A DNA stretch of 64,000 nucleotides, from positions 408,147 to 472,146 of the forward strand of contig CAVXTM010000001.1 in the NCBI GenBank assembly GCA_963764725.1, given 5' to 3'. The notes below the pieces were generated by a model. The model searched no databases, was not told the DNA's origin, and saw only the letters and a program-made list of their open reading frames with translations. Positions within the stretch are counted from its first letter, which is position 1. The number at the start of each line of letters is the position of its first letter. The position numbers and the translations under genes were made by a program. The stretch comes from an uncultured Gammaproteobacteria bacterium. GTDB taxonomy: Bacteria; Pseudomonadota; Gammaproteobacteria; JACCXJ01. Shown here piece after piece: positions 1 through 64,000 of the stretch.

Positions 1-29
1 GAAAGTAAGCATGAAGAAGAAATGCAAGG

Positions 30-1229
30 ATGGCAGCACTGAATAGCGATGCTAACGCGCCAGCGTTCGACACAGTCCTGCTTGCTGGACTGCAACACCT
101 CAAAGAGCACTATCAATATCGCACACGCTGGGTTAAAGAAGCCGCAGAAGGTCCGGAGATCGAAGTCGAAGGTCGTCGCTATGTCGATTTCTCCAGCAAC
201 GATTATCTCGGTTTAAGCGGCGACCCGCGCGTTGTTACCGCGTTTCGGCGTGGTTTGGGGCGCTATGGCGCCGGGGCCGGGGCGTCGCATCTGGTCTCGG
301 GTCATTGTCAGCCTCATCACGCGCTGGAAGTGGAATTGGCAGCGTTTACCGGCCGGCCCAGGGCGCTGCTATTCTCGACAGGCTATCTGGCGAACCTCGG
401 GATCGCCAGCGCGTTGTTTCGGCGAAACGATACCGTGATCCAGGATCGGGCCAACCATGCCTCGCTGGTCGATGCGGCGATCCTCGCGCACGCACGCCTG
501 GTGCGTTATCCCCATCGCGATATCGGGGCGCTTGAACGCCTGCTTTCAAAGGGCCGGGGCGGGAGCACCTATGTCGTGACCGATGCTGTTTTTAGCATGG
601 ACGGGGGCCTCGCACCTTTGGTCGAAATCGCCGCCTTGTGCGCGCGGCACGAAGCGGTGTTGGTGGTTGATGATGCGCATGGGTTCGGCGTGTTGGGAGC
701 GGATGGGGCGGGCGCCTTGAATCAGCTCGGGCTTGGGCTTCAGGAGGCGCCGATCCTCATGGCCACCTGCGGTAAGGCATTGGGCGTATTCGGGGCGTTT
801 GTGGCGGGTTCGGAGCCCCTCATCGAAACACTCATTCAGCGTGCCCGGAGTTATATTTACACCACGGCGATGCCGCCAGCGATGGCCGAAGCAGTGCGCG
901 AAAGCCTCGCGTTGCTGCGTCTCGAGGGGTGGCGTAGGACGCATTTGCAGACGCTCATCGAACACTTCAGGGCTGGGGCGCGACGCCTTGGGGTAAAGCT
1001 TGGCGACTCCCGTACACCGATCCAGCCGGTCATTATAGGTCACAGCCGCACGACCTTGGAGGTGGCGGCATTTCTGCGGCGCAACGGATACTACGTCGTC
1101 GCTTTCCGGCCACCAACGGTGCCGAAGGGTACGGCCCGATTGCGGATCACCCTCACGGCAAATCACACGCCAGCGCATGTCAATGGGTTACTGGCGACGC
1201 TCACCGAGATCCCATGCGCTGTTTCATAG
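30..1229 (+). CDS. bioF: 8-amino-7-oxononanoate synthase
   Basis: FSSNDYLGL, GAGASHLVSG, FSTGYLAN, VFSMDG, DDAHGFG and ATCGKALG PLP-lysine motifs; upstream of bioC and bioD. Confidence 0.95.
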   Translation: MAALNSDANAPAFDTVLLAGLQHLKEHYQYRTRWVKEAAEGPEIEVEGRRYVDFSSNDYLGLSGDPRVVTAFRRGLGRYGAGAGASHLVSGHCQPHHALEVELAAFTGRPRALLFSTGYLANLGIASALFRRNDTVIQDRANHASLVDAAILAHARLVRYPHRDIGALERLLSKGRGGSTYVVTDAVFSMDGGLAPLVEIAALCARHEAVLVVDDAHGFGVLGADGAGALNQLGLGLQEAPILMATCGKALGVFGAFVAGSEPLIETLIQRARSYIYTTAMPPAMAEAVRESLALLRLEGWRRTHLQTLIEHFRAGARRLGVKLGDSRTPIQPVIIGHSRTTLEVAAFLRRNGYYVVAFRPPTVPKGTARLRITLTANHTPAHVNGLLATLTEIPCAVS

Positions 1230-1512
1230 AACGGCGAGGGCAGGGTATCCCGCTGCTCTTCATTCACGGGCGGGGATTCACCGGCTCGATCTGGGACGAA
1301 TTCATCGGGGGCTAACACAGGCTCTGAGCAGGATGGAGACCACCGCGTCAGCTATACTACGAGACCGCGATCCCTTAACTCCGGTTCGTGTTGCCGATCC
1401 TCTGATGCGCTTGTCTCCGCGTTTATGCACCTACGTCATCGCTGGCGCGGGGCATGTGCCTTTTGTCTCGCATCAATACGAGACCCGGCGGGTGTTGCGA
1501 GAGTTGTTTTGA
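1214..1512 (+). pseudogene. bioH: Pimeloyl-ACP methyl ester carboxylesterase remnant with large internal deletion
   Basis: N-terminus MRCFIERRGQGIPLLFIHGRGFTGSIW and C-terminus DRDPLTP...IAGAGHVPFVSH are BioH-like; the central GxSxG region is absent; lies between bioF and bioC. Confidence 0.75.
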
Positions 1513-2417
1513 TGCCAACAACCTTTCCGGACGCCTATCGGCTTGATAAAAAGCGCTTGGCGGCCGCGTTTAATCGCGCGGCGCCGAGCTATGACCGGCA
1601 CGCCGTGTTACAGCAAACCGTGGCCATGCGCATGCTGGAGCGTCTAGCGCTAGTAAAGATTACTCCCAGGAGGGTGCTGGATGCGGGCGCTGGCACGGGT
1701 TACGCCGCGGGCTTTTTGCGCCGCACCTATCGGCCCGAGGCGCTTGTGGCCTTCGATATTGCCCACGGAATGCTGCGGCAGGCACGGAGGCATGCACCGA
1801 GTTTCTTATCGCGCCAGGTTTATCTTTGCGGCGATGTGGAACGCCTGCCCTTAGCCGCGGAAAGTATCGACCTCGCGTTCTCCAATCTCTCGCTGCAATG
1901 GTGCAACGATCTCGACCGGGTGCTCGAAGAATTCCGCCGGGTTCTGACTACCCAAGGGCTCTTGATGTTTTCGACCTTCGGGCCGGATACGCTCGGCGAG
2001 CTACGGGCAAGTTGGGCGAAGGTGGATAAGCGAATTCACGTTCATGGATTCGCCGATATGCACGACATCGGTGATGCGCTCATTCGCGCCGGCTTCAGTG
2101 GCCCGGTGCTGGACGTCGAGCGTTTCACGATGACCTACCCTGATGCCTATGCGCTGATGCGGGATCTGAAAACGATCGGGGCGGTTAACGCGGCGCAAGG
2201 CCGCCATCGCGGTCTCACCGGCAAAGGTCAATTGACAGCGCTTGTGAACGAATACGAACGCTTTCGCTGTCACGGCTTGCTACCGGCGACCTTCGAAGTC
2301 GTTTATGGGCATGCGTGGGTACCGGAAGCCGGGGTGCGGGCGCAGGACGGAAGCACGGTCGCGGCGTTTCCCATCGAACAGCTTAGAAGCGCTATCAAGG
2401 TGCGCTTACCGCACTGA
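1512..2417 (+). CDS. bioC: Malonyl-ACP O-methyltransferase
   Basis: AFNRAAPSYDRHAVLQ, LDAGAGTG, SNLSLQW, STFGPDTL, DMHDIGD; TGATG overlap at 1510-1514. Confidence 0.95.
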   Translation: MPTTFPDAYRLDKKRLAAAFNRAAPSYDRHAVLQQTVAMRMLERLALVKITPRRVLDAGAGTGYAAGFLRRTYRPEALVAFDIAHGMLRQARRHAPSFLSRQVYLCGDVERLPLAAESIDLAFSNLSLQWCNDLDRVLEEFRRVLTTQGLLMFSTFGPDTLGELRASWAKVDKRIHVHGFADMHDIGDALIRAGFSGPVLDVERFTMTYPDAYALMRDLKTIGAVNAAQGRHRGLTGKGQLTALVNEYERFRCHGLLPATFEVVYGHAWVPEAGVRAQDGSTVAAFPIEQLRSAIKVRLPH

Positions 2418-3155
<738 letters not shown>

Positions 3156-3481
3156 CCCCTTCGATTCATCTCGGGACATGCTGGTTAGACTTCTATCTCC
3201 GCAACCATGACTTTCCGAAGGCCTATTCAAAAATCGCCGCATAATGTACTTTGTTAATTGCAAAGAAGTCACGTTGGAAGACTCTAATAGCCAGCGGCTT
3301 TCGACCACGAACGACTTGAAACTCATCTGACGTCGCTCGTCACTGGCAGGGGGATCGGAATCTGCCAATGCCTAGGCGTCTTGTACTTTCCGATCCGGAT
3401 GGGTTCGCTTGGTGACGAGGCCGCGCGGCGGCCATTTACGCGCGCGTTTGGTTGCTGGCGACACATGAAGAGGAGACGAAC

Positions 3482-5467
3482 ATGCCTCACGTCAACTTTG
3501 GCACAAAAGAGGAACCCGGTTTCGAACTCAAGGAGAGTCCCGACTTGATCGCGGTGCGAACTCGCAGTCGCCGATCGGTGGTGGGGGTGGGGCCGGTGTC
3601 TCAGCCGAGCGCCGCCGAAGTGAGCGATGGAACACTGGTGGCGAGCTTCCCCGATGCGGGGGTGGAAGTCTATCGTGTCCCCACCACCCGCCGATCCGTG
3701 GACAAACGTAAGTTGGCATTGCGCGCGATGCCGGACGTGCGGTTCGCTGGGTCGGTCCTCGTTCAACCCAAGACTGGAAAGCCGGTGCTCTATAGCGAGA
3801 ACATCTATATCCGGTTCAAGGAGACCGTCGATCCCGACGACTGCGAGACGATCCTTCGCGAGGCTGGACTGACAATTAAGGAGCGGCTGGAATTCGCGAC
3901 CAACGCGTACTTCGTAGCTGCTCCGGAAGGGACCGGACAGAAAGTGTTCGACGTCGCTTCGGATCTGTTGAAGCGAAAGGATGTCATCTATTGTCACCCG
4001 GAACTGCTCGAGACGCGGGCGCTCAAGGGGATCTTTCCGCAGCAGTGGCACCTCAAACTGACGACCGTCGGCGGAGTGGCGATAAACGCCCATGCAAACG
4101 TCGAGGCGGCCCACACGATCGCCAAGGGGGCCGGGGTCACGATCGCGGTCATCGACGATGGCGTGGACATCGACCATCCCGAGTTCGGCGGGTCGGGCAA
4201 GATCGTCGCGCCGCGTGACGCGACACTCCAGACCGATGATCCGCGGCCGAAGGCAAACGCTGAAAAACACGGTACCGCGTGCGCCGGCGTCGCCAGTGGC
4301 ATCGGCCTCGACGGCGCATCCGGCGTGGCACCATCGGCCAGGTTGATGCCGATCCGACTGGCATCCGCGCTCGGCTCCGTTCGCGAAGCCGAAGCGTTTC
4401 GGTGGGCGGCCGATAATGGGGCCGATGTCATTTCGTGCAGTTGGGGCCCAGAGGATGGAGCGTGGTGGGATCCCAGCGATCCCGCACACACCGCGCCCGT
4501 CCAGCTTCGGGCCAGCACGCGCGACGCCATCGACTATGCCGTCACGAATGGTCGTGGCGGGAAGGGATGCGTGATCCTGTTCGCAGCGGGGAACGGGAAC
4601 GAGTCCGTCGAGTTCGACGGGTACGCGAGCTACGAGAAGGTGATCGCCGTGGCGGCGTGCAATGACCTGGGCAAGCGGAGCGTTTACAGCGACTTCGGCA
4701 AGGCCGTCTGGTGTGCCTTCCCCAGCAGCGATATCGGCCACGCCCCGTTCAATCATCCTGAACCGCTGACTGACGGGATCTGGACCACCGATCGGCTCGG
4801 CCAGCGAGGCTATAACCCGGGCGACCCGCAGTTCGGTGACGCCGCCGGAAAGTACACGAACAGCTTTGGCGGCACGTCTAGCTCGTGCCCGGGTGCGGCG
4901 GGTGTGGCGGCCCTGGTTCTGTCCGCGAACGCGACCCTGCGTTGGAACGAGGTCAAGGACATCCTTCGCCGAGCGTGCGACCGGATTGATCCGCAGGGTG
5001 GCGCCTACAGCGCCAGCGGGCACAGCAAGTTTTACGGTCACGGACGGCTGAACGCTGAGACCGCAGTCAAACTCGCGAAGCAAGCGGTCGGGAAGCTGGT
5101 CATCGTCAACAAGGTGCTCAATGAATCCATTCCGGATCTCGGCAGTGTGGAAGGGACTGTGGACGTTACGGAGACGACCCCCGTCGAAAAGCTCGCCATC
5201 TCCGTCCGGCTGCAACATACCTACATCGGGGATCTGGTGATCACTTGCCGTACCGCCCGCCGGCAGCGGACTTCCGAAGGTCGTCCTACACAATCGCTCC
5301 GGCGGCAGCCGGAACGATATCGACCGGCAGTACGACCCATCGAACACCCAGAGGTTGACCGCGTATTCCGGGATGAAGTGCAACGGAACCTGGACGGTGC
5401 GGGTCGAGGACAAGGCCGCGCAGGACTCAGGGACGCTGAATGGAAATTGGGTTGCACATGTTCCTGA
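3482..5467 (+). CDS. S8 subtilisin/kexin-like serine peptidase with C-terminal P-domain (frameshift near 5245)
   Basis: Catalytic triad motifs VIDDG, HGTAC and GTSSSCP; GAGGAG RBS; P-domain text (VLHNRSGG...CNGTWTVRVEDKAAQDSGTL) continues in another frame. Confidence 0.88.
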   Translation: MPHVNFGTKEEPGFELKESPDLIAVRTRSRRSVVGVGPVSQPSAAEVSDGTLVASFPDAGVEVYRVPTTRRSVDKRKLALRAMPDVRFAGSVLVQPKTGKPVLYSENIYIRFKETVDPDDCETILREAGLTIKERLEFATNAYFVAAPEGTGQKVFDVASDLLKRKDVIYCHPELLETRALKGIFPQQWHLKLTTVGGVAINAHANVEAAHTIAKGAGVTIAVIDDGVDIDHPEFGGSGKIVAPRDATLQTDDPRPKANAEKHGTACAGVASGIGLDGASGVAPSARLMPIRLASALGSVREAEAFRWAADNGADVISCSWGPEDGAWWDPSDPAHTAPVQLRASTRDAIDYAVTNGRGGKGCVILFAAGNGNESVEFDGYASYEKVIAVAACNDLGKRSVYSDFGKAVWCAFPSSDIGHAPFNHPEPLTDGIWTTDRLGQRGYNPGDPQFGDAAGKYTNSFGGTSSSCPGAAGVAALVLSANATLRWNEVKDILRRACDRIDPQGGAYSASGHSKFYGHGRLNAETAVKLAKQAVGKLVIVNKVLNESIPDLGSVEGTVDVTETTPVEKLAISVRLQHTYIGDLVITCRTARRQRTSEGRPTQSLRRQPERYRPAVRPIEHPEVDRVFRDEVQRNLDGAGRGQGRAGLRDAEWKLGCTCS

Positions 5468-5687
5468 CAACGGCCCAACCGAGTGATGGGGGGGCCACCC
5501 CAAACGAGGCCCACGTTCCGGGACGAAGCACATCGAGGCGCGAGAAGTCGGCGGGCTCCAGCGCCCGTAAGAAGACGAAGCATTGACAGGCGGCAACGGC
5601 TCGTGGGGGGCGCGATCCGGATTGGGAAGCCCGTGCTTTGCCTTTGCGTCCGACGAGGAGCATGACGCCCCTCCATCGAAGATGAGC

Positions 5688-5890
5688 AACCGCCGGGGAA
5701 TTATTTCAAACCGCGAGATTGAGCGCTGTTGCCGGGAGAAGATTATTTATGGCGCTAAGTGCGGATACCCAGCCGCATTTCAGCACCCCTGCCAATTTTA
5801 TTTCTTCGATGAGCGAGGAGATCCCACTATTGTTTCGCGATGTGCTGTTTTACTGTGATGAGATGGGATTGATCGGCCGGAAGCCCTTTC
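5688..5890 (+). mobile_element. IS1182-family transposase fragment
   Basis: RGIISNREIERCCRE..MALSADTQPHFST..NFISSMSEEIPLLFRDVLFYCDEMGLIG read across frames. Confidence 0.65.
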
Positions 5891-6004
5891 GCTGAAATGC
5901 GATGATAGGCTGAACAGTTACCACGCTTCATCCTATCTACCCATTCCGGCTTCATCGGCCGGGAAGTCGATTCACCACTTGACATTGCAAGTCCGCCGGC
6001 TAGA

Positions 6005-6026
6005 ATACCATCCATATGGATGGTAT
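6005..6026. promoter_or_regulatory. Perfect 22-bp palindrome ATACCATCCATATGGATGGTAT; probable operator of the downstream ribbon-helix-helix regulator
   Basis: Perfect inverted repeat about 30 bp upstream of the CopG-like start, followed by an extra GGATGGTA half-site. Confidence 0.65.
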
Positions 6027-6055
6027 GTGGATGGTAGGAGCGTCGCGGAGGGTTT

Positions 6056-6473
6056 ATGAGCGTGCAGGATCTGCGGTCGAAAGCAAGCGACAGCGAGAAG
6101 ATTACGATTAATCTCGGGTTCATCGATCTGGGGCAGATTGACTTGTTGGTGCACGAACGAAGGGTTTTATTCCAACCGCACTGACTTCATCCGCACTGCG
6201 ATACGCAACCAACTGACAACGCATGCCGAGGTAGTGAAACTGACCGTGGCCCGAAAGACCTTGGTTCTCGGCCTGCAGGATTTCAGCCGCGAGGATCCTG
6301 AGACCGTGCAGGCGGCCGGACAGAAGCTCCAGATCCAGGTCCTCGGTCTGGCCCGCATTGCCCAGGATGTGTCGCCCGAACTGGCCCGCGCCACCATCGA
6401 TTCAGTCACCGTATTGGGTGCTTTGCACGCGAGTGCGGCAGTCAAGGTTGCCTTAGCCGATCGGATCCACTAA
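6056..6473 (+). CDS. CopG/RHH-family transcriptional regulator (4-bp CGAA duplication frameshift near 6155)
   Basis: SEKITINLGFIDLGQIDLLVHE-GFYSNRTDFIRTAIRNQL; this family is usually paired with a PHB-depolymerase esterase. Confidence 0.8.
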
Positions 6474-6495
6474 TCAGCAGAGCGAGGTATGGGAT

Positions 6496-7895
6496 ATGAA
6501 CGAGGCAATGCGCGCTGGGATGCTAAAGGCCACCCGCCTGATCCGCGCACGCGGGCTCCTCGAGGCCACCGTCACGATTCAACGCACGCTGCGGAGCATC
6601 GTCGCGCCGCACGCTGCGGCCGATTCCCCCGGTCCGACCACGGATGGGTCAATCGAGGGCACCTTTCGTGTCATTGATGCCGACTCCGTCGCTTCGCCTG
6701 GTAGTGCCGATGTACGCCAAAGACCTGTTCACGGGCCGTCCACACGCTTCCGCGCGCCGCGGCGTCCCCATTTCTGGGGTTCACGGGCCGTCCACACGGT
6801 TCCGCGCGCCGCGGCGTCCGCATTGCTGGGGAAACTACGAGCCGGCATCCCAGCCCGCCCCCGCTCCAGACCGAGCATGCGACGTGGTGCCCGGGGGGCG
6901 GTTCCTCACCGGGTCCTACACCAATCAGGCGGGAACTCGCGCCTACAAGCTGTACATTCCCAGTGGCTACCATGGGCAGACGCTGCCCTTAGTCGTTATG
7001 CTCCATGGCTGTACGCAGACCCCCGACGATTTCGCCGCCGGCACCGGCATGAATGTGCTCGCCGAAGAACACCAGTGCTTCGTGGTGTATCCTGCCCAGG
7101 CGCCTGCCGCCAATGGGTCGAAATGTTGGAATTGGTTCAATGCGGCTGACCAGCACCGCGACCAGGGAGAGCCATCCATCATTGCCGGTATCACCCGTCG
7201 AATCGTCGGCACCTACCCCGTCGACGCGCGGCGGGTCTACGTGGCTGGACTATCAGCCGGCGGGGCGATGGCCGCGATCATGGGGATGACCTACACCGAT
7301 CTTTATGCGGCCGTCGGCATCCATTCCGGGCTTCCCTACGCTGTCGCCCACGATCTTCCTTCCGCCTAACCGCGATGAAGCAGGGCGCCTTCCTTCCGCC
7401 CTAACCGCGATGAAGCAGGGCGGGCCGGCCCCTGGCCGCCAGCGAGACGTCGGTGTTCCAGCGGCGGAGCGATGCTCGCTGGTCGTCCCAACAATCGTGT
7501 TCCACGGGGATCGGGATACAAAGGTACACCCCCGCAACGGCGACCAAGTGATCGCACAATGGACGACGATCCATGCCCGTGATGGGGCGCACAACAAGAC
7601 AAGGGTGGATCCGCAGATAACCGTCCAGCGGGGTCAAGTGCCTGATGGCCATGCCTACACCCGCGCCATCTACCACGACGCGAGCGGGCAAGCCATCCTA
7701 GAGCAGTGGTGGGTCCACGGGGCCGGGCACGCGTGGTCGGGTGGGAGTTCCAGTGGCTCGTATACCGATCCTAAAGGGCCCGATGCGGCTAAGGAGATGA
7801 TCCGCTTTTTTTATGAACACCCGCGCCGCGAGGCGCCAGAGCGAGCTTGCGCTGAACGTGGAGCAGATCCTTCTGGACATACAGCGCCGCAATAG
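6496..7895 (+). CDS. PHB-depolymerase (LpqC)-family esterase interrupted by two imperfect tandem duplications
   Basis: MLHGCTQ, CWNWF, AGLSAGG, HSG, FHGDRD, GAGHAWSGG; duplications at 6727-6830 and about 7355-7422. Confidence 0.85.
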
Positions 7896-8019
7896 GCCTC
7901 GTAGGCTGGACTGACAGGCGCAACAATCGAAGCCGAGCTTCGTCCATGCTTAGGCGTCACGAAGCTAGCCAGTCAGCCCAGCCACTAATGGAGGACATTC
8001 TACCAGCGGGTCCACGCAA

Positions 8020-8274
8020 CGACACTAAGGTGCGTAATCCCCAACACGGGCGAAGCGGGGGATATCCCAGTCGGCAGTGCGATAGTCAGCCCCAGCACTG
8101 GCGCACCGCAGGCATCGTCTGCAGAATGCGAAGCGCCGGCGTGGGCTTCATCATCTGGAGCACCGTCGCTTCCAACCGCTCAATCGCCTGTTGAGCGGCC
8201 CGTTGTACCCCCGCCGCCAACTGCTCACCCGCATCCACTGAGCCCGCAGATCGGTCTAGGTGAACACCGTCCAT
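8020..8274 (-). mobile_element. IS110-family transposase fragment
   Basis: IERLEATVL...ILQTMP.V.PVLGLTIAL..GDI.RFARVGDYA across frames (Transposase_20-like). Confidence 0.6.
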
Positions 8275-8694
8275 GTTCGCGCACCTGGCAGCAAGAATTT
8301 ATTTTTTATTGATCATTTCAGGATCCTGTGGTATACATAGCACAAGGTTTTGCAAATAACTGTTGACTTGTTGAACCAATTTATGAGAAAAAAGCAGGAG
8401 ATTTTGTGCAGGGGACGGATGGCCCGTCGCAAGGTGGTTTTCACAGTTTCATGAGCAATATCAAAGATCTTGGGCCTCCATTGATCTTTATTTTTGTACT
8501 TCCTTTGTCAAGCGAGCAAGGTTATTCACGAAATTGATTGCTAAAGCGAAACGAGTCGTGTATTTTTGTCGTTGCGGAATTGCCACAATTTAATGCGCAT
8601 TGAGTTGTATAGGTGCACGAATGGTGATTGCGTCCGCGCACGGTTACCCCTACGGTGTGGGCGCTCGTCAGGTCTTGGGGACGGAGTTACGAGA

Positions 8695-9219
8695 ATGATG
8701 AAATTATTTTTCGCACTTTCTGGAATTGCGTTAAGCACAGTTGCAATGGCGCAATCGACTGGCATGCCGCCCTACACCCCTGATCCCGGCCCAGTGGCCG
8801 GGAATTGGGAAGCAGCGATAGCCGGCACGGGCTCATCGGACGAGAGCTTCGATAATACAGATTTTGCCGTCGCCGGCTCGATCGGATACTACCTGACCAA
8901 GAATATCCCACTCAGTTTCAGGCAAAGAGTCTTTTTTAGCGAGCGGAATGACAGCACCCAAATCGACGGTAGTTCGATATTTCAGGCTGCTTATCAGTGG
9001 GATCTTGCACGCTGGCAGCCATACCTCGGCTTGAACCTCGGCGGGCAATATGGTGCGGGTGTCACCGACGCCGGCCTCTGGGGTCCTGAAGGGGGCGTCA
9101 AATATTTCGTAAACGAGAGCACTTTTCTTTTTGGGAGCGTTGGTTACGAAATGGAGATCGATTCGTGCTGCAACGACGGGAGAATTCCCTACCAGCTCGG
9201 CGTTGGTTTCGACTTCTAG
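8695..9219 (+). CDS. Small outer-membrane beta-barrel protein
   Basis: Signal peptide, amphipathic strands, GVKYFVNESTF, C-terminal GVGFDF. Confidence 0.75.
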   Translation: MMKLFFALSGIALSTVAMAQSTGMPPYTPDPGPVAGNWEAAIAGTGSSDESFDNTDFAVAGSIGYYLTKNIPLSFRQRVFFSERNDSTQIDGSSIFQAAYQWDLARWQPYLGLNLGGQYGAGVTDAGLWGPEGGVKYFVNESTFLFGSVGYEMEIDSCCNDGRIPYQLGVGFDF

Positions 9220-9314
9220 GCTAACGAATAGACACTATAGACGTTCCGGCCCGGCCGTTTGATCGGTTCTCGCGTTGAGATGCCGGGGCAACCCTACGAG
9301 GGAGGACATAGACA

Positions 9315-10166
9315 ATGACTTCTGTAAAGAGATTCGCGATCCTGATGATCGCGGCGTTTACGCTAACCGGATGTGCATCGCGGCCGATGAATCAGCTCGG
9401 TAGCATAAAACCGTACGGCGAAGGCTTTAACGATGCCTTGGCGCAGGATTATATCGCGCTGTCCAACGCGGAGGCGTTGCAGGGCGACAACCGGGATGCT
9501 GATACCTACGCGCAGCGGGCCATGGCCGCAGCCGCAGGCCAGCCGACGGGGCCGGATCAGGTCGAGCTAAGGCAGCCATTCCTGAAAGGTAAGTATGTCT
9601 CGGAGCTGTCCGATGCGCGCCTGCGGTTGGTCTCGGCGCTCGACAAGACTGGCCGGACCAAAGCACCTGACGATGCGGCCCACGCCCAAGCGTCTTACGA
9701 TTGCTGGATAGAGCAGGCTTCCGAGGACCTGCAACCGGCGGACATCGACGCCTGCAAGCAAGCTTTCATGGATGCAATCGCCAAGGTCGAGGCAGCGCTA
9801 GTCGAAGAGCCGCCGCCAGCGGAGGTTGCTGCCCCACCGAGCTATATGGTGTTCTTCGATTTCGACAAGTATGATGTAACGTCTGACGGTATGAGCGTCG
9901 TCGAGAGTGCGGCGGCCGATGCCAGCGGTACGCCGTTCAAGAGGATCGTCGTGCAGGGTCATACGGATACGGTCGGCTCTGCAGAGTATAATATGCAACT
10001 ATCACAGCGCCGTGCGGATGCGGTGAGGTCCGCTATGGCCGACTTCGGTACGCAAGCTGATGCCATTGACACCGAGGCCTTCGGCTTTACGGATCTGTTG
10101 GTACCCACCGGTGACGGTGTTCCGGAGGCGCAAAACCGACGGGCTGTGATTGTCATCGAGCGCTAA
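9315..10166 (+). CDS. OmpA-family peptidoglycan-binding lipoprotein
   Basis: Lipobox LTGC; VFFDFDK, GHTDTVG, YNMQLSQRRA, NRR. Confidence 0.9.
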   Translation: MTSVKRFAILMIAAFTLTGCASRPMNQLGSIKPYGEGFNDALAQDYIALSNAEALQGDNRDADTYAQRAMAAAAGQPTGPDQVELRQPFLKGKYVSELSDARLRLVSALDKTGRTKAPDDAAHAQASYDCWIEQASEDLQPADIDACKQAFMDAIAKVEAALVEEPPPAEVAAPPSYMVFFDFDKYDVTSDGMSVVESAAADASGTPFKRIVVQGHTDTVGSAEYNMQLSQRRADAVRSAMADFGTQADAIDTEAFGFTDLLVPTGDGVPEAQNRRAVIVIER

Positions 10167-10194
10167 GGATCTGCTGCGCTTCTGCGCACGTGCG

Positions 10195-10223
10195 GACGCC
10201 GCCCCCAGGGCGGCGTCTTTTTT
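10195..10223 (+). terminator. Rho-independent terminator
   Basis: GACGCCGCCC-CCA-GGGCGGCGTC followed by a T run. Confidence 0.85.
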
Positions 10224-10246
10224 ACGTGCCGGCCACGAACTCAGCG

Positions 10247-10810
10247 TTACTTCGGTCCCTTCTGGTTATCGCTGACTATCGCTTTGCTGCCCGAATAGCC
10301 GTCGGCGATGGGCTTTCCGTTCGTATTGATCTTTCCGCCGCAGGGTGCAATGTCGTGACTTGAGGTGGTAGTAGAGTTCTCGAGTAATTTCTCCAATCTC
10401 ACGGACCTCGCACTCAATAACCGATTAAGAAGCAATGACGAGTTGGCGCAGAATGCCGCGTGCGTAATACTGCTGCGGTGTGAAGCTTCGTTGGCCAGCC
10501 GTGTGATAAAGGTGTTTAGGTTTTTCCGTCCCGCGGCACCGTGTTTTCGTTGGAAGAACGACTGCAGGGTTCGCCCATGTTTGACTAAATCGCCCTGATA
10601 TTTTCTTACGAAGGCGTTATAGTGGATTCTATTGCCACAGGAAAGCGCAGCTACCATAAGCTCGGTTTGTAGGGCGCGGGTATCGAGGGCGGTCTGTTCG
10701 CCTGGGCCTGCGCATGGCTCCGCCCAAGCGGAATCCGCCGTAATAAGGCCGGTCGTGATGACCATTGCTGATGTGAAGATACGAACTGGCCTCCAATTTA
10801 TAGAGTTCAC
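10247..10810 (-). CDS. Hypothetical secreted protein
   Basis: Signal-like N-terminus; LQTELMVAALSC..YNAFV..ITRLAN..FC pattern. Confidence 0.65.
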   Translation of the reverse strand: MNSINWRPVRIFTSAMVITTGLITADSAWAEPCAGPGEQTALDTRALQTELMVAALSCGNRIHYNAFVRKYQGDLVKHGRTLQSFFQRKHGAAGRKNLNTFITRLANEASHRSSITHAAFCANSSLLLNRLLSARSVRLEKLLENSTTTSSHDIAPCGGKINTNGKPIADGYSGSKAIVSDNQKGPK

Positions 10811-11137
10811 GAAATACCTCCCAAATAATTCGTAAGTGATTACTATGCCACATCTATATGCTCTTGCCTAGCCGTAATTCTTGTCAGGACGATCGGGTAT
10901 AGTACTTTCTAACGCTGCAAAAATCCCGTTGTTCGGCGAACTCATGCAGCTTTCAGAGCGGTCAGGTAATGCAACAGTTCTGCCTGAACGCAGGACTGGC
11001 TGGCCTACTGAAGGTTAGCTGTCCTTGCGGCCGGATCAAAACGGCCACGCTGGGTCGATCGGTAGAATTCGTCCCCAAAGGTTTCTTTCGAATCGCCTGC
11101 TCCTGCGCGCTCATTGGCGCGGATGTGCGCGAACACA

Positions 11138-11899
11138 CTACCCAGCGCGCTTCAGCGTCCGCGCGAAATATTCGAGCGCGGTACGGGTCTTCGTTTCCTG
11201 AGCCCCGGCCGGGTCGATGCCAAGTTCGCGCAGATGGCTTTCAAACGCCCGCCGCGCTGTCGCGGCTTGATCCGGTTCCACCTTGATCGAAACTTCAAGT
11301 AAATCCTCACCGTCGGGAAGACGCCACTCTTCGGCAGTCAACTCATAGGGGAATCCCTTATGCTCCGTTTTCCAGCGGAGCACTCTGATCGGACCAAGCG
11401 CTCTGAGCCGCTCGAAGTTGATGGCGTGCGGGGAGAACTCAGTGAGAAAGCGCAGCTGATCCGCCGAGAAGAGTTTGTGGACCGGACGGTCACCCTTAGC
11501 CACTTCATCGATCTCGTCGCGTTTTTGCACTCCAGTAAGGGAGGCAGAGCAAACGACGCGGTCCCCCGTGCTATCCGCCTCTAACTTGAAACCCTCTGTT
11601 TCGATCCAGCTCTGCGGTACCGCACCGGGTTCGATCGGCCGGACCTTGACCGTGGAGTCATCATCATCCCCTTTGACCAAGCGTGCGCGAAGCACAACCC
11701 CCGCGTTGAACAAATCAAGGTTGACCGTGTCGTAGAAATAAATCACGCGGACCTCCGCCGAGTCCTCGTTAAGCTCCAGCGCCCTAAGACCCTGGAGTTC
11801 CTGATCCGGCCGTATGGTCACTTTGATTTCAACCCGCTCGACCCCTGTGATTGCATGGGTGTTGCTGGTGCGCTTGGCTGTTTTGCGAGTTGTTGTCAT
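11138..11899 (-). CDS. CYTH-like (adenylate cyclase-like) domain protein
   Basis: VEIKVT (ExK), YFYDT..LDL..GVVLRAR, STVKVRP, EVSIK, QETKT; RBS upstream of 11899. Confidence 0.7.
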   Translation of the reverse strand: MTTTRKTAKRTSNTHAITGVERVEIKVTIRPDQELQGLRALELNEDSAEVRVIYFYDTVNLDLFNAGVVLRARLVKGDDDDSTVKVRPIEPGAVPQSWIETEGFKLEADSTGDRVVCSASLTGVQKRDEIDEVAKGDRPVHKLFSADQLRFLTEFSPHAINFERLRALGPIRVLRWKTEHKGFPYELTAEEWRLPDGEDLLEVSIKVEPDQAATARRAFESHLRELGIDPAGAQETKTRTALEYFARTLKRAG

Positions 11900-12705
11900 G
11901 ATCAGTCCTCCTGTGGTTGTGTTCAGGTCGCTGCGGTACACCGGACATTGGATCCTTATAGATGTCTTGGTAAAGCGGCTATGGGGTCTTCGTTGTCGAA
12001 GGCGGCGGCGCCGCGACAAGACCGCTCGCCCCTCGTAGCACAACGATTTACGATAGATGCGCATTACTCGAAGTTCCGAAAGCGCTATTTTTCTGATGTC
12101 TGAGCGGTCATTGGTTCGGCGGCGATGGTGGCCCACGACCTCGGCCTGGGACACCAAATCGGGGGTACGGCGGGGTACGGGGTACGCCTAGTGATTAGTT
12201 TTCTCTCCATAGCTCCCCTTGCTCTCGTTATCGATGAATCGCTGCCGGCCGTACCGGTCATGGGTGAACCGCGGAAGGCACATTGTGATTGCTTAACCAC
12301 GCGCTTCGGGGATCCACCTGTCACTTCGATGGCGCCATCTTACACGCACACCGGCCGGCTTTTAGCAATTTCGTTCGGTAAAGGCTCTTAATCCGGGGCG
12401 TCGGGAACTAATGTATTACGTTATATTGAATTGATGACGGGAGGACGCTAACATTTTGTTCTGCGCTGCGACATTGGGAAGCGAAGCCTCGAACAAGCCA
12501 TCACAGTCCAGGGAACGGTATGCCCGCACGCTCGAAGATATCAGGGTCTCTCATCCGGTCGTACTGCTCCGTCCAAGGAAAGGAATCCGCTCCAACCAAG
12601 CGTTTTTCGTCGGCGATCGGCCGGTGGGTTGTCCTGAGCCTGATTTAAGGTTATGACTGCGTTAGGTAACACGCGATCCCCTTCGTATCGAGGAGCAAGA
12701 GATTA

Positions 12706-13527
12706 ATGCAGATTAGACGACCGGCTCGGCTTATGTTGATGGCATTAATCCCTTGGTCGGGGATCGCGGGGGCGGATTTCGCGTTCGACATGCCAAAGGG
12801 CGTGACACTCATTTCACACAAGGGCTATGACCTGCACATTCTGATCCTCGTCATGTGCGGGGTTATAACGGCCTTGCTCTATAGCGTGATGTTCTATTCG
12901 ATCTTCGCGCACCGCAAATCCAAGGGCGCGGTGGCGGTACAGTTCCACGAAAACACTCTGGTAGAGGTGCTGTGGACCGTAGTTCCATTCCTGATCCTTG
13001 TGCTAATGGCGGTGCCCGCAACCAAGGCGATGATCGCGATGTACGACACCTCGGACGCGGAGGTTACGATTAGAGTGACCGGTTACCAGTGGAAGTGGCA
13101 GTATGAGTACCTCGAGGACGGGATCAAATTCGTCAGTAACTTGAAAACCGCAACCGAGCCGATCTACAAGGGCGAGGCGAAGCGAGAGCAGGATCTGCAG
13201 GAGGTGGATAACCCGCTCGTGTTGCCGGTGGGCAAGAAGGTACGATTTCTAATCACGGCCGCGGATGTGCTGCATGCCTGGTGGGTTCCCGATTTCGGCT
13301 GGAAGCGAGACGCGACGCCGGGGTTTATAAATGAAGGCTGGGTGAGGATCGAAAAACCCGGTACCTATCGCGGGCAATGCGCCGAGCTATGCGGCCGCGG
13401 ACACGCCTTCATGCCAATCGTTATCGAGGCCAAGATCGATCAAGAGTATACGCAATGGATTAGTGATCAAAAAGCGCTCCAGGCCGCAGCGCAAGATGCC
13501 GCGGGTAAGACCTTCACCAAGGACTAG
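12706..13527 (+). CDS. coxB: Cytochrome c oxidase subunit II (orphan; fused cytochrome c domain decayed)
   Basis: Two TM helices, GYQWKWQYEY, ADVLHAW, CuA motif CAELCGRGHAFM. Confidence 0.88.
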   Translation: MQIRRPARLMLMALIPWSGIAGADFAFDMPKGVTLISHKGYDLHILILVMCGVITALLYSVMFYSIFAHRKSKGAVAVQFHENTLVEVLWTVVPFLILVLMAVPATKAMIAMYDTSDAEVTIRVTGYQWKWQYEYLEDGIKFVSNLKTATEPIYKGEAKREQDLQEVDNPLVLPVGKKVRFLITAADVLHAWWVPDFGWKRDATPGFINEGWVRIEKPGTYRGQCAELCGRGHAFMPIVIEAKIDQEYTQWISDQKALQAAAQDAAGKTFTKD

Positions 13528-13635
13528 CTCATGGCTGAGGGTTCGAGGTATATAACGCCAACCGCGCTGCTTGCCACCAAAGCGGCGGCAAAGGGGTGCC
13601 GGGCGCATTCCCGCAACCCCGCTACACTCTAGTGT

Positions 13636-15057
13636 ATGGATAATGTGCGTTTGGGCGATTTCGTCGCGACCGTATGGGCTCAATCGGTTGTTCCCGAGAT
13701 CACCGAATACATCCGCATCCCCAATAAATCCCCGGCCTTTGACACCGATTGGCAAGCCCACGGGTATATGGACGAGGCCGTGGCCCAGTTTGAACGCTGG
13801 GCCCGTCGCCAGCCCCTTCGAGATATCGAAGTCGAGGTCGTACGGCTGCCGGGGCGCACGCCGCTGTTGTATATGGACATTCCCGGCGTGGGCGCCGGCA
13901 CGATCCTTCTATACGGTCACTTGGATAAGCAGCCGGAGACGAGCGGCTGGCGCGCGGGCCTGGGCCCGTGGCAGCCGGTATTCGAGGGGGAGCGTCTCTA
14001 CGGTCGCGGCGCCGCGGACGACGGCTACGCGCTTTTCTCCGCACTCACCGCGCTTGCGGGAATACAAGCCCAAGGGCTCAAGCATGCGCGCTCTGTCGTC
14101 ATCATCGAAGCCTGTGAGGAGAGCGGTAGCCTTGACCTGCCGCACTATATCGAGTTGCTGTCCGATCGCATCGGCAAACCGGATCTCGTCATCTGTCTCG
14201 ATTCCGGCTGCGGTGATTACGAGCGCTTGTGGTGCACGACCTCTTTGCGGGGTCTCATCGGCGGGGTGCTCAAGGTCGAGGTCCTCACCGAAGGGGTGCA
14301 TTCGGGCGACGCGAGCGGTATTGTCCCCTCGAGCTTTCGCATTTTGCGGCAAATCCTCAACCGCTTGGAAGATGCCGAGACCGGCGCGATCCTGCCTCCC
14401 GACTTTAGCGTTGAAATTCCCGCAGAGCGCATCGAGCAGGCGCGCCGCGCCGCGCAGGTCCTCGGCTCGCAAGTCCACGCCAAGTTCCCGTTCAGCGGGA
14501 CCACCCGCGCCGCGACGGCGGAGCCGCTGGCACTGCTTCTTAACCGTACCTGGCGGCCGGCGCTTGCGGTCGTCGGCGCCGAGGGCTTGCCTCCTCTCGG
14601 GCAGGCCGGCAATGTCCTGCGACCCGCGACCTCGGTCAAGCTCTCCCTGCGGTTGCCCCCGACGTGCAACGCCGTGGCGGCCGCGCGCTCTCTCAAACAG
14701 TTATTGCAATCGGCCCCGCCCTATGACGCGAGCGTGACCTTTACCTCGGATTGGTCCGCCACGGGTTGGAATGCGCCGCCCCTCGCCGAGTGGCTCGAGA
14801 ACGCAATCGATGCTGCTTCGCGGACCTTTTTTGAGAAACCCGCGGTGTACCTGGGTGAAGGCGGCACCATCCCCTTCATGGCCATGCTGGGCGAGCGCTT
14901 TCCCCACGCGCAATTTCTCATTACCGGCGTGCTAGGGCCGGGATCGAATGCCCATGGACCCAACGAGTTTCTGGATATTCCGACAGCCAAGCGCTTGACC
15001 TGCTGCATCGCCCGCGTCATCGTCGATCATTACCGGCATGGACGAGAGGGAGGATAA
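13636..15057 (+). CDS. M20/M25/M40-family metallopeptidase
   Basis: YGHLDKQP, GRGAADDG, CEESGS, SNAHGPNE. Confidence 0.92.
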   Translation: MDNVRLGDFVATVWAQSVVPEITEYIRIPNKSPAFDTDWQAHGYMDEAVAQFERWARRQPLRDIEVEVVRLPGRTPLLYMDIPGVGAGTILLYGHLDKQPETSGWRAGLGPWQPVFEGERLYGRGAADDGYALFSALTALAGIQAQGLKHARSVVIIEACEESGSLDLPHYIELLSDRIGKPDLVICLDSGCGDYERLWCTTSLRGLIGGVLKVEVLTEGVHSGDASGIVPSSFRILRQILNRLEDAETGAILPPDFSVEIPAERIEQARRAAQVLGSQVHAKFPFSGTTRAATAEPLALLLNRTWRPALAVVGAEGLPPLGQAGNVLRPATSVKLSLRLPPTCNAVAAARSLKQLLQSAPPYDASVTFTSDWSATGWNAPPLAEWLENAIDAASRTFFEKPAVYLGEGGTIPFMAMLGERFPHAQFLITGVLGPGSNAHGPNEFLDIPTAKRLTCCIARVIVDHYRHGREGG

Positions 15058-15061
15058 CACG

Positions 15062-15928
15062 ATGATGAAGGTTGGAGTGATCGGGCTAGGTGCGATGGGC
15101 GCGCCGATGGCCATGAATCTGCACCGCGCGGGCTTGCTTCGGGCCGTCTGGAATCGAACCCGCTCGCGGGCGCAAGCCCTGTCTCGGGAGACGGGTGTGG
15201 CCATCGCCGAGAGTCCGGCGGAGCTCGCGGCGGGGGTGGACCTCGTGCTCACATCGGTGTCGCGCGATGCGGATCTGGAAGAGGTGATTAACGCCTTGCT
15301 GCCCGGCGTTCGGGCGGGCGGTGCGGTGGCGGACACCTCCACCGTCAGCGCAGATACCGCGCGTGCGATGGCGGCGGCGCTTAAACTCAAAGGGGCGGCA
15401 TTTCTCGATTGCCCGGTCTCCGGAGGCGTGGAGGGCGCGCGAAACGGCCGCCTGGCCATGATGGTCGGCGGCGAGGAGACGGTGCTGGAACTAATTCGGC
15501 CGGCTTTGGCCGCGCTCGCCGCGACCATCGTCTACATGGGCCCCAGCGGTTCCGGTCAAGCGACCAAGGCGGTCAATCAGATCATGGCCGCGGGGATCAA
15601 CCAGGCGGTGACCGAGGCCCTCGCCTTCGGTGAGTCCATGGGACTCGATCTCACGAAAGTAATCGACGTCGTGAGCCAAGGAGCAGCCGCGAACTGGTTC
15701 CTGAGCCACCGCGGCAAGACCATGGTGGCGGGGTGCTTTGATCCCGGCTTTAAAGTCGCACTCCATCATAAGGACCTTGCGATCTGCCGGGCGATGGGCG
15801 GCGGCCGGCCGCTGCCGATCGTGGATTTAACCCTGGAAAATTACCAGCGACTCATCGATCAAGGTTACGGGGCGGAGGACATCTCGGCCCTGTACCGGAT
15901 CAAGCGCGAACAACTCGTAGCGGGATAA
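15062..15928 (+). CDS. NAD(P)-dependent beta-hydroxyacid dehydrogenase (3-hydroxyisobutyrate/tartronate semialdehyde reductase family)
   Basis: IGLGAMG, DCPVSGG, GSGQATKAVNQ, HKDL. Confidence 0.9.
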   Translation: MMKVGVIGLGAMGAPMAMNLHRAGLLRAVWNRTRSRAQALSRETGVAIAESPAELAAGVDLVLTSVSRDADLEEVINALLPGVRAGGAVADTSTVSADTARAMAAALKLKGAAFLDCPVSGGVEGARNGRLAMMVGGEETVLELIRPALAALAATIVYMGPSGSGQATKAVNQIMAAGINQAVTEALAFGESMGLDLTKVIDVVSQGAAANWFLSHRGKTMVAGCFDPGFKVALHHKDLAICRAMGGGRPLPIVDLTLENYQRLIDQGYGAEDISALYRIKREQLVAG

Positions 15929-15972
15929 CGCGCCGCCAGCGGGCGTACAGGCCGGGCGGGTTCACGGGGACA

Positions 15973-17234
15973 ATGAATACATCTCGCACGCGGCTCTTTA
16001 AGGCCGCATTGATTCTAGCCGGCTGTCGCCTCCCTAGCTGTTGTTGTGGCCAGCTTTCTGAATAAAACACCCACGGACTATGAGATTGAATTAGCCACCA
16101 TTGAAAATGACATCTTGAGCACCAAGACCAGCGCTCCTAGCGGATCCGCGGAAAGAGCATTAAGGCTGGTTTATCTGCATTATCTTAAGGCTTCGCTCAC
16201 CGGCCGCTTTGATGATTTCAACGTGGCGGAAACCGAAACCGCCAACGCCATTCACAAACTAGGCTCCTCCGACGATCTCTATCTTGTCAGGGCCAATCTC
16301 AATTACACGTTTCACCGGCTGGATGAGGCCACGCACGATCTCGATCGGCTTTCCTCCCTCGCCGCGAGCCCGCGAGCCCAAGTCCTACGAACCAATATAG
16401 ACTTGCAACAAGGAAAGTACGCCGAAGCGAAGCGAGGCTATGAAGAGCGTGATACAAGCCGAGCGCACCTGGGACAACCTGGCGCGCCTGGCCTATCTGG
16501 AATCCAAGATCGGCGATCCTACGGCCGCAGATCGCTTATATCGGGAAGCTCAGGACGAGATTACAGCCAAGGACATGCGCTCCTATGCCTGGGTGGAAGT
16601 GCAGAGGGGATTGCTGGATTTAAGGCAAGGGCGCCATGAAGAAGCCTGGACGCATTACCGGCATGCCGATAAGGCCTATTCCGGCTATTGGCTGATCGAG
16701 GATCACATGGCGGAGCTCCTCGGGGCGCAGCGGAAATACGGCGAAGCAATCGCGCGCTACCAGAGCGTCATCGCGCACGCGCCGCGGCCGGAGTTCCAAC
16801 AAGCCGTGGGCGATCTCTACGCCTTGATGGGCCAACCCGAGCGAGCGCGGCCGTGGCACGAGCAAGCGCTCGCCGCTTACCTCGCATCGGCGCTCCGCCG
16901 CGAAGTGCATTACTTCCACCACCTTGCTTGGTTTTACGCCGACGTGCGCGAGGACGGCGCCGAGGCGGTGAAATGGGCGCGCAGGGATCTCGATCTGCGG
17001 CGCAATTACGCGACCCGGGAAGCACTGGCCTGGGCGCTGTATCGCGCCGGCCGGATCGCCGAATCGCTCGACGAAATCAAGCAAGCGCTCGCGGCCGGCG
17101 TGAAGGATGCACACCTGTTTTTCCATGCGGCGATGATCCACCTCGCCGCCGGCCGCACCGACGAGGGTAAGCAGTTCTTGAAAAGGGCGGCCGAAGTGAA
17201 TCCGCGTTACGAAGCCTTCCATGTGCATCGTTGA
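15973..17234 (+). CDS. TPR-repeat protein (frameshifts near 16030 and 16445)
   Basis: Overlapping ORFs 16046-16639 and 16440-17234 join into one TPR protein ending AAEVNPRY; paired with HupE/UreJ. Confidence 0.75.
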
Positions 17235-18357
17235 GGCACATCGGCTGGGACGCGGCGATTGGGCGCGGTATTGCCTGCTCGTGTTGGCGCTCTGCGCCGC
17301 GCGGTTCGCCGGGGCGCATCCGGTAGCGCAAGGCGCGCTGGAGATCGAGATTCTTCCCGGCCGCATCGAGCTGCGCGCGACGGTGTCGCGCGAGGAAGTG
17401 CTCGTGGCAGCGGCCTTCGGCGGGCAAGAAGGCATTCCGTATCCGGTAGCGGTGCGCCACCACGGTGCCTATCTACTCGCGCACCTCCAGGTCTGGGCAG
17501 ACGGGCGCGCGCTTGAGGGGCGCGCGCTTAAGGTTTCCGATCAAGCGGCGGGGCGTCCGGCTTACACACTCGAGTATCGGCTTGCAGGAGGCGCGCCCGC
17601 GCGGCTCGAGTTGCGTCAGGACGTGCTGCGCGAGTTTGAGTTCGCGCCGGGAAATCCGTGGGAAGCGAGCTACCTCGTGCGCATTTCCCAGCGGGGACAG
17701 TCACTGGCCGAGGGACTACTCCTGACCGCAAGAGAAGCGCTGAGCTTCGATTGCCGGCGGGACCCAATGGCGGGGCTCGGCCAAGTGCGGATGGCCGCGG
17801 CTTTCGTGCGCCACGGGATCACCCACATCCTCAGCGGCTACGATCACCTGCTCTTTGTCGGCGCATTGGTCCTGGCGGTCGTGAGCCTTTGGGACTTGAT
17901 CAAGGTGATCAGCGCTTTCACGCTTGCCCATACCCTCACGCTCGCCTTGGCGGCCTTCGATCTGTTCCGGCTGCCGGCCGCCGTCGTCGAGCCGATGATC
18001 GCCGCGAGCATCGTCGTCGTCGCGGCGCAGAACCTCTTTTGGCCGCGGCAGAGCCGAGGCTGGAGCCGTGCGCTCGTGGCGTTTGTTTTCGGGCTCTTCC
18101 ACGGCTTGGGCTTCGCCGGCGGATTACTGGAGGCGATGGCGAGCCTCGGTGGGGCCGGCGCCGTCTTGGCTATCGCGGCTTTCAGCGTGGGTGTCGAGAT
18201 CGGGCATCAAACCGTGGTGTTGCCGGCCTTCTGCGGGCTGCGCTTGCTGCGGCGCACGGCCAGAGGCGCACACCGTAACGAGCGGCTCGTGCAACGCTAC
18301 GGCTCGGCCGTGATTTCGCTCGCCGGGATGATCTATCTCGTCGCCGCCTTGCGCTAA
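17221..18357 (+). CDS. HupE/UreJ-family membrane protein
   Basis: HILSGYDHLLF, FTLAHTLTL, FGLFHGLGFA, FSVGVEIG. Confidence 0.9.
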   Translation: MCIVEAHRLGRGDWARYCLLVLALCAARFAGAHPVAQGALEIEILPGRIELRATVSREEVLVAAAFGGQEGIPYPVAVRHHGAYLLAHLQVWADGRALEGRALKVSDQAAGRPAYTLEYRLAGGAPARLELRQDVLREFEFAPGNPWEASYLVRISQRGQSLAEGLLLTAREALSFDCRRDPMAGLGQVRMAAAFVRHGITHILSGYDHLLFVGALVLAVVSLWDLIKVISAFTLAHTLTLALAAFDLFRLPAAVVEPMIAASIVVVAAQNLFWPRQSRGWSRALVAFVFGLFHGLGFAGGLLEAMASLGGAGAVLAIAAFSVGVEIGHQTVVLPAFCGLRLLRRTARGAHRNERLVQRYGSAVISLAGMIYLVAALR

Positions 18358-18413
18358 GGCGCGCGATTTTTTCTAAAGACCGGGACCCAACTCATTCGCG
18401 AGTGTTTTTGAAC

Positions 18414-18515
18414 GCATACCCCGCGGTCTTGCCGCGGGTAGCTTAGCGATGGGGTCTCCAAAGGGAGAAGCGCCGCTTTTCCCTTTGGTCAAGGGCGGGG
18501 TTTATGCCCTGCCCG
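18414..18515. repeat. REP/MITE-like hairpin cluster
   Basis: CCCGCGG-TCTTG-CCGCGGG and CCAAAGGGA...TCCCTTTGG hairpins in intergenic DNA. Confidence 0.4.
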
Positions 18516-18670
18516 CGAAGTATATTGATTCATACAGCTATGCGTATTGACCGCACATTGTCGCCTGGACATAATGGCGGAGTCGATCGGCGCCCGTTCA
18601 GCATTCGCACTAGGGGGCAAGCGCGGCAGGGCGTCTGTGCGGGCAGGCGGCGGCGCAGTGGAGGGGGCAT

Positions 18671-20426
18671 ATGGCTACAATAGCAGAACCGGGGACGGCG
18701 GACGGACGCGTGAAGCTGGGTCTCGCGCTCTCGGGGGGCGGTTTTCGCGCCTCGTTTTTTCACCTGGGCGTCCTGGCCCAGATGGCGATGCAGGGCTTGC
18801 TGCGGCGGGTGGAGGTGATCTCAACGGTCTCGGGCGGCTCGATCATCGGGGCGCTTTACTACCTGCACCTGAAGCGGCTGTTGGAATCGGAGGCGGACTC
18901 CGACCTGACCGATGGCCACTATCAGCGCTTGGTCGAGGACATCGAGCGCGATTTCTTCGCGGCCGTTCAGACCAATCTTCGCATGAGTACCTTCACCGAT
19001 CCGGCCGCGAACTTCAAGATCAGACGGCCGGACTATTCGCGCAGCGACCGCATTGCGGAGCTGTACAACGATCGCCTTTACCAAGGTGTCCTGCCCGGCC
19101 TAGAACCCCCTATCAAGATACGCGAGGTCAAGATCCAGCCTAAAGGGAGCCAATGCGGGGTTTCACCCCGAGCGCGACAACCACGGCAGAGGCGCTAAGG
19201 TCCCTATTCTCCTTGTCAATGCGACTACGCTCAACTCCGGCCGTAACTGGCGCTTTACCGCATCGCGCATGGGAGAACCGCCGCGCGACAACGCCCTAGC
19301 AAGAGAAATAGACAAGAAGGCGATCCGCTTGCGCCGGCCGCCGTCCTACACCGACATCCCGCCCTACCAACAAGACTTTACCCTAGGCCACGCCGTAGCC
19401 GCGTCCGCGTGTGTGCCGGGGATCTTTCACCCGCTCGCGATCAGTGGCCTGTACCGTGATCCCGAGATGGGAGACGAGATCCGCGTGCAGTTGGTCGACG
19501 GCGGTGTCCACGACAACCAGGGGATCCAGGGTCTCCTGGACGAAGCCTGTACCCACTTCATCGTGAGCGATGCCTCGGCCCAAATGGAAGAGATAGATGA
19601 GCCCGCTACCTACTTCGATGCGGTCTTGGGCCGCGCGGCCTCGATCTCCCAGGACCGCGTGCGCGAAGAACAGCTTTTCCGTCTGTGGGGCCCCACCGAC
19701 CGATCGCGCATCGCCTTCATGCATCTCCGGGCGGGACTGGCCACTCGTGCCATCGCCTGGCTGGGACCCGACGGGCAGCCCGGGACTCCCTCGGAGGAAG
19801 TCCTGCGACCTGCGATCTCGACCGCCGATTTTCATGTCGATGACCGGGTCCAGGATCTCGTTTCGGGGATCCGAACCGATCTCGACTCCTTCACCGAGGT
19901 CGAGGCCTGCACGCTCATGGCGGACGGGTATCTGATGAGCGACTCCGAACTCCACAGCTTGGCTGCGGCGGTGGCCGGCCGGCCGGGTGGGACCCCAAGG
20001 CCCGCGGATCTGGCGCCACCTGCGTGGGGTTTCCTCAAAATTAAGCCCTGGATGGAACGGCCCAACGAGGCCTATCTCAAGCAACTCAAAGTGGCGTCCT
20101 ATCAATTTCTCAAGCTATTCCACTTGGTCCTGCCCGGCTGGGCAAAGGAGGCGTTAGCGGTGCTCGCCCTCCTAACGCTTCTCGCGCTCGTCTGGATCCT
20201 GATCGATGTGAGGTTCTCCCTGGGCCTTATACTGCTGATGGTGATAATGTGGGGGCTGAATCGCTACAGCCGAAAGCTCGGCCGCGGCGTGTGGGTATTC
20301 CGCGTGCTGCGCGCGCCCGTGGAGGCCATCGTGCGCTTGATCACGAGAGCACTCATCCCGATGCTCGGGTCCTGGGCCATAAACTTACACTACATCAAGC
20401 GCCAGGCGAGCATGGTGCTCGCATAG
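18671..20426 (+). CDS. Patatin-like phospholipase with C-terminal TM helices (frameshift near 19160)
   Basis: LALSGGGFRA, STVSGGS nucleophile, NATTLNSG, VAASACVP, DGG. Confidence 0.85.
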
Positions 20427-20660
20427 ATAAATCCACATCTCAAGTACATCAATCGGCCATCTTTTGCAGTGCGCTACGGCCAGATCGAGTGCTTACCGCC
20501 GTCCGGGGGGCAGTTTCCGCCGACGAGGGTGAAACGGCATGCCCATCGACTAACCGCGATGAAGACTACCGCTCCCGAACAAACCGACATGTGGATTTGA
20601 ACGCCCTCCAAGAAACCCGCAAGCGGGGGGAAGGCGGTACAGCGCAGTCACCGCCGGTTC

Positions 20661-22337
20661 CTAAAGCGTTTTCAGATATTCCAGCAGCTCCCATTTCTGG
20701 CTGTCACTGAGGGTCACGCCATAGTCATGGCCGGAATTACTGTTACCCGGCAACCGTGTATTTAAACTTGAACCGCCCGTCTCCGGCCCGCTCTCGAAGC
20801 CGACGTGCAGCGGGTCAAACTCGTAGCTGCCCACATAGAACACCTGGTCTCGCCGCGCGCTGGGTTGCAAGAGCTGCCACAAGCTCGGCACCGATCCGTT
20901 GTGTAGATAAGGAGCCGTCGCCCAGATGCCATTGAGCGGTCGCGCTTTATAAGAGAGGGGATCGAAGGGAGTGGCGTTTCTTACCTTTAAATATTCGTTA
21001 AATCCGGCACCGATCGCTTGCAGGGGCCGCCCAAGAGCGACCCCGGCTGCGATGACGGGTCCTAGTTTGGTGCCCGGCGCCACCGGTCCCAAGCGGTCGC
21101 CGATCAGGATCATTTCGCGTGTGCCTTGCAAGACACCGGTCTTGGCGGTACGCCGGAACGCGTTGGTAGCCATCGCCGGGTCTGTACCCACGTCCGCGAG
21201 GCGGGTCATGACCGCGTTGACTCTCCGTTTGCGGTCCGTCCGTTCGATGGGCGCGTGGCAGCTAACGCAGTATTGCTGGTAATGCAGCTTGCCGCGCTTG
21301 GCTTTGTCCGCATCGATCGGCGTCAGCAAAGCCACAGGCCATTGCGGCGACCACAGATCCTGTAACCAACCTTCGAGCTTTCCTAGATTCTTGACTTTGA
21401 TCGACGATTTGAACCCCTTGGGCAATGGCGAGCCGGTCACCGTAACGTTGCCGAAGACCCCCAGTACTTCTCCGATATTGCGCAACAGGGAACCGACGCC
21501 GGCGTTGGGAGCGCTGCCGTTCCATTGCACGACATCGTGTTGCGGCGTATCCCAGATGAATGGGTAAGACACCGGCGCGCCCGGGGATATCTTGTTTTCC
21601 GGTATGCCCAAGTCGCGCACGAACGCTTCGTTGAATATATTCCCGATAGCGTCGACACGACCGTGTCCAGGGGGGCTGGGCGGCAGGTTGAGGGTGACGC
21701 GATCGGCTAACGCCTCGATCCGGGCATTTAGGCTGCGGCGAAGCTCCGCGATCGCTTGCTGCGACCCTCCGGCGACTGGCGCGGCGAAGCGCTGAAACTT
21801 TGCCTGGTCACTGGCGGTGGCGCGGAGCGCGGCCACGAGATCATCCAGGAGCGCGGTGAAATCGCCGAGGGTCGGCCCCCCATCCACACGTATGATTTTA
21901 CCGCGGTACTTGACTTGCCCCGTATGACAGGCGGCGCATGTCGGCCCCATCCAATCTTCCCCGGTCGCCGGATCGCGCGTTTTAGCGAACCCTATCGGCA
22001 AGCCGTCGGGATTATATTTCGACGGCGTTTCGGGAAGGTAGCCTAAGCGCTCGATATTTTCATTTGCGCGGAATGCTGACGGACTCCCTGCCTGCTCCAA
22101 CGCCAAGAACCAGCTATAGGGCAGGATCTGACTCCCTTGATCGGTGAACCAGAAGCGCTGCTGTGTATCGGCGCTCCAGCCTTGATCGAGGGTGACGATC
22201 GAGCCAGCAGCCGGCCCACCGGCGGTGGCCTGCCCTTCGGCGGGGTAGTCATCGCCCTTGATTCCACTGCTGCATCCTACGGCGAAACCGCCCGCTAAAA
22301 TTGCAAGAGATTTTAAGACGTGGAGATAACAGCGCAT
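20661..22337 (-). CDS. RoxA/MauG-like di-heme cytochrome c lipoprotein
   Basis: Lipobox AVGC; CAACH and CVSCH; YKARPLNGIWATAPYLHNGSVP. Confidence 0.85.
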   Translation of the reverse strand: MRCYLHVLKSLAILAGGFAVGCSSGIKGDDYPAEGQATAGGPAAGSIVTLDQGWSADTQQRFWFTDQGSQILPYSWFLALEQAGSPSAFRANENIERLGYLPETPSKYNPDGLPIGFAKTRDPATGEDWMGPTCAACHTGQVKYRGKIIRVDGGPTLGDFTALLDDLVAALRATASDQAKFQRFAAPVAGGSQQAIAELRRSLNARIEALADRVTLNLPPSPPGHGRVDAIGNIFNEAFVRDLGIPENKISPGAPVSYPFIWDTPQHDVVQWNGSAPNAGVGSLLRNIGEVLGVFGNVTVTGSPLPKGFKSSIKVKNLGKLEGWLQDLWSPQWPVALLTPIDADKAKRGKLHYQQYCVSCHAPIERTDRKRRVNAVMTRLADVGTDPAMATNAFRRTAKTGVLQGTREMILIGDRLGPVAPGTKLGPVIAAGVALGRPLQAIGAGFNEYLKVRNATPFDPLSYKARPLNGIWATAPYLHNGSVPSLWQLLQPSARRDQVFYVGSYEFDPLHVGFESGPETGGSSLNTRLPGNSNSGHDYGVTLSDSQKWELLEYLKTL

Positions 22338-22776
22338 CGATTAGCCCTCCCCTGCGAAAATTTCCAACGCTTGTTCTTTCGGCTCTGGCCATAGCTCGAA
22401 CAAGGATCTAACTTATCCCTCTTCCGAGAGGGGCCTTTCAATACAGGCTTCGCACTCTCTCCGCGCTGTACAGGCGGAAAAGGCGAAGCCGGTGACGGGT
22501 ACAATTGTAAGAGCGCTTTATCGGCGAGTAAACGCAGAGCCAATACGCGCTGCTTCGATTGCTGATCCGGTCTCAGCACGCGAGATACGTCGCGAACTTC
22601 TCGGCCGTCGCCCGCGTACTCATCTCGGCGCCTAGCTCTAAATAGCTCGGCGTTCGGCCATTGCTTGAGCACCGTCCCAGGTTCTCAACGGACGTTAAAG
22701 GTTCTCGGCTACCGCCGATACTAACCCGGCCGAATGGAAGTAGGGCTACATTGGACGTAGCCAGGAGCTTTATACC

Positions 22777-23049
22777 ATGTCATCACGATCAGGATGGTGC
22801 GCGTTACTGTTGTTGGTCATCAGCGCGGCAAGCGCGGAGACACACCCGGAGCCAGAAATAAGCGTGCCTCGACTGCCGGTGCAGACCGAGGTTCCGCTTG
22901 TGGCCAGTCTTACGCCGGTACCAGAGCATGCCCAGAACGCACTTCCGGGCGCTGGGAAAGCACCGCAAAAGGCAGCCAAAGCCAGGCGTAAGCCTCGCAA
23001 GGGGAGGATTGAACCCCCGGCCCCACTATCCAAGCGGCCGCGCCGCTAG
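22777..23049 (+). CDS. Small Pro/Lys-rich secreted hypothetical protein
   Basis: Signal-like LLLLVISAASA; directly upstream of the Rhs locus. Confidence 0.4.
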   Translation: MSSRSGWCALLLLVISAASAETHPEPEISVPRLPVQTEVPLVASLTPVPEHAQNALPGAGKAPQKAAKARRKPRKGRIEPPAPLSKRPRR

Positions 23050-23123
23050 GTTCGGGCGAGCGAGGCCAGGGCGCCTAGCTCGTCAATTCGTTCACGCTGG
23101 TTCTCACCCAAGGAAGGGTCCAC

Positions 23124-26100
23124 ATGCGCAATACTTACCACGTATTTTTAGCAGTCGTCCTCTCGTTTAGCTCGTATGCCGCAGCGTACGGAGAGGAGAT
23201 CCGCGATTACTACGCCGAACCGGGTCTCAATCCCTTCAAGGAGACCCTCAATCAAGATCTCAACGAACACATTGATCCCTTCTCGGGCACCTTGCAGCAC
23301 AAATACGTCGATATATACATCCCCGGCAACGGCGGTCTGGATCTCAAGGTGAGCCGCGTGTATACGAGCCCGCAAGAAGCTCTCGGGGTGCGCACCGTCA
23401 CCGGCGCAGGGTGGACCATGCATTTCGGCCGCGTCGTGATTCCTACGGACTACACGGACACGCTCTGCCTGCAAGACCTCTATGCGGTCAGCACCCGCGA
23501 TAACCCATCGATCGAATTCCCCGACGGCGGCCGCGAGCTCTTGGTCCTCGATGCAGTGCACGGCACCTATCTCCTCACTAAGGGCGGCTGGCGGGCCATG
23601 TGTAACGGCAGCGGTCAGGGGCTCATCGTGACCTCCCCCACGGGCACGGTGTACACCATGGACGCGCTCAACACCCTGAACAACCATTGGAGCTGGTACA
23701 CGACCAATATTCGTGATCGGCATGGCAACACCATCGACGTCACCTACAAGACCAACTCGTCGAACTTTATTTACATCGACACGGTGACTGCAAGTGACGG
23801 CCGTCAGGTCAAATTCGAGTACCTCAATGAGGAAAGCGCGACTATCCGGCTCGATAAGATTACTGCCAATGAGCAAACGTGGATTTACCGTTACGAACGG
23901 ATCGAGGCGATCGGTCCCGGGTACGGCAACAATTACCATAACCTCATCGAGGTGATCCGTCCCGATGGTTTGCGGTGGCGATATAGTTACTATCCTTATA
24001 CCTCCCTTGAGACGGCCGGCAACTACGCTCTCAAAACCGTCACCTATCCGTACGGGGCCAATATTACCTACACGTATCAGCATATCGATTTTACCCCCAC
24101 CGATCTGTCGATCGATAGGACCACCGCTATCGCCACCAAGGAAGTTTCCAGTAATCCACCCGGGATCTCGATGGGCCCCGGCTCGTCCTTACCCAGTGGC
24201 ACCTGGAGATTCGAGTTCGCGCCCCATTCACCGGAGTTATTCTTTACCGACAATGGCACGTGGACTTCCGGACTCGACAAGACCACCGTGAGAATGCCGG
24301 GCGGCAAGCAGGTTTACTACCACTATGGGTACTCCTATACCGGGGGGCTGTCGAGCGGCATCCTGTGGGCGACCGGTCTCCTCTACAAGCAAGAAAGCTG
24401 GGACGGCTGCTCGGCCGACAGTTGCGTGGGCGTGGCATCGACATTAGTGGATGAAGTTACCAACGGCTGGGAACCGCGATTGATCTCCCGCGAGAACTTT
24501 TGGCATGGCCGTGAGGGGGTCGAAGAGGACACCTACGCCCCCCAGCTCGCGAGGAAGGTTCATAGCCGCGATGATTCCGGAAATGAGATCCGCTATGAGC
24601 AATACGATGCCTTCGGTAATGCAGGGAGAATCATTGAGAGCTCCAACCTCACTGGGGATCCCGACAAGGTGACCGAGCTCGGCTACTACATCGATCGCGA
24701 GAAATGGATCCTCCATCAAGTCGACGACGAGACCATCCTCGGGGTGAATGGCGAGGTCGTGAGCCATACCGATCGTAGCTTCAACGAGGACGGCGATCTC
24801 ATCGCCGCGGATCAGAACGGCGTCCTGACGAGCTATACCTACACTGCCGAGGGGGATCTCGCCACCGCAACCGACGCGCGCGGGAGTACTACGCGCTATG
24901 CGCGCTACCGCCGCGGCAGCGCGCAGATCGAAGAGCATCCCGAGTCAGTCACGCTTTCGCGCGTCGTCAACGACACCGGCACCGTCGCTTCAGCGATCAA
25001 CGGCCGGGGATTTACCCGCCACTTCACCTATGACGGCACGAACAGGCTGACTGGAATCACCTATCCGAACCATGCCCCGGTCAGCATCGTCTGGGACGCG
25101 AGCGGCAAGACTCTCACCCGCGGGAGCTACGAGGAGCGCATCGCATTCGATGGCTTCGGACGGGTGGTCAGCACCACGCGCGCCGACATGGCGCGCGATA
25201 TTAGCATCACACAAACGATGAAGTACGACGTCCACGGCAACAAGATCTTCGAGTCCTATCCAAACTCCGAAGCCGGGGTGAGTTATGCCTATGACCTTCT
25301 CAAGCGCCTCACCACCCTGCGGCACCCCGACGGAGCCCTACGGAGCTACGTCTACGGGGGCGGTGAGGTAGCGGAAACCGACGAGCGGGGCAATACGACG
25401 AATTACCTCTACCGCAGCTTTGGCGATCCGGACAAGGACAAAGTCCTTGTCATGATTACCGAGCCGAATGGGATCTACACGATCCTCGACTTCAACCTAC
25501 TCAACCTCCTGACGAGCGTGTTCCAGGGCGACCTTACCCCCACGGGATCGCTCTCCGGCTTTACGCGTCGGCTGAGCTATGACAGCCGCTATTTCCTCAC
25601 CTCGGTCTCAGATCCCGAGACCGGAGTGACGAGTTACGGACGCGACGAGGTGGGCAACATGATCGCGCGGCAGGTGGGAAGCTCGGGGGTGACGGCCTAC
25701 ACTTACGATGCTCTCAACCGCCAGGTGTTCAGCGACTATCCGGGCACCACCCCCGATGTGACCAAGAGCTACGATGCCGATGGACATCTCACCAAGCTCA
25801 CCAACAGCCAAGCCGTGATTGACCACCGTTATGACGAAAACGACAACCTCATCGAAAAGGTACTGACGCTCGACGGCGTCCCCTATGCGCTCAACTTCAC
25901 CTATAACGCGCTCGACGGTCTCGCAACGCTTACCTACCCCTCGGGGCGGGTGGTCAACTACCTCCCGGATGCCTTCGGTCGGCCGACTCAGGCCGCGCCT
26001 TACGTGAGCGGGGTGAGTTATCATCCTTCCGGCCAACTCGCCCGGATTAACCACGCCAACGGCGAGCGCACTGAGATCACGCTCAACGAGCGGCAGTGGA

Positions 26101-28164
26101 TTTCCGAGTTTCTGCACCACGGACTTGCGGAGCTCCATTATGGTTACGATGCGCTCGGCAACGTGCTCGGCCTGACCGATCCCTTGAACCCCGCCGAAGA
26201 CCGCGCCTTCGGTTACGATGCGCTCAATCGGCTGACGAGCGCCCAGGGCCGGTGGGGTCAAGGAACCTTGAGCTATGACGCCTTGGGCAATCTGCGCTCG
26301 CTGAACCTGGGTGCGAACACCGAGCGCTACGACTACAACGGCCTGCGGCTCAGGACGCGCATCCATAACGAGACCACTAGCTCCTGGTACACCCATGATG
26401 TCTATGGCAACGTCCGGCTGGACGTGGATGTGCTCGGTTTAAGCTCAAATGCTCCGCAGTACCGAGGGCGGCAGTATACCTACGATGATGCGGGAAACTT
26501 GCGCAATGTGCTCCGAACGGAGAACATCGGGAGCAATCCGGTGTCCTCGCAGTACTACTTCGACTACGATGCTTTGGGGCAGCAGATCCGGCGCACCGCT
26601 CCCAACGGGGAGATCATCCACTTCGTCTATGGGCGCACCGGGCAGTTGCTCGGTGAGTACAGCGGCTCGCTCGGTTACGGCAAAGAATATGTCTACCTCG
26701 GCAGCCAGTTGGTCGGGAGCGCCCAAACCAACCAACCTCCCGAGGCCCAGGCCGGAGCGGACCGGAGCGTCAACGGCGGGGCGTCCGTGCAACTCGATGG
26801 CCGGGGCTCGACGGATCCCGATGGCGCCATCGCGCGTTACGCCTGGGTGCAGACCGAGGGCAGTCCCGTTACCTTGAGCGGGGCAGCTGCAACGGTGAGC
26901 TTCAGCGCCCCGGTGCTGGAGAACACCTCGGTGCTCGGCTTCACCCTCACCGTCACCGATGACAGCGGCGAGGAGGCACAGGACAGCGTGCGGATCACCG
27001 TGCTCGGGAACCCTGCACCCACCGCTGATGCAGGCCCCGATCAGAGCGTGCGGGGTGCTGCCATTGTCGCTCTCGACGGGACGGCCTCGAACGACGCCGA
27101 CGGCCACATCGCCCGCTACGCCTGGCGGCAGATCGGCGGCATGCCTGTGACCCTGAGTGGGGCCGACACCGCGATCCCGAGCTTCACCGCACCGACGCTA
27201 GCCGAGGCCCAGGTGCTGAGCTTCGAGTTGACCGTAAGCGACAATCTCGGCGCGCAGGCCACCGCCGCGGTGCACATCACCGTCCTCGGCAACGAACCCC
27301 CGAGCGCCCATGCGGGTGCCGATCAAACGGTGCCGGGTGGCAGTCCGGTAGGGCTCGATGCCACGGGCTCGACGGATCCCGAGGGGAGCATCATCGCTTA
27401 CACTTGGTCGCAGACGGGCGGTCCGGCCGTGAGCCTGATTGGCGCAGATACCTCGACCCCGACCTTTATGGCCCCCCTCTCTGGCAACGACGAGGTGCTC
27501 AGCTTCACCCTCACGGTGAGCGACGACATCGGTGCGAGTGGAAGCGATTCGGTGACCATCACCGTGCAACGCGTAGCGCTCGGCAATCAACCCCCGAGCG
27601 CCGAGGCGGGAGTCGATCAAGAGCTACGCGCCGGGGGTGTTGTAGAGTTGAATGGCGGGGCCTCCACCGATCCCGAGGGCCAGCCCCTTCGCTATCAGTG
27701 GGCCCAACTCGAAGGCCCGCGCGTCCAGCTCGCGGGCGCGAGCACCTCCCGGGCGCGCTTCACCGCCCCTTATGTCGCGATCGACACGCTCCTCCGCTTT
27801 GAGCTGACGGTGACCGACAGCGCAGGGCTCTCGGCCGAGGACACGGTGGACATCGTGGTGCAACCGAATGTACAGGGCACAGACACGCAAGCACCCATCA
27901 CCCGGCTCTTCACCACCCCCCTGCGCTTCGGAGGCAGGGTATACTACCCCGTGGCTTCTCAGCGCCAACGAGCCTGCCACCACCTACCTGCGGGTGAGCG
28001 ATCCCAACGCGCTCAGCCTGGGGGCGCTCAAGACCACCGAGTGGCAGGTGTATCGAGGACCCTTCCTCGTCACGCTCACCGCCGCTCGGACCCTTACCGT
28101 GGAGTACTACTCCATCGACAGCGCCGGGAATCAGGAATCCATCAAAACAAGGGTATTGCAGTGA
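23124..28164 (+). CDS. Secreted Rhs/YD-repeat shell protein ending in four PKD-like domains and a small Ig-like domain (frameshift near 27950)
   Basis: Sec signal; IDPFSG..GAGW N-domain; many YD repeats; four N.PP.A.AG.DQ.V repeats at about 26730-27870; tail ...EYYSIDSAGNQESIKTRVLQ* in the 27868-28164 frame. Confidence 0.82.
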
Positions 28165-29113
28165 TGACAACCAAAGGACGGTGTATGCGTTTCCTTATTG
28201 CGTGTCTCCTCACACTCCTCGCCCTGCCGGCAGGAGCGATCGAGCGGGTCATCCACTACCACAACGACGCCTTGGGCTCCCCCATCGCCGCGACCGATCA
28301 AGATGGCCGCGTGGTGTGGCGCAAGTCGTATGGGCCCTATGGCCAGCCTATCGGCCCGGGGGCCCCGAACGAGCCCGGTTACACCGGCAAGTTCGACGTG
28401 CCCGGCCTCGGCATCCAAAACTTCGGGGCCCGCTGGTACGACCCGCGGATCGGCCGCTTCCTCGCCATCGATCCCGCGGCTTCGATCCCTAGAACCCCCA
28501 GAGCTTCAACCGGTACGCGTATGCCAATAACAACCCGTATCGCTTTGTAGACCCCGACGGCAATAGTCCCCTCGATGTAGGCTTCTTCATCGCCGACACC
28601 GTCAGCTTCGGGCTCGCGGTGGCCTCGGGAAACCCGGCCGCCATCCAGTCTGCGGCCTTCGACTTCGCTGCTAGCGCCGTGGGCCTTGCGAGCCCGATAC
28701 CGGGAACCGGGCTCGCTATCAAGGCGGCACGGGCGGGGGATAAGATCAGCGACGCGGCGAAGATAACTAAGGGTGCAGCGAACCCAGTTCCAGAAACGCT
28801 TGCTCGTGTTATTCCGGGTCGAGGGCCGTTTCCGACACTTGGCTCGCCAGGGAAAAGCGATGTGTTCGTTACGGCTGCCGACGATATTGCGGGCTTGAAC
28901 GCTAAACAAATCGCCGATCGACTGACTATCGCTCCAGCTGACTCCTTCACTGTCATCAAGTTTCCAACTCCAGAGAGTGGGTTAGCCAGCCCGGTCAACC
29001 GGGTTGGTCCCGGCTTCGTTGGCGGAGGGCGAACAGCTGGCGGCGCTCGCGAGTTCGTCGTCCCCAACGGACCGATTCCGTCGGGCGCAAGCACTGAGAT
29101 TATCGGCCCATGA
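28164..29113 (+). CDS. Stand-alone Rhs core protein with its own signal peptide and C-terminal Ntox10-like toxin (1-bp deletion near 28478; TAG at 28490)
   Basis: TGATG coupling; MRFLIACLLTLLALPAGA signal; HYHNDALGSP, GARWYDPRIGRF, NRYAYANNNPYRFVDPDG; tip VFVTAADD...GFVGGGRTAGGAREFVVPN. Confidence 0.78.
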
Positions 29114-29394
29114 AGCTGCAGCCGCAAGAAACCGATCTTGTAGGGACATGGATTAGCAGCGGACGTGCGGTGCGCGCAGACGAAACTTGTAGGCGTATCG
29201 AATGGCTTGTCAAGGAAGTCTTGGAAGAAGTGGCCGTGAGTCCTCAATGGGGCGCATGGGAGACGCTATTCCGCGATCTCGAAGATGGTCGCTTTTGGGA
29301 GCGTACTTACCCTGAAGGGCATATGCACGGCGGTGGCCCCCCGCGACTGACATGCATCTCGCCGGAAGAGGCTAGAACCAAGTATGCGATATAG
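29110..29394 (+). CDS. Imm27-family immunity protein
   Basis: ATGA overlap with the toxin; WETLFRD..DGRFWE..YP...HGGGPP.L. Confidence 0.8.
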   Translation: MKLQPQETDLVGTWISSGRAVRADETCRRIEWLVKEVLEEVAVSPQWGAWETLFRDLEDGRFWERTYPEGHMHGGGPPRLTCISPEEARTKYAI

Positions 29395-29439
29395 TGCGGG
29401 AATATATGACCACAGATCCCGTAGCGATCGAGATTGTCA

Positions 29440-29823
29440 ATGTCCAGCCATGCCGTTGATGACCTTGTTGGCAGGACCTTCTACGCCTCCATTGCGGAGC
29501 CTTGGGATTTTGAGTCAGATGCAGGGCAAAACAAGTTGGAGGGCACGATTCAGCGCGCTCTTTTTGATCGGTATGGGAATGTGCTGTTGCTTTGTCAGGT
29601 GGTACCCTTTTTTTTCGCGACAAAGAGAATCGACGAAGTTGTAGCAGTAAACAGGTATCAGGGTAGCCAAGATGTGCTTGATGCTCTGAGAGCTAAAGGT
29701 ACCGCAACTTTGAATTTCATGTTCCAGAGATCTGGGGGCGCGTTCCAGGATGGTAGTATTGAGATTTCATTGAGCGATAGGCGTAGTTGCGGTTTTGTGG
29801 TCGGGACGATGCACTTGCCGTAA
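29440..29823 (+). CDS. Hypothetical protein, possible orphan immunity protein
   Basis: Lower-GC ORF of about 127 aa directly after the immunity gene. Confidence 0.55.
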   Translation: MSSHAVDDLVGRTFYASIAEPWDFESDAGQNKLEGTIQRALFDRYGNVLLLCQVVPFFFATKRIDEVVAVNRYQGSQDVLDALRAKGTATLNFMFQRSGGAFQDGSIEISLSDRRSCGFVVGTMHLP

Positions 29824-29899
29824 AGCTGCCAAACGCTTCCTTTGTAAGCTAGCCTGCGAGGCACGCGAGAACAAATAGGCGTTCAGCGTATGTAGATGT

Positions 29900-30485
29900 A
29901 GGCTTTCTCAGGCACGATACTGAAGGGGTAAGTCAGCCCTCGCCAGCACCGGTGAAACGACAAGAAGAGGAGCGGCCGCGCTTCCCTTCCGCTTATTTCT
30001 GGGCGATGGCACGGATTTATGAAGTCTTCCCGCTGCTCTGTCCGCGTTGCGCCGAAGACGATCATCGCCTTCGTCACCGAGGCGGGCTCGATCAAGCGTA
30101 TTCTCGAATACCTCGGGCAGCCGACAACTCCGCCCCCCCATTACCCCCGCTCGCGGCCCGCCGCACTGGGGTCGATGACATCGATCAAACGCCGAAGTAC
30201 GACGCGGCGCTCGCTCAGCGAGCGCCGGACTATGAGTTTGATCAGACCATCAGCTCATTTCGTCTCCCGGTCGAGATCCTCGGCCGGCAGAGCTGCCCTC
30301 GCCCTAATACACCCGTTTCCGGTCCCTGAGTCACCCCGACGCACCAGGCAATGTCCTTTCCTGCCGCTAGACGGCCCACACATGGCCTCAATCGCCAGGG
30401 TGCGACCTGTCGCGCGACAGTATGTCGCCTTCCCATCCCCATGGGCGTAAGCTAGAATCTGGGTATGTGGTTGGATTTCCTATCC
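29900..30485 (+). mobile_element. IS91/ISCR-family remnant: transposase C-terminus and oriIS end
   Basis: WAMARIYEVFPLLCPRC..IIAFVTE..IKRILEYLG.P...ARGPP; GTGGTTGGATTTCCTATCC at 30467-30485 resembles ISCR oriIS. Confidence 0.75.
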
Positions 30486-30593
30486 ATTATCCATCGACCT
30501 GGAGATGCCCCCACCTCCACGATCAGAGCCGTGGCATCGCCCGAGCCGTCCGCCATCGTGGAACACCATCGCTCCACGAATAGCCCAGCTGCC

Positions 30594-32644
30594 ATGAGAA
30601 CTGCGGCCACCGAAGCTCTCTACGTCCGAAATACCCCGGAGGCCCGCGACCACGTGCAACGCTGGATGCCGATGGAGGTTGACCAGCTCAAGTCCGAGCC
30701 ACTGCGGCGCGTCGCCCCGTTTGAGGCGACGCTTCTCGAACGCGGCTTCCCGTTCCACGAACTTTCGCTGGTCATCAGTGCCGACCGGCGAGCACACGAC
30801 CCGGTCTACGGCGCCCACCGGTGGTGGGCGCGGCGCCCGCCAGCGCTCCTCAGGTCCATTTTGCTCACTGCGGCGCTGCCGGCTGACGTGTCGTCCAATG
30901 AATTCTGGGCGCTGTATGGGTCGAACGGGGCGCTTGCTCGATGGATGGCGTGTCCATGATCCCTTCGTCGGGGGTGGCTCGACACTTGTCGAGGCAGCTC
31001 GTCTGGGAAGCAGGATATCGGGCGGCGACATCGATCCGTTGGCGGTCGAACATCGTGCGGTATGAGCTGAACCCTGCGTCGGCAGAACAAATCCGTGCCG
31101 CAGGGGAGCAGCTGCTGACCTACGTTCGCTTGCAATGTGGGCACCTCTATCCGTCATCGGCACGCAGGCAGCCGCTCCATTACTTCTGGCTCCACGAAGT
31201 CACTTGCCCCTCCTGTGGCGGGATCGGCCTGTTGTATCGCGATCTCCTGCTCACACGAGATCGGCAGAAGCCAGGCGCCGTGGTTCGCGATCACCCTCTC
31301 ACCGTCTTCTGCCCGAGTGACCTAAGCATCCATCATCTCAACAGCCCGGATCGTCGGGAGCTTCGACATCGCGGTCGTCGATGGCCGATTGCCCGCGGCA
31401 CGTTCAGCCGCAACAGATACACCTGCCCTCACTGCGGCAAAACTTCGACTCACAAGGAACTACTCACGGGTAGCGCACCACGCCGCTTGATTGCTGTGGA
31501 GGACACTGCACCAGGGCAACGCCGAACCCTGCGCAAGCCATCACGCGAGGACATAGCGGCGATGGCCCGCGCAGCCGTGTGGCTGAGCGAACACCGCAAC
31601 ACATTGGCGCTCCCGACCGCAGTACTGTCGAAGGAGCGTCACGACGAGCGGCCTCGGAGCTTCGGGATGCTCCACTCGACGGACCTGTTCACCGACCGGC
31701 AGCTGACGGTCTTTGGCTCTGCGTTTCGATGGCTTGGTACGGCAGACCTTGAACCGAACGTGCGGGATGGTCTCCGTCTCGCCGTCTCGAACGCGCTCGC
31801 GACGAATAACAAGCTATGCAGCTATGCCTACGATTATGGTCGGCTGTCGGCGCTCTTCAGCGTGCGCGGCTATTCGCTGCCTGCGCTACCGGTCGAACTG
31901 AACCCTCTCCATCCAGACAGCGGTCGTGGCACGCTCCACCACTGCATAGAACGCGTCGCGCGAAGTGGTCGTGAGAAGGTTCGCCGTCACGTCTGGTCAC
32001 CGGCCCGTGACTGTGTCTATGCTCGAACCCTTGATTTGCCTACCGGTGTTGCCACCGACGATGTCCGCTGTACCTCGGCAACCTCCCCGCCGGCGGCTGG
32101 TGCGCCGAGCGCAGACCTTTGCGTCTTCGACCCGCCGTACTTCGACTACATCGCATACGAAGAACTATCGGAGTTCTTCCGGGCATGGCTCGAGCCGAAG
32201 GCAGTGTCGGGAACGCCTCTCCTGCCCGTCGGGCGCGACCCCGGCGAGTCATTCGGCCTCGAGCTCGGCGTAGCGCTGCGCGCAGCATTAGCACGCCTCG
32301 CACTAGGCCGCCCCCTCGCCTTCACGTATCACTCGACCAACCCCAAGGCCTGGCGAGCCGTGGGCATCGCAATAGACGAAGCAAAGCTTCGGGTTATGGG
32401 CCTGTGGCCCGTGTACAGCGACGGCCACATGGGTCACCACAGCCACCCCGGAAACTGCGAGTGGGATTTAGTGGTCGTGTGCCGTCGCGTCAGTGAGACG
32501 GTACCAGCAACCGCCACATTCGATACCGACGTCTGGGCCCGGACAGCACAACCGCTCGCTATCGGTGATGCCGATCGCACCAGCATGAAACTTGCGATTT
32601 CCATCGTCAGCTCCCGTTTCGGGACCGCGGCCAAGGAGTTATGA
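30594..32644 (+). CDS. DUF1156/COG1743-like Zn-ribbon adenine DNA methyltransferase (frameshifts near 30935 and 31050; start uncertain)
   Basis: HRWWARRP, DPFVGGGSTLVEA (motif I), CPSC/CPHC Zn ribbon, DPPYFD (motif IV), FTYH. Confidence 0.85.
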
Positions 32645-32645
32645 C

Positions 32646-33979
32646 TTGAACGCCGACGAGCGCAGTCAGCTCATCCGGGCTCGCCAGCAGCCAGCTACAC
32701 GCCCGCCTGAACGACTTTGGGTGCGGGACCAGTGGCAGGAGTTCCCGGTAGTACAGGTCCCGGTGGAAGCGCTCGCGCTCAACGTCGACAACCGACGATT
32801 TGCGGCTGAGCGCACATGGGCGGAAGAGAAGCTCGGGCGAGCACTCGATCCCGAGAACCGGCCCGAAGACGAGCGCGTCGTCGAACAGATTTTGCTCGAC
32901 ACCGCGCTCGACTTCGATGGTGATCGTCTCGTGGGTAAGCCGAGTAAGGATTACGACGCCCTGAAGAAGGACTGGCAGCGACGGCATCAAGAATCGCCCC
33001 TGTGGATCCGCCCAGACGGAACTGTCCGGAACGGAAACCGACGGCTCGCGATGCTGAAGCGGCTGCAGCGCGAAGAAGGTATAGAGGGCTTCGAGTACGT
33101 GGACGTCGTGATTCTAAAGCCCGATGACATCGATGAGGTCGCGCTGTTCGACATGGAGCAGCGCGAGCAGCTGACCGAGAACCTCAAGGTCCGATACACC
33201 GACATAAATCTGCTTCTTGCCATACGAGCGGCTGCAGAGTCACGGGGCATCGACTGGTTCAACCCGGACGACATCGACCGCGTCGCGGGCGAACTCCAGC
33301 ATGTCGTCGGGAACAACAAGGCCTACGCCGCTATCCAGCTCAGCGCCATCCGTTACATGGATGCGTACCTGGATAGCTCCGATCAGGCTGGCCAATACCA
33401 CAAACTCATCGGTCAGATTGAGCGCTTCCGTGACGTCGGTAAAGCAATGACCAAGCTTGAGGTCGACTACGAAGATGATGTCCCAGCCATGCTGCGAGTT
33501 CTGTTCGCGGCCATCCGTGCGGGTGCCCCGCACGGCGACATTCGCGTTCTGAAGAACTTATTCCTCCACGACCGCGCGAGATATAAACAGCTGCTCGCGC
33601 AAGTGGACGGAATCGAGGCGAGCTGGGAGCAGGCCGCCGGGCCGGACAGCCTCGCGGAGCCTGAAGTGGTCGACATCGCCCCTGCTGCAGACGAAGAAGA
33701 GGACGAAGACGAGCTAGCCGAGCCGCCGGGTCCGAACGTGCCCAACTACCCGCGTGACGATATCCGGGACGCCATCGACAACACGATCGATGGCTTCCAA
33801 GCGTCCATGACCGATGACGTCGCCAAGACGCTCCGCCAGATCCTCAACCGGTTAGAGGCCTCAGCGATGACGGCGGTAAGCTCGATCAAGCTCTCGGGGG
33901 TGAGCACGCTGTACGGGTCCGGGACGCTCTCGCTGCGATCGTCGCCTGGGCGGATCGTCATCGCGACCTGCTCGGTTAG
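32646..33979 (+). CDS. ParB/Srx-like N-terminal domain protein with acidic linker (frameshift near 33860)
   Basis: AAGGAG RBS and TTG start; LALNVDNRR, PLWIRPDGTVRNGNRRLAML; C-terminus ...WADRHRDLLG* in the shifted frame. Confidence 0.75.
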
Positions 33980-33981
33980 CG

Positions 33982-35949
33982 ATGGCCGGCGAACCTGCCG
34001 ACGCGACTATCCGCATTAACGGCGAGTCGGTCCTAGTAACCGGTTCCGAGGCTCTACAGAGTCGCAACGCGCGTCTCTTCTTCCGCTCCGTTCTCGGCGC
34101 GGATGGCGAGGCCGGCGGCTGGCGTTGTCCGCGTCGCAACCGCTCCCTCGCTGCGCTGGTCGTTCGGGTCAACAATTTCCTGGAGAACCAAGGGTGGCGA
34201 GTCGAACGAGAAGGACTAGCCGACCGGGAAGTTGAGCGAGAGCTCGAACGTCGCCGCAGCTTCGAACGGACCCGCCGAACTGCCTCCGAGTGGAAAGAGG
34301 GAAGCCCGGTCATCGACCGCGAGGCGGTTCTCGCCGGGATCAATGATCTTGGGTGGTCACAATCGCGAACTCTGCGGCCACACCAGGTAGATGGCCTCTT
34401 GCACGCCCTCGTCGCGGGAAACGCAGCAAACTTTTCAGTACCGGGCTCGGGCAAGACCGCTACGGCACTCGCCGTCGCGGCCGCGCATCTAGTGGCCGGC
34501 ACGATCGACACAGTTGTAGTCGTGGGACCCTTGGCCTGCTTCAGGCCGTGGGAAGACGAAGTGGCAGCGACGCTCGGTAGCGTGCTCCATACGAGGCGCA
34601 TCCGTGGTCCGGCTCGCACGAGACGCCTGCAGTACGACTCAACTCAGCCTCGCGATCTGCTACTCCTCAGCTACGCGACTGCAGCCGCAGACCTACTTGT
34701 ACTAGTCGAACTCTGCAGGGGCCGCGATGTGATGCTCGTCGTCGACGAGTCGCACCGCATCAAGAGATTCCGTGGTGGCCTGTGGGCACCAGCACTCATG
34801 CAGATCGCAGAACACGCACGGGTCCGGCTACTTCTTTCCGGAACACCGATGCCCCAGAGCGGCCGTGATCTGTATAGCCAGCTCAACGTCATCTGGCCCA
34901 ACCGGCAGCTCACCGGTCCACCGGACACATTCGCCTCGCGGGTCGATTCTCAATTCGAAGGCGTGCTGTGCGACATCCATCCGTTCGTTGTGCGGACGCC
35001 GAAAGAGAGCCTCGGACTACCGCCGTATGAGATCCATCGGCACGACATCGCCATGAACGCGACACAGGCCGAGATCTACGAACTGATCGTCAACCACTTC
35101 CGACGCAGGCTTGAAGACGCCGACGCATGGGTCGACAAGTTGGACGCCCTGCGCCGTGCGCGGCCGATTCGGCTCCTGCAGGCTGCCACTAATCCGAACC
35201 TGTTCAACCGGTCCGACAGCTACTACCGCGTCCCCCGCATCGACCGCGCGAATCCGACCCTCATGGATCGGCTCGCCACGTACATGGAGCACGAAGTCCC
35301 GGCCAAGCATGAACTAGCTCTGGTGCTCGTCGCCGAAGCAACGGGGCGCGGCGAAAAGGTTGTCTGTTGGAGCAACTTCCTCATCAACCTCGATCAATTC
35401 GGCGATCTCGTCCGGAGACGCCTCGACATCCCGTGCCATCAGGTCGACGGGCGCGTGCCGACGGACGACGAGCCCGTTGATGACCAACCAGCCGCGTCGC
35501 GCAAGAACTCGGAGGAGATTGATACGCGCGAGAGAATCATTGCTCGCTTCCTCCGAACGCCCGGCCCAGGGGTGCTAATCGCCAATCCCGCATCGTGCTC
35601 GGAATCCATCTCGCTTCATACCACCTGTCATAACGCGGTTTACCTTGACCGAACTTACGACTGCGCCCAGTTCCTGCAGTCGATCGACCGGATTCACCGC
35701 CTCGGCTTGCCAGCTGATGTCACTGTCCAGGTCCATATTCTCCGCGCCAGTCTCAATGGCGAGCCCGCAGTCGACCACCTCGTCGACGCCTCACTCCTGG
35801 CGAAGGAGGCGGTGATGCTTGAACTACTCGAGGGTGCCGTCCTGCAGCCCATTAGGCAGAGCGACGACCCTGTCGACGATGCTGAGGGCAATCGGCAGGA
35901 TCTCGAAGCGCTGCTCCGGTATCTCCTCGGAGAGGAGGTGGGCAGCTGA
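33982..35949 (+). CDS. SNF2-like (SF2) helicase/translocase
   Basis: LRPHQ, NFSVPGSGKT, VDESHRIK, LSGTP, SESISLH, QSIDRIHRLG. Confidence 0.92.
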   Translation: MAGEPADATIRINGESVLVTGSEALQSRNARLFFRSVLGADGEAGGWRCPRRNRSLAALVVRVNNFLENQGWRVEREGLADREVERELERRRSFERTRRTASEWKEGSPVIDREAVLAGINDLGWSQSRTLRPHQVDGLLHALVAGNAANFSVPGSGKTATALAVAAAHLVAGTIDTVVVVGPLACFRPWEDEVAATLGSVLHTRRIRGPARTRRLQYDSTQPRDLLLLSYATAAADLLVLVELCRGRDVMLVVDESHRIKRFRGGLWAPALMQIAEHARVRLLLSGTPMPQSGRDLYSQLNVIWPNRQLTGPPDTFASRVDSQFEGVLCDIHPFVVRTPKESLGLPPYEIHRHDIAMNATQAEIYELIVNHFRRRLEDADAWVDKLDALRRARPIRLLQAATNPNLFNRSDSYYRVPRIDRANPTLMDRLATYMEHEVPAKHELALVLVAEATGRGEKVVCWSNFLINLDQFGDLVRRRLDIPCHQVDGRVPTDDEPVDDQPAASRKNSEEIDTRERIIARFLRTPGPGVLIANPASCSESISLHTTCHNAVYLDRTYDCAQFLQSIDRIHRLGLPADVTVQVHILRASLNGEPAVDHLVDASLLAKEAVMLELLEGAVLQPIRQSDDPVDDAEGNRQDLEALLRYLLGEEVGS

Positions 35950-35950
35950 C

Positions 35951-36920
35951 GTGCCTGTGCTCTCTTCCTGGTTCACGGCACCTCGAGTGCGTCGTCTGCA
36001 CGAGGTGCTCGCGGCGATACCGGAACGGTCGCTAGCGCTCGCCGAGGGCGATGCGAAGCTGTGTATCTGGCGGCGTTGTGGTGGGCCGATCGATGAAGTC
36101 GGCGTGTTGGTCGAGGTTCTCGTCCATGCCGAACTTGTGCGCCGCGAGAAGGCATCACTCCGGTTGACTGCCGCTGGGCGCCGGACACTCACGCGTAACC
36201 GCGTCGAGCAGAATCGGCCGCTCGCGCTCGCCCTCGTCCGAGCGGGACTGCTCCATGACCAAGCGCGAGCATTGCTCGACTCCTTCCCTGTCGACCCTGA
36301 CGGCAGCTTGACTTGTCGAACCAACGATGCGCGTCGTGTTGCTCCCCAGCTCGTTGGGCTTGTTCAGCTCTGGACCGAGGTCCGCACTGGCTCCACGTTG
36401 ACCATCCCGCGTCCACTCGTTGACGAGCTCGCCGCCGTGTGGGCGCTCATTGCACCGCCGTCAGAGGCACGGGCAGAGCAAGAGAAAAGACGCAAGTCGA
36501 TCGGGAACCGCGCAGAGGCCTACAGCTACCAACTGGAGCGGCTCACAGCGGCAGCCGCGTCCGGGATCGTCTGGGTCGCGCAGGACGACGACACGCTTGG
36601 CTATGACCTGGAGGATCGCAGTACGTTGCCCCGTAGACGGATCGAAGTGAAGGGAAGTGGAGGAGAAGCTAGAGGCTCAGTTCTTCATGTCGGACAACGA
36701 ATGGCGAAAGGCCCACGAGAACCCCGGAAGCTACGAGATCCACTTCTGGGGCGGGATAGACCTCAATCGACCCACCGCCGACGAATACTCCGTGCTGCGG
36801 TCGATGGGATATCCGATTGTGCTGCGAGACGTGCCAGCGCTCCTCGCCGCGGGAGAGCTCTTGGCGAAGCCAGATCGATGGCGCGTCGCGGCGGCTCGCA
36901 GCGCGGAGACGCCGCTATAG
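35951..36920 (+). CDS. wHTH-like N-terminus fused to DUF3883 (NO VEIN-type PD-(D/E)xK) endonuclease (frameshift near 36670)
   Basis: IGNRAE..YE, GYDLED...RRIEVKGS, FFMSDNEW, YEIHFW. Confidence 0.82.
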
Positions 36921-37019
36921 CAGAGAGGGAAAGGCGCCAGGAGCGAGTATTTCGATCGATGCCCAACAAAAAAATAAGCGACCCTGGCCCCTTCCGCGCA
37001 CACCCCTCGCGCTCACCCG

Positions 37020-37120
37020 GCGCGACTCCTGTGCGCCGGGACTTGAATATGCCTGGAGGTGGTCAGGAAGTCACCTTCGATACCTTAATCCCGCCGGAAG
37101 CAATCAGGAGGGTCAGATGA
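37020..37120 (+). pseudogene. Orphan polymorphic-toxin C-terminal tip fragment
   Basis: TPVRRDLNMPGGGQEVTFDTLIPPEAIRRVR*, with ATGA overlap onto a small ORF. Confidence 0.45.
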
Positions 37121-37443
37121 TGATGAACGACCTCCTCCAACTCCTTAATGGTGAAGTGGCTGAGTTCCCGAGTCGGGCTTCAGGCGAAGAGGGTTACGAA
37201 TACATCAACAAAATTGCGGGACGTTATGTCACCTCGGAACGGCAGAAATTGGTTGCTGCACTCACGAGTTGGCTTCAACTGAGGTCGGAGCCCAAAACAA
37301 TGATTGCGGTTGATGTCGCGAGTAAACTGCATTTGAACGAGTTACGTCCAGAGATCGAGAAGCTTTTGGTCGATGTCGAGCAGGGAAAAGCATTCTTGCC
37401 GTTTTATGCTCGACCAATAAAAGCTGCGCTCGCGATGATTTAA
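37117..37443 (+). CDS. Small helical hypothetical protein, probable orphan immunity protein
   Basis: AGGAGG RBS, lower GC, coupled to the toxin-tip fragment. Confidence 0.6.
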   Translation: MMMNDLLQLLNGEVAEFPSRASGEEGYEYINKIAGRYVTSERQKLVAALTSWLQLRSEPKTMIAVDVASKLHLNELRPEIEKLLVDVEQGKAFLPFYARPIKAALAMI

Positions 37444-37544
37444 TGTTGCAAGGGCTTAGAGACCGAAGGCAAAACGGTTCTCGGTCATTACCCTGAGCGA
37501 GCAACAAAGGGTCAAGGCTCGACATATAAACTGATATTCGTCTT

Positions 37545-37800
37545 GACCCGGTTCTGTGGACACTTCATGTTTACGGGGCGAGGTGTTCGCTATGGCAAAG
37601 ATGCAACCGAAGTACACGCTGGAGTTTCGGCGTCAGATGGTGGAATTGGTTCGTGTCGGTCGTAAATCAGCGAGCTGTCACAAGAGTTCGGCTGCTCGTC
37701 GTGGGCTATCCGGTACTGGGTCAAACAGGCCGATCGAGATGCGGGTGGGCAATGGCGATTTGACAACGGCGGAGCGCCAGGAGCTGACGCGTCGTCGAGA
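37545..37800 (+). mobile_element. IS3-family OrfA remnant
   Basis: MAKMQPKYTLEFRRQMVELVR...LSQEFGCSSWAIRYWVKQ...LTTAERQEL. Confidence 0.75.
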
Positions 37801-38177
37801 GCCGGCCGCTTCAAATCGAACGGGGGAGGTTCACGTTAAAAAGCCCCTCGATTCGGTTTTGGACCCCGAGGCGCGGTTGAGCTGCAAAAGGCGCGGTAAA
37901 GACCAACGCGAGGATTAAGGCTCCAAAAAAATATTTTACACGATTGCGCATTATTCCCTATCTTTGCGGTCTAACCCGATCGATACTTTATACAGTTGAG
38001 TATCACCGTATCGAGTAGCGAGCCCACAGCCCAACCCCATCGCGTAGCCCAGGCATGTCCCGGAAAACGTAAAGCCCATTAGACCGGCGGTCGAGTCCCT
38101 TCCTTCCAACACCCGAGATCAAAGCCAACGCCAATGCTGTCGATAATGGGCAGCGCAACCATTTAAGTGGATCAAAC

Positions 38178-38864
38178 ATGAGGGGAACAGCCTTACCGCC
38201 GGGTTTATCCAGGAGCGATCGTAGCTCGATCCGCTCGCTAGGCGTTTCGACGCGCGGCCGGGAACGCAGGCTGCTGCTGGCAACCGCCGTCTGCCTCGGA
38301 ATGATGCTGCCGGTCCAGGCTGACTACGAGGCCGGGGTGACGGCCTATTACCGCCAAGACTACGAAACGGCGTTCCGAGAGTTCAAAACGGTTGCGGCGG
38401 CCGGCGACGAAAACGCGCAATACAATGTCGGCCTCATGTATTTGAAGGGACAAGGCGTGCCCGAAAATCCCGAAGAAGCTTCGCGCTGGTTCCATCACGC
38501 CGCCATGCAAGGGCAGGTGGACGCGCAAAGCTTTCTCGGCGCTCTCTACGCTGACGGTCAGGGCGTGCACCAAGATTACTCACTCGCCGCCTACTGGTTG
38601 ACGCGGGCCGCCGATGCCGGCCATCCGGCTGCCCAAAGTTTTCTCGGACAACTCTACTTCGACGGTCTCGGTGTCGCGCGGGATTATGTTCAAGCTTACG
38701 TCTGGTTCAGCCTGGCGGAGGCGAGCGGCTACCCGGAGTCACAGGCCTGGCGCGAGAAAACCGAGACGCGCATGAGCGGCGCGCAACATGAGGAGGCAGC
38801 CCGGCGAGTCGAAGAGCGATTGCCGCATTGGGCGCAGCGGACTCAAGGGCTAGAGCAGCCGTAG
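38178..38864 (+). CDS. Sel1-repeat protein
   Basis: AQYNVGLMY..GQGV, AQSFLG.LY..G.GV repeats, AYVWFSLA. Confidence 0.9.
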   Translation: MRGTALPPGLSRSDRSSIRSLGVSTRGRERRLLLATAVCLGMMLPVQADYEAGVTAYYRQDYETAFREFKTVAAAGDENAQYNVGLMYLKGQGVPENPEEASRWFHHAAMQGQVDAQSFLGALYADGQGVHQDYSLAAYWLTRAADAGHPAAQSFLGQLYFDGLGVARDYVQAYVWFSLAEASGYPESQAWREKTETRMSGAQHEEAARRVEERLPHWAQRTQGLEQP

Positions 38865-38883
38865 ATCCCGCGGCGGCGGGCGG

Positions 38884-40356
38884 TTAGCCGAGTTTGAAGC
38901 CGCTGCCACGTGCTCGACCGGATACCCAAAGCTGCATGAAGTCACTGACCGAAAGGCGCTGCAAGCCTTCGTCGTCTTCGAAGAGCGCGACGATTTCGTT
39001 GCTCTTAGCCGGTGTAAATACCTCGTGTAGATTACGCTTGAATTTGTCCTTTAGCAGCGGCAGCGCCTCAAGCCGGCGGCGCGGATGGCCGAGCGGAAAC
39101 GCAACGGCGCTTTCGGCTTGGGCGCCGTCTTGGAAGTAAACTGTGACGCGGTTGCCCACGGCGCGTTGCTCCGGATCATAATAATCACGCGTATAACAGG
39201 GGTCTTCGATGACTTCCATCCGGGCGCGCAGCGGGTCGATGCGCGGATCGGCGGCAATCTGGTCCTCGAAGTGATGATAGTGCAACTCCCCAAATAAGAG
39301 ACCGATCGCCGCCACATACTGCAGGCAGTGGTCGCGATCGGCGGGATTCGTGAGCCGCCCCCGCTTGTCGATGATGCGCAAGGCGGGGTTTTGGGTGGCG
39401 AGCACAATCTTGCCGATGTCCGCGAGCCGGTCTTTGACATCGGGATGCAGTCTAATCGCGGCCTCGGCCGCGGTCTGCGCGTGGAACTCACAAGGATAGG
39501 CCACCTTGAACAGGATGTGCTCGACCACATAGGAGCTCAGCGCACGCGAGAGATCCAAAGACTTTCCCCGCAACAACGCTGAGTGAAAGCCGTAGCGGGC
39601 AGCGCTCAAGGCATGCGGATAGCCCGGTTCGCCCGCGAGCGTCAGCAAGGCCAGGCGCACCCCGCGCGCCGTGGCATCGCCTGCGGCCCAGGATTTACGC
39701 GGGCCGGCATCCGGCGCATGACGGTAGGCGCGCAAGTTTCCCCCATCCAATAGCGCCTGCGACACGGCGTTTATCACCTCTGCCTTGCCTCCTCCGAGCA
39801 ACGCGGTGGCGAGCGCCGCCGAGGCGATCCTAACCAGGATCACGTGATCGATGCCGATCTCGTTGAAACTATTGGTCAGCGCCAGCACGCCCTGGATCTC
39901 ATAAGCCTTGACGAGTGCCGTCAGAAGCTCACGCATGAGCAAGGGCTCGGCGCCGCGAGCGAGCCGCCGGCGGCTGATGTAATCCGCGCACGCTAGCAGA
40001 GCCCCCAGGTTATCCGAGGGATGTCCCCACTCGGCGGCGAGCCAGGTATCGTTGTAATCCAACCAGCGGATGAGACAACCGATGCAGTAGGCCGCTTGCA
40101 CCGGGTCGAGCTCGAGCGCGGTTCCCGGGACGCGGGCTCCGCCGGCGAGCATCGCGCCCGGCACGACCGGACCGATGTGGCGGCGGCACTCGGGGTTGTT
40201 TAGCGCGGCGCAAGCGCAGCCGAGCGCATCCATGAGGCAGTAACGGGCGGCGCTGAGTGCTGGCTCGCTGGGGGGCTCGTGACCGGTGATGTAATCCGCG
40301 ATGATACCCAGCAACGGATCCGGGCCTTGCGTGGCGCAGCTCGCCATCGAGGTCAT
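38884..40356 (-). CDS. prpD: 2-methylcitrate dehydratase
   Basis: RWLDYNDTWLAAEWGHPSDN, RKSWAAGDA, EFHAQTA, DRDHCLQY, PLGHPRRR. Confidence 0.95.
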   Translation of the reverse strand: MTSMASCATQGPDPLLGIIADYITGHEPPSEPALSAARYCLMDALGCACAALNNPECRRHIGPVVPGAMLAGGARVPGTALELDPVQAAYCIGCLIRWLDYNDTWLAAEWGHPSDNLGALLACADYISRRRLARGAEPLLMRELLTALVKAYEIQGVLALTNSFNEIGIDHVILVRIASAALATALLGGGKAEVINAVSQALLDGGNLRAYRHAPDAGPRKSWAAGDATARGVRLALLTLAGEPGYPHALSAARYGFHSALLRGKSLDLSRALSSYVVEHILFKVAYPCEFHAQTAAEAAIRLHPDVKDRLADIGKIVLATQNPALRIIDKRGRLTNPADRDHCLQYVAAIGLLFGELHYHHFEDQIAADPRIDPLRARMEVIEDPCYTRDYYDPEQRAVGNRVTVYFQDGAQAESAVAFPLGHPRRRLEALPLLKDKFKRNLHEVFTPAKSNEIVALFEDDEGLQRLSVSDFMQLWVSGRARGSGFKLG

Positions 40357-41468
40357 GACCGCTCGGCGAGTGGAACGTAGGCTCGCGGCGCGGGACCGAC
40401 ATACTCGGCCAGCGGCCGGATGAGCCGGTTGTCTTTTCGTTGCTCGTTGATATGGGCCGCCCATCCGGCGCTGCGGGCGATGACAAAGATCGGCGTGAAC
40501 AGCGACGCCGGGATGCCGCAGGCGCGGTAGACCAGGGCGCTATAGAAATCGAGATTCGGGAACAGGTGTTTCTCGCGCCGCATGACGGTTTCGATGCGCT
40601 CGGCGATCGCATAGAGCTGGGTATCGCGAGCCTCCTCGGCGAGCCGGCGCGCCCACTGTTTTATTATCGGCGAGCGCGGATCGCGGCGCTTGTACACCCG
40701 GTGCCCGAAGCCCATGATCAACTCCTTGCGCGCCAGCCGTTCGAGGATCCCTTGTTCGGCCTCGTCGGCCCCGCCAAAGCTCGCGATCAAGGCCATCGCC
40801 GCCTCGTTGGCGCCTCCGTGCAGCGGTCCGCGCAAGGCGCCGATGGCGCCCGCGATGGCGGAATAGAAGTCGGCCCGGGTCGAGGTGATGACACGCGCCG
40901 CGAACGTCGAGGCATTGAACTCGTGTTCGGCATAGAGAATGAGCGACACCTCCAGCGCGCGGCGATAGATTTCCTCACCAGTGTGGTCGTGCAAGAGATG
41001 TAGGAAATGTCCGGCGAGATCCGCCGCGGGAGAACCGAGATCTATTCTTAGACCGCGGGTGTGGAACTTATACCAATAGAGCAGCATCGCGGGCAAGCGC
41101 GCTAGTAGCCGTTCCGCGAGGGCAGGGACATCCGCCGATTCGGGTTCGAGACAACCTTGGGCCGACACGGCGGTGCGCAGCACATCCATCGGGTGGGCCG
41201 CGGCCGGCAGCCGTTCAAGAAGCGTTTTGAGGTCCGGCGGCAGTTCCCGCGCGCCCGCCAGCCGCATGCGGAAATCGCTAAGATGGCCGGCGTTTGGTAA
41301 TTCGCCGTACAAAAGCAGGCAGGCGACTTCTTCGTAACTCGCCCGCGCCGCGAGATCTCCTACGTCGTAGCCGCGATAAAAGAGGCTATCGCCCGCAGTC
41401 TCGGCCGTGCAGATCGCCGTGCGTCCGGCGACGACGCCCTCGAGTCCTCCGGTGGTTAGCGATCCCAT
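40353..41468 (-). CDS. prpC: 2-methylcitrate synthase
   Basis: YAEHEFNASTF, GPLHGGANE, MGFGHRVY, FPNLDF; ATGA overlap with prpD. Confidence 0.92.
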   Translation of the reverse strand: MGSLTTGGLEGVVAGRTAICTAETAGDSLFYRGYDVGDLAARASYEEVACLLLYGELPNAGHLSDFRMRLAGARELPPDLKTLLERLPAAAHPMDVLRTAVSAQGCLEPESADVPALAERLLARLPAMLLYWYKFHTRGLRIDLGSPAADLAGHFLHLLHDHTGEEIYRRALEVSLILYAEHEFNASTFAARVITSTRADFYSAIAGAIGALRGPLHGGANEAAMALIASFGGADEAEQGILERLARKELIMGFGHRVYKRRDPRSPIIKQWARRLAEEARDTQLYAIAERIETVMRREKHLFPNLDFYSALVYRACGIPASLFTPIFVIARSAGWAAHINEQRKDNRLIRPLAEYVGPAPRAYVPLAERS

Positions 41469-41532
41469 CGTGATTGCCCTCGCAGCTTGACCCAGCGTTT
41501 AGATTCCGCGGGGGGCCCGTTGATTCCCGCGT

Positions 41533-42654
41533 TTATACAGCGATTTCCAAGTCTTTGATTACGGTCATCAAGAAGCGCGCGGCCTCGCCGCCGGTCACGG
41601 CGCGGTGATCGATGGTCAGGGACAGTGGAATAATGGTATGGACGGCGGGTTGGCCGTTCGAGGCGACTACGGCCGGACGGATGCGGCCGGCGCCCAGGAT
41701 CGCAACCGTCGGCGGCACGATGATGGGATTGGCATAGCGGCCCCCGAAGGTCCCGAAGTTTGACAGCGTAATCGTGTAACCGCGAAGCTCTTCGGGAGGG
41801 ATGGTACGCTTTTGGACGGCCTCGCGCATCGCATTGAGTCCACGGCGCAGGTCGTCCGGCGGACGCGTGCCGACGTCGCGCAACACCGGCACGAAGAGAC
41901 CCTCCTCGGTGTCCACGGCGATCCCGAGCTCGATCTTTTTCAACAAACGGCGCCCGAGCGCGTGGCTGTCGTACCAGGCGTTCAGAGCGGGTTCGGATTG
42001 ACAGGCGGCGACCAGCGCGCGGATCAAGCGCAAGGTCACATCGCTGTCCGGCGGCCAGGCGTGGATATCGGCGTCCTCGCAGATCGTCACCGGCACCACC
42101 TCGGCGTGCGCCGAGGCCATTGTGCGGGCCATCGCGCGGCGCACCCCGCGCAAGGGTTCTAAGGGCCCCACTTCGGCCAGGATCTTGGCCACGCGTTGCA
42201 CGTCCGCCGTCGTGATGGTTCCGTCCGGGCCGCTCGGCGTGACGATGGCGAGGTCTACGTCGAGCCGATGCGCCAGCGCCCGCACCGCCGGGGTCGCCTT
42301 GAGCCCGCCGGGATGGGGGCCGACAGCGCTCGTTTGCTCCCGTAGTACCGTATCACTGCGCGCCACCTGGCCGACGACCGTACCGGCGTCGGCTGCACTG
42401 CTGACCTTCTCTGGCTCGCCCGCGGGTGCGAATTCAGCCAGGGGATCGCCGGTATGGATGAGGTCGCCTGACTTACCGAAGAGGTGGTGCACTCGGCCGC
42501 TGAAAGGACTAGGAATATCGACGATGGCCTTCGCGGTCTCGACCGAAACCAAGGGCTGATCTTCTTTGATTTCGTCGCCGGCTTGAACATGCCAGGTTAC
42601 GATCTCGGCCTCGGTCAGGCCTTCCCCTAAATCGGGCAGTTTGAATATATTCAT
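41533..42654 (-). CDS. 2-oxoacid dehydrogenase E2 dihydrolipoamide acyltransferase
   Basis: LPDLGEG, VETAKA lipoyl site, ATPAVR E3-binding, TLSNFG, DHRAVTG. Confidence 0.92.
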   Translation of the reverse strand: MNIFKLPDLGEGLTEAEIVTWHVQAGDEIKEDQPLVSVETAKAIVDIPSPFSGRVHHLFGKSGDLIHTGDPLAEFAPAGEPEKVSSAADAGTVVGQVARSDTVLREQTSAVGPHPGGLKATPAVRALAHRLDVDLAIVTPSGPDGTITTADVQRVAKILAEVGPLEPLRGVRRAMARTMASAHAEVVPVTICEDADIHAWPPDSDVTLRLIRALVAACQSEPALNAWYDSHALGRRLLKKIELGIAVDTEEGLFVPVLRDVGTRPPDDLRRGLNAMREAVQKRTIPPEELRGYTITLSNFGTFGGRYANPIIVPPTVAILGAGRIRPAVVASNGQPAVHTIIPLSLTIDHRAVTGGEAARFLMTVIKDLEIAV

Positions 42655-42879
42655 GCGCTTCTCCTCAAGGCGGCGAGGACAGTTTAGTGGATTATAAGCC
42701 GGCACTGAAGCAAGGCGCCTGCGTTACTTAGTCATAGGCGCTCTAGAGCGGGGTCCCGACGCCGCCGTGCCCGGCGCGTGTGCGTTGCTTCGCCGCGGCG
42801 ACTACAATGCCGACGTGCCGTCGCGCGATAACGCGAGGCAGTGCTTTTCTTATCTCCTCTTTGAACAGACTTGAACCGA

Positions 42880-45699
42880 ATGAATGTGATTGCGGCCCCG
42901 CGCCGCCTGCGACAACAAACCACGACCATTTCGACCGCCGCGCCTTCGCTGTTGCGGACGCTTTTTCTTCACCACGATGGGATCGTCATCGGAGCCACGG
43001 TCCGTGCCTTGGAAAAACCTGGCCTCCTGACACACCTCGTCAGTCACGGGCGCGTGACGTTCCGAGAGCTTCTGGACCGCTATCCATGCAACCCCGGCTA
43101 CCTTCATGTCGCGCTCCGGTGTCTCGCGCTGCAAGGCTGGATCACGCGGGCAGGCGTTCCCGGAAGCGATGCGATGGTCGTCGAGGTGATGCCGCTCGGC
43201 GCGATCGCGGCGAAAACGTTTCCACTCTATGCCGAAGTTGCGGAGTTTGCCTATTCGGGGATCCCGATAGAACGGCATCTCTTTCATCAAAGGGATCTCG
43301 ACTCTGCGAGTGCCGAGCACTACACTCGGATAACGCGACGCTGCCTACAAAACTGGGATCTCACCGTGGGCGATCCGGCGGACCAAGAATCGAGGCTCAA
43401 TGAGATCACCCGCAAGCACCTCGACGGCCTGTTGGTTGGCCCCTTCATGATCGCGGCGAAGCTGCGCGGCTTGCTCGAAGGCGAGGACTTCGCCTGTGAC
43501 GGAATTCCCGGACCGCACGACAACCTTCGCGCGGGCGTGGCGCTCCTCGAGCACTTGGGATGGGTGCGGGGAGAGGGAGGGCGCCACCTGTTCACTGAGC
43601 TTGGCCGGGTAGCATGCGAGTTCACGCTCCATTACGGGCTCACGCTTTCGTATTGGCCGATGTTCTGCCAGTTGCCGATCCTCATCTTCAACTCTTCCCA
43701 ACACATAACCCATGTCGCGCCAGGCCACGAGGAGACGCATGTCGATCGCAGCTTGAACGTGCTGGCGAGCGGTGTCGCCCACCGCCCCTATTTCGAGGAT
43801 TCCGAGCAGATCCTGATCGGGATTTTCAATCGGGAGCCGCTTGCGGAGCAACCGCGTTTCGTGGCCGACATGGGCTGCGGCGATGGGATCTGGCTCAAAC
43901 GCATCTATGAAATCGTTGCGGCCAAGACCAGGCGCGGCCGACACCTGGACGCATATCCGCTCCTGATGATCGGCGCGGACTACAATGCCAAGGCGCTGGA
44001 AGCCGCCCGCCGCACCCTAGATACCGCCGGGATTCCGAACATCACCCTCTTCGGCGATGTGACCGATCCCACGCTTTTCGCGCAGGCCTTAGGCGAGCGC
44101 GGACTAGCGATTCTGGACGGCCTGCATATCCGCGCTTTCATCGATCACAATCGGCGTTATACCGAGCCGCGGGATAGAGCGAGCGCGGACAAACGCCTCG
44201 TTTTATCCACAGGGGCTTATGCCGGCGAGACCGGCAATGCGATTCCGAATAGATTACTGGAAGAAAACCTAGTCGAGCATCTCCGGCGCTGGGCGCCATT
44301 CATCAGGAAACATGGCCTCATCGTCATCGAGGCTCACAACGTCTATCCCCCGATCGCCGCCGAGTACAACGGCAAAACCCACGCCACCGCCTTCGATACC
44401 TATCACGGATATTCGAACCAATACCCTATCGACTACGAAGCGTTCATGTCGCTTGCGGAGGAGGCGGGTTTGCGCGCCGTCGCCCATGAGCAAAGGGTAT
44501 ACCCCTCGCGGCTTCCGTTTGTCGCCATCAGCCTTAACCGGTTCAAGACCCCCGATCCAATCGCGATCGCGGCAGCGCACCCGCCGCCCCGGCGAGACGG
44601 TACGAGCTGGCGGCCCGGCGGATCGGAGGACACCCTCGACGGCGAAGCCTTGCACCGCTTTCTCTATCACGAGGGCGATCTCACTCGCCCGCGGCGCTGG
44701 TGCGCAAGCAGCACCGGCATGCTGGTACGTGGCTTACTCGAAGACATCGAACGGCGGCTTGACCGTTACCTCAACCCGAGCCCTACATCGCGGCAACTTA
44801 CCCTGGTAGACTACGGCGCGGGCACTGGCCTCGCGACCTTGGAGCTGATCAAGGGCCTCCGGGAGACGGGTTTGATGCAGCGAATGAAGGGTAACGGCAT
44901 CAACTTCAAGCTGCTGCTTTTCGATTTCCCTGGCGGCTGGTTCGCTAAGGCCTTTGATCTGCTCAACGCCTTCGCGTTTATCGACTTTCATTCGCTCACG
45001 GATCCGGACACCGGTAAGATTCGGCTCATTTCCGACATCATTGCGCCGGAATCGGTGGACATCATCTATGCCAGCATGGTGTTGCACCTCGTACCCCCGA
45101 AGGCAATGCCGCCGTTGATCGATAGCTTCGCCGAGGTGTTGCAACCACACGGGAGCTTCTATTGGAACAGCCCGGACACGGCGCCGGCCTCAATGCATTC
45201 GGAAGTCATCCACGCGCCGAATCGCGCATTGCGCCGGCTGCTCCTGGAGGTCATCGACACTGAGACGCGAGTGCATCAGGTTCTAGCCAATGTTTCCGTG
45301 GATCAACGCGGCGCCTTCGCGGACCTGCCGCAACGCCTCGCGGAAATCAGGCGATCCCTCACTCCCGAGAGGCGAGCGGTAGCGAAAGCACGCGCGGATA
45401 AACAGATCTTGGCGATCCCGACCCATGTCGAGTATATCGAGGGCTTGTTGAACAAACGCTTCGACGGCGGGTTTGCGACCATGGTATCGGTGCTGAGCGA
45501 AGACGATGCGCTCGCGTTGGCACTACTGCCTGCGAACCAACGTTATTTCAACGAAATCGAGGATGCGGAGCTACGCTGTAAGCTGATTACCTTATTGCTC
45601 CGCTACGATGTCCTGCCGCGATTCCGAGCGGGCCCGGCCGGGAATGCCGTCGGCCTTAATCTTCACTGGACGGGTGGTAAGCATGTAAAGAATGGCTAA
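42880..45699 (+). CDS. AprA-MT1-like Fe/SAM methyltransferase fused to a second class I SAM methyltransferase
   Basis: HVDRSLNVLASG, DMGCGDG, IDHNR, TYHGYSNQY (H-x4-Q); second SAM motif VDYGAGTG and ASMVLHL. Confidence 0.72.
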   Translation: MNVIAAPRRLRQQTTTISTAAPSLLRTLFLHHDGIVIGATVRALEKPGLLTHLVSHGRVTFRELLDRYPCNPGYLHVALRCLALQGWITRAGVPGSDAMVVEVMPLGAIAAKTFPLYAEVAEFAYSGIPIERHLFHQRDLDSASAEHYTRITRRCLQNWDLTVGDPADQESRLNEITRKHLDGLLVGPFMIAAKLRGLLEGEDFACDGIPGPHDNLRAGVALLEHLGWVRGEGGRHLFTELGRVACEFTLHYGLTLSYWPMFCQLPILIFNSSQHITHVAPGHEETHVDRSLNVLASGVAHRPYFEDSEQILIGIFNREPLAEQPRFVADMGCGDGIWLKRIYEIVAAKTRRGRHLDAYPLLMIGADYNAKALEAARRTLDTAGIPNITLFGDVTDPTLFAQALGERGLAILDGLHIRAFIDHNRRYTEPRDRASADKRLVLSTGAYAGETGNAIPNRLLEENLVEHLRRWAPFIRKHGLIVIEAHNVYPPIAAEYNGKTHATAFDTYHGYSNQYPIDYEAFMSLAEEAGLRAVAHEQRVYPSRLPFVAISLNRFKTPDPIAIAAAHPPPRRDGTSWRPGGSEDTLDGEALHRFLYHEGDLTRPRRWCASSTGMLVRGLLEDIERRLDRYLNPSPTSRQLTLVDYGAGTGLATLELIKGLRETGLMQRMKGNGINFKLLLFDFPGGWFAKAFDLLNAFAFIDFHSLTDPDTGKIRLISDIIAPESVDIIYASMVLHLVPPKAMPPLIDSFAEVLQPHGSFYWNSPDTAPASMHSEVIHAPNRALRRLLLEVIDTETRVHQVLANVSVDQRGAFADLPQRLAEIRRSLTPERRAVAKARADKQILAIPTHVEYIEGLLNKRFDGGFATMVSVLSEDDALALALLPANQRYFNEIEDAELRCKLITLLLRYDVLPRFRAGPAGNAVGLNLHWTGGKHVKNG

Positions 45700-45810
45700 G
45701 GAAGTGGTTGACTGTAAGGTTAGGATTTAGTTGTTTGATAAGAGCTTTGCGACTTATCCTGGTCAGGAACAGCGCTCGATAAAGGGGTGGTGGGTTGGCC
45801 GGAATACGCA

Positions 45811-46638
45811 TTACGAAAGCCGGTCCAACTTAAAGCGCCGGCTCAGCACGCGATCAAGCGCGCGGGTGGGCAGCCAGCGCTTGAGGAAGGGTAAGAGAAG
45901 ACTGTGGTGACCGATCCGGACGACGGTCGGCGGATTGGGCGCTAGCACTGCGTCTGCCATCTTACGCGCAAACACCGCAGTGGGCGTCGTTCGCTCCTGC
46001 GAAGCTCCTAAGCGCGCCGCAATCGCATCCGTGACGGCCGCGTACAGAGAAGCGTCGCTTGGGTGAAAGCGTTGGGCCGCGGTCGCACTAAACTGAGATG
46101 CAACGCCCCCAGGTTGGACGGTAATGACCTCAATGCCGAAGGGCTGCAACTCCATGCGCAGGGAATCGGAAAGCGCATTTACCGCTGCCTTGGTGGCGCA
46201 GTAGGCGCCTGCGAAGGGTGTGGGCAGCACACCCGATATGCTGCTGATATTGACGATCCGGCCGGAACGTTGGCGCACCATGTCGGGCAGCAGCGCCTGG
46301 ACCAAAGCCACCATACCGAACACATTCGTCTCGAACTGAAGGCGCAGCTCGTTCATGGGCAGCTCGGCGAGCGGTCCCAGCGCGCCGTAGCCCGCATTGT
46401 TGATCAGGAGCGCCACGGTGACACCATCGTGCTGAAGACGCGCCTGCAGGCGGCGGATGCTCTCTGCATCCGTCACATCGAGCGTGGCCGTCCGGACACC
46501 ACGCGCCTCAAGCGCACTCAGAGTGCTCACCCGGCGCGCCGTGGCATACACCACATGTCCCCGACGATGGAATTCTTCGGCCAGCGCCCGGCCAATGCCC
46601 GTCGAACAGCCCGTCACCAGCGTAATATTCGTCTTCAT
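45811..46638 (-). CDS. Short-chain dehydrogenase/reductase
   Basis: TGCSTGIG, NNAG, YCATK. Confidence 0.93.
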   Translation of the reverse strand: MKTNITLVTGCSTGIGRALAEEFHRRGHVVYATARRVSTLSALEARGVRTATLDVTDAESIRRLQARLQHDGVTVALLINNAGYGALGPLAELPMNELRLQFETNVFGMVALVQALLPDMVRQRSGRIVNISSISGVLPTPFAGAYCATKAAVNALSDSLRMELQPFGIEVITVQPGGVASQFSATAAQRFHPSDASLYAAVTDAIAARLGASQERTTPTAVFARKMADAVLAPNPPTVVRIGHHSLLLPFLKRWLPTRALDRVLSRRFKLDRLS

Positions 46639-46676
46639 GAGGCGGCCAACGCGCTGCTCGGTGTCGTCTTCACTCG

Positions 46677-47738
46677 TTGGCATTTCCCAGCTTTACCGAA
46701 GACTTGAACCGCTTGGCCGAGTGGCTGAGGGCTTGTGAAGTGGACACCGTAGCGATGGAGTCGACGGGGGTGTACTGGATCCCGCTGTTCGAGCTGTTGG
46801 AGTCGCGTGGGTTCACGGTGTATCTGGTGAATGCTCGGCATGTGAAGAACGTCTCGGGGCGCAAATCGGACGTGCTCGACTGCCAGTGGCTGCAGCAATT
46901 GATGAGTTTCGGTCTGTTGAGTGGGGCCTTTCGTCCGAAGGGCGAGATTTGCGCGTTGCGGAGCGTGGCCCGGCAGCGGGCGATGTTGCTGAGCTACCAG
47001 TCTCGGCATGTCCAGCACATGCAGAAGGCGCTGACACAGATGAATATTCAGTTGGCCCAGGTGATCTCCGATGTGGTGGGGGAGACGGGTCAGAGAATCA
47101 TCCGGGCGATCCTGGCGGGCGAACGCAACGGGCAGGTGTTGGCCAAGCTCAAGCACTTCCGCATTCGGGCCACTGAGGAGGAGATCGCCAAATCCTTGCA
47201 GGGTAACTGGCGGGAGGAACACCTCTTTGCGCTCAAGCAGGCGGTATCGTTGTATGACGCCTATGCGGCCGAACTGGCCGAATGCGACCGGCAATTGGAA
47301 TCCATGCTGGGGGCCTTGGCGCGCCATGGCAGAGAACCGGGAAAAGCGAAACGACGCGCGCGGGCGAAGAACGCACCCCGGTTCGACATACGGACCTATC
47401 TGTTTCAATTGTGCGGTGTGGATTTGACCCAGATCGATGGGATCGACGTCACCACCGCCTTCAAGGTATTGGCCGAAGTGGGCGCCGATCTGTCGCGCTT
47501 CAAGACCGCGAAGCACTTCGCCTCCTGGCTGGGGTTGTGTCCGGGAACGAAGATATCGGGCGGAAAAGTCTTGTCGGGTGCCTCTAAGCGGACCGCCAAT
47601 CGGGCCGCGCAAGCCCTGAAGCTGGCGGCGGCATCCTTGCGTAGCAGCCGTTCGGCCTTGGGCGCCTATTACCGGCGCTTGGCTGCTCGCATGAGGGCTT
47701 TAGGAGGGCGGCATGTCCACTTACAGGTCACTGCGTGA
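46677..47738 (+). mobile_element. IS110-family transposase, truncated at both ends
   Basis: AMESTGVYW, GRKSDVLDCQW, FASWLGLCP..KISGGK; lacks the N-terminal GID motif and the C-terminal A.ARKL helix. Confidence 0.88.
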
Positions 47739-48122
47739 CCCCACGGTTGATACACTCGCGATGGCTGTGGAGTGGATTATCGAAACCACGCTAGTCCCCT
47801 TGGCCCGTTTTGCTGTCTGAGGTCAACAAAAGCGACCTAGGTCACATATGCATCGACTAGGTCGCTCAGCTCGGCGATCCACGGATAGTAGACTAAATCA
47901 TCGGCATCCGGTCAACGCGCGAAGGGGTGCCGTACGAAAAACCGTGGCGCGGTAATCGTAATTGCCCACCCAATACCCGGGCGCGGCATATCGCGATTAG
48001 CGCAGGTAAGGTCGCCGCGTATTAACGCGTATTAATATTGACTCAACCTCAAATTTAGCATAAGAAACAGCACTCGTCTCCCCAGTTGCCCACAGCATCT
48101 CTGCTAAGGAGGAAACAAAGAT

Positions 48123-48644
48123 ATGAGAAAGTATCAACTTAGCGTCATAATGCTCGCTTCGCTGACTCTCGCCTCACTGTGCCTTGCCCAATCTAGTCAA
48201 GAGAGGAAAGACAGGTCCGCGTCTACCGGCTCGCACACGGCACATGTAGTCGTCGTCCCCGATCAGGTCAAATGGGGACCTGCGCCGCCGTCGCTCCCCC
48301 CCGGCGCCCAGCTCGCAATCTTAGAGGGTGATGTGTCGAAAGCCGGTGTGCCGTTCACCATCCGTGCAAAGTTCCCGGACAGCTACAGAGTCCCGCCACA
48401 CTGGCACCCGACGGACGAAAGGATCGTAATCCTTCAAGGCGCACTCGGGATGGGGGTGGGGGAGAAGTTCGACCAGGCGACGGGCCACGAGCTGCCGGTC
48501 GGATCGTACTCGCTGATGCCTAAAGGAGTGAGACACTTCGTTTGGGCGAAGGGCGAGACCGTGATTCAGGTATCGGGTATGGGCCCGTTTGAGATTAACT
48601 ACGTGAATCCTGCCGACGACCCGCGTAAGGTGTCGAAGGAGTAG
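48123..48644 (+). CDS. Secreted cupin (DUF4437-like) protein
   Basis: Signal peptide; PPHWHPTDE, MPKGVRHF. Confidence 0.85.
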   Translation: MRKYQLSVIMLASLTLASLCLAQSSQERKDRSASTGSHTAHVVVVPDQVKWGPAPPSLPPGAQLAILEGDVSKAGVPFTIRAKFPDSYRVPPHWHPTDERIVILQGALGMGVGEKFDQATGHELPVGSYSLMPKGVRHFVWAKGETVIQVSGMGPFEINYVNPADDPRKVSKE

Positions 48645-48716
48645 CGGACAGGTCATAGCCTAAACCCGTCTGGTTATCCGCGAGGGATTGCGAGAGCAAT
48701 CTTACTCCGTGGTGCG

Positions 48717-49547
48717 TCAATCGACGAACAGATCGGATAGCAAATTCTTCGTGCCTGGCACCACCGCATAGCGCGCGAGATCGATGACGCCCTCGGCGGC
48801 GAGCACCTCCTCGTCGATGTAGAGATCGCCGGTGTGCTTGCGGCTGTCGCGGTTCAGAATGATGTATGCGGCATCGGCGAGGATCTCCGGCGTGCGACAG
48901 CGGTTGGGATCGATGCCGGGGATCATCGCCAATGCGGCGGTGTGAATGACCGTTCGCGGCCAGAGCCCGTTCACCGCGATGCCGTCGGCGCGAAACTCCT
49001 CTGCCATGCCGATCACGCACATGCTCATGCCGTATTTCGCCATCGTGTAGGCGGTGTGATGCTTGAACCACTTCGCGTTCAGGTTGAGCGGCGGACCGAG
49101 ATTGAGGATGTGCGGATTGCGGCCGGCTTTCGCCGACTGCTTGAGGTAAGGGATGCAGACCTGCGAGCAGCAATACGTGCCGCGCACGTTCACGCCGAAC
49201 ATAAGGTCAAACCGTTTCATCGGCGTCTCGAGCGTGCCGGTGAGCGAGATCACACTCGCGTTGTTGACCAGGATGTCGATGCTGCCGAAGTGCTCCGTGC
49301 AGCGCTTCGCCGCCTCGGCGACTTTGGTGTCGTCGCGGATGTCCACCGGCATCGGCAAGGCTCGCCCGCCCGCGGCTTCGATCTCTTCGGCGGCGGAGTA
49401 GATCGTGCCCGGCAGTTTCGGATGCGGCTGCTCGGTCTTGGCGACGATCGCGACGTTCGCGCCGTCGCGCGCGGCGCGCAACGCGATCGCCTTCCCGATG
49501 CCGCGCGATGCGCCGGTGATGAACAGCGTCTTGCCGGTAAGGCTCAT
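48717..49547 (-). CDS. HSDL2-like short-chain dehydrogenase
   Basis: TGASRGIG, PHPKLPGTI, NNAS, YTMAKYG, WPRT. Confidence 0.92.
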   Translation of the reverse strand: MSLTGKTLFITGASRGIGKAIALRAARDGANVAIVAKTEQPHPKLPGTIYSAAEEIEAAGGRALPMPVDIRDDTKVAEAAKRCTEHFGSIDILVNNASVISLTGTLETPMKRFDLMFGVNVRGTYCCSQVCIPYLKQSAKAGRNPHILNLGPPLNLNAKWFKHHTAYTMAKYGMSMCVIGMAEEFRADGIAVNGLWPRTVIHTAALAMIPGIDPNRCRTPEILADAAYIILNRDSRKHTGDLYIDEEVLAAEGVIDLARYAVVPGTKNLLSDLFVD

Positions 49548-49571
49548 AGCACCTCCGATTGGTCTACTCTT

Positions 49572-49655
49572 TCAGCCGAACTTCGAGAAATCCGGCTTCC
49601 GCTTTTCGAAGAACGCCGTGAACGCCTCTTTCGACTCGGGCGAGCGGAGCAGCGG
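49572..49655 (-). pseudogene. Enoyl-CoA hydratase C-terminal remnant
   Basis: LLRSPESKEAFTAFFEKRKPDFSKFG*; the rest of the gene is missing. Confidence 0.7.
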
Positions 49656-49842
49656 GGAATACGCGGTCAGACACCACATAAGGTTTGGGCGGTGAACTGG
49701 GAGCGAACGATCCTGCATTCGATAACTGGGTTCAAATCCGGATCACTTTAACGACGCGATCCTGTTCCAGCACTTGATAGACCAGTCTGAGCTGGACATT
49801 GACCCGGCGGGAATAGGCACGAGCCAGGTCGCCAACCAGCAA

Positions 49843-49910
49843 GGTAGCCTGTATGCAGCGCAGCGGAATACGGGGACGCCACAGCGCCATGATCGTTCCA
49901 TCCAGGCGAC
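49843..49910. repeat. REP/REPIN-like element
   Basis: GTAGCCTGTATGCAGCGCAGCGGAATACGGGG...TTCCATCCAGGC, similar to the copy at 57924-58001. Confidence 0.65.
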
Positions 49911-50152
49911 GATTTCTACTTCGTTAGGCAGCGGATAACGAAAATACATAGTCCCGGTTTGCTTTTAGGCGGCAAACTACGCATCGTGAGCATCACCATT
50001 GCTTTGACGCTAATCGCTTATAGCCTATTGTTGTATATTGTAGCATGGAATAGTAGTGCGTATGTTATAATCTTACGTTCTTCAGGACACTTGACAGCCG
50101 AAGAGAAAGCATCTACATTGCCTTATATTATTGTTACTACTTATGGTATCAA

Positions 50153-50362
50153 GTGAATAAAGTTCAAGCTAACCCTTTACGTCGGGAAGCGAATAAATCC
50201 GAGTTCACGGTTCAAGAAGCAGCGCATGAACTCGGGGTCGCAGTCGAGACGGTGCGCCGTTACATCCGTGAGGGTAAGCTTTTGGCGCACAAGAAGCGCG
50301 TAAGGGTCTCAAAGAGATTTGGTCAATATCGAAAGAAGCGGTCGAACGATTCCAGGTCGTAG
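50153..50362 (+). CDS. Excisionase/MerR-like HTH protein
   Basis: FTVQEAAHELGVAVETVRRYIREGKL.A. Confidence 0.75.
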   Translation: MNKVQANPLRREANKSEFTVQEAAHELGVAVETVRRYIREGKLLAHKKRVRVSKRFGQYRKKRSNDSRS

Positions 50363-50598
50363 GTTAACTGCGCAATCCGAGAGAAAGATGCGTGCTACAG
50401 GGATACCGTAAAGCATTTCCTTCGAGTAAAATCGCGTTCTCTTACCATGGCATCATCGCATTGCACGAAAGGTCTTCACCGAGGAGGGCTGCTAAGCGCA
50501 ATTGCAAATCAAGGGTTCATGAACAGTTTCGTGAAGTGTTTTCTGCCCGACGTAGCCGCATTTATTTTCTGTGCGAATGGCATTTCCGGAGAACGAAT

Positions 50599-51205
50599 AT
50601 GACTGGCGAACGCGAGCGCCTCCGACAACTGATCGAGCAGAAATGCTTAATAACTAGCCAAGGCTTTACCCTTAGCACAGGGGGAAAGTCCGGATTCTAT
50701 TTTGACTGTAAGGCGGTCACTCTCGAAGGTGAAGGACTGGCTCTCATAGCATCCGAAGTTCTGCGAGAAATAGAAGCGTTGCCGAAGCGTCCTACGGCAA
50801 TCGGAGGAATGACGATGGGCGCTGATTTCATCTCGGCCGCGGTTGCGTTGATGGCTTACCAGAGAGGCCTTAATACCGTTCACGCTTCGATAGTTCGTAA
50901 AGAGCCAAAAAAGCACGGAACGATGAACAAGATCGAAAATCAGCTTCCAATAGGAACATCGATCGTCGTGGTTGATGATGTAATCACAAGCTGGATCGTC
51001 AACTATTAAAGCGTGCGAGGAATTCTCTGCTGCCGGTTATGAGATCGTTGGCATCATCGCAATCGTCGATCGCGAGGCAGGCGGAAAACAGCGACTTGAG
51101 CAGTCGTATGGCCACGTACGCGCGCTTTTCCAAAAGAGCGATTTTCCAGCCCTGACACAGAACTCCGGTTCTAAAGGTGCGCAGCAAAAATGCACCGCTG
51201 CTTGA
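50599..51205 (+). CDS. pyrE: Orotate phosphoribosyltransferase-like protein (frameshift near 50990)
   Basis: FTLSTGGKS.FYFDCK, VRKEPKKHG, VVDDVIT.GSS, IVDRE.GG. Confidence 0.8.
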
Positions 51206-51248
51206 TGCTTCGGGCTGCGCGCGCTCGCTCCAGCCCTATATATGTACC

Positions 51249-51713
51249 TTAAGACGACGGCGCGCTATCCGCTTTTCCGTGGACCATGTCAGCTGGCACA
51301 CTTTCTTTCCTCGTGGCCTGCCAGGTCCCCGGACACCCGTTGATATCTTTCCAACTTCCCCCGCCCTTGGCCGCCGACAGCAATCCCTCGAAGGTCGCCG
51401 CATCGTAGCCTTCGTAGGTAAATCCGCCTTCCATTTTCCCGGAGTCCTGGATCACGCCTTCAAGCTCATACGCATAGCCGGAATTATCGGTGAGCTCACC
51501 GCTTACCTTGCCGCCTTTAATCGTGAGGGTTCCGCCCCCAATCCCGTAACCGCACTTGTCGTCCTCGCCGGGACGCGCAGTCTTGGTGCCGCCCCCGACC
51601 TGCCACGCGCCGTCGAATTTGGTGGTGGTGATCATAGTGGAATTGGCGTTGATGTCGCTGCAGCCGCTCACGGCGCCGCACACAAGGAGTGATACCGGTA
51701 TTATAGTTTTCAT
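51249..51713 (-). CDS. Hypothetical beta-rich lipoprotein
   Basis: MKTIIPVSLLVCGAVSGC lipobox; TAGGAG RBS. Confidence 0.75.
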   Translation of the reverse strand: MKTIIPVSLLVCGAVSGCSDINANSTMITTTKFDGAWQVGGGTKTARPGEDDKCGYGIGGGTLTIKGGKVSGELTDNSGYAYELEGVIQDSGKMEGGFTYEGYDAATFEGLLSAAKGGGSWKDINGCPGTWQATRKESVPADMVHGKADSAPSS

Positions 51714-51748
51714 GCTCCTACCCCATTGGGTGAATCTTGTGACGGACA

Positions 51749-51836
51749 CCTTCTCCTTCGGGAGAAGGCGTGGATGAGGGGAATACAAAGCATAGAGTTA
51801 TATCCCCTCACCCTAACCCCCGGTGGGAGAGGGAAC
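51749..51836. repeat. REP pair (CCCTCACCCTAACCC...GGGAGAGGG family)
   Basis: CCTTCTCC-TTCG-GGAGAAGG..GATGAGGG and CCCCTCACCCTAACCCCCGGTGGGAGAGGGAAC in inverted arrangement. Confidence 0.7.
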
Positions 51837-51923
51837 TTTATGAGTAAGCAAACCTTCTAGAAAACCTCGCTTGTGCATCGGGTCACGCGCGCGCCCTAGC
51901 CACCCGATATTTTTCTCAAGGCG

Positions 51924-53519
51924 CTAGGAGGGCGACAGGCTCGCGACACCGGGAATCGCCGCCGTTTGGGTCCGCTCCGCGAGCGCCATCGGCACCTTGT
52001 AAATATCGAAATGGCCCGAAGCGTTGTAGCTCTTGTACATCGCCTGCAACTCATACATCCATACGCCAAAGAAGAAGGCGAGATCGATGAGATCACGGCG
52101 ATTCACCGCGGTCCAGCGGATCAACCGCCAGAAGTGCGCGCGCTGTGGACCTCTGAGCCCGACGGAGTAGATGATCCGCCCAATGATGCCCAGGTACCGC
52201 CGTACCAACGTGAGGTTCCACGGCGCGGTGAGCGGCAATTTTCCTAAGTACTGCGATCGGTAATCCCGCATGAACGCCGTCGCGCGCTCGAACACATGTT
52301 CGGGCGCACACAGGTGTGTCAGTACTTGCTTGTAACCTGCGCTCAAGGTTCGAGCGTCCATCTTCGGCACGATATTGGTTTGGCTCTCGTGAAAATCGAA
52401 CTCGTAGATGAGCCGTCCTTCGCGCTTCATGCGATCGTATAACTCGGTGCCGGGAGGCGCCTTGAGCACGCTGACCCCGGCGATGACGATTCCGCAGTCT
52501 TGAATGAAATCGATCTGGCGCTGGAAAATCGCCGGTGTATCCGTGTCGAAACCGACGATAAATCCGGCCGTGACGATGAAGCCCGAGCGGTGCAATTGAC
52601 GGATGCTGTCGAGCAAGTCGCGACGCGTGTTTTGCCGTTTCTTGCAGGCGATGAGGCTGTCTTCGTCAGGTGTCTCCACACCCACGAAGATATGCCGGAA
52701 GCCGGCGTCCAACATCAGTTGCATGAGCTCGGGATCATCGGCCAGATTCACCGTCAGCTGGGTGGCAAAACCGACGGCACGCTGCTTACGCTGGCGCCAC
52801 TCGATCAAGGCGGGCAATAGATCGGTTTTTAAGAGCTTCTTGTTGCCGATGAGGTTGTCGTCGGCGAAGACGACCAGATCGAAACGGTCCAGATCCCCAA
52901 GCGCCTCGAGCTCGGCGATGATCTGCGCCGGGGTCTTGGTACGCGGCCGCCGACCGAAGAGGGCCGTCACGTCGCAAAAGTCGCATTGATAAGGGCAACC
53001 GCGCGAATACTGGACGATCGCGAACCCGTATTGACTCAGGTCGACCAGTTCCCACAATGGGACCGGGGTCGTGTGGACATCGGCCATCTCGGGCGAGGTG
53101 TAGATAGGCTTGGGACAGCCCTCTGCCAAATCGGCGAGGAATCGCGGTAGCGTCACCTCGGCTTCGTTGAGCACGAAATGATCAACGCCCGGAAACGCGG
53201 CGTACTCGTGCGTAAACAGTGGGCCACCAGCAACCACTTTGACGCCTGCCGCCTTGCAGCGCCGGATCAGCGCTCGCGCGGCGGTGGCTTGGACGTTCAT
53301 GGCGCCGATGAAGACATAATCCGCCCATTTGAGATCTCCCTCGGCAAGCTTATTTAGATTGAGATCGATGAGGCGCTTATTCCACTCCTTGGGCAACATG
53401 GCGGCGACGGTAAGCAATCCGATCGGGGGATAACTGGCCCGTTTTCCCGATATCCTGAGCAGATTGCTCATCGACCAGAAGGCGTAGGGCATCTCGGGGT
53501 AGACCAGTAGGATATTCAT
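51924..53519 (-). CDS. Cobalamin-binding radical SAM protein (DUF4070 type)
   Basis: PPIGLLTVAA, GGP, SRGCPYQCDFC, DDN, GFIVGFD. Confidence 0.9.
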   Translation of the reverse strand: MNILLVYPEMPYAFWSMSNLLRISGKRASYPPIGLLTVAAMLPKEWNKRLIDLNLNKLAEGDLKWADYVFIGAMNVQATAARALIRRCKAAGVKVVAGGPLFTHEYAAFPGVDHFVLNEAEVTLPRFLADLAEGCPKPIYTSPEMADVHTTPVPLWELVDLSQYGFAIVQYSRGCPYQCDFCDVTALFGRRPRTKTPAQIIAELEALGDLDRFDLVVFADDNLIGNKKLLKTDLLPALIEWRQRKQRAVGFATQLTVNLADDPELMQLMLDAGFRHIFVGVETPDEDSLIACKKRQNTRRDLLDSIRQLHRSGFIVTAGFIVGFDTDTPAIFQRQIDFIQDCGIVIAGVSVLKAPPGTELYDRMKREGRLIYEFDFHESQTNIVPKMDARTLSAGYKQVLTHLCAPEHVFERATAFMRDYRSQYLGKLPLTAPWNLTLVRRYLGIIGRIIYSVGLRGPQRAHFWRLIRWTAVNRRDLIDLAFFFGVWMYELQAMYKSYNASGHFDIYKVPMALAERTQTAAIPGVASLSPS

Positions 53520-53656
53520 GTGCTCCTCCACCTTGCCATATGTTAGTATCGTTATCCGGCCGCGACTCGCCCGTGCACAGGCGATCAAGTGGCATCGAAA
53601 CCATAAGCGTATCCCTATCGCCGCTTCATTCCAAGCCCCCGCCCATCGAGCTTGCT

Positions 53657-54541
53657 TCAAGTATAAAGCGCACGCAACGCCGCGATTCGCTCTTCGATCG
53701 GCGGATGGCTCATAAAGAGCCGCCCGAGGCCCGAGGGCTTGCCTGCGATCCCGAAGGCCTCGAGGTGTTCGGGCATGGGATCTTGCTGAACCGAAGCGCC
53801 TAGGCGTTCTAAGGCCCGAATCATCTTGTCCCGCCCGGCCAGTTTGGCCCCGCCCGAGTCGGCGCGAAACTCGCGCCAGCGGCTGAACCACATCACGATG
53901 ATCATCGCCAGTACGCCGAGCACCATCTGGGCGATTATCGTCGTGATCCAGAAGCCCGGCCCATGCCCGCGTTCATTGCGAAACACGGCCCGATCCACCA
54001 ACTGACCGATGACCCGCGAGAGGAAAAACACGAAGGTGTTGACCACGCCTTGGATCAAGGCCAAGGTAACCATGTCGCCATTGGCCACGTGCGACATTTC
54101 GTGCCCCAGCACGGCCTCCACCTCCTCGCGACGCATCCGCTGCAGCAAACCGGTGCTGACCGCAACCAGCGCACGATCGCGATTGGCGCCGGTGGCAAAG
54201 GCGTTCAAGTCCGGAGAGTCATAAATCGCCACCTCGGGCACGCCGATCCCTGCCTCGCGCGCCTGGCGCGTCACGGTATCGAGCAACCACGTCTCGGCGC
54301 CATCGCGGGGCTGCTCAATGACTTGCAGCCCCATCATGCGCTTCGCGGTCCATTTCGAGATCAACAAGGAAATGATGGAACCGCCCATGCCGAATACACC
54401 CGCCATGATCAGTAGCCCGTTCAGGTTCATCCCGACCCCTTGGCCGGCCAAATAAGGTTCGACGCCAAAGAGCTTCACGATGATGCCGAGCAACAGCATC
54501 ACCGCGAGGTTGGTTATCAGGAACAACACGATACGTAGCAT
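53657..54541 (-). CDS. htpX: Zinc metalloprotease HtpX
   Basis: [33 protein letters not shown]. Confidence 0.97.
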
Positions 54542-54563
54542 GGATGATCCTCCTTTTGCGTGT

Positions 54564-54592
54564 AATTGGGGGTAACGGACTCAAGGTTCAAG
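54564..54592 (-). promoter_or_regulatory. Sigma-32 promoter of htpX
   Basis: CTTGAA-15 nt-CCCCAATT matches the RpoH consensus. Confidence 0.75.
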
Positions 54593-54647
54593 TGCCCCGC
54601 TCGCCCGTCGCGACTTGCATAAAGTAATGCCGATGCTAAGCCGATAG

Positions 54648-54729
54648 TTATTCCCGCAGGACGGCTCCTCCCCCTCCCCGCTCATATCCGTCCTGCATTT
54701 GGCCGGGGCTTGCCTCGGCCATTTTTTTT
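54648..54729 (+). ncRNA. Candidate sRNA with C-rich anti-SD loop and intrinsic terminator
   Basis: GCAGGACGG/CCGTCCTGC stem with a CTCCTCCCCCTCCCC loop, then TGGCCGGGG-CTTG-CCTCGGCCA-T8, on the strand opposite both flanking genes. Confidence 0.5.
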
Positions 54730-54731
54730 AC

Positions 54732-56993
54732 TCATCGCTCGGTTTGCTGCGCCAGTAGCGCCGAGACATTCTGGAAGCCCCTCGGAAGCCGCTTACCGCT
54801 TCGGCCGCGCTCACCAGCATACGTCGGGAGATCTGCGGGAGCGAGGGTAAGGTGGCGCTGACCGGCACGCACGACCAAGGACGCACCCGCGGGAACAACT
54901 GTGAGCGCGGTAACATAATCCGCTCTCGACACCACCTTGGCGCTCGCGATATGGACCATTTTCAGGCCCTTACCCTTGGCAAGCTCGGGAAGCTCCTTCA
55001 AGGGGAACACCAAAAGACGTCCCGCTTTCGTAGCCGCGGCGACTCTGTCGCCGCTGATGTCATGGACGGCCGCGGGCGAGAGTATGCGCGCGGCGCGCGG
55101 GAGCGTGAGCACTGCCTTACCGGCCTTGTTCTTAGTATGAAGATCTTCCAGCCTGGCGATAAATCCGTAGCCGGCATCCGAGGCCATCAAGTACCGGGCA
55201 TCACCTTGCTCTAAGAGCACGCCTTCAAACGTCGCTCCCTCGGGCGGCGTCAAGCGCCCGGACAAGGGCTCGCCCAAGCCGCGCGCGGAGGGCAGCGAAT
55301 GTCCCGCTATGGAATAACACCGCCCGGTCGAATCGATGAATACCGCCAGTTGATTGCTGCGTCCGCAGGCCGCCGCCTTGAACTGATCACCCGCGCGGTA
55401 GCTCAGTTCCACGGGATCGATCTCATGCCCCTTGGCGGCTCGCACCCAACCCTTCTCCGAGAGCACGATGGTGATCGGCTCGTTCGGGATCAACGCGGCT
55501 TCATCGAGCGCCCGCGCCTCACCGCGTTCGACGATCGGCGCGCGGCGCGGATCGCCGTAGCGCTTGGCGTCGTCCAGAAGCTCGGCGCGGATCAGCGACT
55601 TGAGTTTTCTACTCGATCCCAAGGTCTGTTCCAGGCCCTTGCGCTCCTCGGCAAGCGCGCTCTGTTCGGTGCGAATCTTCTGCTCCTCGAGTCTCGCCAA
55701 ATGCCTGAGTTTGAGGTCCAGGATCGCCTCCGCCTGGATCTCGGTGAGGCCGAAGCGGCTCATCAGCACCGGTCGCGGCGATTCTTCATTGCGGATGATG
55801 GCGATGACCTCATCGAGGTTGAGATAGGCGATGAGCAGTCCTTCGAGGATTTGCAAACGCTCGTTGACTTGGTTCAAGCGATGCTGTAAGCGCCGGCGCA
55901 CCGTCGCTGTCCTAAACTCCAGCCACTCCGTTAGCAAGGTCTTAAGGTCCTTGACCTGCGGGCGCCCGTCCAAGCCGATAACGTTTATATTGACGCGGTA
56001 GCTGCGTTCGAGATCGGTGGTTGCGAAGAGGTGCGCCATCACGCCGTCGGCATCCACGCGGTTCGAGCGCGGCGCCAACACCAGCCGCACCGGTGTCTCG
56101 TGATCGGACTCGTCGCGCAGATCCTCGATCATGGGCAGCTTCTTGGCGTTCATCTGCGCGGCGATCTGCTCGAGGATGCGTTCCCCCGAGCTTTGGTACG
56201 GCAGAGCGGTGATGACGATGTTGCCGTCCTCCAGCTCGTAGATGGCCCGCATGCGCACCGTACCGGCGCCGCTCTCGTAGATTGCCCGCAACTGCTCGCG
56301 CGGGGTCACGATCTCGGCCGCGGTGGGAAAATCGGGGCCCAGCACGTGCTGACACAGATCGGCGATCGTGGCCTTCGGCCGATCGAGAAGCTCGACGCAG
56401 GCTTGCGTGATCTCCACGAGGTTATGCGGAGGAATGTCGGTGGCCATGCCGACCGCGATCCCGGTGGTGCCGTTCAAGAGCACATTGGGCAACCGCGCCG
56501 GCAGCAAGCGCGGTTCCTCCAAGGTCCCGTCGAAATTCGGCACCCACTCGACGGTCCCGAGCCCCAGTTCTTTCAACACTACCTCGGCATAGCGGGTCAG
56601 GCGCGCCTCGGTATAGCGCATGGCGGCGAAGGACTTGGGGTTGTCCGTCGATCCCCAATTGCCTTGCCCGTCGATGAACGGATAGCGGTAGGCGAAGGGT
56701 TGCGCCATCAATACCATGGCCTCGTAGCAGGCCATATCGCCGTGGGGATGGAATTTTCCCAACACATCCCCCACGGTGCGCGCCGATTTCTTATGCTTGG
56801 AACCGGCCGATAGCCCAAGCTCCGACATCGCATAGATAATGCGCCGCTGGACCGGTTTCAAGCCGTCCCCGATGTGGGGCAGCGCCCGGTCCAGAATGAC
56901 GTACATGGAATAGTCGAGGTAGGCGCGCTCGCTGAACTCGTGCAGCGGCCGGCGCTCGACATTGTCGAAGTTGAACTCTAGCGACTCGGGCAT
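54732..56993 (-). CDS. parC: DNA topoisomerase IV subunit A
   Basis: [47 protein letters not shown]-terminus. Confidence 0.97.
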
Positions 56994-57089
56994 AAGAGTA
57001 TTGAGACGGGATCCGCTGAGGATTTTAGCCCTGAGCGGTCCGCATGCAAAGCCTCGGCGTGCAGCGAACTCAAACGGCCGCCAGATCCC

Positions 57090-57180
57090 GTAGGACGGAT
57101 GCCCGCCAGGGCGATCCGCCGCATGGAATTTATCGCCACCACCCGTTCGGCGGAACGCCATAAAACGGCTTCCGCCCTGC
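57090..57180. repeat. REPIN (inverted GTAG-type REP pair) related to the RAYT-flanking REPs
   Basis: GTAGGACGGAT...ATCCGCCG and CGGCGGAACGCCATAAAACGGCTTCCGCCCTGC. Confidence 0.7.
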
Positions 57181-57336
57181 GCGCTATGTGGCAGATTGTC
57201 ACAGTGTTCCTGCGGCACCTGTCAGCGCCAACCGTGAATAGTGCAATCGAGTTTCGCAGGAAACGACGGCGTGTGGATGGAAGGTCGTCCCGCCGGTGTG
57301 TATACTTGAGCGTAGATACATCTTGGGGAGTAAGCG

Positions 57337-57567
57337 ATGAAGACCGCAAAGATTTTCACGCACGGGCACAGTCAAGCGGTGCGCCTGCCAAAGGAGTTCC
57401 GCTTCAAGGTCGATGAGGTCTATATCGAGAAGTCTGGCGAAGACATCATTCTGATGCCGAAGAAGCCGGACCCCTGGCGTAATGTCCGCGCTGTCGTTGG
57501 GAAGTTCAAAGGCCCGCTGGATCGTGCTCAAGCCGAAGCCTTCGACAATCGAGACTGGCCCACGTGA
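57337..57567 (+). CDS. vapB: VapB/VagC antitoxin (AbrB fold)
   Basis: AKIFTHGHSQAVRLPKEFRF. Confidence 0.92.
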   Translation: MKTAKIFTHGHSQAVRLPKEFRFKVDEVYIEKSGEDIILMPKKPDPWRNVRAVVGKFKGPLDRAQAEAFDNRDWPT

Positions 57568-57901
57568 GCTACATGCTAGATACAGACATTTGCATTTATC
57601 TTTTGACCGACCGAGTGCCGGAAAAGCGCGAGCACATCCTCGCTCGCCAACCCGAGGAGCCGTTACTGCTTTCGGCAGTCACGGTGTCGGAATTGAGCTA
57701 CGGTGTAGAGAAGAGTAAGTGGCGTAAGGCGAATACCGCTTTGCTCGATAGATTCCTGTGCGACTTCCAAGTCTTGCCCTATGATGAGAAGGCGGCACGA
57801 ACTTGCGGTATCGTCCGAGCCGCTCTTGAGAAGAAGGGGCGCCCTATCGGTCCTATGGATACCCTGGTTTGACTATTAAAGATTGGACGATACCGGCGTA
57901 G
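57564..57901 (+). pseudogene. vapC: VapC PIN toxin with internal deletion
   Basis: YMLDTDICI, SEL.YG, GRPIGPMDTL then jumps to PGLTIKDW in another frame; the IAAHA...VTNN segment is missing. Confidence 0.8.
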
Positions 57902-57923
57902 GCCCCGCGGGTTATCGCGTGTT

Positions 57924-58001
57924 CCCGTATGTAGCGTAGCGGAATACGGGGAATTCGGTTCTCCGAAACATCCCGGATTCCATTTCATTCCATCCAGGCT
58001 T
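57924..58001. repeat. REP/REPIN-like element
   Basis: CCCGTATGTAGCGTAGCGGAATACGGGG...CCCGGATTCCATTTCATTCCATCCAGGCT. Confidence 0.7.
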
Positions 58002-58067
58002 GCTGAACTCGTGCAGCGGCCGGCGCTCGACATTGTCGAAGTTGAAGTCTAGCGACTCGGGCATAAG
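58002..58067 (-). repeat. 66-bp direct-repeat copy of the parC 5' end (56931-56996)
   Basis: Identical except one base; encodes [21 protein letters not shown]. Confidence 0.92.
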
Positions 58068-58081
58068 CGAATTCGCCACCC

Positions 58082-58769
58082 AGCTCGTAGGGCGGAAGCC
58101 GCTTTTTGGCGTTCCGCCGAATGATTGCACGGTCGTATGATCCATCGATGCCGGACTATCGACGTTACCGCATACCGGTGGCACCTATTTCTTCACCGTC
58201 AATCTGTTGGAACGGCGTACGGACCTGCTGATCCGGTATATCGAGGTCTTACGTGAAGCCGTGCGGCGCACGCGGGTCGAGCGGCCTTTTCATATCGATG
58301 GATGGGTGGTTTTGCCGGACCACTTTCATTGCGTGCTCACCCTGCCACCCGGAGACGATGATTTTTCCAATCGTATCAAGGGAATCAAGATTCGATTCGT
58401 GCGGACCATCGAACCGAGCGAGCGCCGGTCATCGGTGCGCGTTGCCCGCGGCGAAAGCCAGGGCCAGGGATGGCCCTGCCGGGCGCGCCGAGGATGCAGC
58501 GCGGCGTCTGGCAACGCCGATTTTGGGAACATGCGGTTCGCGATGACGTGGATTACACTCGTCACATGGACTACCTTCACTACAATCCGGTCAAACACGG
58601 CCATGTCAGAGCGGTAGTGCAATGGCCGTATTCAACCTTTCACCGCTGGGTACGAGCCGGTGTCTACTCGTCCGAATGGGGTGGCACCGGGGTTATCGAC
58701 GGGGCCGTTGGCGAGCGGGGGTGAAATCATACGGCGGAACGCCAAAAAGCGGCTTCCGCCCTACGAGCT
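58082..58769 (+). mobile_element. REP-associated tyrosine transposase (RAYT, 58148-58724, disrupted) between perfect 38-bp inverted REPs
   Basis: MPDYRR..GGTYFFTV, VVLPDHFH, WQRRFWEH, YLHYNPVKHG, WPYSTF; IRs at 58082-58119 and 58732-58769. Confidence 0.9.
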
Positions 58770-59057
58770 CTTTCGAAACAGACCAGTTCTCCATCCGATT
58801 TGGCTCACTCTAATGGGACGATCGCCGGTGTTGACGATCCGAAAGACGGCGAATTCTGGGTATGGCTTCTTACTTCCTGGACCAATGAGGATACGGTGTC
58901 CAACGGAGACTCGAGCAGAAGGCTTTACCGCCCTGTTTGCAATGTAAAGGGCTACGCCTGCAGCTGCAAATGATCCGGCAGCGGCGAACCAGCTCGCAAA
59001 CGAGTTTATGAGATCCCATTGCGCTTTGCTGATTCCAAAAAGCGATGCCTCGGACAT
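58761..59057 (-). pseudogene. Integron cassette ORF (single-TM hypothetical protein) truncated by the REP/RAYT
   Basis: Starts just after attC core GTTAGTC; N-terminal TM; frame ends inside the REP. Confidence 0.65.
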
Positions 59058-59060
59058 GAG

Positions 59061-59116
59061 GACTAACCGCATTAACTCAGCGGCGGCGAAGCCGTCCGCT
59101 GGAAGCCTCGTTATGC
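59061..59116 (-). other. attC site (after hicB)
   Basis: GCATAAC...CAGCGG-hairpin-CCGCTG...GTTAGTC; includes the hicB stop. Confidence 0.85.
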
Positions 59117-59326
59117 GGCATCAACCTCAACAACTTCACTGTGAGAGTGTGGCTCTGGGATAGCATATCCGTCCTCTTTCAGTCCCTCGAGGTGGAACTC
59201 TATGGCCTCTCGTATAAGCGTCAGAACTTCACTCTGACTCTCCCCGGCAACGATGCAACCCGGGAGATCTGGGACATAGGCTCCCCAACTCGTGGGACCT
59301 TCTTCAATGATTACTGTATATCGCAT
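59111..59326 (-). CDS. hicB: HicB antitoxin
   Basis: Y.VIIEEG..SWGAYVPDLPGC..AGE...EAIEFHLEGL. Confidence 0.9.
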   Translation of the reverse strand: MRYTVIIEEGPTSWGAYVPDLPGCIVAGESQSEVLTLIREAIEFHLEGLKEDGYAIPEPHSHSEVVEVDAA

Positions 59327-59335
59327 AAACTCGTC

Positions 59336-59523
59336 TCACTTTTTCAGGCCAGCCTGTTTCAGCGCATTATTAAGCGTACCAGGCGGTACATCAATATTCG
59401 GCTTCCCAGATACCGTCACAGTTCCCGGTTTTTCGGGTGTTTAAATTGCCGGTGACTACCTCGTTGTCGTATTTGCGTCCAGCCGTCTGCCTCGATCAGC
59501 TTTATCAGCTAGTTGACTTTCAT
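59336..59523 (-). pseudogene. hicA: HicA toxin (in-frame TAG at codon 5 plus a 1-bp indel)
   Basis: MKVN*LIKLIEADGW...RGSHRQFKHP..PGTVTV...PGTLNNALKQAGL. Confidence 0.85.
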
Positions 59524-59553
59524 CCAGAACTGTTCCCGTGATTCCCCTGTGCC

Positions 59554-60922
59554 GCATAACGCCGCGGTTCAGGCGCGCCCGAGCGCACAGCGCGACGGCG
59601 TCGCCTGGAACCGCTTGTGTACGCCCGACATGGGCATGAACTGATGGGGTGAAAGTCCCCTGTAGGAGTACCTGTAATGTCCCCGATGTGGACGACTATA
59701 ACTACTAGCCGACGGCAAGGGCGATCCCGCGTGGGGTTGTCTGAAGGAAGCCCGAGGGCAAAGGTGCGAGCCGACGGACAGAAATCGCATAGAAGGCTCA
59801 GTCTCCGGGCGAGTCAGCACCAGATGACAAAGCCCACCGGGTACAGGGATAGGGTAAATGCGGCGGTTGTGCACTGACAGTGGATGCGCGCCCCCTTCGG
59901 GCGTGGACTTGGATTTGGAGAAATTCTTCGACCGAGTCAACCACGATGTGCTGATGGCCCGCGTGGCCAGGAAGGTGAGAGATAAATGCCTTCTCGGCTT
60001 GATAAGCCGCTACCTGCGTACTGGTCGGGGACTTCATCCAAGCAACGGAGCTGGGTACGCCGCAAGGTAGTCCACTCTCCCCACTGCTCGCCAATATTCT
60101 CTTGGATGACCTCGATAAAGAGCTGGAGCGGCGCGACACCGGTTTGTCAGATCCGCCGATGATCTCCGCATACTGGTCAGAAGCCAGCGTGCAGGGGAGC
60201 GCGTCAAAACCAGCGTTACGCGTTTCTTGACCGGTAAGCTGAAGCTTACCGTCAACGAGCAGAAAGAGCCGGGTGGTCAAGACCAATGATCGTGAGTTCC
60301 TGGGGTTTACCTTCCGAGGAACGAAACTGCGCTGGTCCGACCAAGCCTTCGCCGACTCCAAGCATACGGGTCTGGAAACTCACCGGTTGAGGAGCTGGGG
60401 TGTCTCGATGGACTACCGGCTCGACAGGCTCACGCGTTACGTTCGAGGTTGGATGAATTATTTCGGCATCTCGGATTACTACCGGCCCATACCGGAGATG
60501 GATGCGTGGCTGCGTCGGCGTATCCGCATGTGCTACTGGAAACAGTGGCGCTGGGTGCGTACGAAGGTCCGCCATCTTCTGGCGTTGGGAACGAGTAAGC
60601 GTCAAGCGATTTTGACCGCGATCAGTAGCAAGAGCTATTGGCACTTGTCGAAGACCTTGGCGACACAAACCGCGATAACCAATGACTGGCTCAAGAGCCA
60701 GGGCTTGATATCCGTGCGTGCGCTTTGGATGCGTGCCCACGGCTATACCTGATGTTCTCGTGTGCTCCACTTTTGTGACCGTTCCGCCAGGAGCGGAACG
60801 GGACGCTTTAGCGCCCGCAGGGTGCGCGCCATGGATGGCGGGCATCACCCCCGGTGCGGACCCGCATGCCGTGGTGGTGTGGGGACCGGGGGTTAAAAGC
60901 CCCCGGTTACCCGATTAGGGGC
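59554..60922 (-). other. attC site of the AbiTii-like cassette, split by a group II intron
   Basis: Removing 59619-60915 rebuilds CCCTAACAAGCGGTTCCAGGCG...CGCCTGAACCGCGGCGTTATGC. Confidence 0.85.
59619..60915 (+). mobile_element. Degenerate group IIC-attC intron with internally deleted RT/maturase
   Basis: 5' GTACGCCCGACATGGGC after exon TTGT; RT pieces DLEKFFDRVNHD, TPQG.PLSPLL.NI.LD, R-S-ADD, FLGFTF, domain X; DV/DVI ending ...GGTTACCCGAT. Confidence 0.9.
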
Positions 60923-60929
60923 GGAACTC

Positions 60930-61951
60930 TCACAGCAGGCCGAGAATATCGCCGACTATAAGGTACGTGTACACCACGTAACGATCAGCCTCTTCCCTAT
61001 TTACGATCGTGGCATGTGATCCCTTCTGTGCGGCTTTGAAAATGCTGTCGAGACGGTCTCCAATGAATGCAAGCTGACTGCCGACAATGTCTGTGAATCT
61101 TTCCGATGCCGCACGCTGCTCGATGAACGCGACGAGACGATTAATGTATTGATCCGCACTCCGTCGAATGGTTTTCTGCTTGCCGTTGACTTCGATGACT
61201 TTGTCGTCTCTAGCTGGATAAACACTATCTGCTAGGTCCTGAAGGATTCTTCGACAGCTGTGAACAGCGTTTGACCAATCCTCTGGATTCTCCGATTGAA
61301 GATTGTCGTAGACGGCGCTCAGCTTCTGAACAGCATCGGGGACGCGTTCGCCGATTACCGAGTCCACTTTCTCCCGAACACGAGAGAAGATGTCATCCGC
61401 GATTCCTGAGTACTTGAGTTCATAGCTCCGAGCCAGCACATATGAATAAATGAAGGAGCGCCGAGAAGAGAGGCGCTGCTGTGCTAAGGATGCGCTGCTT
61501 CGCAGAGTATCTCTTTCGAACTTATTTCCCACGGGATTCCACACCGTCTGGTTTCGATTCGCGGAGGAAACCGATACGTCGGGGTCCCTTGCGGCAGCTA
61601 GCGCTGCATCAAAGCCCTTTAGCTCTTTCTCCAGCTCCTCAATCGATGTCCTATAGATGAAGTTCTTGATCTCCCCAGATTTACTGTCCTTCTGCTGAAA
61701 CTCCCCCTGCAATCTTCCAGTTGATATATGTCATGCGGGACGCCATCAGGCGTTCCCGGACGATAGCCGCTCGCCTCATACTCCATAACTTTCTGGAGGG
61801 AAAAATCGTTAACTAATCGGGCCAGCCGTGATGTCTTTAGCGCGACATTGGCAAGAGGCAACTCGCTTAGCTCAATGTTTTGCAGTATCTGCTCTGAGAG
61901 CGTAAGGGCCTCGCGCAGGGCCTGTCTGGTCGGTGGTATCGCGTCGGTCAT
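60930..61951 (-). CDS. AbiTii-like domain protein, integron cassette (frameshift near 61715)
   Basis: ILQNIELSELPLANVALK.SRLARL...YE.SGY N-domain; EDWSNAVHSCRRIL...QKGSH C-domain. Confidence 0.65.
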
Positions 61952-61958
61952 TTGTTCG

Positions 61959-62032
61959 CTCTAACGTCCGCGATGACGCGCGCCCGGAAGCGCGCAGCAC
62001 TTTCTGACGCGCTGTCGATCGCGTTGTTAGAA
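61959..62032 (-). other. attC site
   Basis: TTCTAACAACGCGATC...ATCGCGGACGTTAGAG. Confidence 0.8.
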
Positions 62033-62039
62033 GGCGCTT

Positions 62040-62511
62040 TCACTTGATATCGCTATTCGCTTGCCAAAACGCGAAGACCCTTTCGGCGAGTTCCACGGCA
62101 GACAACGAGTCGCCGAGATAGTTGCGCCGCAGCACCCTTCAGCCTGACCGTAAGCCGCCTGCCACCAAAATAGCCGCTGCCGAAGTAGCGTGGCGCGAAG
62201 TATGACGCTGCGAAGTAACCCCCGCTTTGGCCAGAAGCTTCGACTGAGTTGTGGTGTGGCGAAAGTTGGTCGTAGTGCTTGGCACCATTGGCAAGGTGGG
62301 AAACGACCTGAAGTAGAGGCTCGCCATTCGGAGCGTCTCCCTCTTGCCTCGATTCGCCTTGCCCGGGTGGCGCAGTCCAGCATGTGCTCGGCGGTAATGA
62401 AGAAGTTCATCGCGCAGTCAGCGTCATTCGGCGAGGAGCGCAACTGGACAAGCTCGCGCTCAAGCACGCAAGAGCGTCCGCTGGTGTGGTCCGGCCGAAT
62501 GCGCCTGCCAT
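62040..62511 (-). CDS. Hypothetical HEPN-like protein, integron cassette (several frameshifts)
   Basis: AMNFFITAEHMLD and VSHLANGAKH; cassette ends GTTAGAAGGCG and CGCCTTCTAAC are exact complements. Confidence 0.55.
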
Positions 62512-62524
62512 CGGTTTCAGCGCC

Positions 62525-62544
62525 TTCTAACGCCCGCGTTAGGG
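62525..62544 (-). other. Collapsed 20-bp attC (R boxes only)
   Basis: CCCTAAC-GCGGGC-GTTAGAA at the SIR2-like stop codon. Confidence 0.7.
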
Positions 62545-63717
62545 GGCCAGGCACACTTCGAGGGCGTCCTCATCGAGGTCCTGAATCCACTTCTGGATGA
62601 CGTGCAAGGAGCCGGACCGCCTCCAATCGTCCCATTTGTTGGCTATAGCACCCCGCGCAGTTGTCCGTACAGTGTCCGGATTCCGGTGAATGACAACAAG
62701 TCGCCGGTTTTGGCTGGCATACAGCCAGTTGACAAGCACGGCGTTAACTCCCTTGTCGCCGAAGCTATAGCCGCACACGGCGACTCTGTAGAACGGACGA
62801 AAGAAACACGCGAAAACAACTTAGGAGTGCGGCGAAAAGCTCCTGGGAGTAGTCCGCGATCTTGTTGAACGTGCCTACCAGGAAAAGTGGCCGATGGGGC
62901 ACGGGTGTCTGCAGCCGACCATGAGAATCTCGGGTGTGCTCGTAGTCACCATCAACTGCGATGCCGATCCGCTCGTCATACCACGTACCGTCGTCAGGTC
63001 TAGGCAACCAGTTGGTCGAGCCATGAAGCTTCAAGAGCAAAGGATGAGTTGAGTTCTCGGAAAGGATCGTAGGACTCCAGTATCGGACCCCAGCTTCCGG
63101 CAAGGAGAAGCCATCGACGGCAGGGTTCCGGCCTTTCAGAAAGTGGTCTACGTGCGTATCGTGGCACAGGGTTGCGATTGCGACGCGTTCAAAGCGCATC
63201 GAGCGGCACAGCACTTCCAGGGGTTTCCGGTGGTCGTTTGAGGGGGGAGATCACCAGACTCCTCCAGACCGTATCAAACATATAGTTTGCCGTCTCTCTC
63301 GCCAGCTCACGAAAGGTCGTCACATCCGTGATCTCTGCGTGGTGGATCAGCTCTATAAACATAGGCGCAGATCGTCGATGAGTCGACGAGGCCGGGATTA
63401 TCAAGTTCTCCCGCTTCATGATCCGCGATTTGACTCGCCAAGTAGTAGGGATCTTCGTAGTTGGCGGGTCGAGCATACCGGTTCCGAAAGAACCCTTCGA
63501 TCTCAGTCCGGTACGTATCGCAGAGGCTGTCGCGGACCGCTTGACATGCTCGGAAGGCGTAGCACGGGTGAAGGAGTCAACGTAAAACGTGCCGTCGCTG
63601 TGACGCGAAGTCCCTATACCACAGAGAATCTGGCGTGTTAGGTCCTCTGTGCGCGGGAGGCCGGAATCGACGAGCCTGCCCCAGCAATACTGCAGCGCGT
63701 GGTTTACGAGCCTGCAT
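62539..63717 (-). CDS. SIR2-like (SIR2_2) NADase-family protein, integron cassette (multiple frameshifts)
   Basis: AVLLGAGSSIPA, IATLCHD, VDGF, LLKLHGSTNW, CGYSFGDKGVN. Confidence 0.78.
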
Positions 63718-63726
63718 GGATCGGCC

Positions 63727-63785
63727 GGCTAACGTTTGAATTCGGCGGGTGCCGAAGGCACTCCGCTGGAATGATCGGGTTGGCC
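63727..63785 (-). other. attC site
   Basis: GGCCAACCCGATCATTCCAGCGG-GTGCCTTCGGCAC-CCGCCGAATTCAAACGTTAGCC. Confidence 0.85.
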
Positions 63786-63787
63786 AC

Positions 63788-64000
63788 TCATCTCGTACGA
63801 TTCTTCAGCTCTTCTATCAGTTCCAATGTGCCTGTATAGACAGTTTCCAAGGGATTCTTTTGGCAATAGTTATCCATCCATACGGTGATGGAATTGGAGT
63901 CAGCGGTGCCGAATACGCCATTTTGGTCCTCGTGTGAATCGACGTAATGGTTATACGATAAATCCTTGAACCCAACTCAACTGAGTGTAATAGACGCTAG
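63788..64000 (-). CDS. 3' end of a small hypothetical cassette protein (runs off the window)
   Basis: ...SWVQGFI...ITVWMDNYCQKNPLETVY...KNRTR* directly before attC. Confidence 0.6.

Follow-up and report, generated by a model that had tools for sequence, protein, structure and literature searches.

A candidate two-gene, Sec-dependent Rhs toxin locus encoding a coreless YD shell and a core-toxin protein separately

Introduction

In the current view, an Rhs toxin is one polypeptide chain that encloses the toxin it carries. A locus of an uncultured gammaproteobacterium, located in a stretch of 64,000 nucleotides that was analysed as a whole (the window), raises the question whether shell and toxin-bearing plug may also be provided as two polypeptides, each exported on its own. 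An earlier note on the sequence had put forward such a reading, and all of the elements it listed for the locus were found in place.

Organization of the locus

The locus probably represents a two-gene, Sec-dependent Rhs polymorphic toxin system consisting of a shell gene (ORF1) and a plug/toxin gene (ORF2). Its features are as follows:

23124 to 23186, + strand: predicted signal peptide of ORF1, MRNTYHVFLAVVLSFSSYAAA (about 21 residues; from the translation)
23187 to 26717, + strand: coreless YD/Rhs shell, last residues EYVYLGSQLVG (RHS_repeat, 1.2e-37; YD_repeat_2x, 4.8e-21)
26730 to 27875, + strand: four K319L-like PKD domains (PF22352, 1e-70, four stretches; PKD_4, 7.3e-29)
27880 to 28164, + strand: C-terminal tail of ORF1, OmpL47-type-like, sub-threshold (NF047446); includes the stop TGA 28162-28164
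27953 to 27954, + strand: lesion 1, extra base, ORF1 frame lost (alignment against 4/4 homologous loci)
28164 to 28238, + strand: ORF2 start (ATG within TGATG) and predicted signal peptide MTTKGRCMRFLIACLLTLLALPAGA (frames, alignment)
28239 to 28561, + strand: Rhs C-terminal core, IERVIHYHNDALGSP ... NPQSFNRYAYANNNPYRFVDPDG (PF03527, TIGR03696), enclosing lesions 2 and 3
28477 to 28478, + strand: lesion 2, missing base, ORF2 frame lost (alignment against 4/4 homologous loci)
28490 to 28492, + strand: lesion 3, TAG in the frame of the homologues (Gln codon in 4/4 homologues)
28562 to 29113, + strand: Ntox10 toxin domain (PF15520, 6.7e-43, profile positions 1-192 of 193; stop TGA 29111-29113)
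29110 to 29394, + strand: Imm27 immunity gene (PF15590, 3.3e-19), its ATG overlapping the toxin stop codon

In ORF1, the Pfam search returned RHS_repeat and four K319L-like PKD stretches. The YD/RHS repeat array (PF05593, 1.2e-37; TIGR01643, 4.8e-21) forms a shell with a partial match to PDB 7q97_A and ends in EYVYLGSQLVG (ORF1 residues 1188-1198, nt 26685-26717). The shell had been said to break off at this point, in agreement with which neither the Pfam (PF03527) nor the NCBIfam model (Rhs_assc_core, TIGR03696) detects an Rhs core in ORF1. The four PKD-like repeats described for the remainder of the protein are present, and the 'Ig-like' label of its tail is tentative only: the OmpL47-type barrel model (NF047446) reaches 30.3 bits at a cut-off of 40, and on the tail of an intact homologue (L024) 28 bits, likewise under the cut-off. 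A hydrophobic N-terminal window is found in 96 of the 120 shell homologues listed, and a conserved EEIRDYYxEPG follows this window. Read in the frame of the homologues, ORF1 terminates at TGA 28162-28164, overlapped by the ATG 28164-28166; the TGATG described previously is thus seen at 28162-28166. Pfam detected no PAAR or VgrG domain at the locus.

The N-terminus of ORF2 reads MTTKGRCMRFLIACLLTLLALPAGA/IERVIHYHNDALGSP. It shows the Sec-type features attributed to it before, judged here, as in the case of ORF1, by visual inspection and a crude hydrophobicity rule. The proposed start at MRFLIAC is the second in-frame Met. The signal-peptide part is alignable in paralogues and orthologues, and the leader family keeps a basic N-end, a hydrophobic stretch, and an AxA-like site despite widely divergent residues. 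A lipoprotein reading of LIAC in this leader was rejected, as most family members have no Cys there. The missing core, the Ntox10-like tip, and Imm27 were all matched by Pfam, in ORF2 as RHS (PF03527, 3e-10) and Ntox10 (6.7e-43), with the Imm27 model matched in the adjacent gene; TIGR03696 also matches ORF2 and scores 73.9 bits (cut-off 32.5) on an intact ORF2 homologue. The stretch from the signal peptide to DPDG (28550-28561), a self-cleavage motif predicted from sequence, measures only about 105 residues, and this core aligns to residues 1178-1289 of 7q97_A, ending at DPLG. A single-chain model of an intact ORF2 homologue has a mean pLDDT of 59.6, and only the helix of the signal peptide, a small number of hairpins in the core, and two helices that follow DPDG are predicted with confidence. 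In the passages of Zhang et al. (2012; PMC3482391) on this pair, Imm27 is the primary immunity protein of Ntox10.

Elsewhere in the window, a patatin-like gene at ~19145 also has a frame-broken look, and a DUF1156 methylase gene split at ~30950 is another accessory gene that is apparently frame-broken.

Lesions of the window copy

As assembled, the window copy contains two one-base frame breaks and one TAG, none of which occurs in the homologues. The indel suspected near 27950 corresponds to an extra base at ~27953/4 in comparison with 4/4 homologous loci, and moves the shell out of frame. Because of this shift and since the other frame is open into ORF2, the 1808-aa ORF present at 23124-28550 in the ORF list is a chance fusion of both genes. 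The interval 28470-28495, flagged previously, holds the other two lesions, namely one base fewer at ~28477/8 than in 4/4 homologous loci and a TAG at 28490-28492 that lies in frame and takes the place of a Gln codon present in each of the four homologues. A single indel after the TAG was considered as the whole break of ORF2 and rejected, the homologues reading GFDP-Q-NPQSF across the stretch. Lesions 2 and 3 together sever the toxin part from the signal peptide and core of ORF2, and the Ntox10 frame differs from the start frame of ORF2. Judged by these frames, the window copy would be unable to work as assembled, and represents either a decaying copy with its immunity retained or a mis-assembly.

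It is conceivable, albeit with some doubt, that the copy is intact in the living organism, the frame breaks (perhaps also the TAG) being consensus errors of metagenome assembly in a multi-copy, strain-variable region. Both indels alter the length of a short G run and at least one other frame break lies within the same window; the housekeeping genes of the window, however, match Pfam at full length, three lesions in 540 bases are dense, and in the case of the TAG the difference is a substitution and not a change of length. Reads were compared via four metagenome runs, in the form of short contigs of related populations (at most 0.30 of the sampled words were present in any run). The core region is 10-50x deeper than its flanks in these related metagenomes and therefore multi-copy and variable, which speaks for an intact copy hidden by assembly errors. 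The extra base at ~27953/4 is mostly absent from the related contigs, and position 28490 is C, not T, in all of them (20, 27, 26, and 13 contigs in the four runs). The related populations are without the three lesions, which says nothing on the source strain itself.

Conservation in related genomes

Three other genomes of the same genus contain four homologous loci, all of which (4/4) have the same two genes with an identical TGATG (5/5 in the alignment, window included). The two-gene reading is borne out by these homologues, which carry two ORFs and no single continuous one: with stop and new start conserved in 4/4 loci, shell, core, and toxin are not on one polypeptide here. Both genes are intact in two of the loci (L021 and L024), to whose shells the window shell is 88-89% identical. 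The ORF1 tail shows 87-92% identity across the four loci, and the PKD region varies in length among homologues (open frames of 1558 and 1751 aa).

Among paralogues, the core is 73-93% identical while the toxin parts differ. In line with the exchangeable toxin cartridge envisaged earlier, toxin cartridges are many and variable among relatives. A close shell is encoded in 10 of the 12 related genomes having signal-peptide-core genes, and in no related genome without them; G007 and G012 (both 89% complete) harbor signal-peptide-core genes and no close shell. The genome of the window has exactly one core and one shell, adjacent to each other, and G011 has at least seven close core-gene copies and one full shell. 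Unlinked core-gene copies possess their own Shine-Dalgarno-like AGGAAGGAG and start codon, read from the conserved NRKET codons.

Split and fused cores in a wider survey

The survey covered 87 complete core genes at 69 public loci of Gamma- and Betaproteobacteria. Of these genes, 80 encode the core in an ORF of its own and seven in fused form, a ratio that describes this clade, not Rhs proteins generally, as the 70 loci retrieved were found with a profile of the same core type. A signal-peptide-like N-terminus follows the start codon in 75/80 split core genes (crude hydrophobicity rule). Shells were found by profile search, since regex counts of YD motifs missed known shells: a full coreless shell gene precedes 36 split core genes (31 loci), a broken shell or shell fragment precedes nine more, and for 21 of the 80 the upstream 4 kb or more are free of any shell. 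Some relatives carry arrays of 3-4 core-toxin genes, and in L056 and L076 tandem core arrays occur with no shell in view. The two-gene arrangement is common in proteobacteria. Spacing between shell stop and ORF2 start is variable in other loci, and the relative frames differ. An upstream ORF scan (35/62 upstream ORFs, 15 loci) revealed no conserved outer-membrane exporter and no recurrent family, with a secretin at one locus and LysR regulators at two.

Proteins composed of signal peptide, core, and toxin numbered 357 at E<=1e-5 among 521 candidates, and in 106 of the 120 listed a hydrophobic N-terminus is followed by YYHNDALGSP. The signal sequences of these small core-toxin proteins are very different, with AxA-like sites kept. 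Conversely, PF03527 was found in 15 of the 120 shell homologues listed (in none of the top 56), and the core by motif in five of the 120. Coreless shells end in variable adhesin-like C-terminal domains, consistent with a shell C-terminus freed by the split as had been suggested; that the split is needed for adhesion domains does not hold, since in some relatives Ig/FN3 domains are located on the second protein, between signal peptide and core.

In fused relatives, a linker of 8-16 residues connects shell and core (7/7). Split shells without extra domains end 5-6 residues past the last shell motif at eight of 10 loci (13 and 24 residues at the other two), and in most of the 10 YYHND starts ~3-5 residues after the predicted signal-peptide cleavage site. 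From these distances, the cut is seen to fall exactly in the linker of the fused relatives, with nothing missing or duplicated. Fused and split shells look intermixed on the shell tree (32 rows, 5 fused), a fusion/fission pattern that requires four changes, no fewer than with shuffled labels. This tree comes from a quick search, has long branches, and was rooted at its midpoint.

Proposed mechanism and alternatives

That shell and plug assemble in trans is suggested by the linkage of their genes in an operon, by their co-occurrence, by the exact fit of the two pieces at the cut, and by the repeated fusion/fission among relatives. Gene 1 would provide a signal peptide, a complete YD cocoon without C-terminal Rhs core, and surface-type domains. 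Gene 2, presumably coupled translationally to gene 1 via TGATG, would provide a second signal peptide, the ~105-residue core (plug and DPxG self-cleavage site), and Ntox10, and gene 3 the Imm27 immunity protein. Both proteins are supposed to pass the inner membrane unfolded via Sec. Once in the periplasm, protein 2 may dock by its mature N-terminus where a single-chain Rhs core would continue, closing the shell with the toxin inside, and cleavage would occur at DPDG. The loaded, PKD-decorated shell might then be released by a general route and bind target cells. As core and toxin form a separate exported gene, unlinked core-toxin copies with other toxins could use the same shell without recombination. 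A bolder reading, offered tentatively and with some reservation, takes the periplasmic YD shell as a reusable container for many independently exported core-toxin cartridges, loaded in trans after translocation.

The two products might alternatively be independent, the core-toxin protein acting as a free Sec-secreted toxin with the core remnant as a self-cleaving pro-piece, and the shell with its PKD domains as an adhesin or in another role. This is unlikely, in spite of the 21/80 split core genes without a shell within 4 kb or more upstream, the tandem arrays without a shell in view (L056, L076), and the core genes of G007 and G012 without a close shell, since operon linkage is tight in 31 loci, with TGATG coupling here, and the cut leaves nothing lost or doubled. 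Core genes outnumber shells several-fold (e.g. at least seven copies for one full shell in G011), as independent products would allow; fused relatives, on the other hand, are nested among split ones, and the core, which aligns to 7q97_A 1178-1289, forms strands inside the shell in solved Rhs structures. Moreover, the core protein models poorly alone (mean pLDDT 59.6), and a coreless shell, conserved across many genera, would stay open at one end.

It is very improbable that frameshifting or read-through at TGATG joins ORF1 and ORF2 in translation, with the 'signal peptide' being an internal hydrophobic linker. Two frames do overlap by one base, and one frame happens to span both genes as assembled, but no slippery heptamer precedes the stop, stop/start spacing and relative frame vary in other loci, unlinked copies have their own AGGAAGGAG and start codon, and a linker would not need AxA-type sites. 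A local accident, i.e. a pseudogene or assembly artefact of one continuous rhs gene, is less probable still: it could invoke the three lesions and the frame-broken look of the patatin-like (~19145) and DUF1156 methylase (~30950) genes, but these lesions are separate from the split itself, stop codon, overlapping start, and signal peptide are kept in 4/4 homologous loci, and the arrangement is seen again at 31 more loci in many genera.

Trans-assembly of two Sec-signalled pieces, cut between shell and plug, would allow a cocoon in the periplasm to be closed, and filled in trans, with substrates that are still unfolded. In the split class, a spare toxin cassette would be usable directly, recombination not being required, and the cut point would be a surface site tolerating large adhesin domains on either new end. 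The reusable-container reading, if true, would overturn the view that an Rhs toxin needs enclosure by its own chain, and toxins would be changed by expression instead of recombination. Intact loci are present in cultured isolates that are non-pathogenic, which makes the system testable and possibly convenient for studying the filling of YD cocoons.

Comparison with known systems

In the literature searched, no description of a two-gene, Sec-exported shell/core Rhs arrangement was found. The only two-piece cocoon known to us is TcB/TcC, which is cytoplasmic. The BC subcomplex of Tc toxins (TcB with interchangeable TcC) resembles the arrangement proposed here in being a two-polypeptide cocoon whose second chain carries core and toxin, and YenC1-3 are alternative second subunits from distinct loci with YenB as common partner, as described in the cited sections of PMC11067744. 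The two arrangements differ, however, in where the chain is split and in the cell compartment: TcC supplies ~680 conserved shell residues (same sections of PMC11067744), compared to ~105 core-only residues from ORF2. Tc proteins, which dock on TcA, are not known to carry a Sec signal. By Pfam, neither ORF1 nor its intact homologue matched SpvB, a TcB-type beta-propeller, or any other domain specific to Tc toxins.

With single-chain Rhs proteins (e.g. PDB 7q97 'Rhs family protein'; Tse5, 8cp6; RhsA of Pseudomonas protegens, PMC8765631) the locus shares the YD-repeat cocoon, the C-terminal core ending in DPxG, the variable toxin past the cleavage site, and the immunity gene directly downstream. 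Unlike in these proteins, the chain is cut here in the linker between last shell repeat and core, a start codon and a predicted signal peptide are found on the core-toxin part itself, and export is predicted to be via Sec, not a T6SS. As proposed for the locus, the Sec-dependent polymorphic toxins WapA of Gram-positives (PMC12704120) and MafB of Neisseria (PMC4287609) have a Sec signal at the N-terminus and a variable toxin at the C-terminus, together with an immunity gene and spare cassettes. WapA, however, forms one chain that includes its core, and MafB is not known to have a YD shell or an Rhs core. In the Ntox10/Imm27 passages of PMC3482391, Ntox10 is listed with RHS repeats and a Sec-type ('T2SS') route for Bacteroidetes and Verrucomicrobia, whereas this locus is gammaproteobacterial; a split shell/core is absent from these passages.

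Classical orphan rhs-CT cassettes also form arrays of variable toxin/immunity modules with a common conserved core piece, and the displaced modules of Acidovorax radicis N35 (L107) all retain a piece of the shell gene from its 3' end. According to the cited sections of PMC11067744, classical orphans have neither a start codon nor an export signal, and must recombine into the main gene. Here, in contrast, every cassette forms a complete ORF in which a start codon is followed by a predicted signal peptide.

Organization of the locus

The Rhs-type locus consists of two genes, ORF1 for a YD shell lacking the Rhs core and ORF2 for the core and its toxin, each opening with a signal-peptide-like leader. 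Its main features (window positions) are:

23124-28550, + strand: long ORF of 1808 aa, opening with the signal-peptide-like MRNTYHVFLAVVLSFSSYAAA
26685-26717, + strand: EYVYLGSQLVG, reached by the YD part of ORF1
28162-28164, + strand: TGA, the ORF1 stop in the frame of its homologues
28164, + strand: ATG of ORF2, inside TGATG; the protein opens MTTKGRCMRFLIACLLTLLALPAGA/IERVIHYHNDALGSP

YD repeats extend over ~1180 residues behind the ORF1 leader (RHS_repeat, 1.2e-37; YD_repeat_2x, 4.8e-21), and Pfam and NCBIfam searches of the ORF1 protein gave no match to RHS core models. Behind the shell lie four K319L-like PKD domains (1e-70, four stretches) and a short tail with a sub-threshold resemblance to an OmpL47-type barrel (30.3 bits against a cut-off of 40; 28 bits in an intact homologue). 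ORF2 matches RHS (PF03527) and Rhs_assc_core (TIGR03696) and, after ...NPQSFNRYAYANNNPYRFVDPDG, Ntox10 (6.7e-43); an intact Imm27 gene (3.3e-19) overlaps the stop codon of the toxin. Since the domains, the stop, the TGATG start, the core, Ntox10, and Imm27 were all found by domain searches and inspection of reading frames, the earlier note described the locus correctly in every element. In 7q97_A, a solved Rhs protein, the 110 residues leading up to the DPLG site (1178-1289) align with the ORF2 core; TccC3, YenC2, and Tse5 align with it as well.

As a toxin/immunity pair, Ntox10 and Imm27 are already known: Zhang et al. (2012; PMC3482391) connect Ntox10 with RHS repeats and a Sec-type route and give Imm27 as its primary immunity protein. 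In a single-chain model of ORF2 from L024, a same-genus locus, two long confident helices (residues 136-175, pLDDT 83-91) come right after DPDG. They are hydrophobic and lie at the beginning of the Ntox10 match; speculatively, they could aid membrane entry. Two ORFs at 29434-30450 (129 and 143 aa, without family matches), located in a G+C dip (0.506 at 29500-29999), could be spare immunity genes. A defence-island-like set follows directly downstream (30465-37120), with a methylase, then an SNF2/ZorD-like helicase (33982-35949), and unassigned ORFs around the helicase.

Conservation within the genus and state of the window's copy

The two-gene arrangement proposed in the earlier note recurs in all four same-genus loci compared (L021 and L023 from genome G005, L022 from G001, and L024 from G006), each with separate shell and signal-peptide-core ORFs. 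The gene order shell, PKD, tail, signal-peptide-core, toxin is kept in 4/4 of them, identities to the window range from 87 to 92% for the shell and from 89 to 92% for the core, and no difference is seen around TGATG across 5/5 loci. Both ORFs are uninterrupted in L021 and L024, and the L022 shell carries two frame changes. This conservation comes partly from genomes flagged unpublished (G001, G005); L024 by itself shows the same. A split locus without PKD domains was seen in the complete genome G039 (L038, 6457-10885): the shell, with one frame change and two in-frame stops, ends ...EYIYLGGKRIAQRVSN, and an ORF of its own then begins with a signal peptide before ITYFHNDIAGTP.

Alignment with the four loci revealed three lesions in the window: one extra base at ~27953/4, one base missing at ~28477/8, and TAG at 28490-28492, where all four have a Gln codon. 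The 1808-aa ORF exists because the extra base throws the shell protein off its own frame; the alternative frame by chance stays free of stops over ~70 codons and leads into ORF2. The missing base and the TAG cut the toxin off from its signal peptide and core. Among related-population contigs from four metagenome runs (X1-X4), the TAG is absent in all and the extra base in most; these runs contain related sequence only, and the share of sampled words is at most 0.30 in any sequencing run. The lesions may be real or may be consensus errors, and the window's copy may be dead. Elsewhere in the window, housekeeping genes match at full length, a patatin-like phospholipase gene (18529-20423) is frame-broken at ~19145 when compared with its intact homologue of 598 aa in L022, which could be either a real break or an assembly error, and the DUF1156-type DNA methylase looks split at ~30950 into two ORFs (30465-30959 and 30941-32644). 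In X1-X4, cave metagenomes from a single study, contig depth summed over the core (28223-28577) is 10-50x that of the flanks, consistent with a large number of core-bearing genes and strains there.

Survey of related loci

A profile of 41 second components, i.e. ORF2-type genes (alignment A1), retrieved 70 loci from a one-genome-per-species collection, which were then searched with shell and core profiles.

Placement of 87 complete core genes (69 loci)
Downstream of a full coreless shell ORF: 36/87 (31 loci)
Upstream 4 kb or more free of a shell: 21/87
Contig end too near to judge: 14/87
Behind a frame-broken or fragmentary shell: 9/87 (5 loci)
Fused to the shell in one ORF: 7/87

The split to fused ratio of 80:7 describes this clade only, since the query derives from this core type. 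Among the split cores, 75/80 passed a crude signal-peptide rule; by eye, three of the remaining five leaders resemble signal peptides all the same. Cores without an upstream shell include tandem arrays (L056, L076) and loci with the shell gene downstream (L051, L084, L100, L108). Cultured carriers are found in Pseudomonas (sp. ABY48, P. syringae pv. cilantro, P. brenneri, P. brassicae, P. carbonaria) and beyond it (Shewanella fidelis, Ferrimonas futtsuensis, Zooshikella ganghwensis, Pokkaliibacter plantistimulans, Acidovorax radicis N35, Massilia, Pseudoduganella). A. radicis N35 harbors three signal-peptide-core-toxin genes in tandem (L107, 8782-14579), the second and third each preceded by a short 3' shell fragment (profile positions 1038-1150 and 1097-1150), which implies that a displaced module takes along the end of the shell, the stop codon, and the second gene in full.

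Families of second components and coreless shells

The first 109 residues of ORF2 find matches in 23 of 61 related genomes searched, including 11 of the 14 of the family. Many of these matches, in open frames of 116-443 aa, align from residue 7-9 and hence include the signal peptide. Close copies number five in G003, five in the unpublished genome G005, and at least seven in G011, with one full-length shell match in each; an in-frame stop, a Shine-Dalgarno-like stretch, and a start codon lie upstream of these copies. In a collection of 5.8 billion proteins, 357 of 521 candidates of 172-550 aa match ORF2 residues 1-110 at E<=1e-5. In 106 among the 120 matches listed, the N-terminus is hydrophobic and YYHNDALGSP follows, the other 14 being mostly truncated gene calls. 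The leaders are highly divergent in sequence, with the basic N-end, the hydrophobic core, and an AxA-like site kept (e.g. AQA/VEE, GQA/IERV, ASA/KDR). In databases, the annotation of these proteins is a bare 'RHS repeat domain-containing' or 'RHS repeat-associated core domain-containing'.

Residues 700-1198 of an intact shell match 2812 proteins at E<=1e-10 among 8000 scored candidates. Among the 120 shell matches listed, PF03527 occurs in only 15 (in none of the top 56), a core is recognized by motif in only five, and 96 show a hydrophobic N-terminus, usually followed by EEIRDYYxEPG. Domains C-terminal of the shells vary: PKD, Sde0182_C, PQQ propellers, dockerin, Ig-like, FN3, and thrombospondin-type repeats. 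Shell proteins with such extra domains in L072, L075, L088, and L098 end in a common motif (IPILHLLLH, IPILHNLLY, IPIRSLLLN, PAIDLLLN) that could be a sorting or docking signal.

Position of the cut and relationship of the two products

At the sequence level, the cut between split shell and core is exact, with no part lost or duplicated. In 7/7 fused relatives, 8-16 residues link the last shell motif (...YLGxxxxA) to YYHxD; where the shell is split and lacks extra domains, it stops 5-6 residues past this motif in eight of ten loci (13 and 24 in the other two), and in most of these ten the core begins ~3-5 residues downstream of the predicted cleavage site of the signal peptide. Extra Ig/FN3-type domains are located either at the shell C-terminus (window) or between signal peptide and core of the second protein (L055, L084, L108, L050), positions that are the two new ends made at one single point. 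In these four loci and L045, the second protein consists of a signal peptide, Ig/FN3 or other domains (45 to ~1100 residues), core, and toxin; the adhesin-like part is on the cartridge, not on the shell.

In a tree of 32 shells (quick search, midpoint root, several long branches), the five fused ones are scattered among the split, requiring four changes, about the same as with shuffled labels; this scattering implies repeated fusion and fission. A close shell is present in 10 of 12 related genomes having signal-peptide-core genes (the two exceptions are each 89% complete) and absent from every related genome without them, these genomes being related and the observations therefore non-independent. 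The genome from which the window comes contains a single core and a single shell, adjacent to each other. The two products probably work together. The earlier note's interpretation, a two-component Rhs assembling in trans, holds at the level of genes and evolution (homologous loci, survey, cut position, tree); the assembly of shell and core-toxin itself is something we infer.

A possible mechanism

Both proteins, with their predicted signal peptides, would be exported unfolded through Sec. A single-chain Rhs emerges in the order shell, core, toxin; this order would be preserved by docking of the second protein, through its N-terminal core, on the finished or finishing shell. The docked core would draw the toxin in before the plug closes, and cleavage at DPDG would then release it within the shell. 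Coupling through TGATG would supply both partners together, cartridges at unlinked sites would compete for one shell, and the PKD domains and tail would lie outside the shell, at the junction, serving binding. The outer-membrane step might use a type II secretion system (T2SS), vesicles, or lysis. No conserved exporter was found among the upstream ORFs scanned at 15 loci; in P. brenneri (L089, 2082-4481) the shell gene is closely preceded by one for a GspD-type secretin, the only such case in these 15.

Comparison with known systems

Full-text literature searches, whose coverage leaves out most subscription journals, found no description of an Rhs protein in which shell and core are separated and the core-toxin part bears a signal peptide. 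The split Rhs, with a core-toxin predicted to be exported separately, would be a variant of a known toxin type, apparently undescribed, and is worth experimental study in an intact, culturable carrier. A parallel is found in Tc toxins, which have a two-piece cocoon with exchangeable second subunits (YenB with YenC1-3; PMC11067744). According to the same paper, the Tc second subunit supplies ~680 residues of the shell, whereas the split Rhs is cut between shell and core; Tc toxins are there without a Sec signal, and their complex docks on TcA.

Follow-up and report, generated by a model that had tools for sequence, protein, structure and literature searches.

Four co-directional genes occupy positions 30594–36920 of the window (the whole 64,000-nt stretch of DNA analysed), in the order methylase, ParB-like protein, SNF2-family motor and nuclease, with junctions of only 1–2 nt (Table 1). 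The coordinates and close spacing described in an earlier note on this DNA were borne out, as were the indels that it implied: the sequence as given carries four frameshifts in three genes, two in the methylase (frame switches near 30916–30920 and 31047–31052) and one each in the ParB-like and nuclease genes, with none in the SNF2 gene.

Table 1 Genes of the cassette and features of its flanks (positions in the window).
Feature	Position	Strand	Evidence or state
RHS/PKD protein, 1808 aa	23124–28550		Directly before the Ntox10/Imm27 pair; Pfam RHS_repeat and PKD families
Ntox10 toxin piece	28619–29113	+	Pfam 1.2e-40; upstream flank, outside the cassette
Imm27 immunity gene	29110–29394	+	Pfam 3.3e-19; upstream flank, outside the cassette
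Methylase (DUF1156-type N6-adenine DPPY, four-cysteine zinc-ribbon insert)	ATG 30594..TGA 32644	+	Pseudogene in three frames; start as called, later start possible
ParB/sulfiredoxin-fold protein, NGNRR motif	TTG 32646..TAG 33979	+	One frameshift near 33857–33860
SNF2-family helicase/translocase, 655 aa	ATG 33982..TGA 35949	+	Intact
Winged-helix + NOV_C (DUF3883) PD-(D/E)xK nuclease	GTG 35951..stop 36920	+	One frameshift near 36664–36672
Trace resembling IS3-family transposase gene	~37543–37662		Downstream flank; blastn match of 120 nt, 74% identical to annotated IS3 transposases

Because the methylase, ParB-like and nuclease genes are all frameshifted, the system in this genome is, to judge from its reading frames, most likely inactive; with four frameshifts the copy is probably dead, so no activity can be claimed for this genome. 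The decay looks recent, since every conserved motif can still be read. It is also local to the cassette, which has 4 frameshifts per 6.3 kb versus none in the ~16.5 kb of rpoB, rpoC, dnaE and the 5.4-kb RHS ORF, where ~10 would be expected at the cassette's rate (our own arithmetic; Poisson P(0) ~3e-5). The frameshifts could instead be consensus errors of the assembly, in which case the copy would be intact in the organism and the system functional here. The genome, in 19 contigs and 96.9% complete, resembles a metagenome-type or long-read assembly; a DnaE-like gene on its contig C8 is also split in two, related MAG loci (L032, L039 and L014) have breaks in their ParB-like or SNF2 genes too, and the legible motifs of the window copy, with every invariant column kept in its SNF2 protein, would suit such errors. 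Nevertheless, the long unbroken genes argue against this explanation, as do the breaks in the ParB-like and nuclease genes, where no obvious homopolymer run is found, and the setting of the cassette, which lies amid further decayed sequence (junk of lower GC content and the IS3 trace). We therefore consider assembly error somewhat unlikely, and read the window copy as a decaying relic, of lesser weight in itself.

The flanks agreed in part with their earlier description, which had placed the cassette between an ISCR remnant and an orphan toxin/immunity pair with IS3 debris. The toxin/immunity pair exists, but upstream, and an IS3 trace lies downstream, within a region (36.5–38.5 kb) of GC content 0.53–0.57 versus 0.62–0.64 in the cassette. 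The ISCR remnant was not recovered: ORFs in 29384–30447 had no significant Pfam match, and a blastn search of 29400–30620 against plasmids was empty.

Identification of the gene products relied largely on intact homologues from related loci. Pieces of the window methylase are 62–75% identical to an intact 653-aa homologue (locus L011), and scores against PF06634 (DUF1156) straddle the cut-off of 24 bits (22.8 for a window piece, 26.1 for L011 and 23.4 for L038). The motifs HxWWARRP, DPFxGG, two CPxC pairs and DPPY are invariant in 22/22 methylase homologues, and all are found in the window's reading frames; together with the DUF1156 matches, the DPPY motif and four-cysteine insert of the intact homologues uphold the label of a Zn-ribbon adenine methylase. 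The best PADLOC/NCBIfam matches of the cassette methylases are HmaB, DUF1156_MTase and DUF1156_antiphage, with 78 and 62 bits against NF042963 (DUF1156_antiphage; cut-off 1000) and 1e-14 to 1.6e-19 over short stretches only against HmaB; the cassette proteins measure ~650–690 aa and the HmaB-type profiles ~950 aa.

The window SNF2 protein matches PF00176 at 1.7e-12 and has lost none of the columns that are invariant in a set of 23 sequences, GxGKT and DESH among them. Its intact homologues (651–670 aa) match SNF2-rel_dom and Helicase_C, in keeping with the helicase label, and the family has an N-terminal domain of its own of ~125 aa. The window nuclease is 61–63% identical to the L011 homologue over two frames, the frameshift separating the EVK motif from the rest of the domain, and neither piece matches Pfam alone. 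Intact homologues match PF13020 at 2.1e-11 and 1.2e-10 (44.1 and 41.7 bits; cut-off 22.1), and the E...D-x-E...E-V-K residues are invariant (D219, E221, E232-V233-K234). The nuclease model (pLDDT 88) matched winged-helix (wHTH) folds at Z 8.0–8.7, NhoI at Z 7.9 and Hjc at Z 7.8. The DUF3883 assignment thus holds for the intact homologues, which combine NOV_C and a catalytic D...(D/E)xK with winged-helix domains. The nuclease (316–319 aa) is also a separate gene, as had been stated: it and SNF2 are separate ORFs in 28/28 loci that have both.

The second protein of the cassette matched no Pfam, PADLOC or NCBIfam model. Residues 1–405 of its window copy share 78% identity with the L011 homologue, after which the similarity continues in another frame, and at least 680 homologues of ~442 aa each were found. 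The protein is laid out as an N-terminal ParB/Srx domain, a helical domain in the centre, a linker rich in acidic residues and, at the C-terminus, a bundle of helices. When the N-terminal domain of an AF2 model (pLDDT 78) was compared with 48,161 chains, the three best matches were all ParB-type, namely PadC (Z 7.2, rmsd 3.5, 123 residues aligned), KorB-CTP (Z 7.1, rmsd 5.0, 188 residues aligned) and pNOB8 ParB (Z 7.0), values that are middling on the comparison tool's own scale; sulfiredoxin matched at Z 6.1 and 4.7. The best eight Foldseek matches of the model were likewise all ParB-type (E 0.05–3.4), led by PDB 5K5D. N-G-N-R-R-L is invariant in 18/18 close homologues, N-R-R across 46 sequences of a wide superfamily set, and in a profile alignment NGNRR falls in register with GERRxRA (GERRWRAA of chromosomal ParB). 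By sequence the relation is weak: PF02195 (ParB_N) did not match the protein at E <= 0.05, its only match in the window genome being the chromosomal ParB on C2, and hhalign against chromosomal ParB gave probabilities of 0.1% and 1.7%. The ParB-like label therefore stands on predicted fold and motif but not on profile matches, and these models place the protein, in all likelihood, in the ParB/Srx fold. Canonical CTP-switch proteins (ParB, KorB, PadC) have a similar N-terminal fold and three-part layout of nucleotide-binding domain, helical domain and C-terminal bundle. By contrast, the cassette protein has no significant profile similarity to them, no PF02195 match, no ParA partner and no parS context, and is coupled to an SNF2 motor.

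Modelling of the complex, proposed in the earlier note, gave a predicted contact between the ParB-like and SNF2 proteins that passed its controls. The SNF2 N-terminus (residues 23–62) touches the helical domain of the ParB-like protein with an ipSAE of 0.68, as against 0.00 for the best of 3 controls; the ipSAE mark is reached by 58/80 solved complexes and 2/110 mismatched pairs, a rough guide here, as the alignments were our own. At least 88% of the contacts recur between runs, and the partner pLDDT is at least 75. These models suggest that the ParB-like protein binds the N-terminal domain of the motor.

A search with a ParB-like profile yielded 30 related loci, 29 of them with a contig reaching past SNF2. 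The methylase is present in 30/30, and SNF2 in 29/30 (the remaining contig stops within the ParB-like gene); of the loci with SNF2, all but one also have the nuclease (28/29), the exception (L036) having an unrelated 300-aa gene where the nuclease would stand. The order methylase, ParB-like, SNF2, nuclease is kept, co-directionally, in 28 of the 29 informative loci, so that the conservation of the four-gene order, raised as a question earlier, can be answered in the affirmative. Junctions of at most 10 nt, many of them 4-nt overlaps, were seen between methylase and ParB-like genes (24/30), ParB-like and SNF2 genes (26/28) and SNF2 and nuclease genes (28/28). Because the same four genes recur in this order amid differing flanks, the arrangement is far beyond chance. 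No conserved fifth gene stands on either side, no family among 252 flanking ORFs of the 30 loci being common to more than 3 of them. By their record titles, the loci fall in at least six phyla, and one of them (L026) is an intact operon of a cultured bacterium, Paraliomyxa miuraensis SMH-27-4; 40 genomes of relatives held only weak, partial SNF2 matches (E 1.6e-15 or worse, identity at most 32%).

Pairing of the ParB-like and SNF2 genes extends further than the methylase. Among ~400-aa ParB-like relatives of 25–31% identity, an SNF2 homologue follows in 32 of the 37 non-redundant loci whose downstream sequence extends for 3 kb or more. Of 66 loci of such distant relatives, 9 have a DUF1156-type methylase upstream, 7 have one downstream and 1 has it on the opposite strand, and 104 neighbour ORFs of 23 distant loci without one include NOV_C (14), N6_N4_Mtase (6), Eco57I/MmeI-type (5) and D12 methylases (4). 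Distant loci thus carry methylases of four different families, and many a NOV_C nuclease; the differing methylases would fit the idea that the methylase marks self.

The surroundings of the related loci are mostly ordinary: amidohydrolases, SufBD and oxidoreductases head the Pfam families of 129 flanking proteins, among which integrase occurs in 2 and IS66 in 1. Strong PADLOC matches adjoining cassettes, tallied by family rather than by locus or against background, comprise BovA, PDC-S24, type III REase, NsnA, QatC/D, SduA, a cyclase, IetA and mad2. These settings bear on the possibility that the cassette is a selfish or mobile-element module and not host immunity, acting as an addiction-type methylase/nuclease pair or, as has been proposed for DarB-like methylase-helicase dyads, as a methylase-SNF2 device that shields DNA on transfer or helps it to become established. 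In PMC5512222, proteins of phages and conjugative elements that serve the invader are described as coupling adenine methylases with SWI2/SNF2 ATPases and as carrying ParB-superfamily domains. The cassette travels between phyla as a unit, and 76 plasmid records carry SNF2 homologues of its clade, 66 of these plasmids being typed as conjugative or mobilizable. However, searches of 2.9 million viral contigs and of the plasmid collection revealed no relative of the ParB-like protein, the 30 loci stand mostly amid chromosomal housekeeping genes, and a dedicated nuclease with invariant catalytic residues would be pointless in a purely protective device. Moreover, addiction and defence can coexist in restriction-modification systems, so that the one does not exclude the other. 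We regard a purely selfish module as very unlikely. Taken together, these data give a fair degree of support, short of confidence, to the view that what survives in the window is a decayed version of a four-gene operon that is complete in itself, moves horizontally and serves a restriction-modification-like defence.

The operon is best read from its sequence as an unnamed, modular, restriction-modification-like system. In this system host DNA would be marked by the DUF1156-type DPPY methylase, whose zinc-ribbon insert would recognize the target motif. The ParB/Srx-fold protein would engage the N-terminal domain of the SNF2 motor through the modelled contact and, as its fold and NGNRR motif suggest, probably act as a nucleotide-dependent DNA-loading or sensing subunit. 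The motor would translocate on DNA without the mark, which the separately encoded winged-helix/NOV_C PD-(D/E)xK nuclease may then cut, a role suggested by analogy with HmaA and AbiRiii, where SNF2 motor and nuclease form one fused protein. Licensing of the nuclease may be ParB-gated, as the earlier note had proposed; the tie of the ParB-like protein to defence comes from context, since no PADLOC model covers it.

The same components could divide the labour differently, with the ParB/Srx protein as effector (an NTP-regulated nickase or nucleotide-degrading enzyme) and NOV_C as a second or back-up nuclease. Such a role would be in line with the DNase and NTPase activities reported, as summarized in PMC5512222 and PMC12839542, for ParB/Srx domains of conflict systems (Osa, GmrS and ParB-methylase). 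It would also suit the polar residues invariant across the wide superfamily (N46, R51, Q115, N131-R132-R133, E171, Q175, Y184 and R300). On the other hand, the top structural matches are the CTP-binding, ParB-type PadC and KorB-CTP and no nucleases, it is the helical domain that meets SNF2 in the model, as expected for a subunit, and the nuclease gene is kept in 28/29 loci. An effector role for the ParB/Srx protein is thus unlikely, and a loading or sensing subunit is preferred.

Among known systems, DISARM class 1 consists of DrmMI, DrmD, DrmA, DrmB and DrmC. The cassette resembles it in combining an N6-adenine methylase with an SNF2-like helicase (DrmD), but DrmA/DrmB (DUF1998) and a PLD nuclease are absent from the cassette locus, and its SNF2 protein has only weak PADLOC matches to DrmD and DrmA (15 bits against the DrmD equivalog; cut-off 610). 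BREX differs in its PglZ phosphatase (PF08665), which was not found in the window genome. The locus is indeed free of a DUF499 ATPase, PglZ and DrmAB, as the earlier note had stated: in this genome DUF499 occurs only at C12:118580–119656, and DUF1998/MZB only at C1:35630 and on C6, all outside the window. A comparison with PADLOC (2023 version), suggested as a check of novelty, found no model matching any cassette protein over its full length.

Nevertheless, the description of the cassette as undescribed was too strong, as its architecture is close to that of AbiR (as re-analysed in PMC13064643) and it has two components in common with Hma. According to PMC12839542 (see also PMC11232893), the Hma system (HmaA/B/C) is the DUF499-centred BREX-related (BR) type 1, with helicase and nuclease fused in 79% of taxa (PMC12839542). 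As there described, it resembles the cassette in its DUF1156-type N6 methylase, Swi2/Snf2 helicase, NOV_C/PD-(D/E)xK nuclease and restriction-modification-like reading. By contrast, its defining DUF499 ATPase (HmaC) is absent here, with the ParB/Srx-fold protein in that place, and HmaA carries a C-terminal nuclease, whereas SNF2 and nuclease are separate genes in the cassette; HmaA was not among the PADLOC matches of the cassette SNF2.

AbiR, from Lactococcus lactis plasmid pKR223, comprises, according to PMC13064643, a ParB-like AbiRii and a nuclease-SNF2 AbiRiii, and needs the LlaKR2I methylase, without which it is toxic. Compared by description, the two share a ParB-like protein, an SNF2 ATPase, a restriction-endonuclease-like domain and a DNA methylase, on which AbiR depends, and PDB 5K5D is the top structural match of both AbiRii (PMC13064643) and the cassette ParB-like model. 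They differ, on that description, in that the AbiRiii nuclease is fused N-terminally to the helicase, whereas the cassette encodes its nuclease, with winged-helix domains, in a gene of its own downstream of SNF2, and the SNF2 N-terminus is instead the ~125-aa domain modelled on the ParB-like protein. AbiR also has a sigma70-like AbiRi, unlike the cassette with its lack of a conserved fifth gene in 30 loci, and relies on the C5 methylase of an adjacent type II system, whereas the cassette is led by a dedicated DUF1156 methylase. Interference with the replication of phage DNA is a further trait of AbiR. A ParB-annotated protein of a Lactococcus plasmid is homologous to the cassette ParB-like superfamily (hhalign probability 99.5%), its gene being followed at once by an SNF2 homologue, with a type III methylase/endonuclease pair next to them.

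More tentatively, and with less than even expectation, a distinct class of restriction machine can be envisaged, of which AbiR would be one branch and the cassette another, the ParB/Srx protein being a nucleotide-gated DNA clamp or loader. This protein, possibly gated by CTP, would recruit the SNF2 translocase via the motor's private N-terminal domain and form one machine with it and the FokI-like winged-helix nuclease; the self-mark could be supplied by any methylase family, the cassette being the DUF1156-methylase branch. If true, a restriction machine driven by ATP, which spreads between phyla with its methylase freely swapped, would have taken over a ParB-type nucleotide switch of chromosome segregation as its sensing or loading subunit, and an Hma-type helicase-nuclease effector could pair with a partner other than a DUF499 ATPase. 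It would add a family missed by the 2023 PADLOC version, the ParB-like protein being without a model, as noted above. To our knowledge, the mechanism of AbiR has been unexplained since 2000, and a testable one would follow for AbiR-like systems. On the best reading, the known systems closest to the cassette are Hma/BREX-related type 1 and lactococcal AbiR.

Loci homologous to the cassette were collected by a profile scan using one genome per species, yielding 30 loci that their record titles assign to Actinomycetota, Chloroflexota, Acidobacteriota, Myxococcota, Gemmatimonadota and Pseudomonadota. Using pieces of the window copy as tblastn queries, the methylase was found at all 30 loci, SNF2 at 29 (the sequence of the thirtieth, L040, stops within the ParB-like gene) and the NOV_C nuclease at 28 of the 29 that carry SNF2. 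The gene order, whose conservation the earlier note proposed to test, proved constant, and the strand identical, at every locus. Junctions of 10 nt or less separate methylase and ParB-like genes in 24/30 cases, ParB-like and SNF2 genes in 26/28, and SNF2 and nuclease genes in 28/28, with 4-nt overlaps frequent. No homology cluster among 252 flanking ORFs occurred at more than three loci, and in the 40 relatives of the window SNF2 matches were weak and partial at best (a tally resting partly on genomes flagged as unpublished). Given the constant order, tight junctions, unrelated flanks and weak matches in relatives, the cassette is a discrete four-gene unit that moves horizontally. A scan of viral contigs for the ParB-like profile produced 35 pattern matches, of which none was confirmed, and a tblastn search of plasmids with the ParB-like protein gave no match. 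At one locus from an Actinomycetes MAG (L036), an unrelated 300-aa ORF (11417-12316) occupies the nuclease position after SNF2; comparison with the nuclease profile detected no similarity, and this ORF may be an alternative effector.

The identities of all four proteins were judged on intact homologues from loci L011 and L038. The two methylase homologues scored 26.1 and 23.4 bits for the DUF1156 N-terminal motif (cut-off 24), and showed only distant kinship to HmaB/DUF1156_antiphage (62-78 bits, cut-off 1000). Since all 22 methylase homologues compared carry HxWWARRP, DPFxGG, two CPxC pairs and DPPY unchanged, the description of this protein as a Zn-ribbon adenine methylase holds. From DPPY, the predicted target is adenine, not N4-cytosine. 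The SNF2 helicase and DUF3883 nuclease labels were likewise borne out. The former protein has SNF2-rel_dom and Helicase_C domains, with GxGKT and DESH invariant in its homologues, the window copy included. The nuclease homologues match NOV_C (PF13020, formerly DUF3883; 2e-11 and 1e-10), and E189, D219 and E221 together with E232-V233-K234 are invariant. In the nuclease model (pLDDT 88), N-terminal winged-helix domains precede a PD-(D/E)xK domain. Structures matching it include MarR/PadR-type domains (Z 8.0-8.7), NhoI (Z 7.9), Hjc (Z 7.8) and FokI (Z 7.7 over 161 residues).

None of Pfam, PADLOC and NCBIfam holds a model that matches the ParB-like protein. Of 8000 scored candidates, at least 680 fall into its family at E <= 0.001; the 120 matches listed are 334-457 aa long, lack a Pfam domain and, where named, are all "hypothetical". 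Its AF2 model (pLDDT 78) comprises an alpha+beta domain (~20-160), a helical domain (164-330), a disordered acidic linker and a C-terminal helical bundle. The eight best Foldseek rows with this model were all ParB-type, with weak E-values of 0.05-3.4. A second, independent structural aligner, run against 48,161 chains, ranked PadC first (Z 7.2), then KorB-CTP (Z 7.1) and pNOB8 ParB (Z 7.0), while sulfiredoxins scored Z 6.1 and 4.7. The nearest ESM Atlas clusters carry the automatic name ParB/Sulfiredoxin. Searches of the PDB by sequence with two profiles (A1 and A5) returned low-complexity or chance rows only. Comparison of ParB-like profiles with chromosomal ParB by hhalign was not significant; the alignment places the invariant NGNRR on GERRWRAA of chromosomal ParB. 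A Lactococcus plasmid protein that NCBI annotates as "ParB N-terminal domain-containing" is homologous to the superfamily (hhalign probability 99.5%). We accept the name "ParB-like" in the sense of a predicted ParB/Srx fold, but not as membership of PF02195.

In an exhaustive profile search for the wider ParB-like family, 497 representatives reached E <= 0.001, 193 reached <= 1e-10 and 51 reached <= 1e-30. The distant relatives are ~400 aa long and retain N-R-R, E171, Q175, Y184 and R300; in ten of them, Pfam found nothing significant, with one marginal ddrB-ParB match (E 0.032). A metagenome scan with a 7-sequence subset of the 34-sequence distant alignment gave 80 loci, 66 of them non-redundant. 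An SNF2 homologue (30-37% identity, E 1e-70 to 1e-95) is encoded in the same direction no more than 2.5 kb downstream at 32 of the 37 distant loci with room for one, and tblastn found a NOV_C-type nuclease at 14/27. A DUF1156-type methylase is located upstream at nine loci, downstream at seven and on the opposite strand at one. Among 104 ORFs neighbouring 23 of the distant loci that lack it were 14 NOV_C, six N6_N4_Mtase, 5-6 Eco57I/MmeI/TaqI_C-type and four D12 methylase matches. The family core is thus ParB-like protein, SNF2 and nuclease, with an interchangeable methylase, which is the pattern expected if methylation is merely the self-mark of a restriction system. In two metagenome loci of the distant family (L096 and L128), large genes separate the ParB-like gene from the SNF2 homologue, which begins only ~5.7 kb further downstream. 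On a conjugative dairy plasmid of Lactococcus lactis (NZ_CP087603.1, 36584-50050; locus L141), the genes after a type III methylase and endonuclease encode, in order, a ParB-annotated protein homologous to the ParB-like superfamily, an SNF2 helicase and a hypothetical protein of 201 aa with no detectable similarity to the NOV_C nuclease profile.

Modelling of the complex, as proposed in the earlier note, predicted a contact between the SNF2 N-terminal domain (23-62, a segment holding conserved R24, R27, F30, G35, R48 and R58) and the ParB-like helical domain (203-284 and 324-328). The contact scored 0.68, whereas the highest of three controls scored 0.00; 58/80 solved complexes and 2/110 mismatched pairs attain this mark, counts that apply only roughly here because our own alignments were used. 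Model runs shared at least 88% of contacts, with partner pLDDT of at least 75. The model supports a putative binding of the ParB-like protein to the SNF2 N-terminal domain. The interpretation of the cassette as a putative restriction-modification-like system is reasonable: the methylase would protect self DNA, the ParB-like protein would act as a nucleotide-dependent loader or sensor, unmarked DNA would provide the track for SNF2 translocation, and the winged-helix/NOV_C nuclease would cut. Alternatively, the ParB-like protein may itself act as an effector enzyme. We rejected a type IV (modification-dependent) reading because a dedicated methylase is kept throughout the 30 loci, and a housekeeping partition or repair role because the spread across phyla is patchy and the flanks are not shared. 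The defence context of the loci is suggestive only. Pfam matches in 129 flanking proteins are mainly metabolic, with two integrases, two N6_Mtase and one IS66; PADLOC output, tallied by family, includes very strong matches to BovA, PDC-S24, type III REase, NsnA, QatC/D, SduA, a CBASS-type cyclase, IetA and mad2.

In the window, the cassette genes lie on the + strand at 30.6-36.9 kb with 1-2 nt between each stop and the next start, confirming the tight co-directional spacing. Alignment of the intact L011 homologues to the window (61-78% identity for the window pieces) located four frame switches, bearing out the indels implied earlier. The ParB-like part is 88-89% identical to the closest database proteins among the matches listed.

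Features in and around the window copy of the cassette
Feature	Position	Strand	Remarks
RHS-repeat/PKD protein	23124-28550		1808 aa; forms, with the next two genes, a polymorphic-toxin locus (23124-29394) directly upstream of cassette
Ntox10 toxin piece	28619-29113		downstream of RHS/PKD gene
Imm27 immunity gene	29110-29394		after Ntox10 piece
Methylase frame switches	near 30916-30920 and 31047-31052	+	gene spread over three frames
Methylase/ParB-like junction	stop 32644/TTG 32646	+	
ParB-like frame switch	near 33857-33860	+	
ParB-like/SNF2 junction	TAG 33979/ATG 33982	+	
SNF2 gene	33982-35949	+	655 aa; sole cassette gene in one open frame
SNF2/nuclease junction	TGA 35949/GTG 35951	+	
Nuclease frame switch	near 36664-36672	+	
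Sel1-repeat protein, PrpD (2-methylcitrate dehydratase family), citrate-synthase-family gene	38178-41468		after cassette
Group II intron domain	59723-59889	+	Rfam RF02001, 120 bits, E 3.9e-24; window's only Rfam match

The window copy is probably dead. A search for public sequencing runs containing 30594-36920 listed none. As internal controls, rpoB, rpoC and dnaE of the same genome have no stops or shifts, and the adjacent RHS gene runs uninterrupted as one ORF for 5.4 kb. At the cassette's rate of four breaks in 6.3 kb, we would expect about ten in this ~16.5 kb of control sequence, whereas there are none; the breaks are thus local, which favours real decay over assembly error. Assembly error is nevertheless a live rival, because a second DnaE-like polymerase gene of the same genome is also split and breaks occur in three related MAG loci (L014, L032 and L039), the only exceptions to single open frames among the loci. 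The split gene, at 2688-5335 (-) of contig C8, matches in two neighbouring parts (profile positions 2-536 and 536-887), which points either to a further broken gene or to an indel of the assembly.

As for the surroundings, the toxin/immunity pair reported in the earlier note is present (Ntox10/Imm27) but lies upstream of the cassette, not on the side described, and the ISCR remnant placed beside the cassette was unconfirmed, Pfam and blastn finding nothing there. No tRNA genes were found in the window. Given the genes that follow the cassette, ordinary chromosomal metabolism resumes ~1.3 kb downstream.

Two described systems come closest. As described in PMC12839542, Hma, a BREX-related type 1 system, is defined by a DUF499 ATPase; it has the DUF1156 methylase, SNF2 helicase and NOV_C nuclease in common with the cassette, but its helicase and nuclease are usually fused. 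Its DUF499 hallmark is missing from all 30 loci and from the window, and neither DUF1998 (DISARM) nor PglZ (BREX) was found in the window, in agreement with the earlier reading of the locus. The genome does encode a DUF499-family ATPase outside the window (contig C12, 118580-119656; 1087-aa open frame, E 1.3e-21), which may be part of a true Hma/BREX-related locus. Among the open-access main texts searched, we found no description of the four-gene architecture; the supplementary tables of PMC12839542 might include variants. The claim that the system is undescribed goes too far: although unnamed, the architecture is close to both Hma and AbiR. As re-analysed in PMC13064643, AbiR of Lactococcus lactis is the closest functional parallel: AbiRii is ParB-like (best match 5K5D), AbiRiii combines a restriction-endonuclease domain with an SNF2 ATPase, and the system depends on the LlaKR2I methylase, without which it is toxic. 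AbiR as described there departs from the cassette in that its nuclease is fused, its methylase is borrowed and a third, sigma70-like protein is present. The cassette would be an unnamed variant among helicase-nuclease, restriction-modification-like systems, with Hma and AbiR as its nearest known counterparts.
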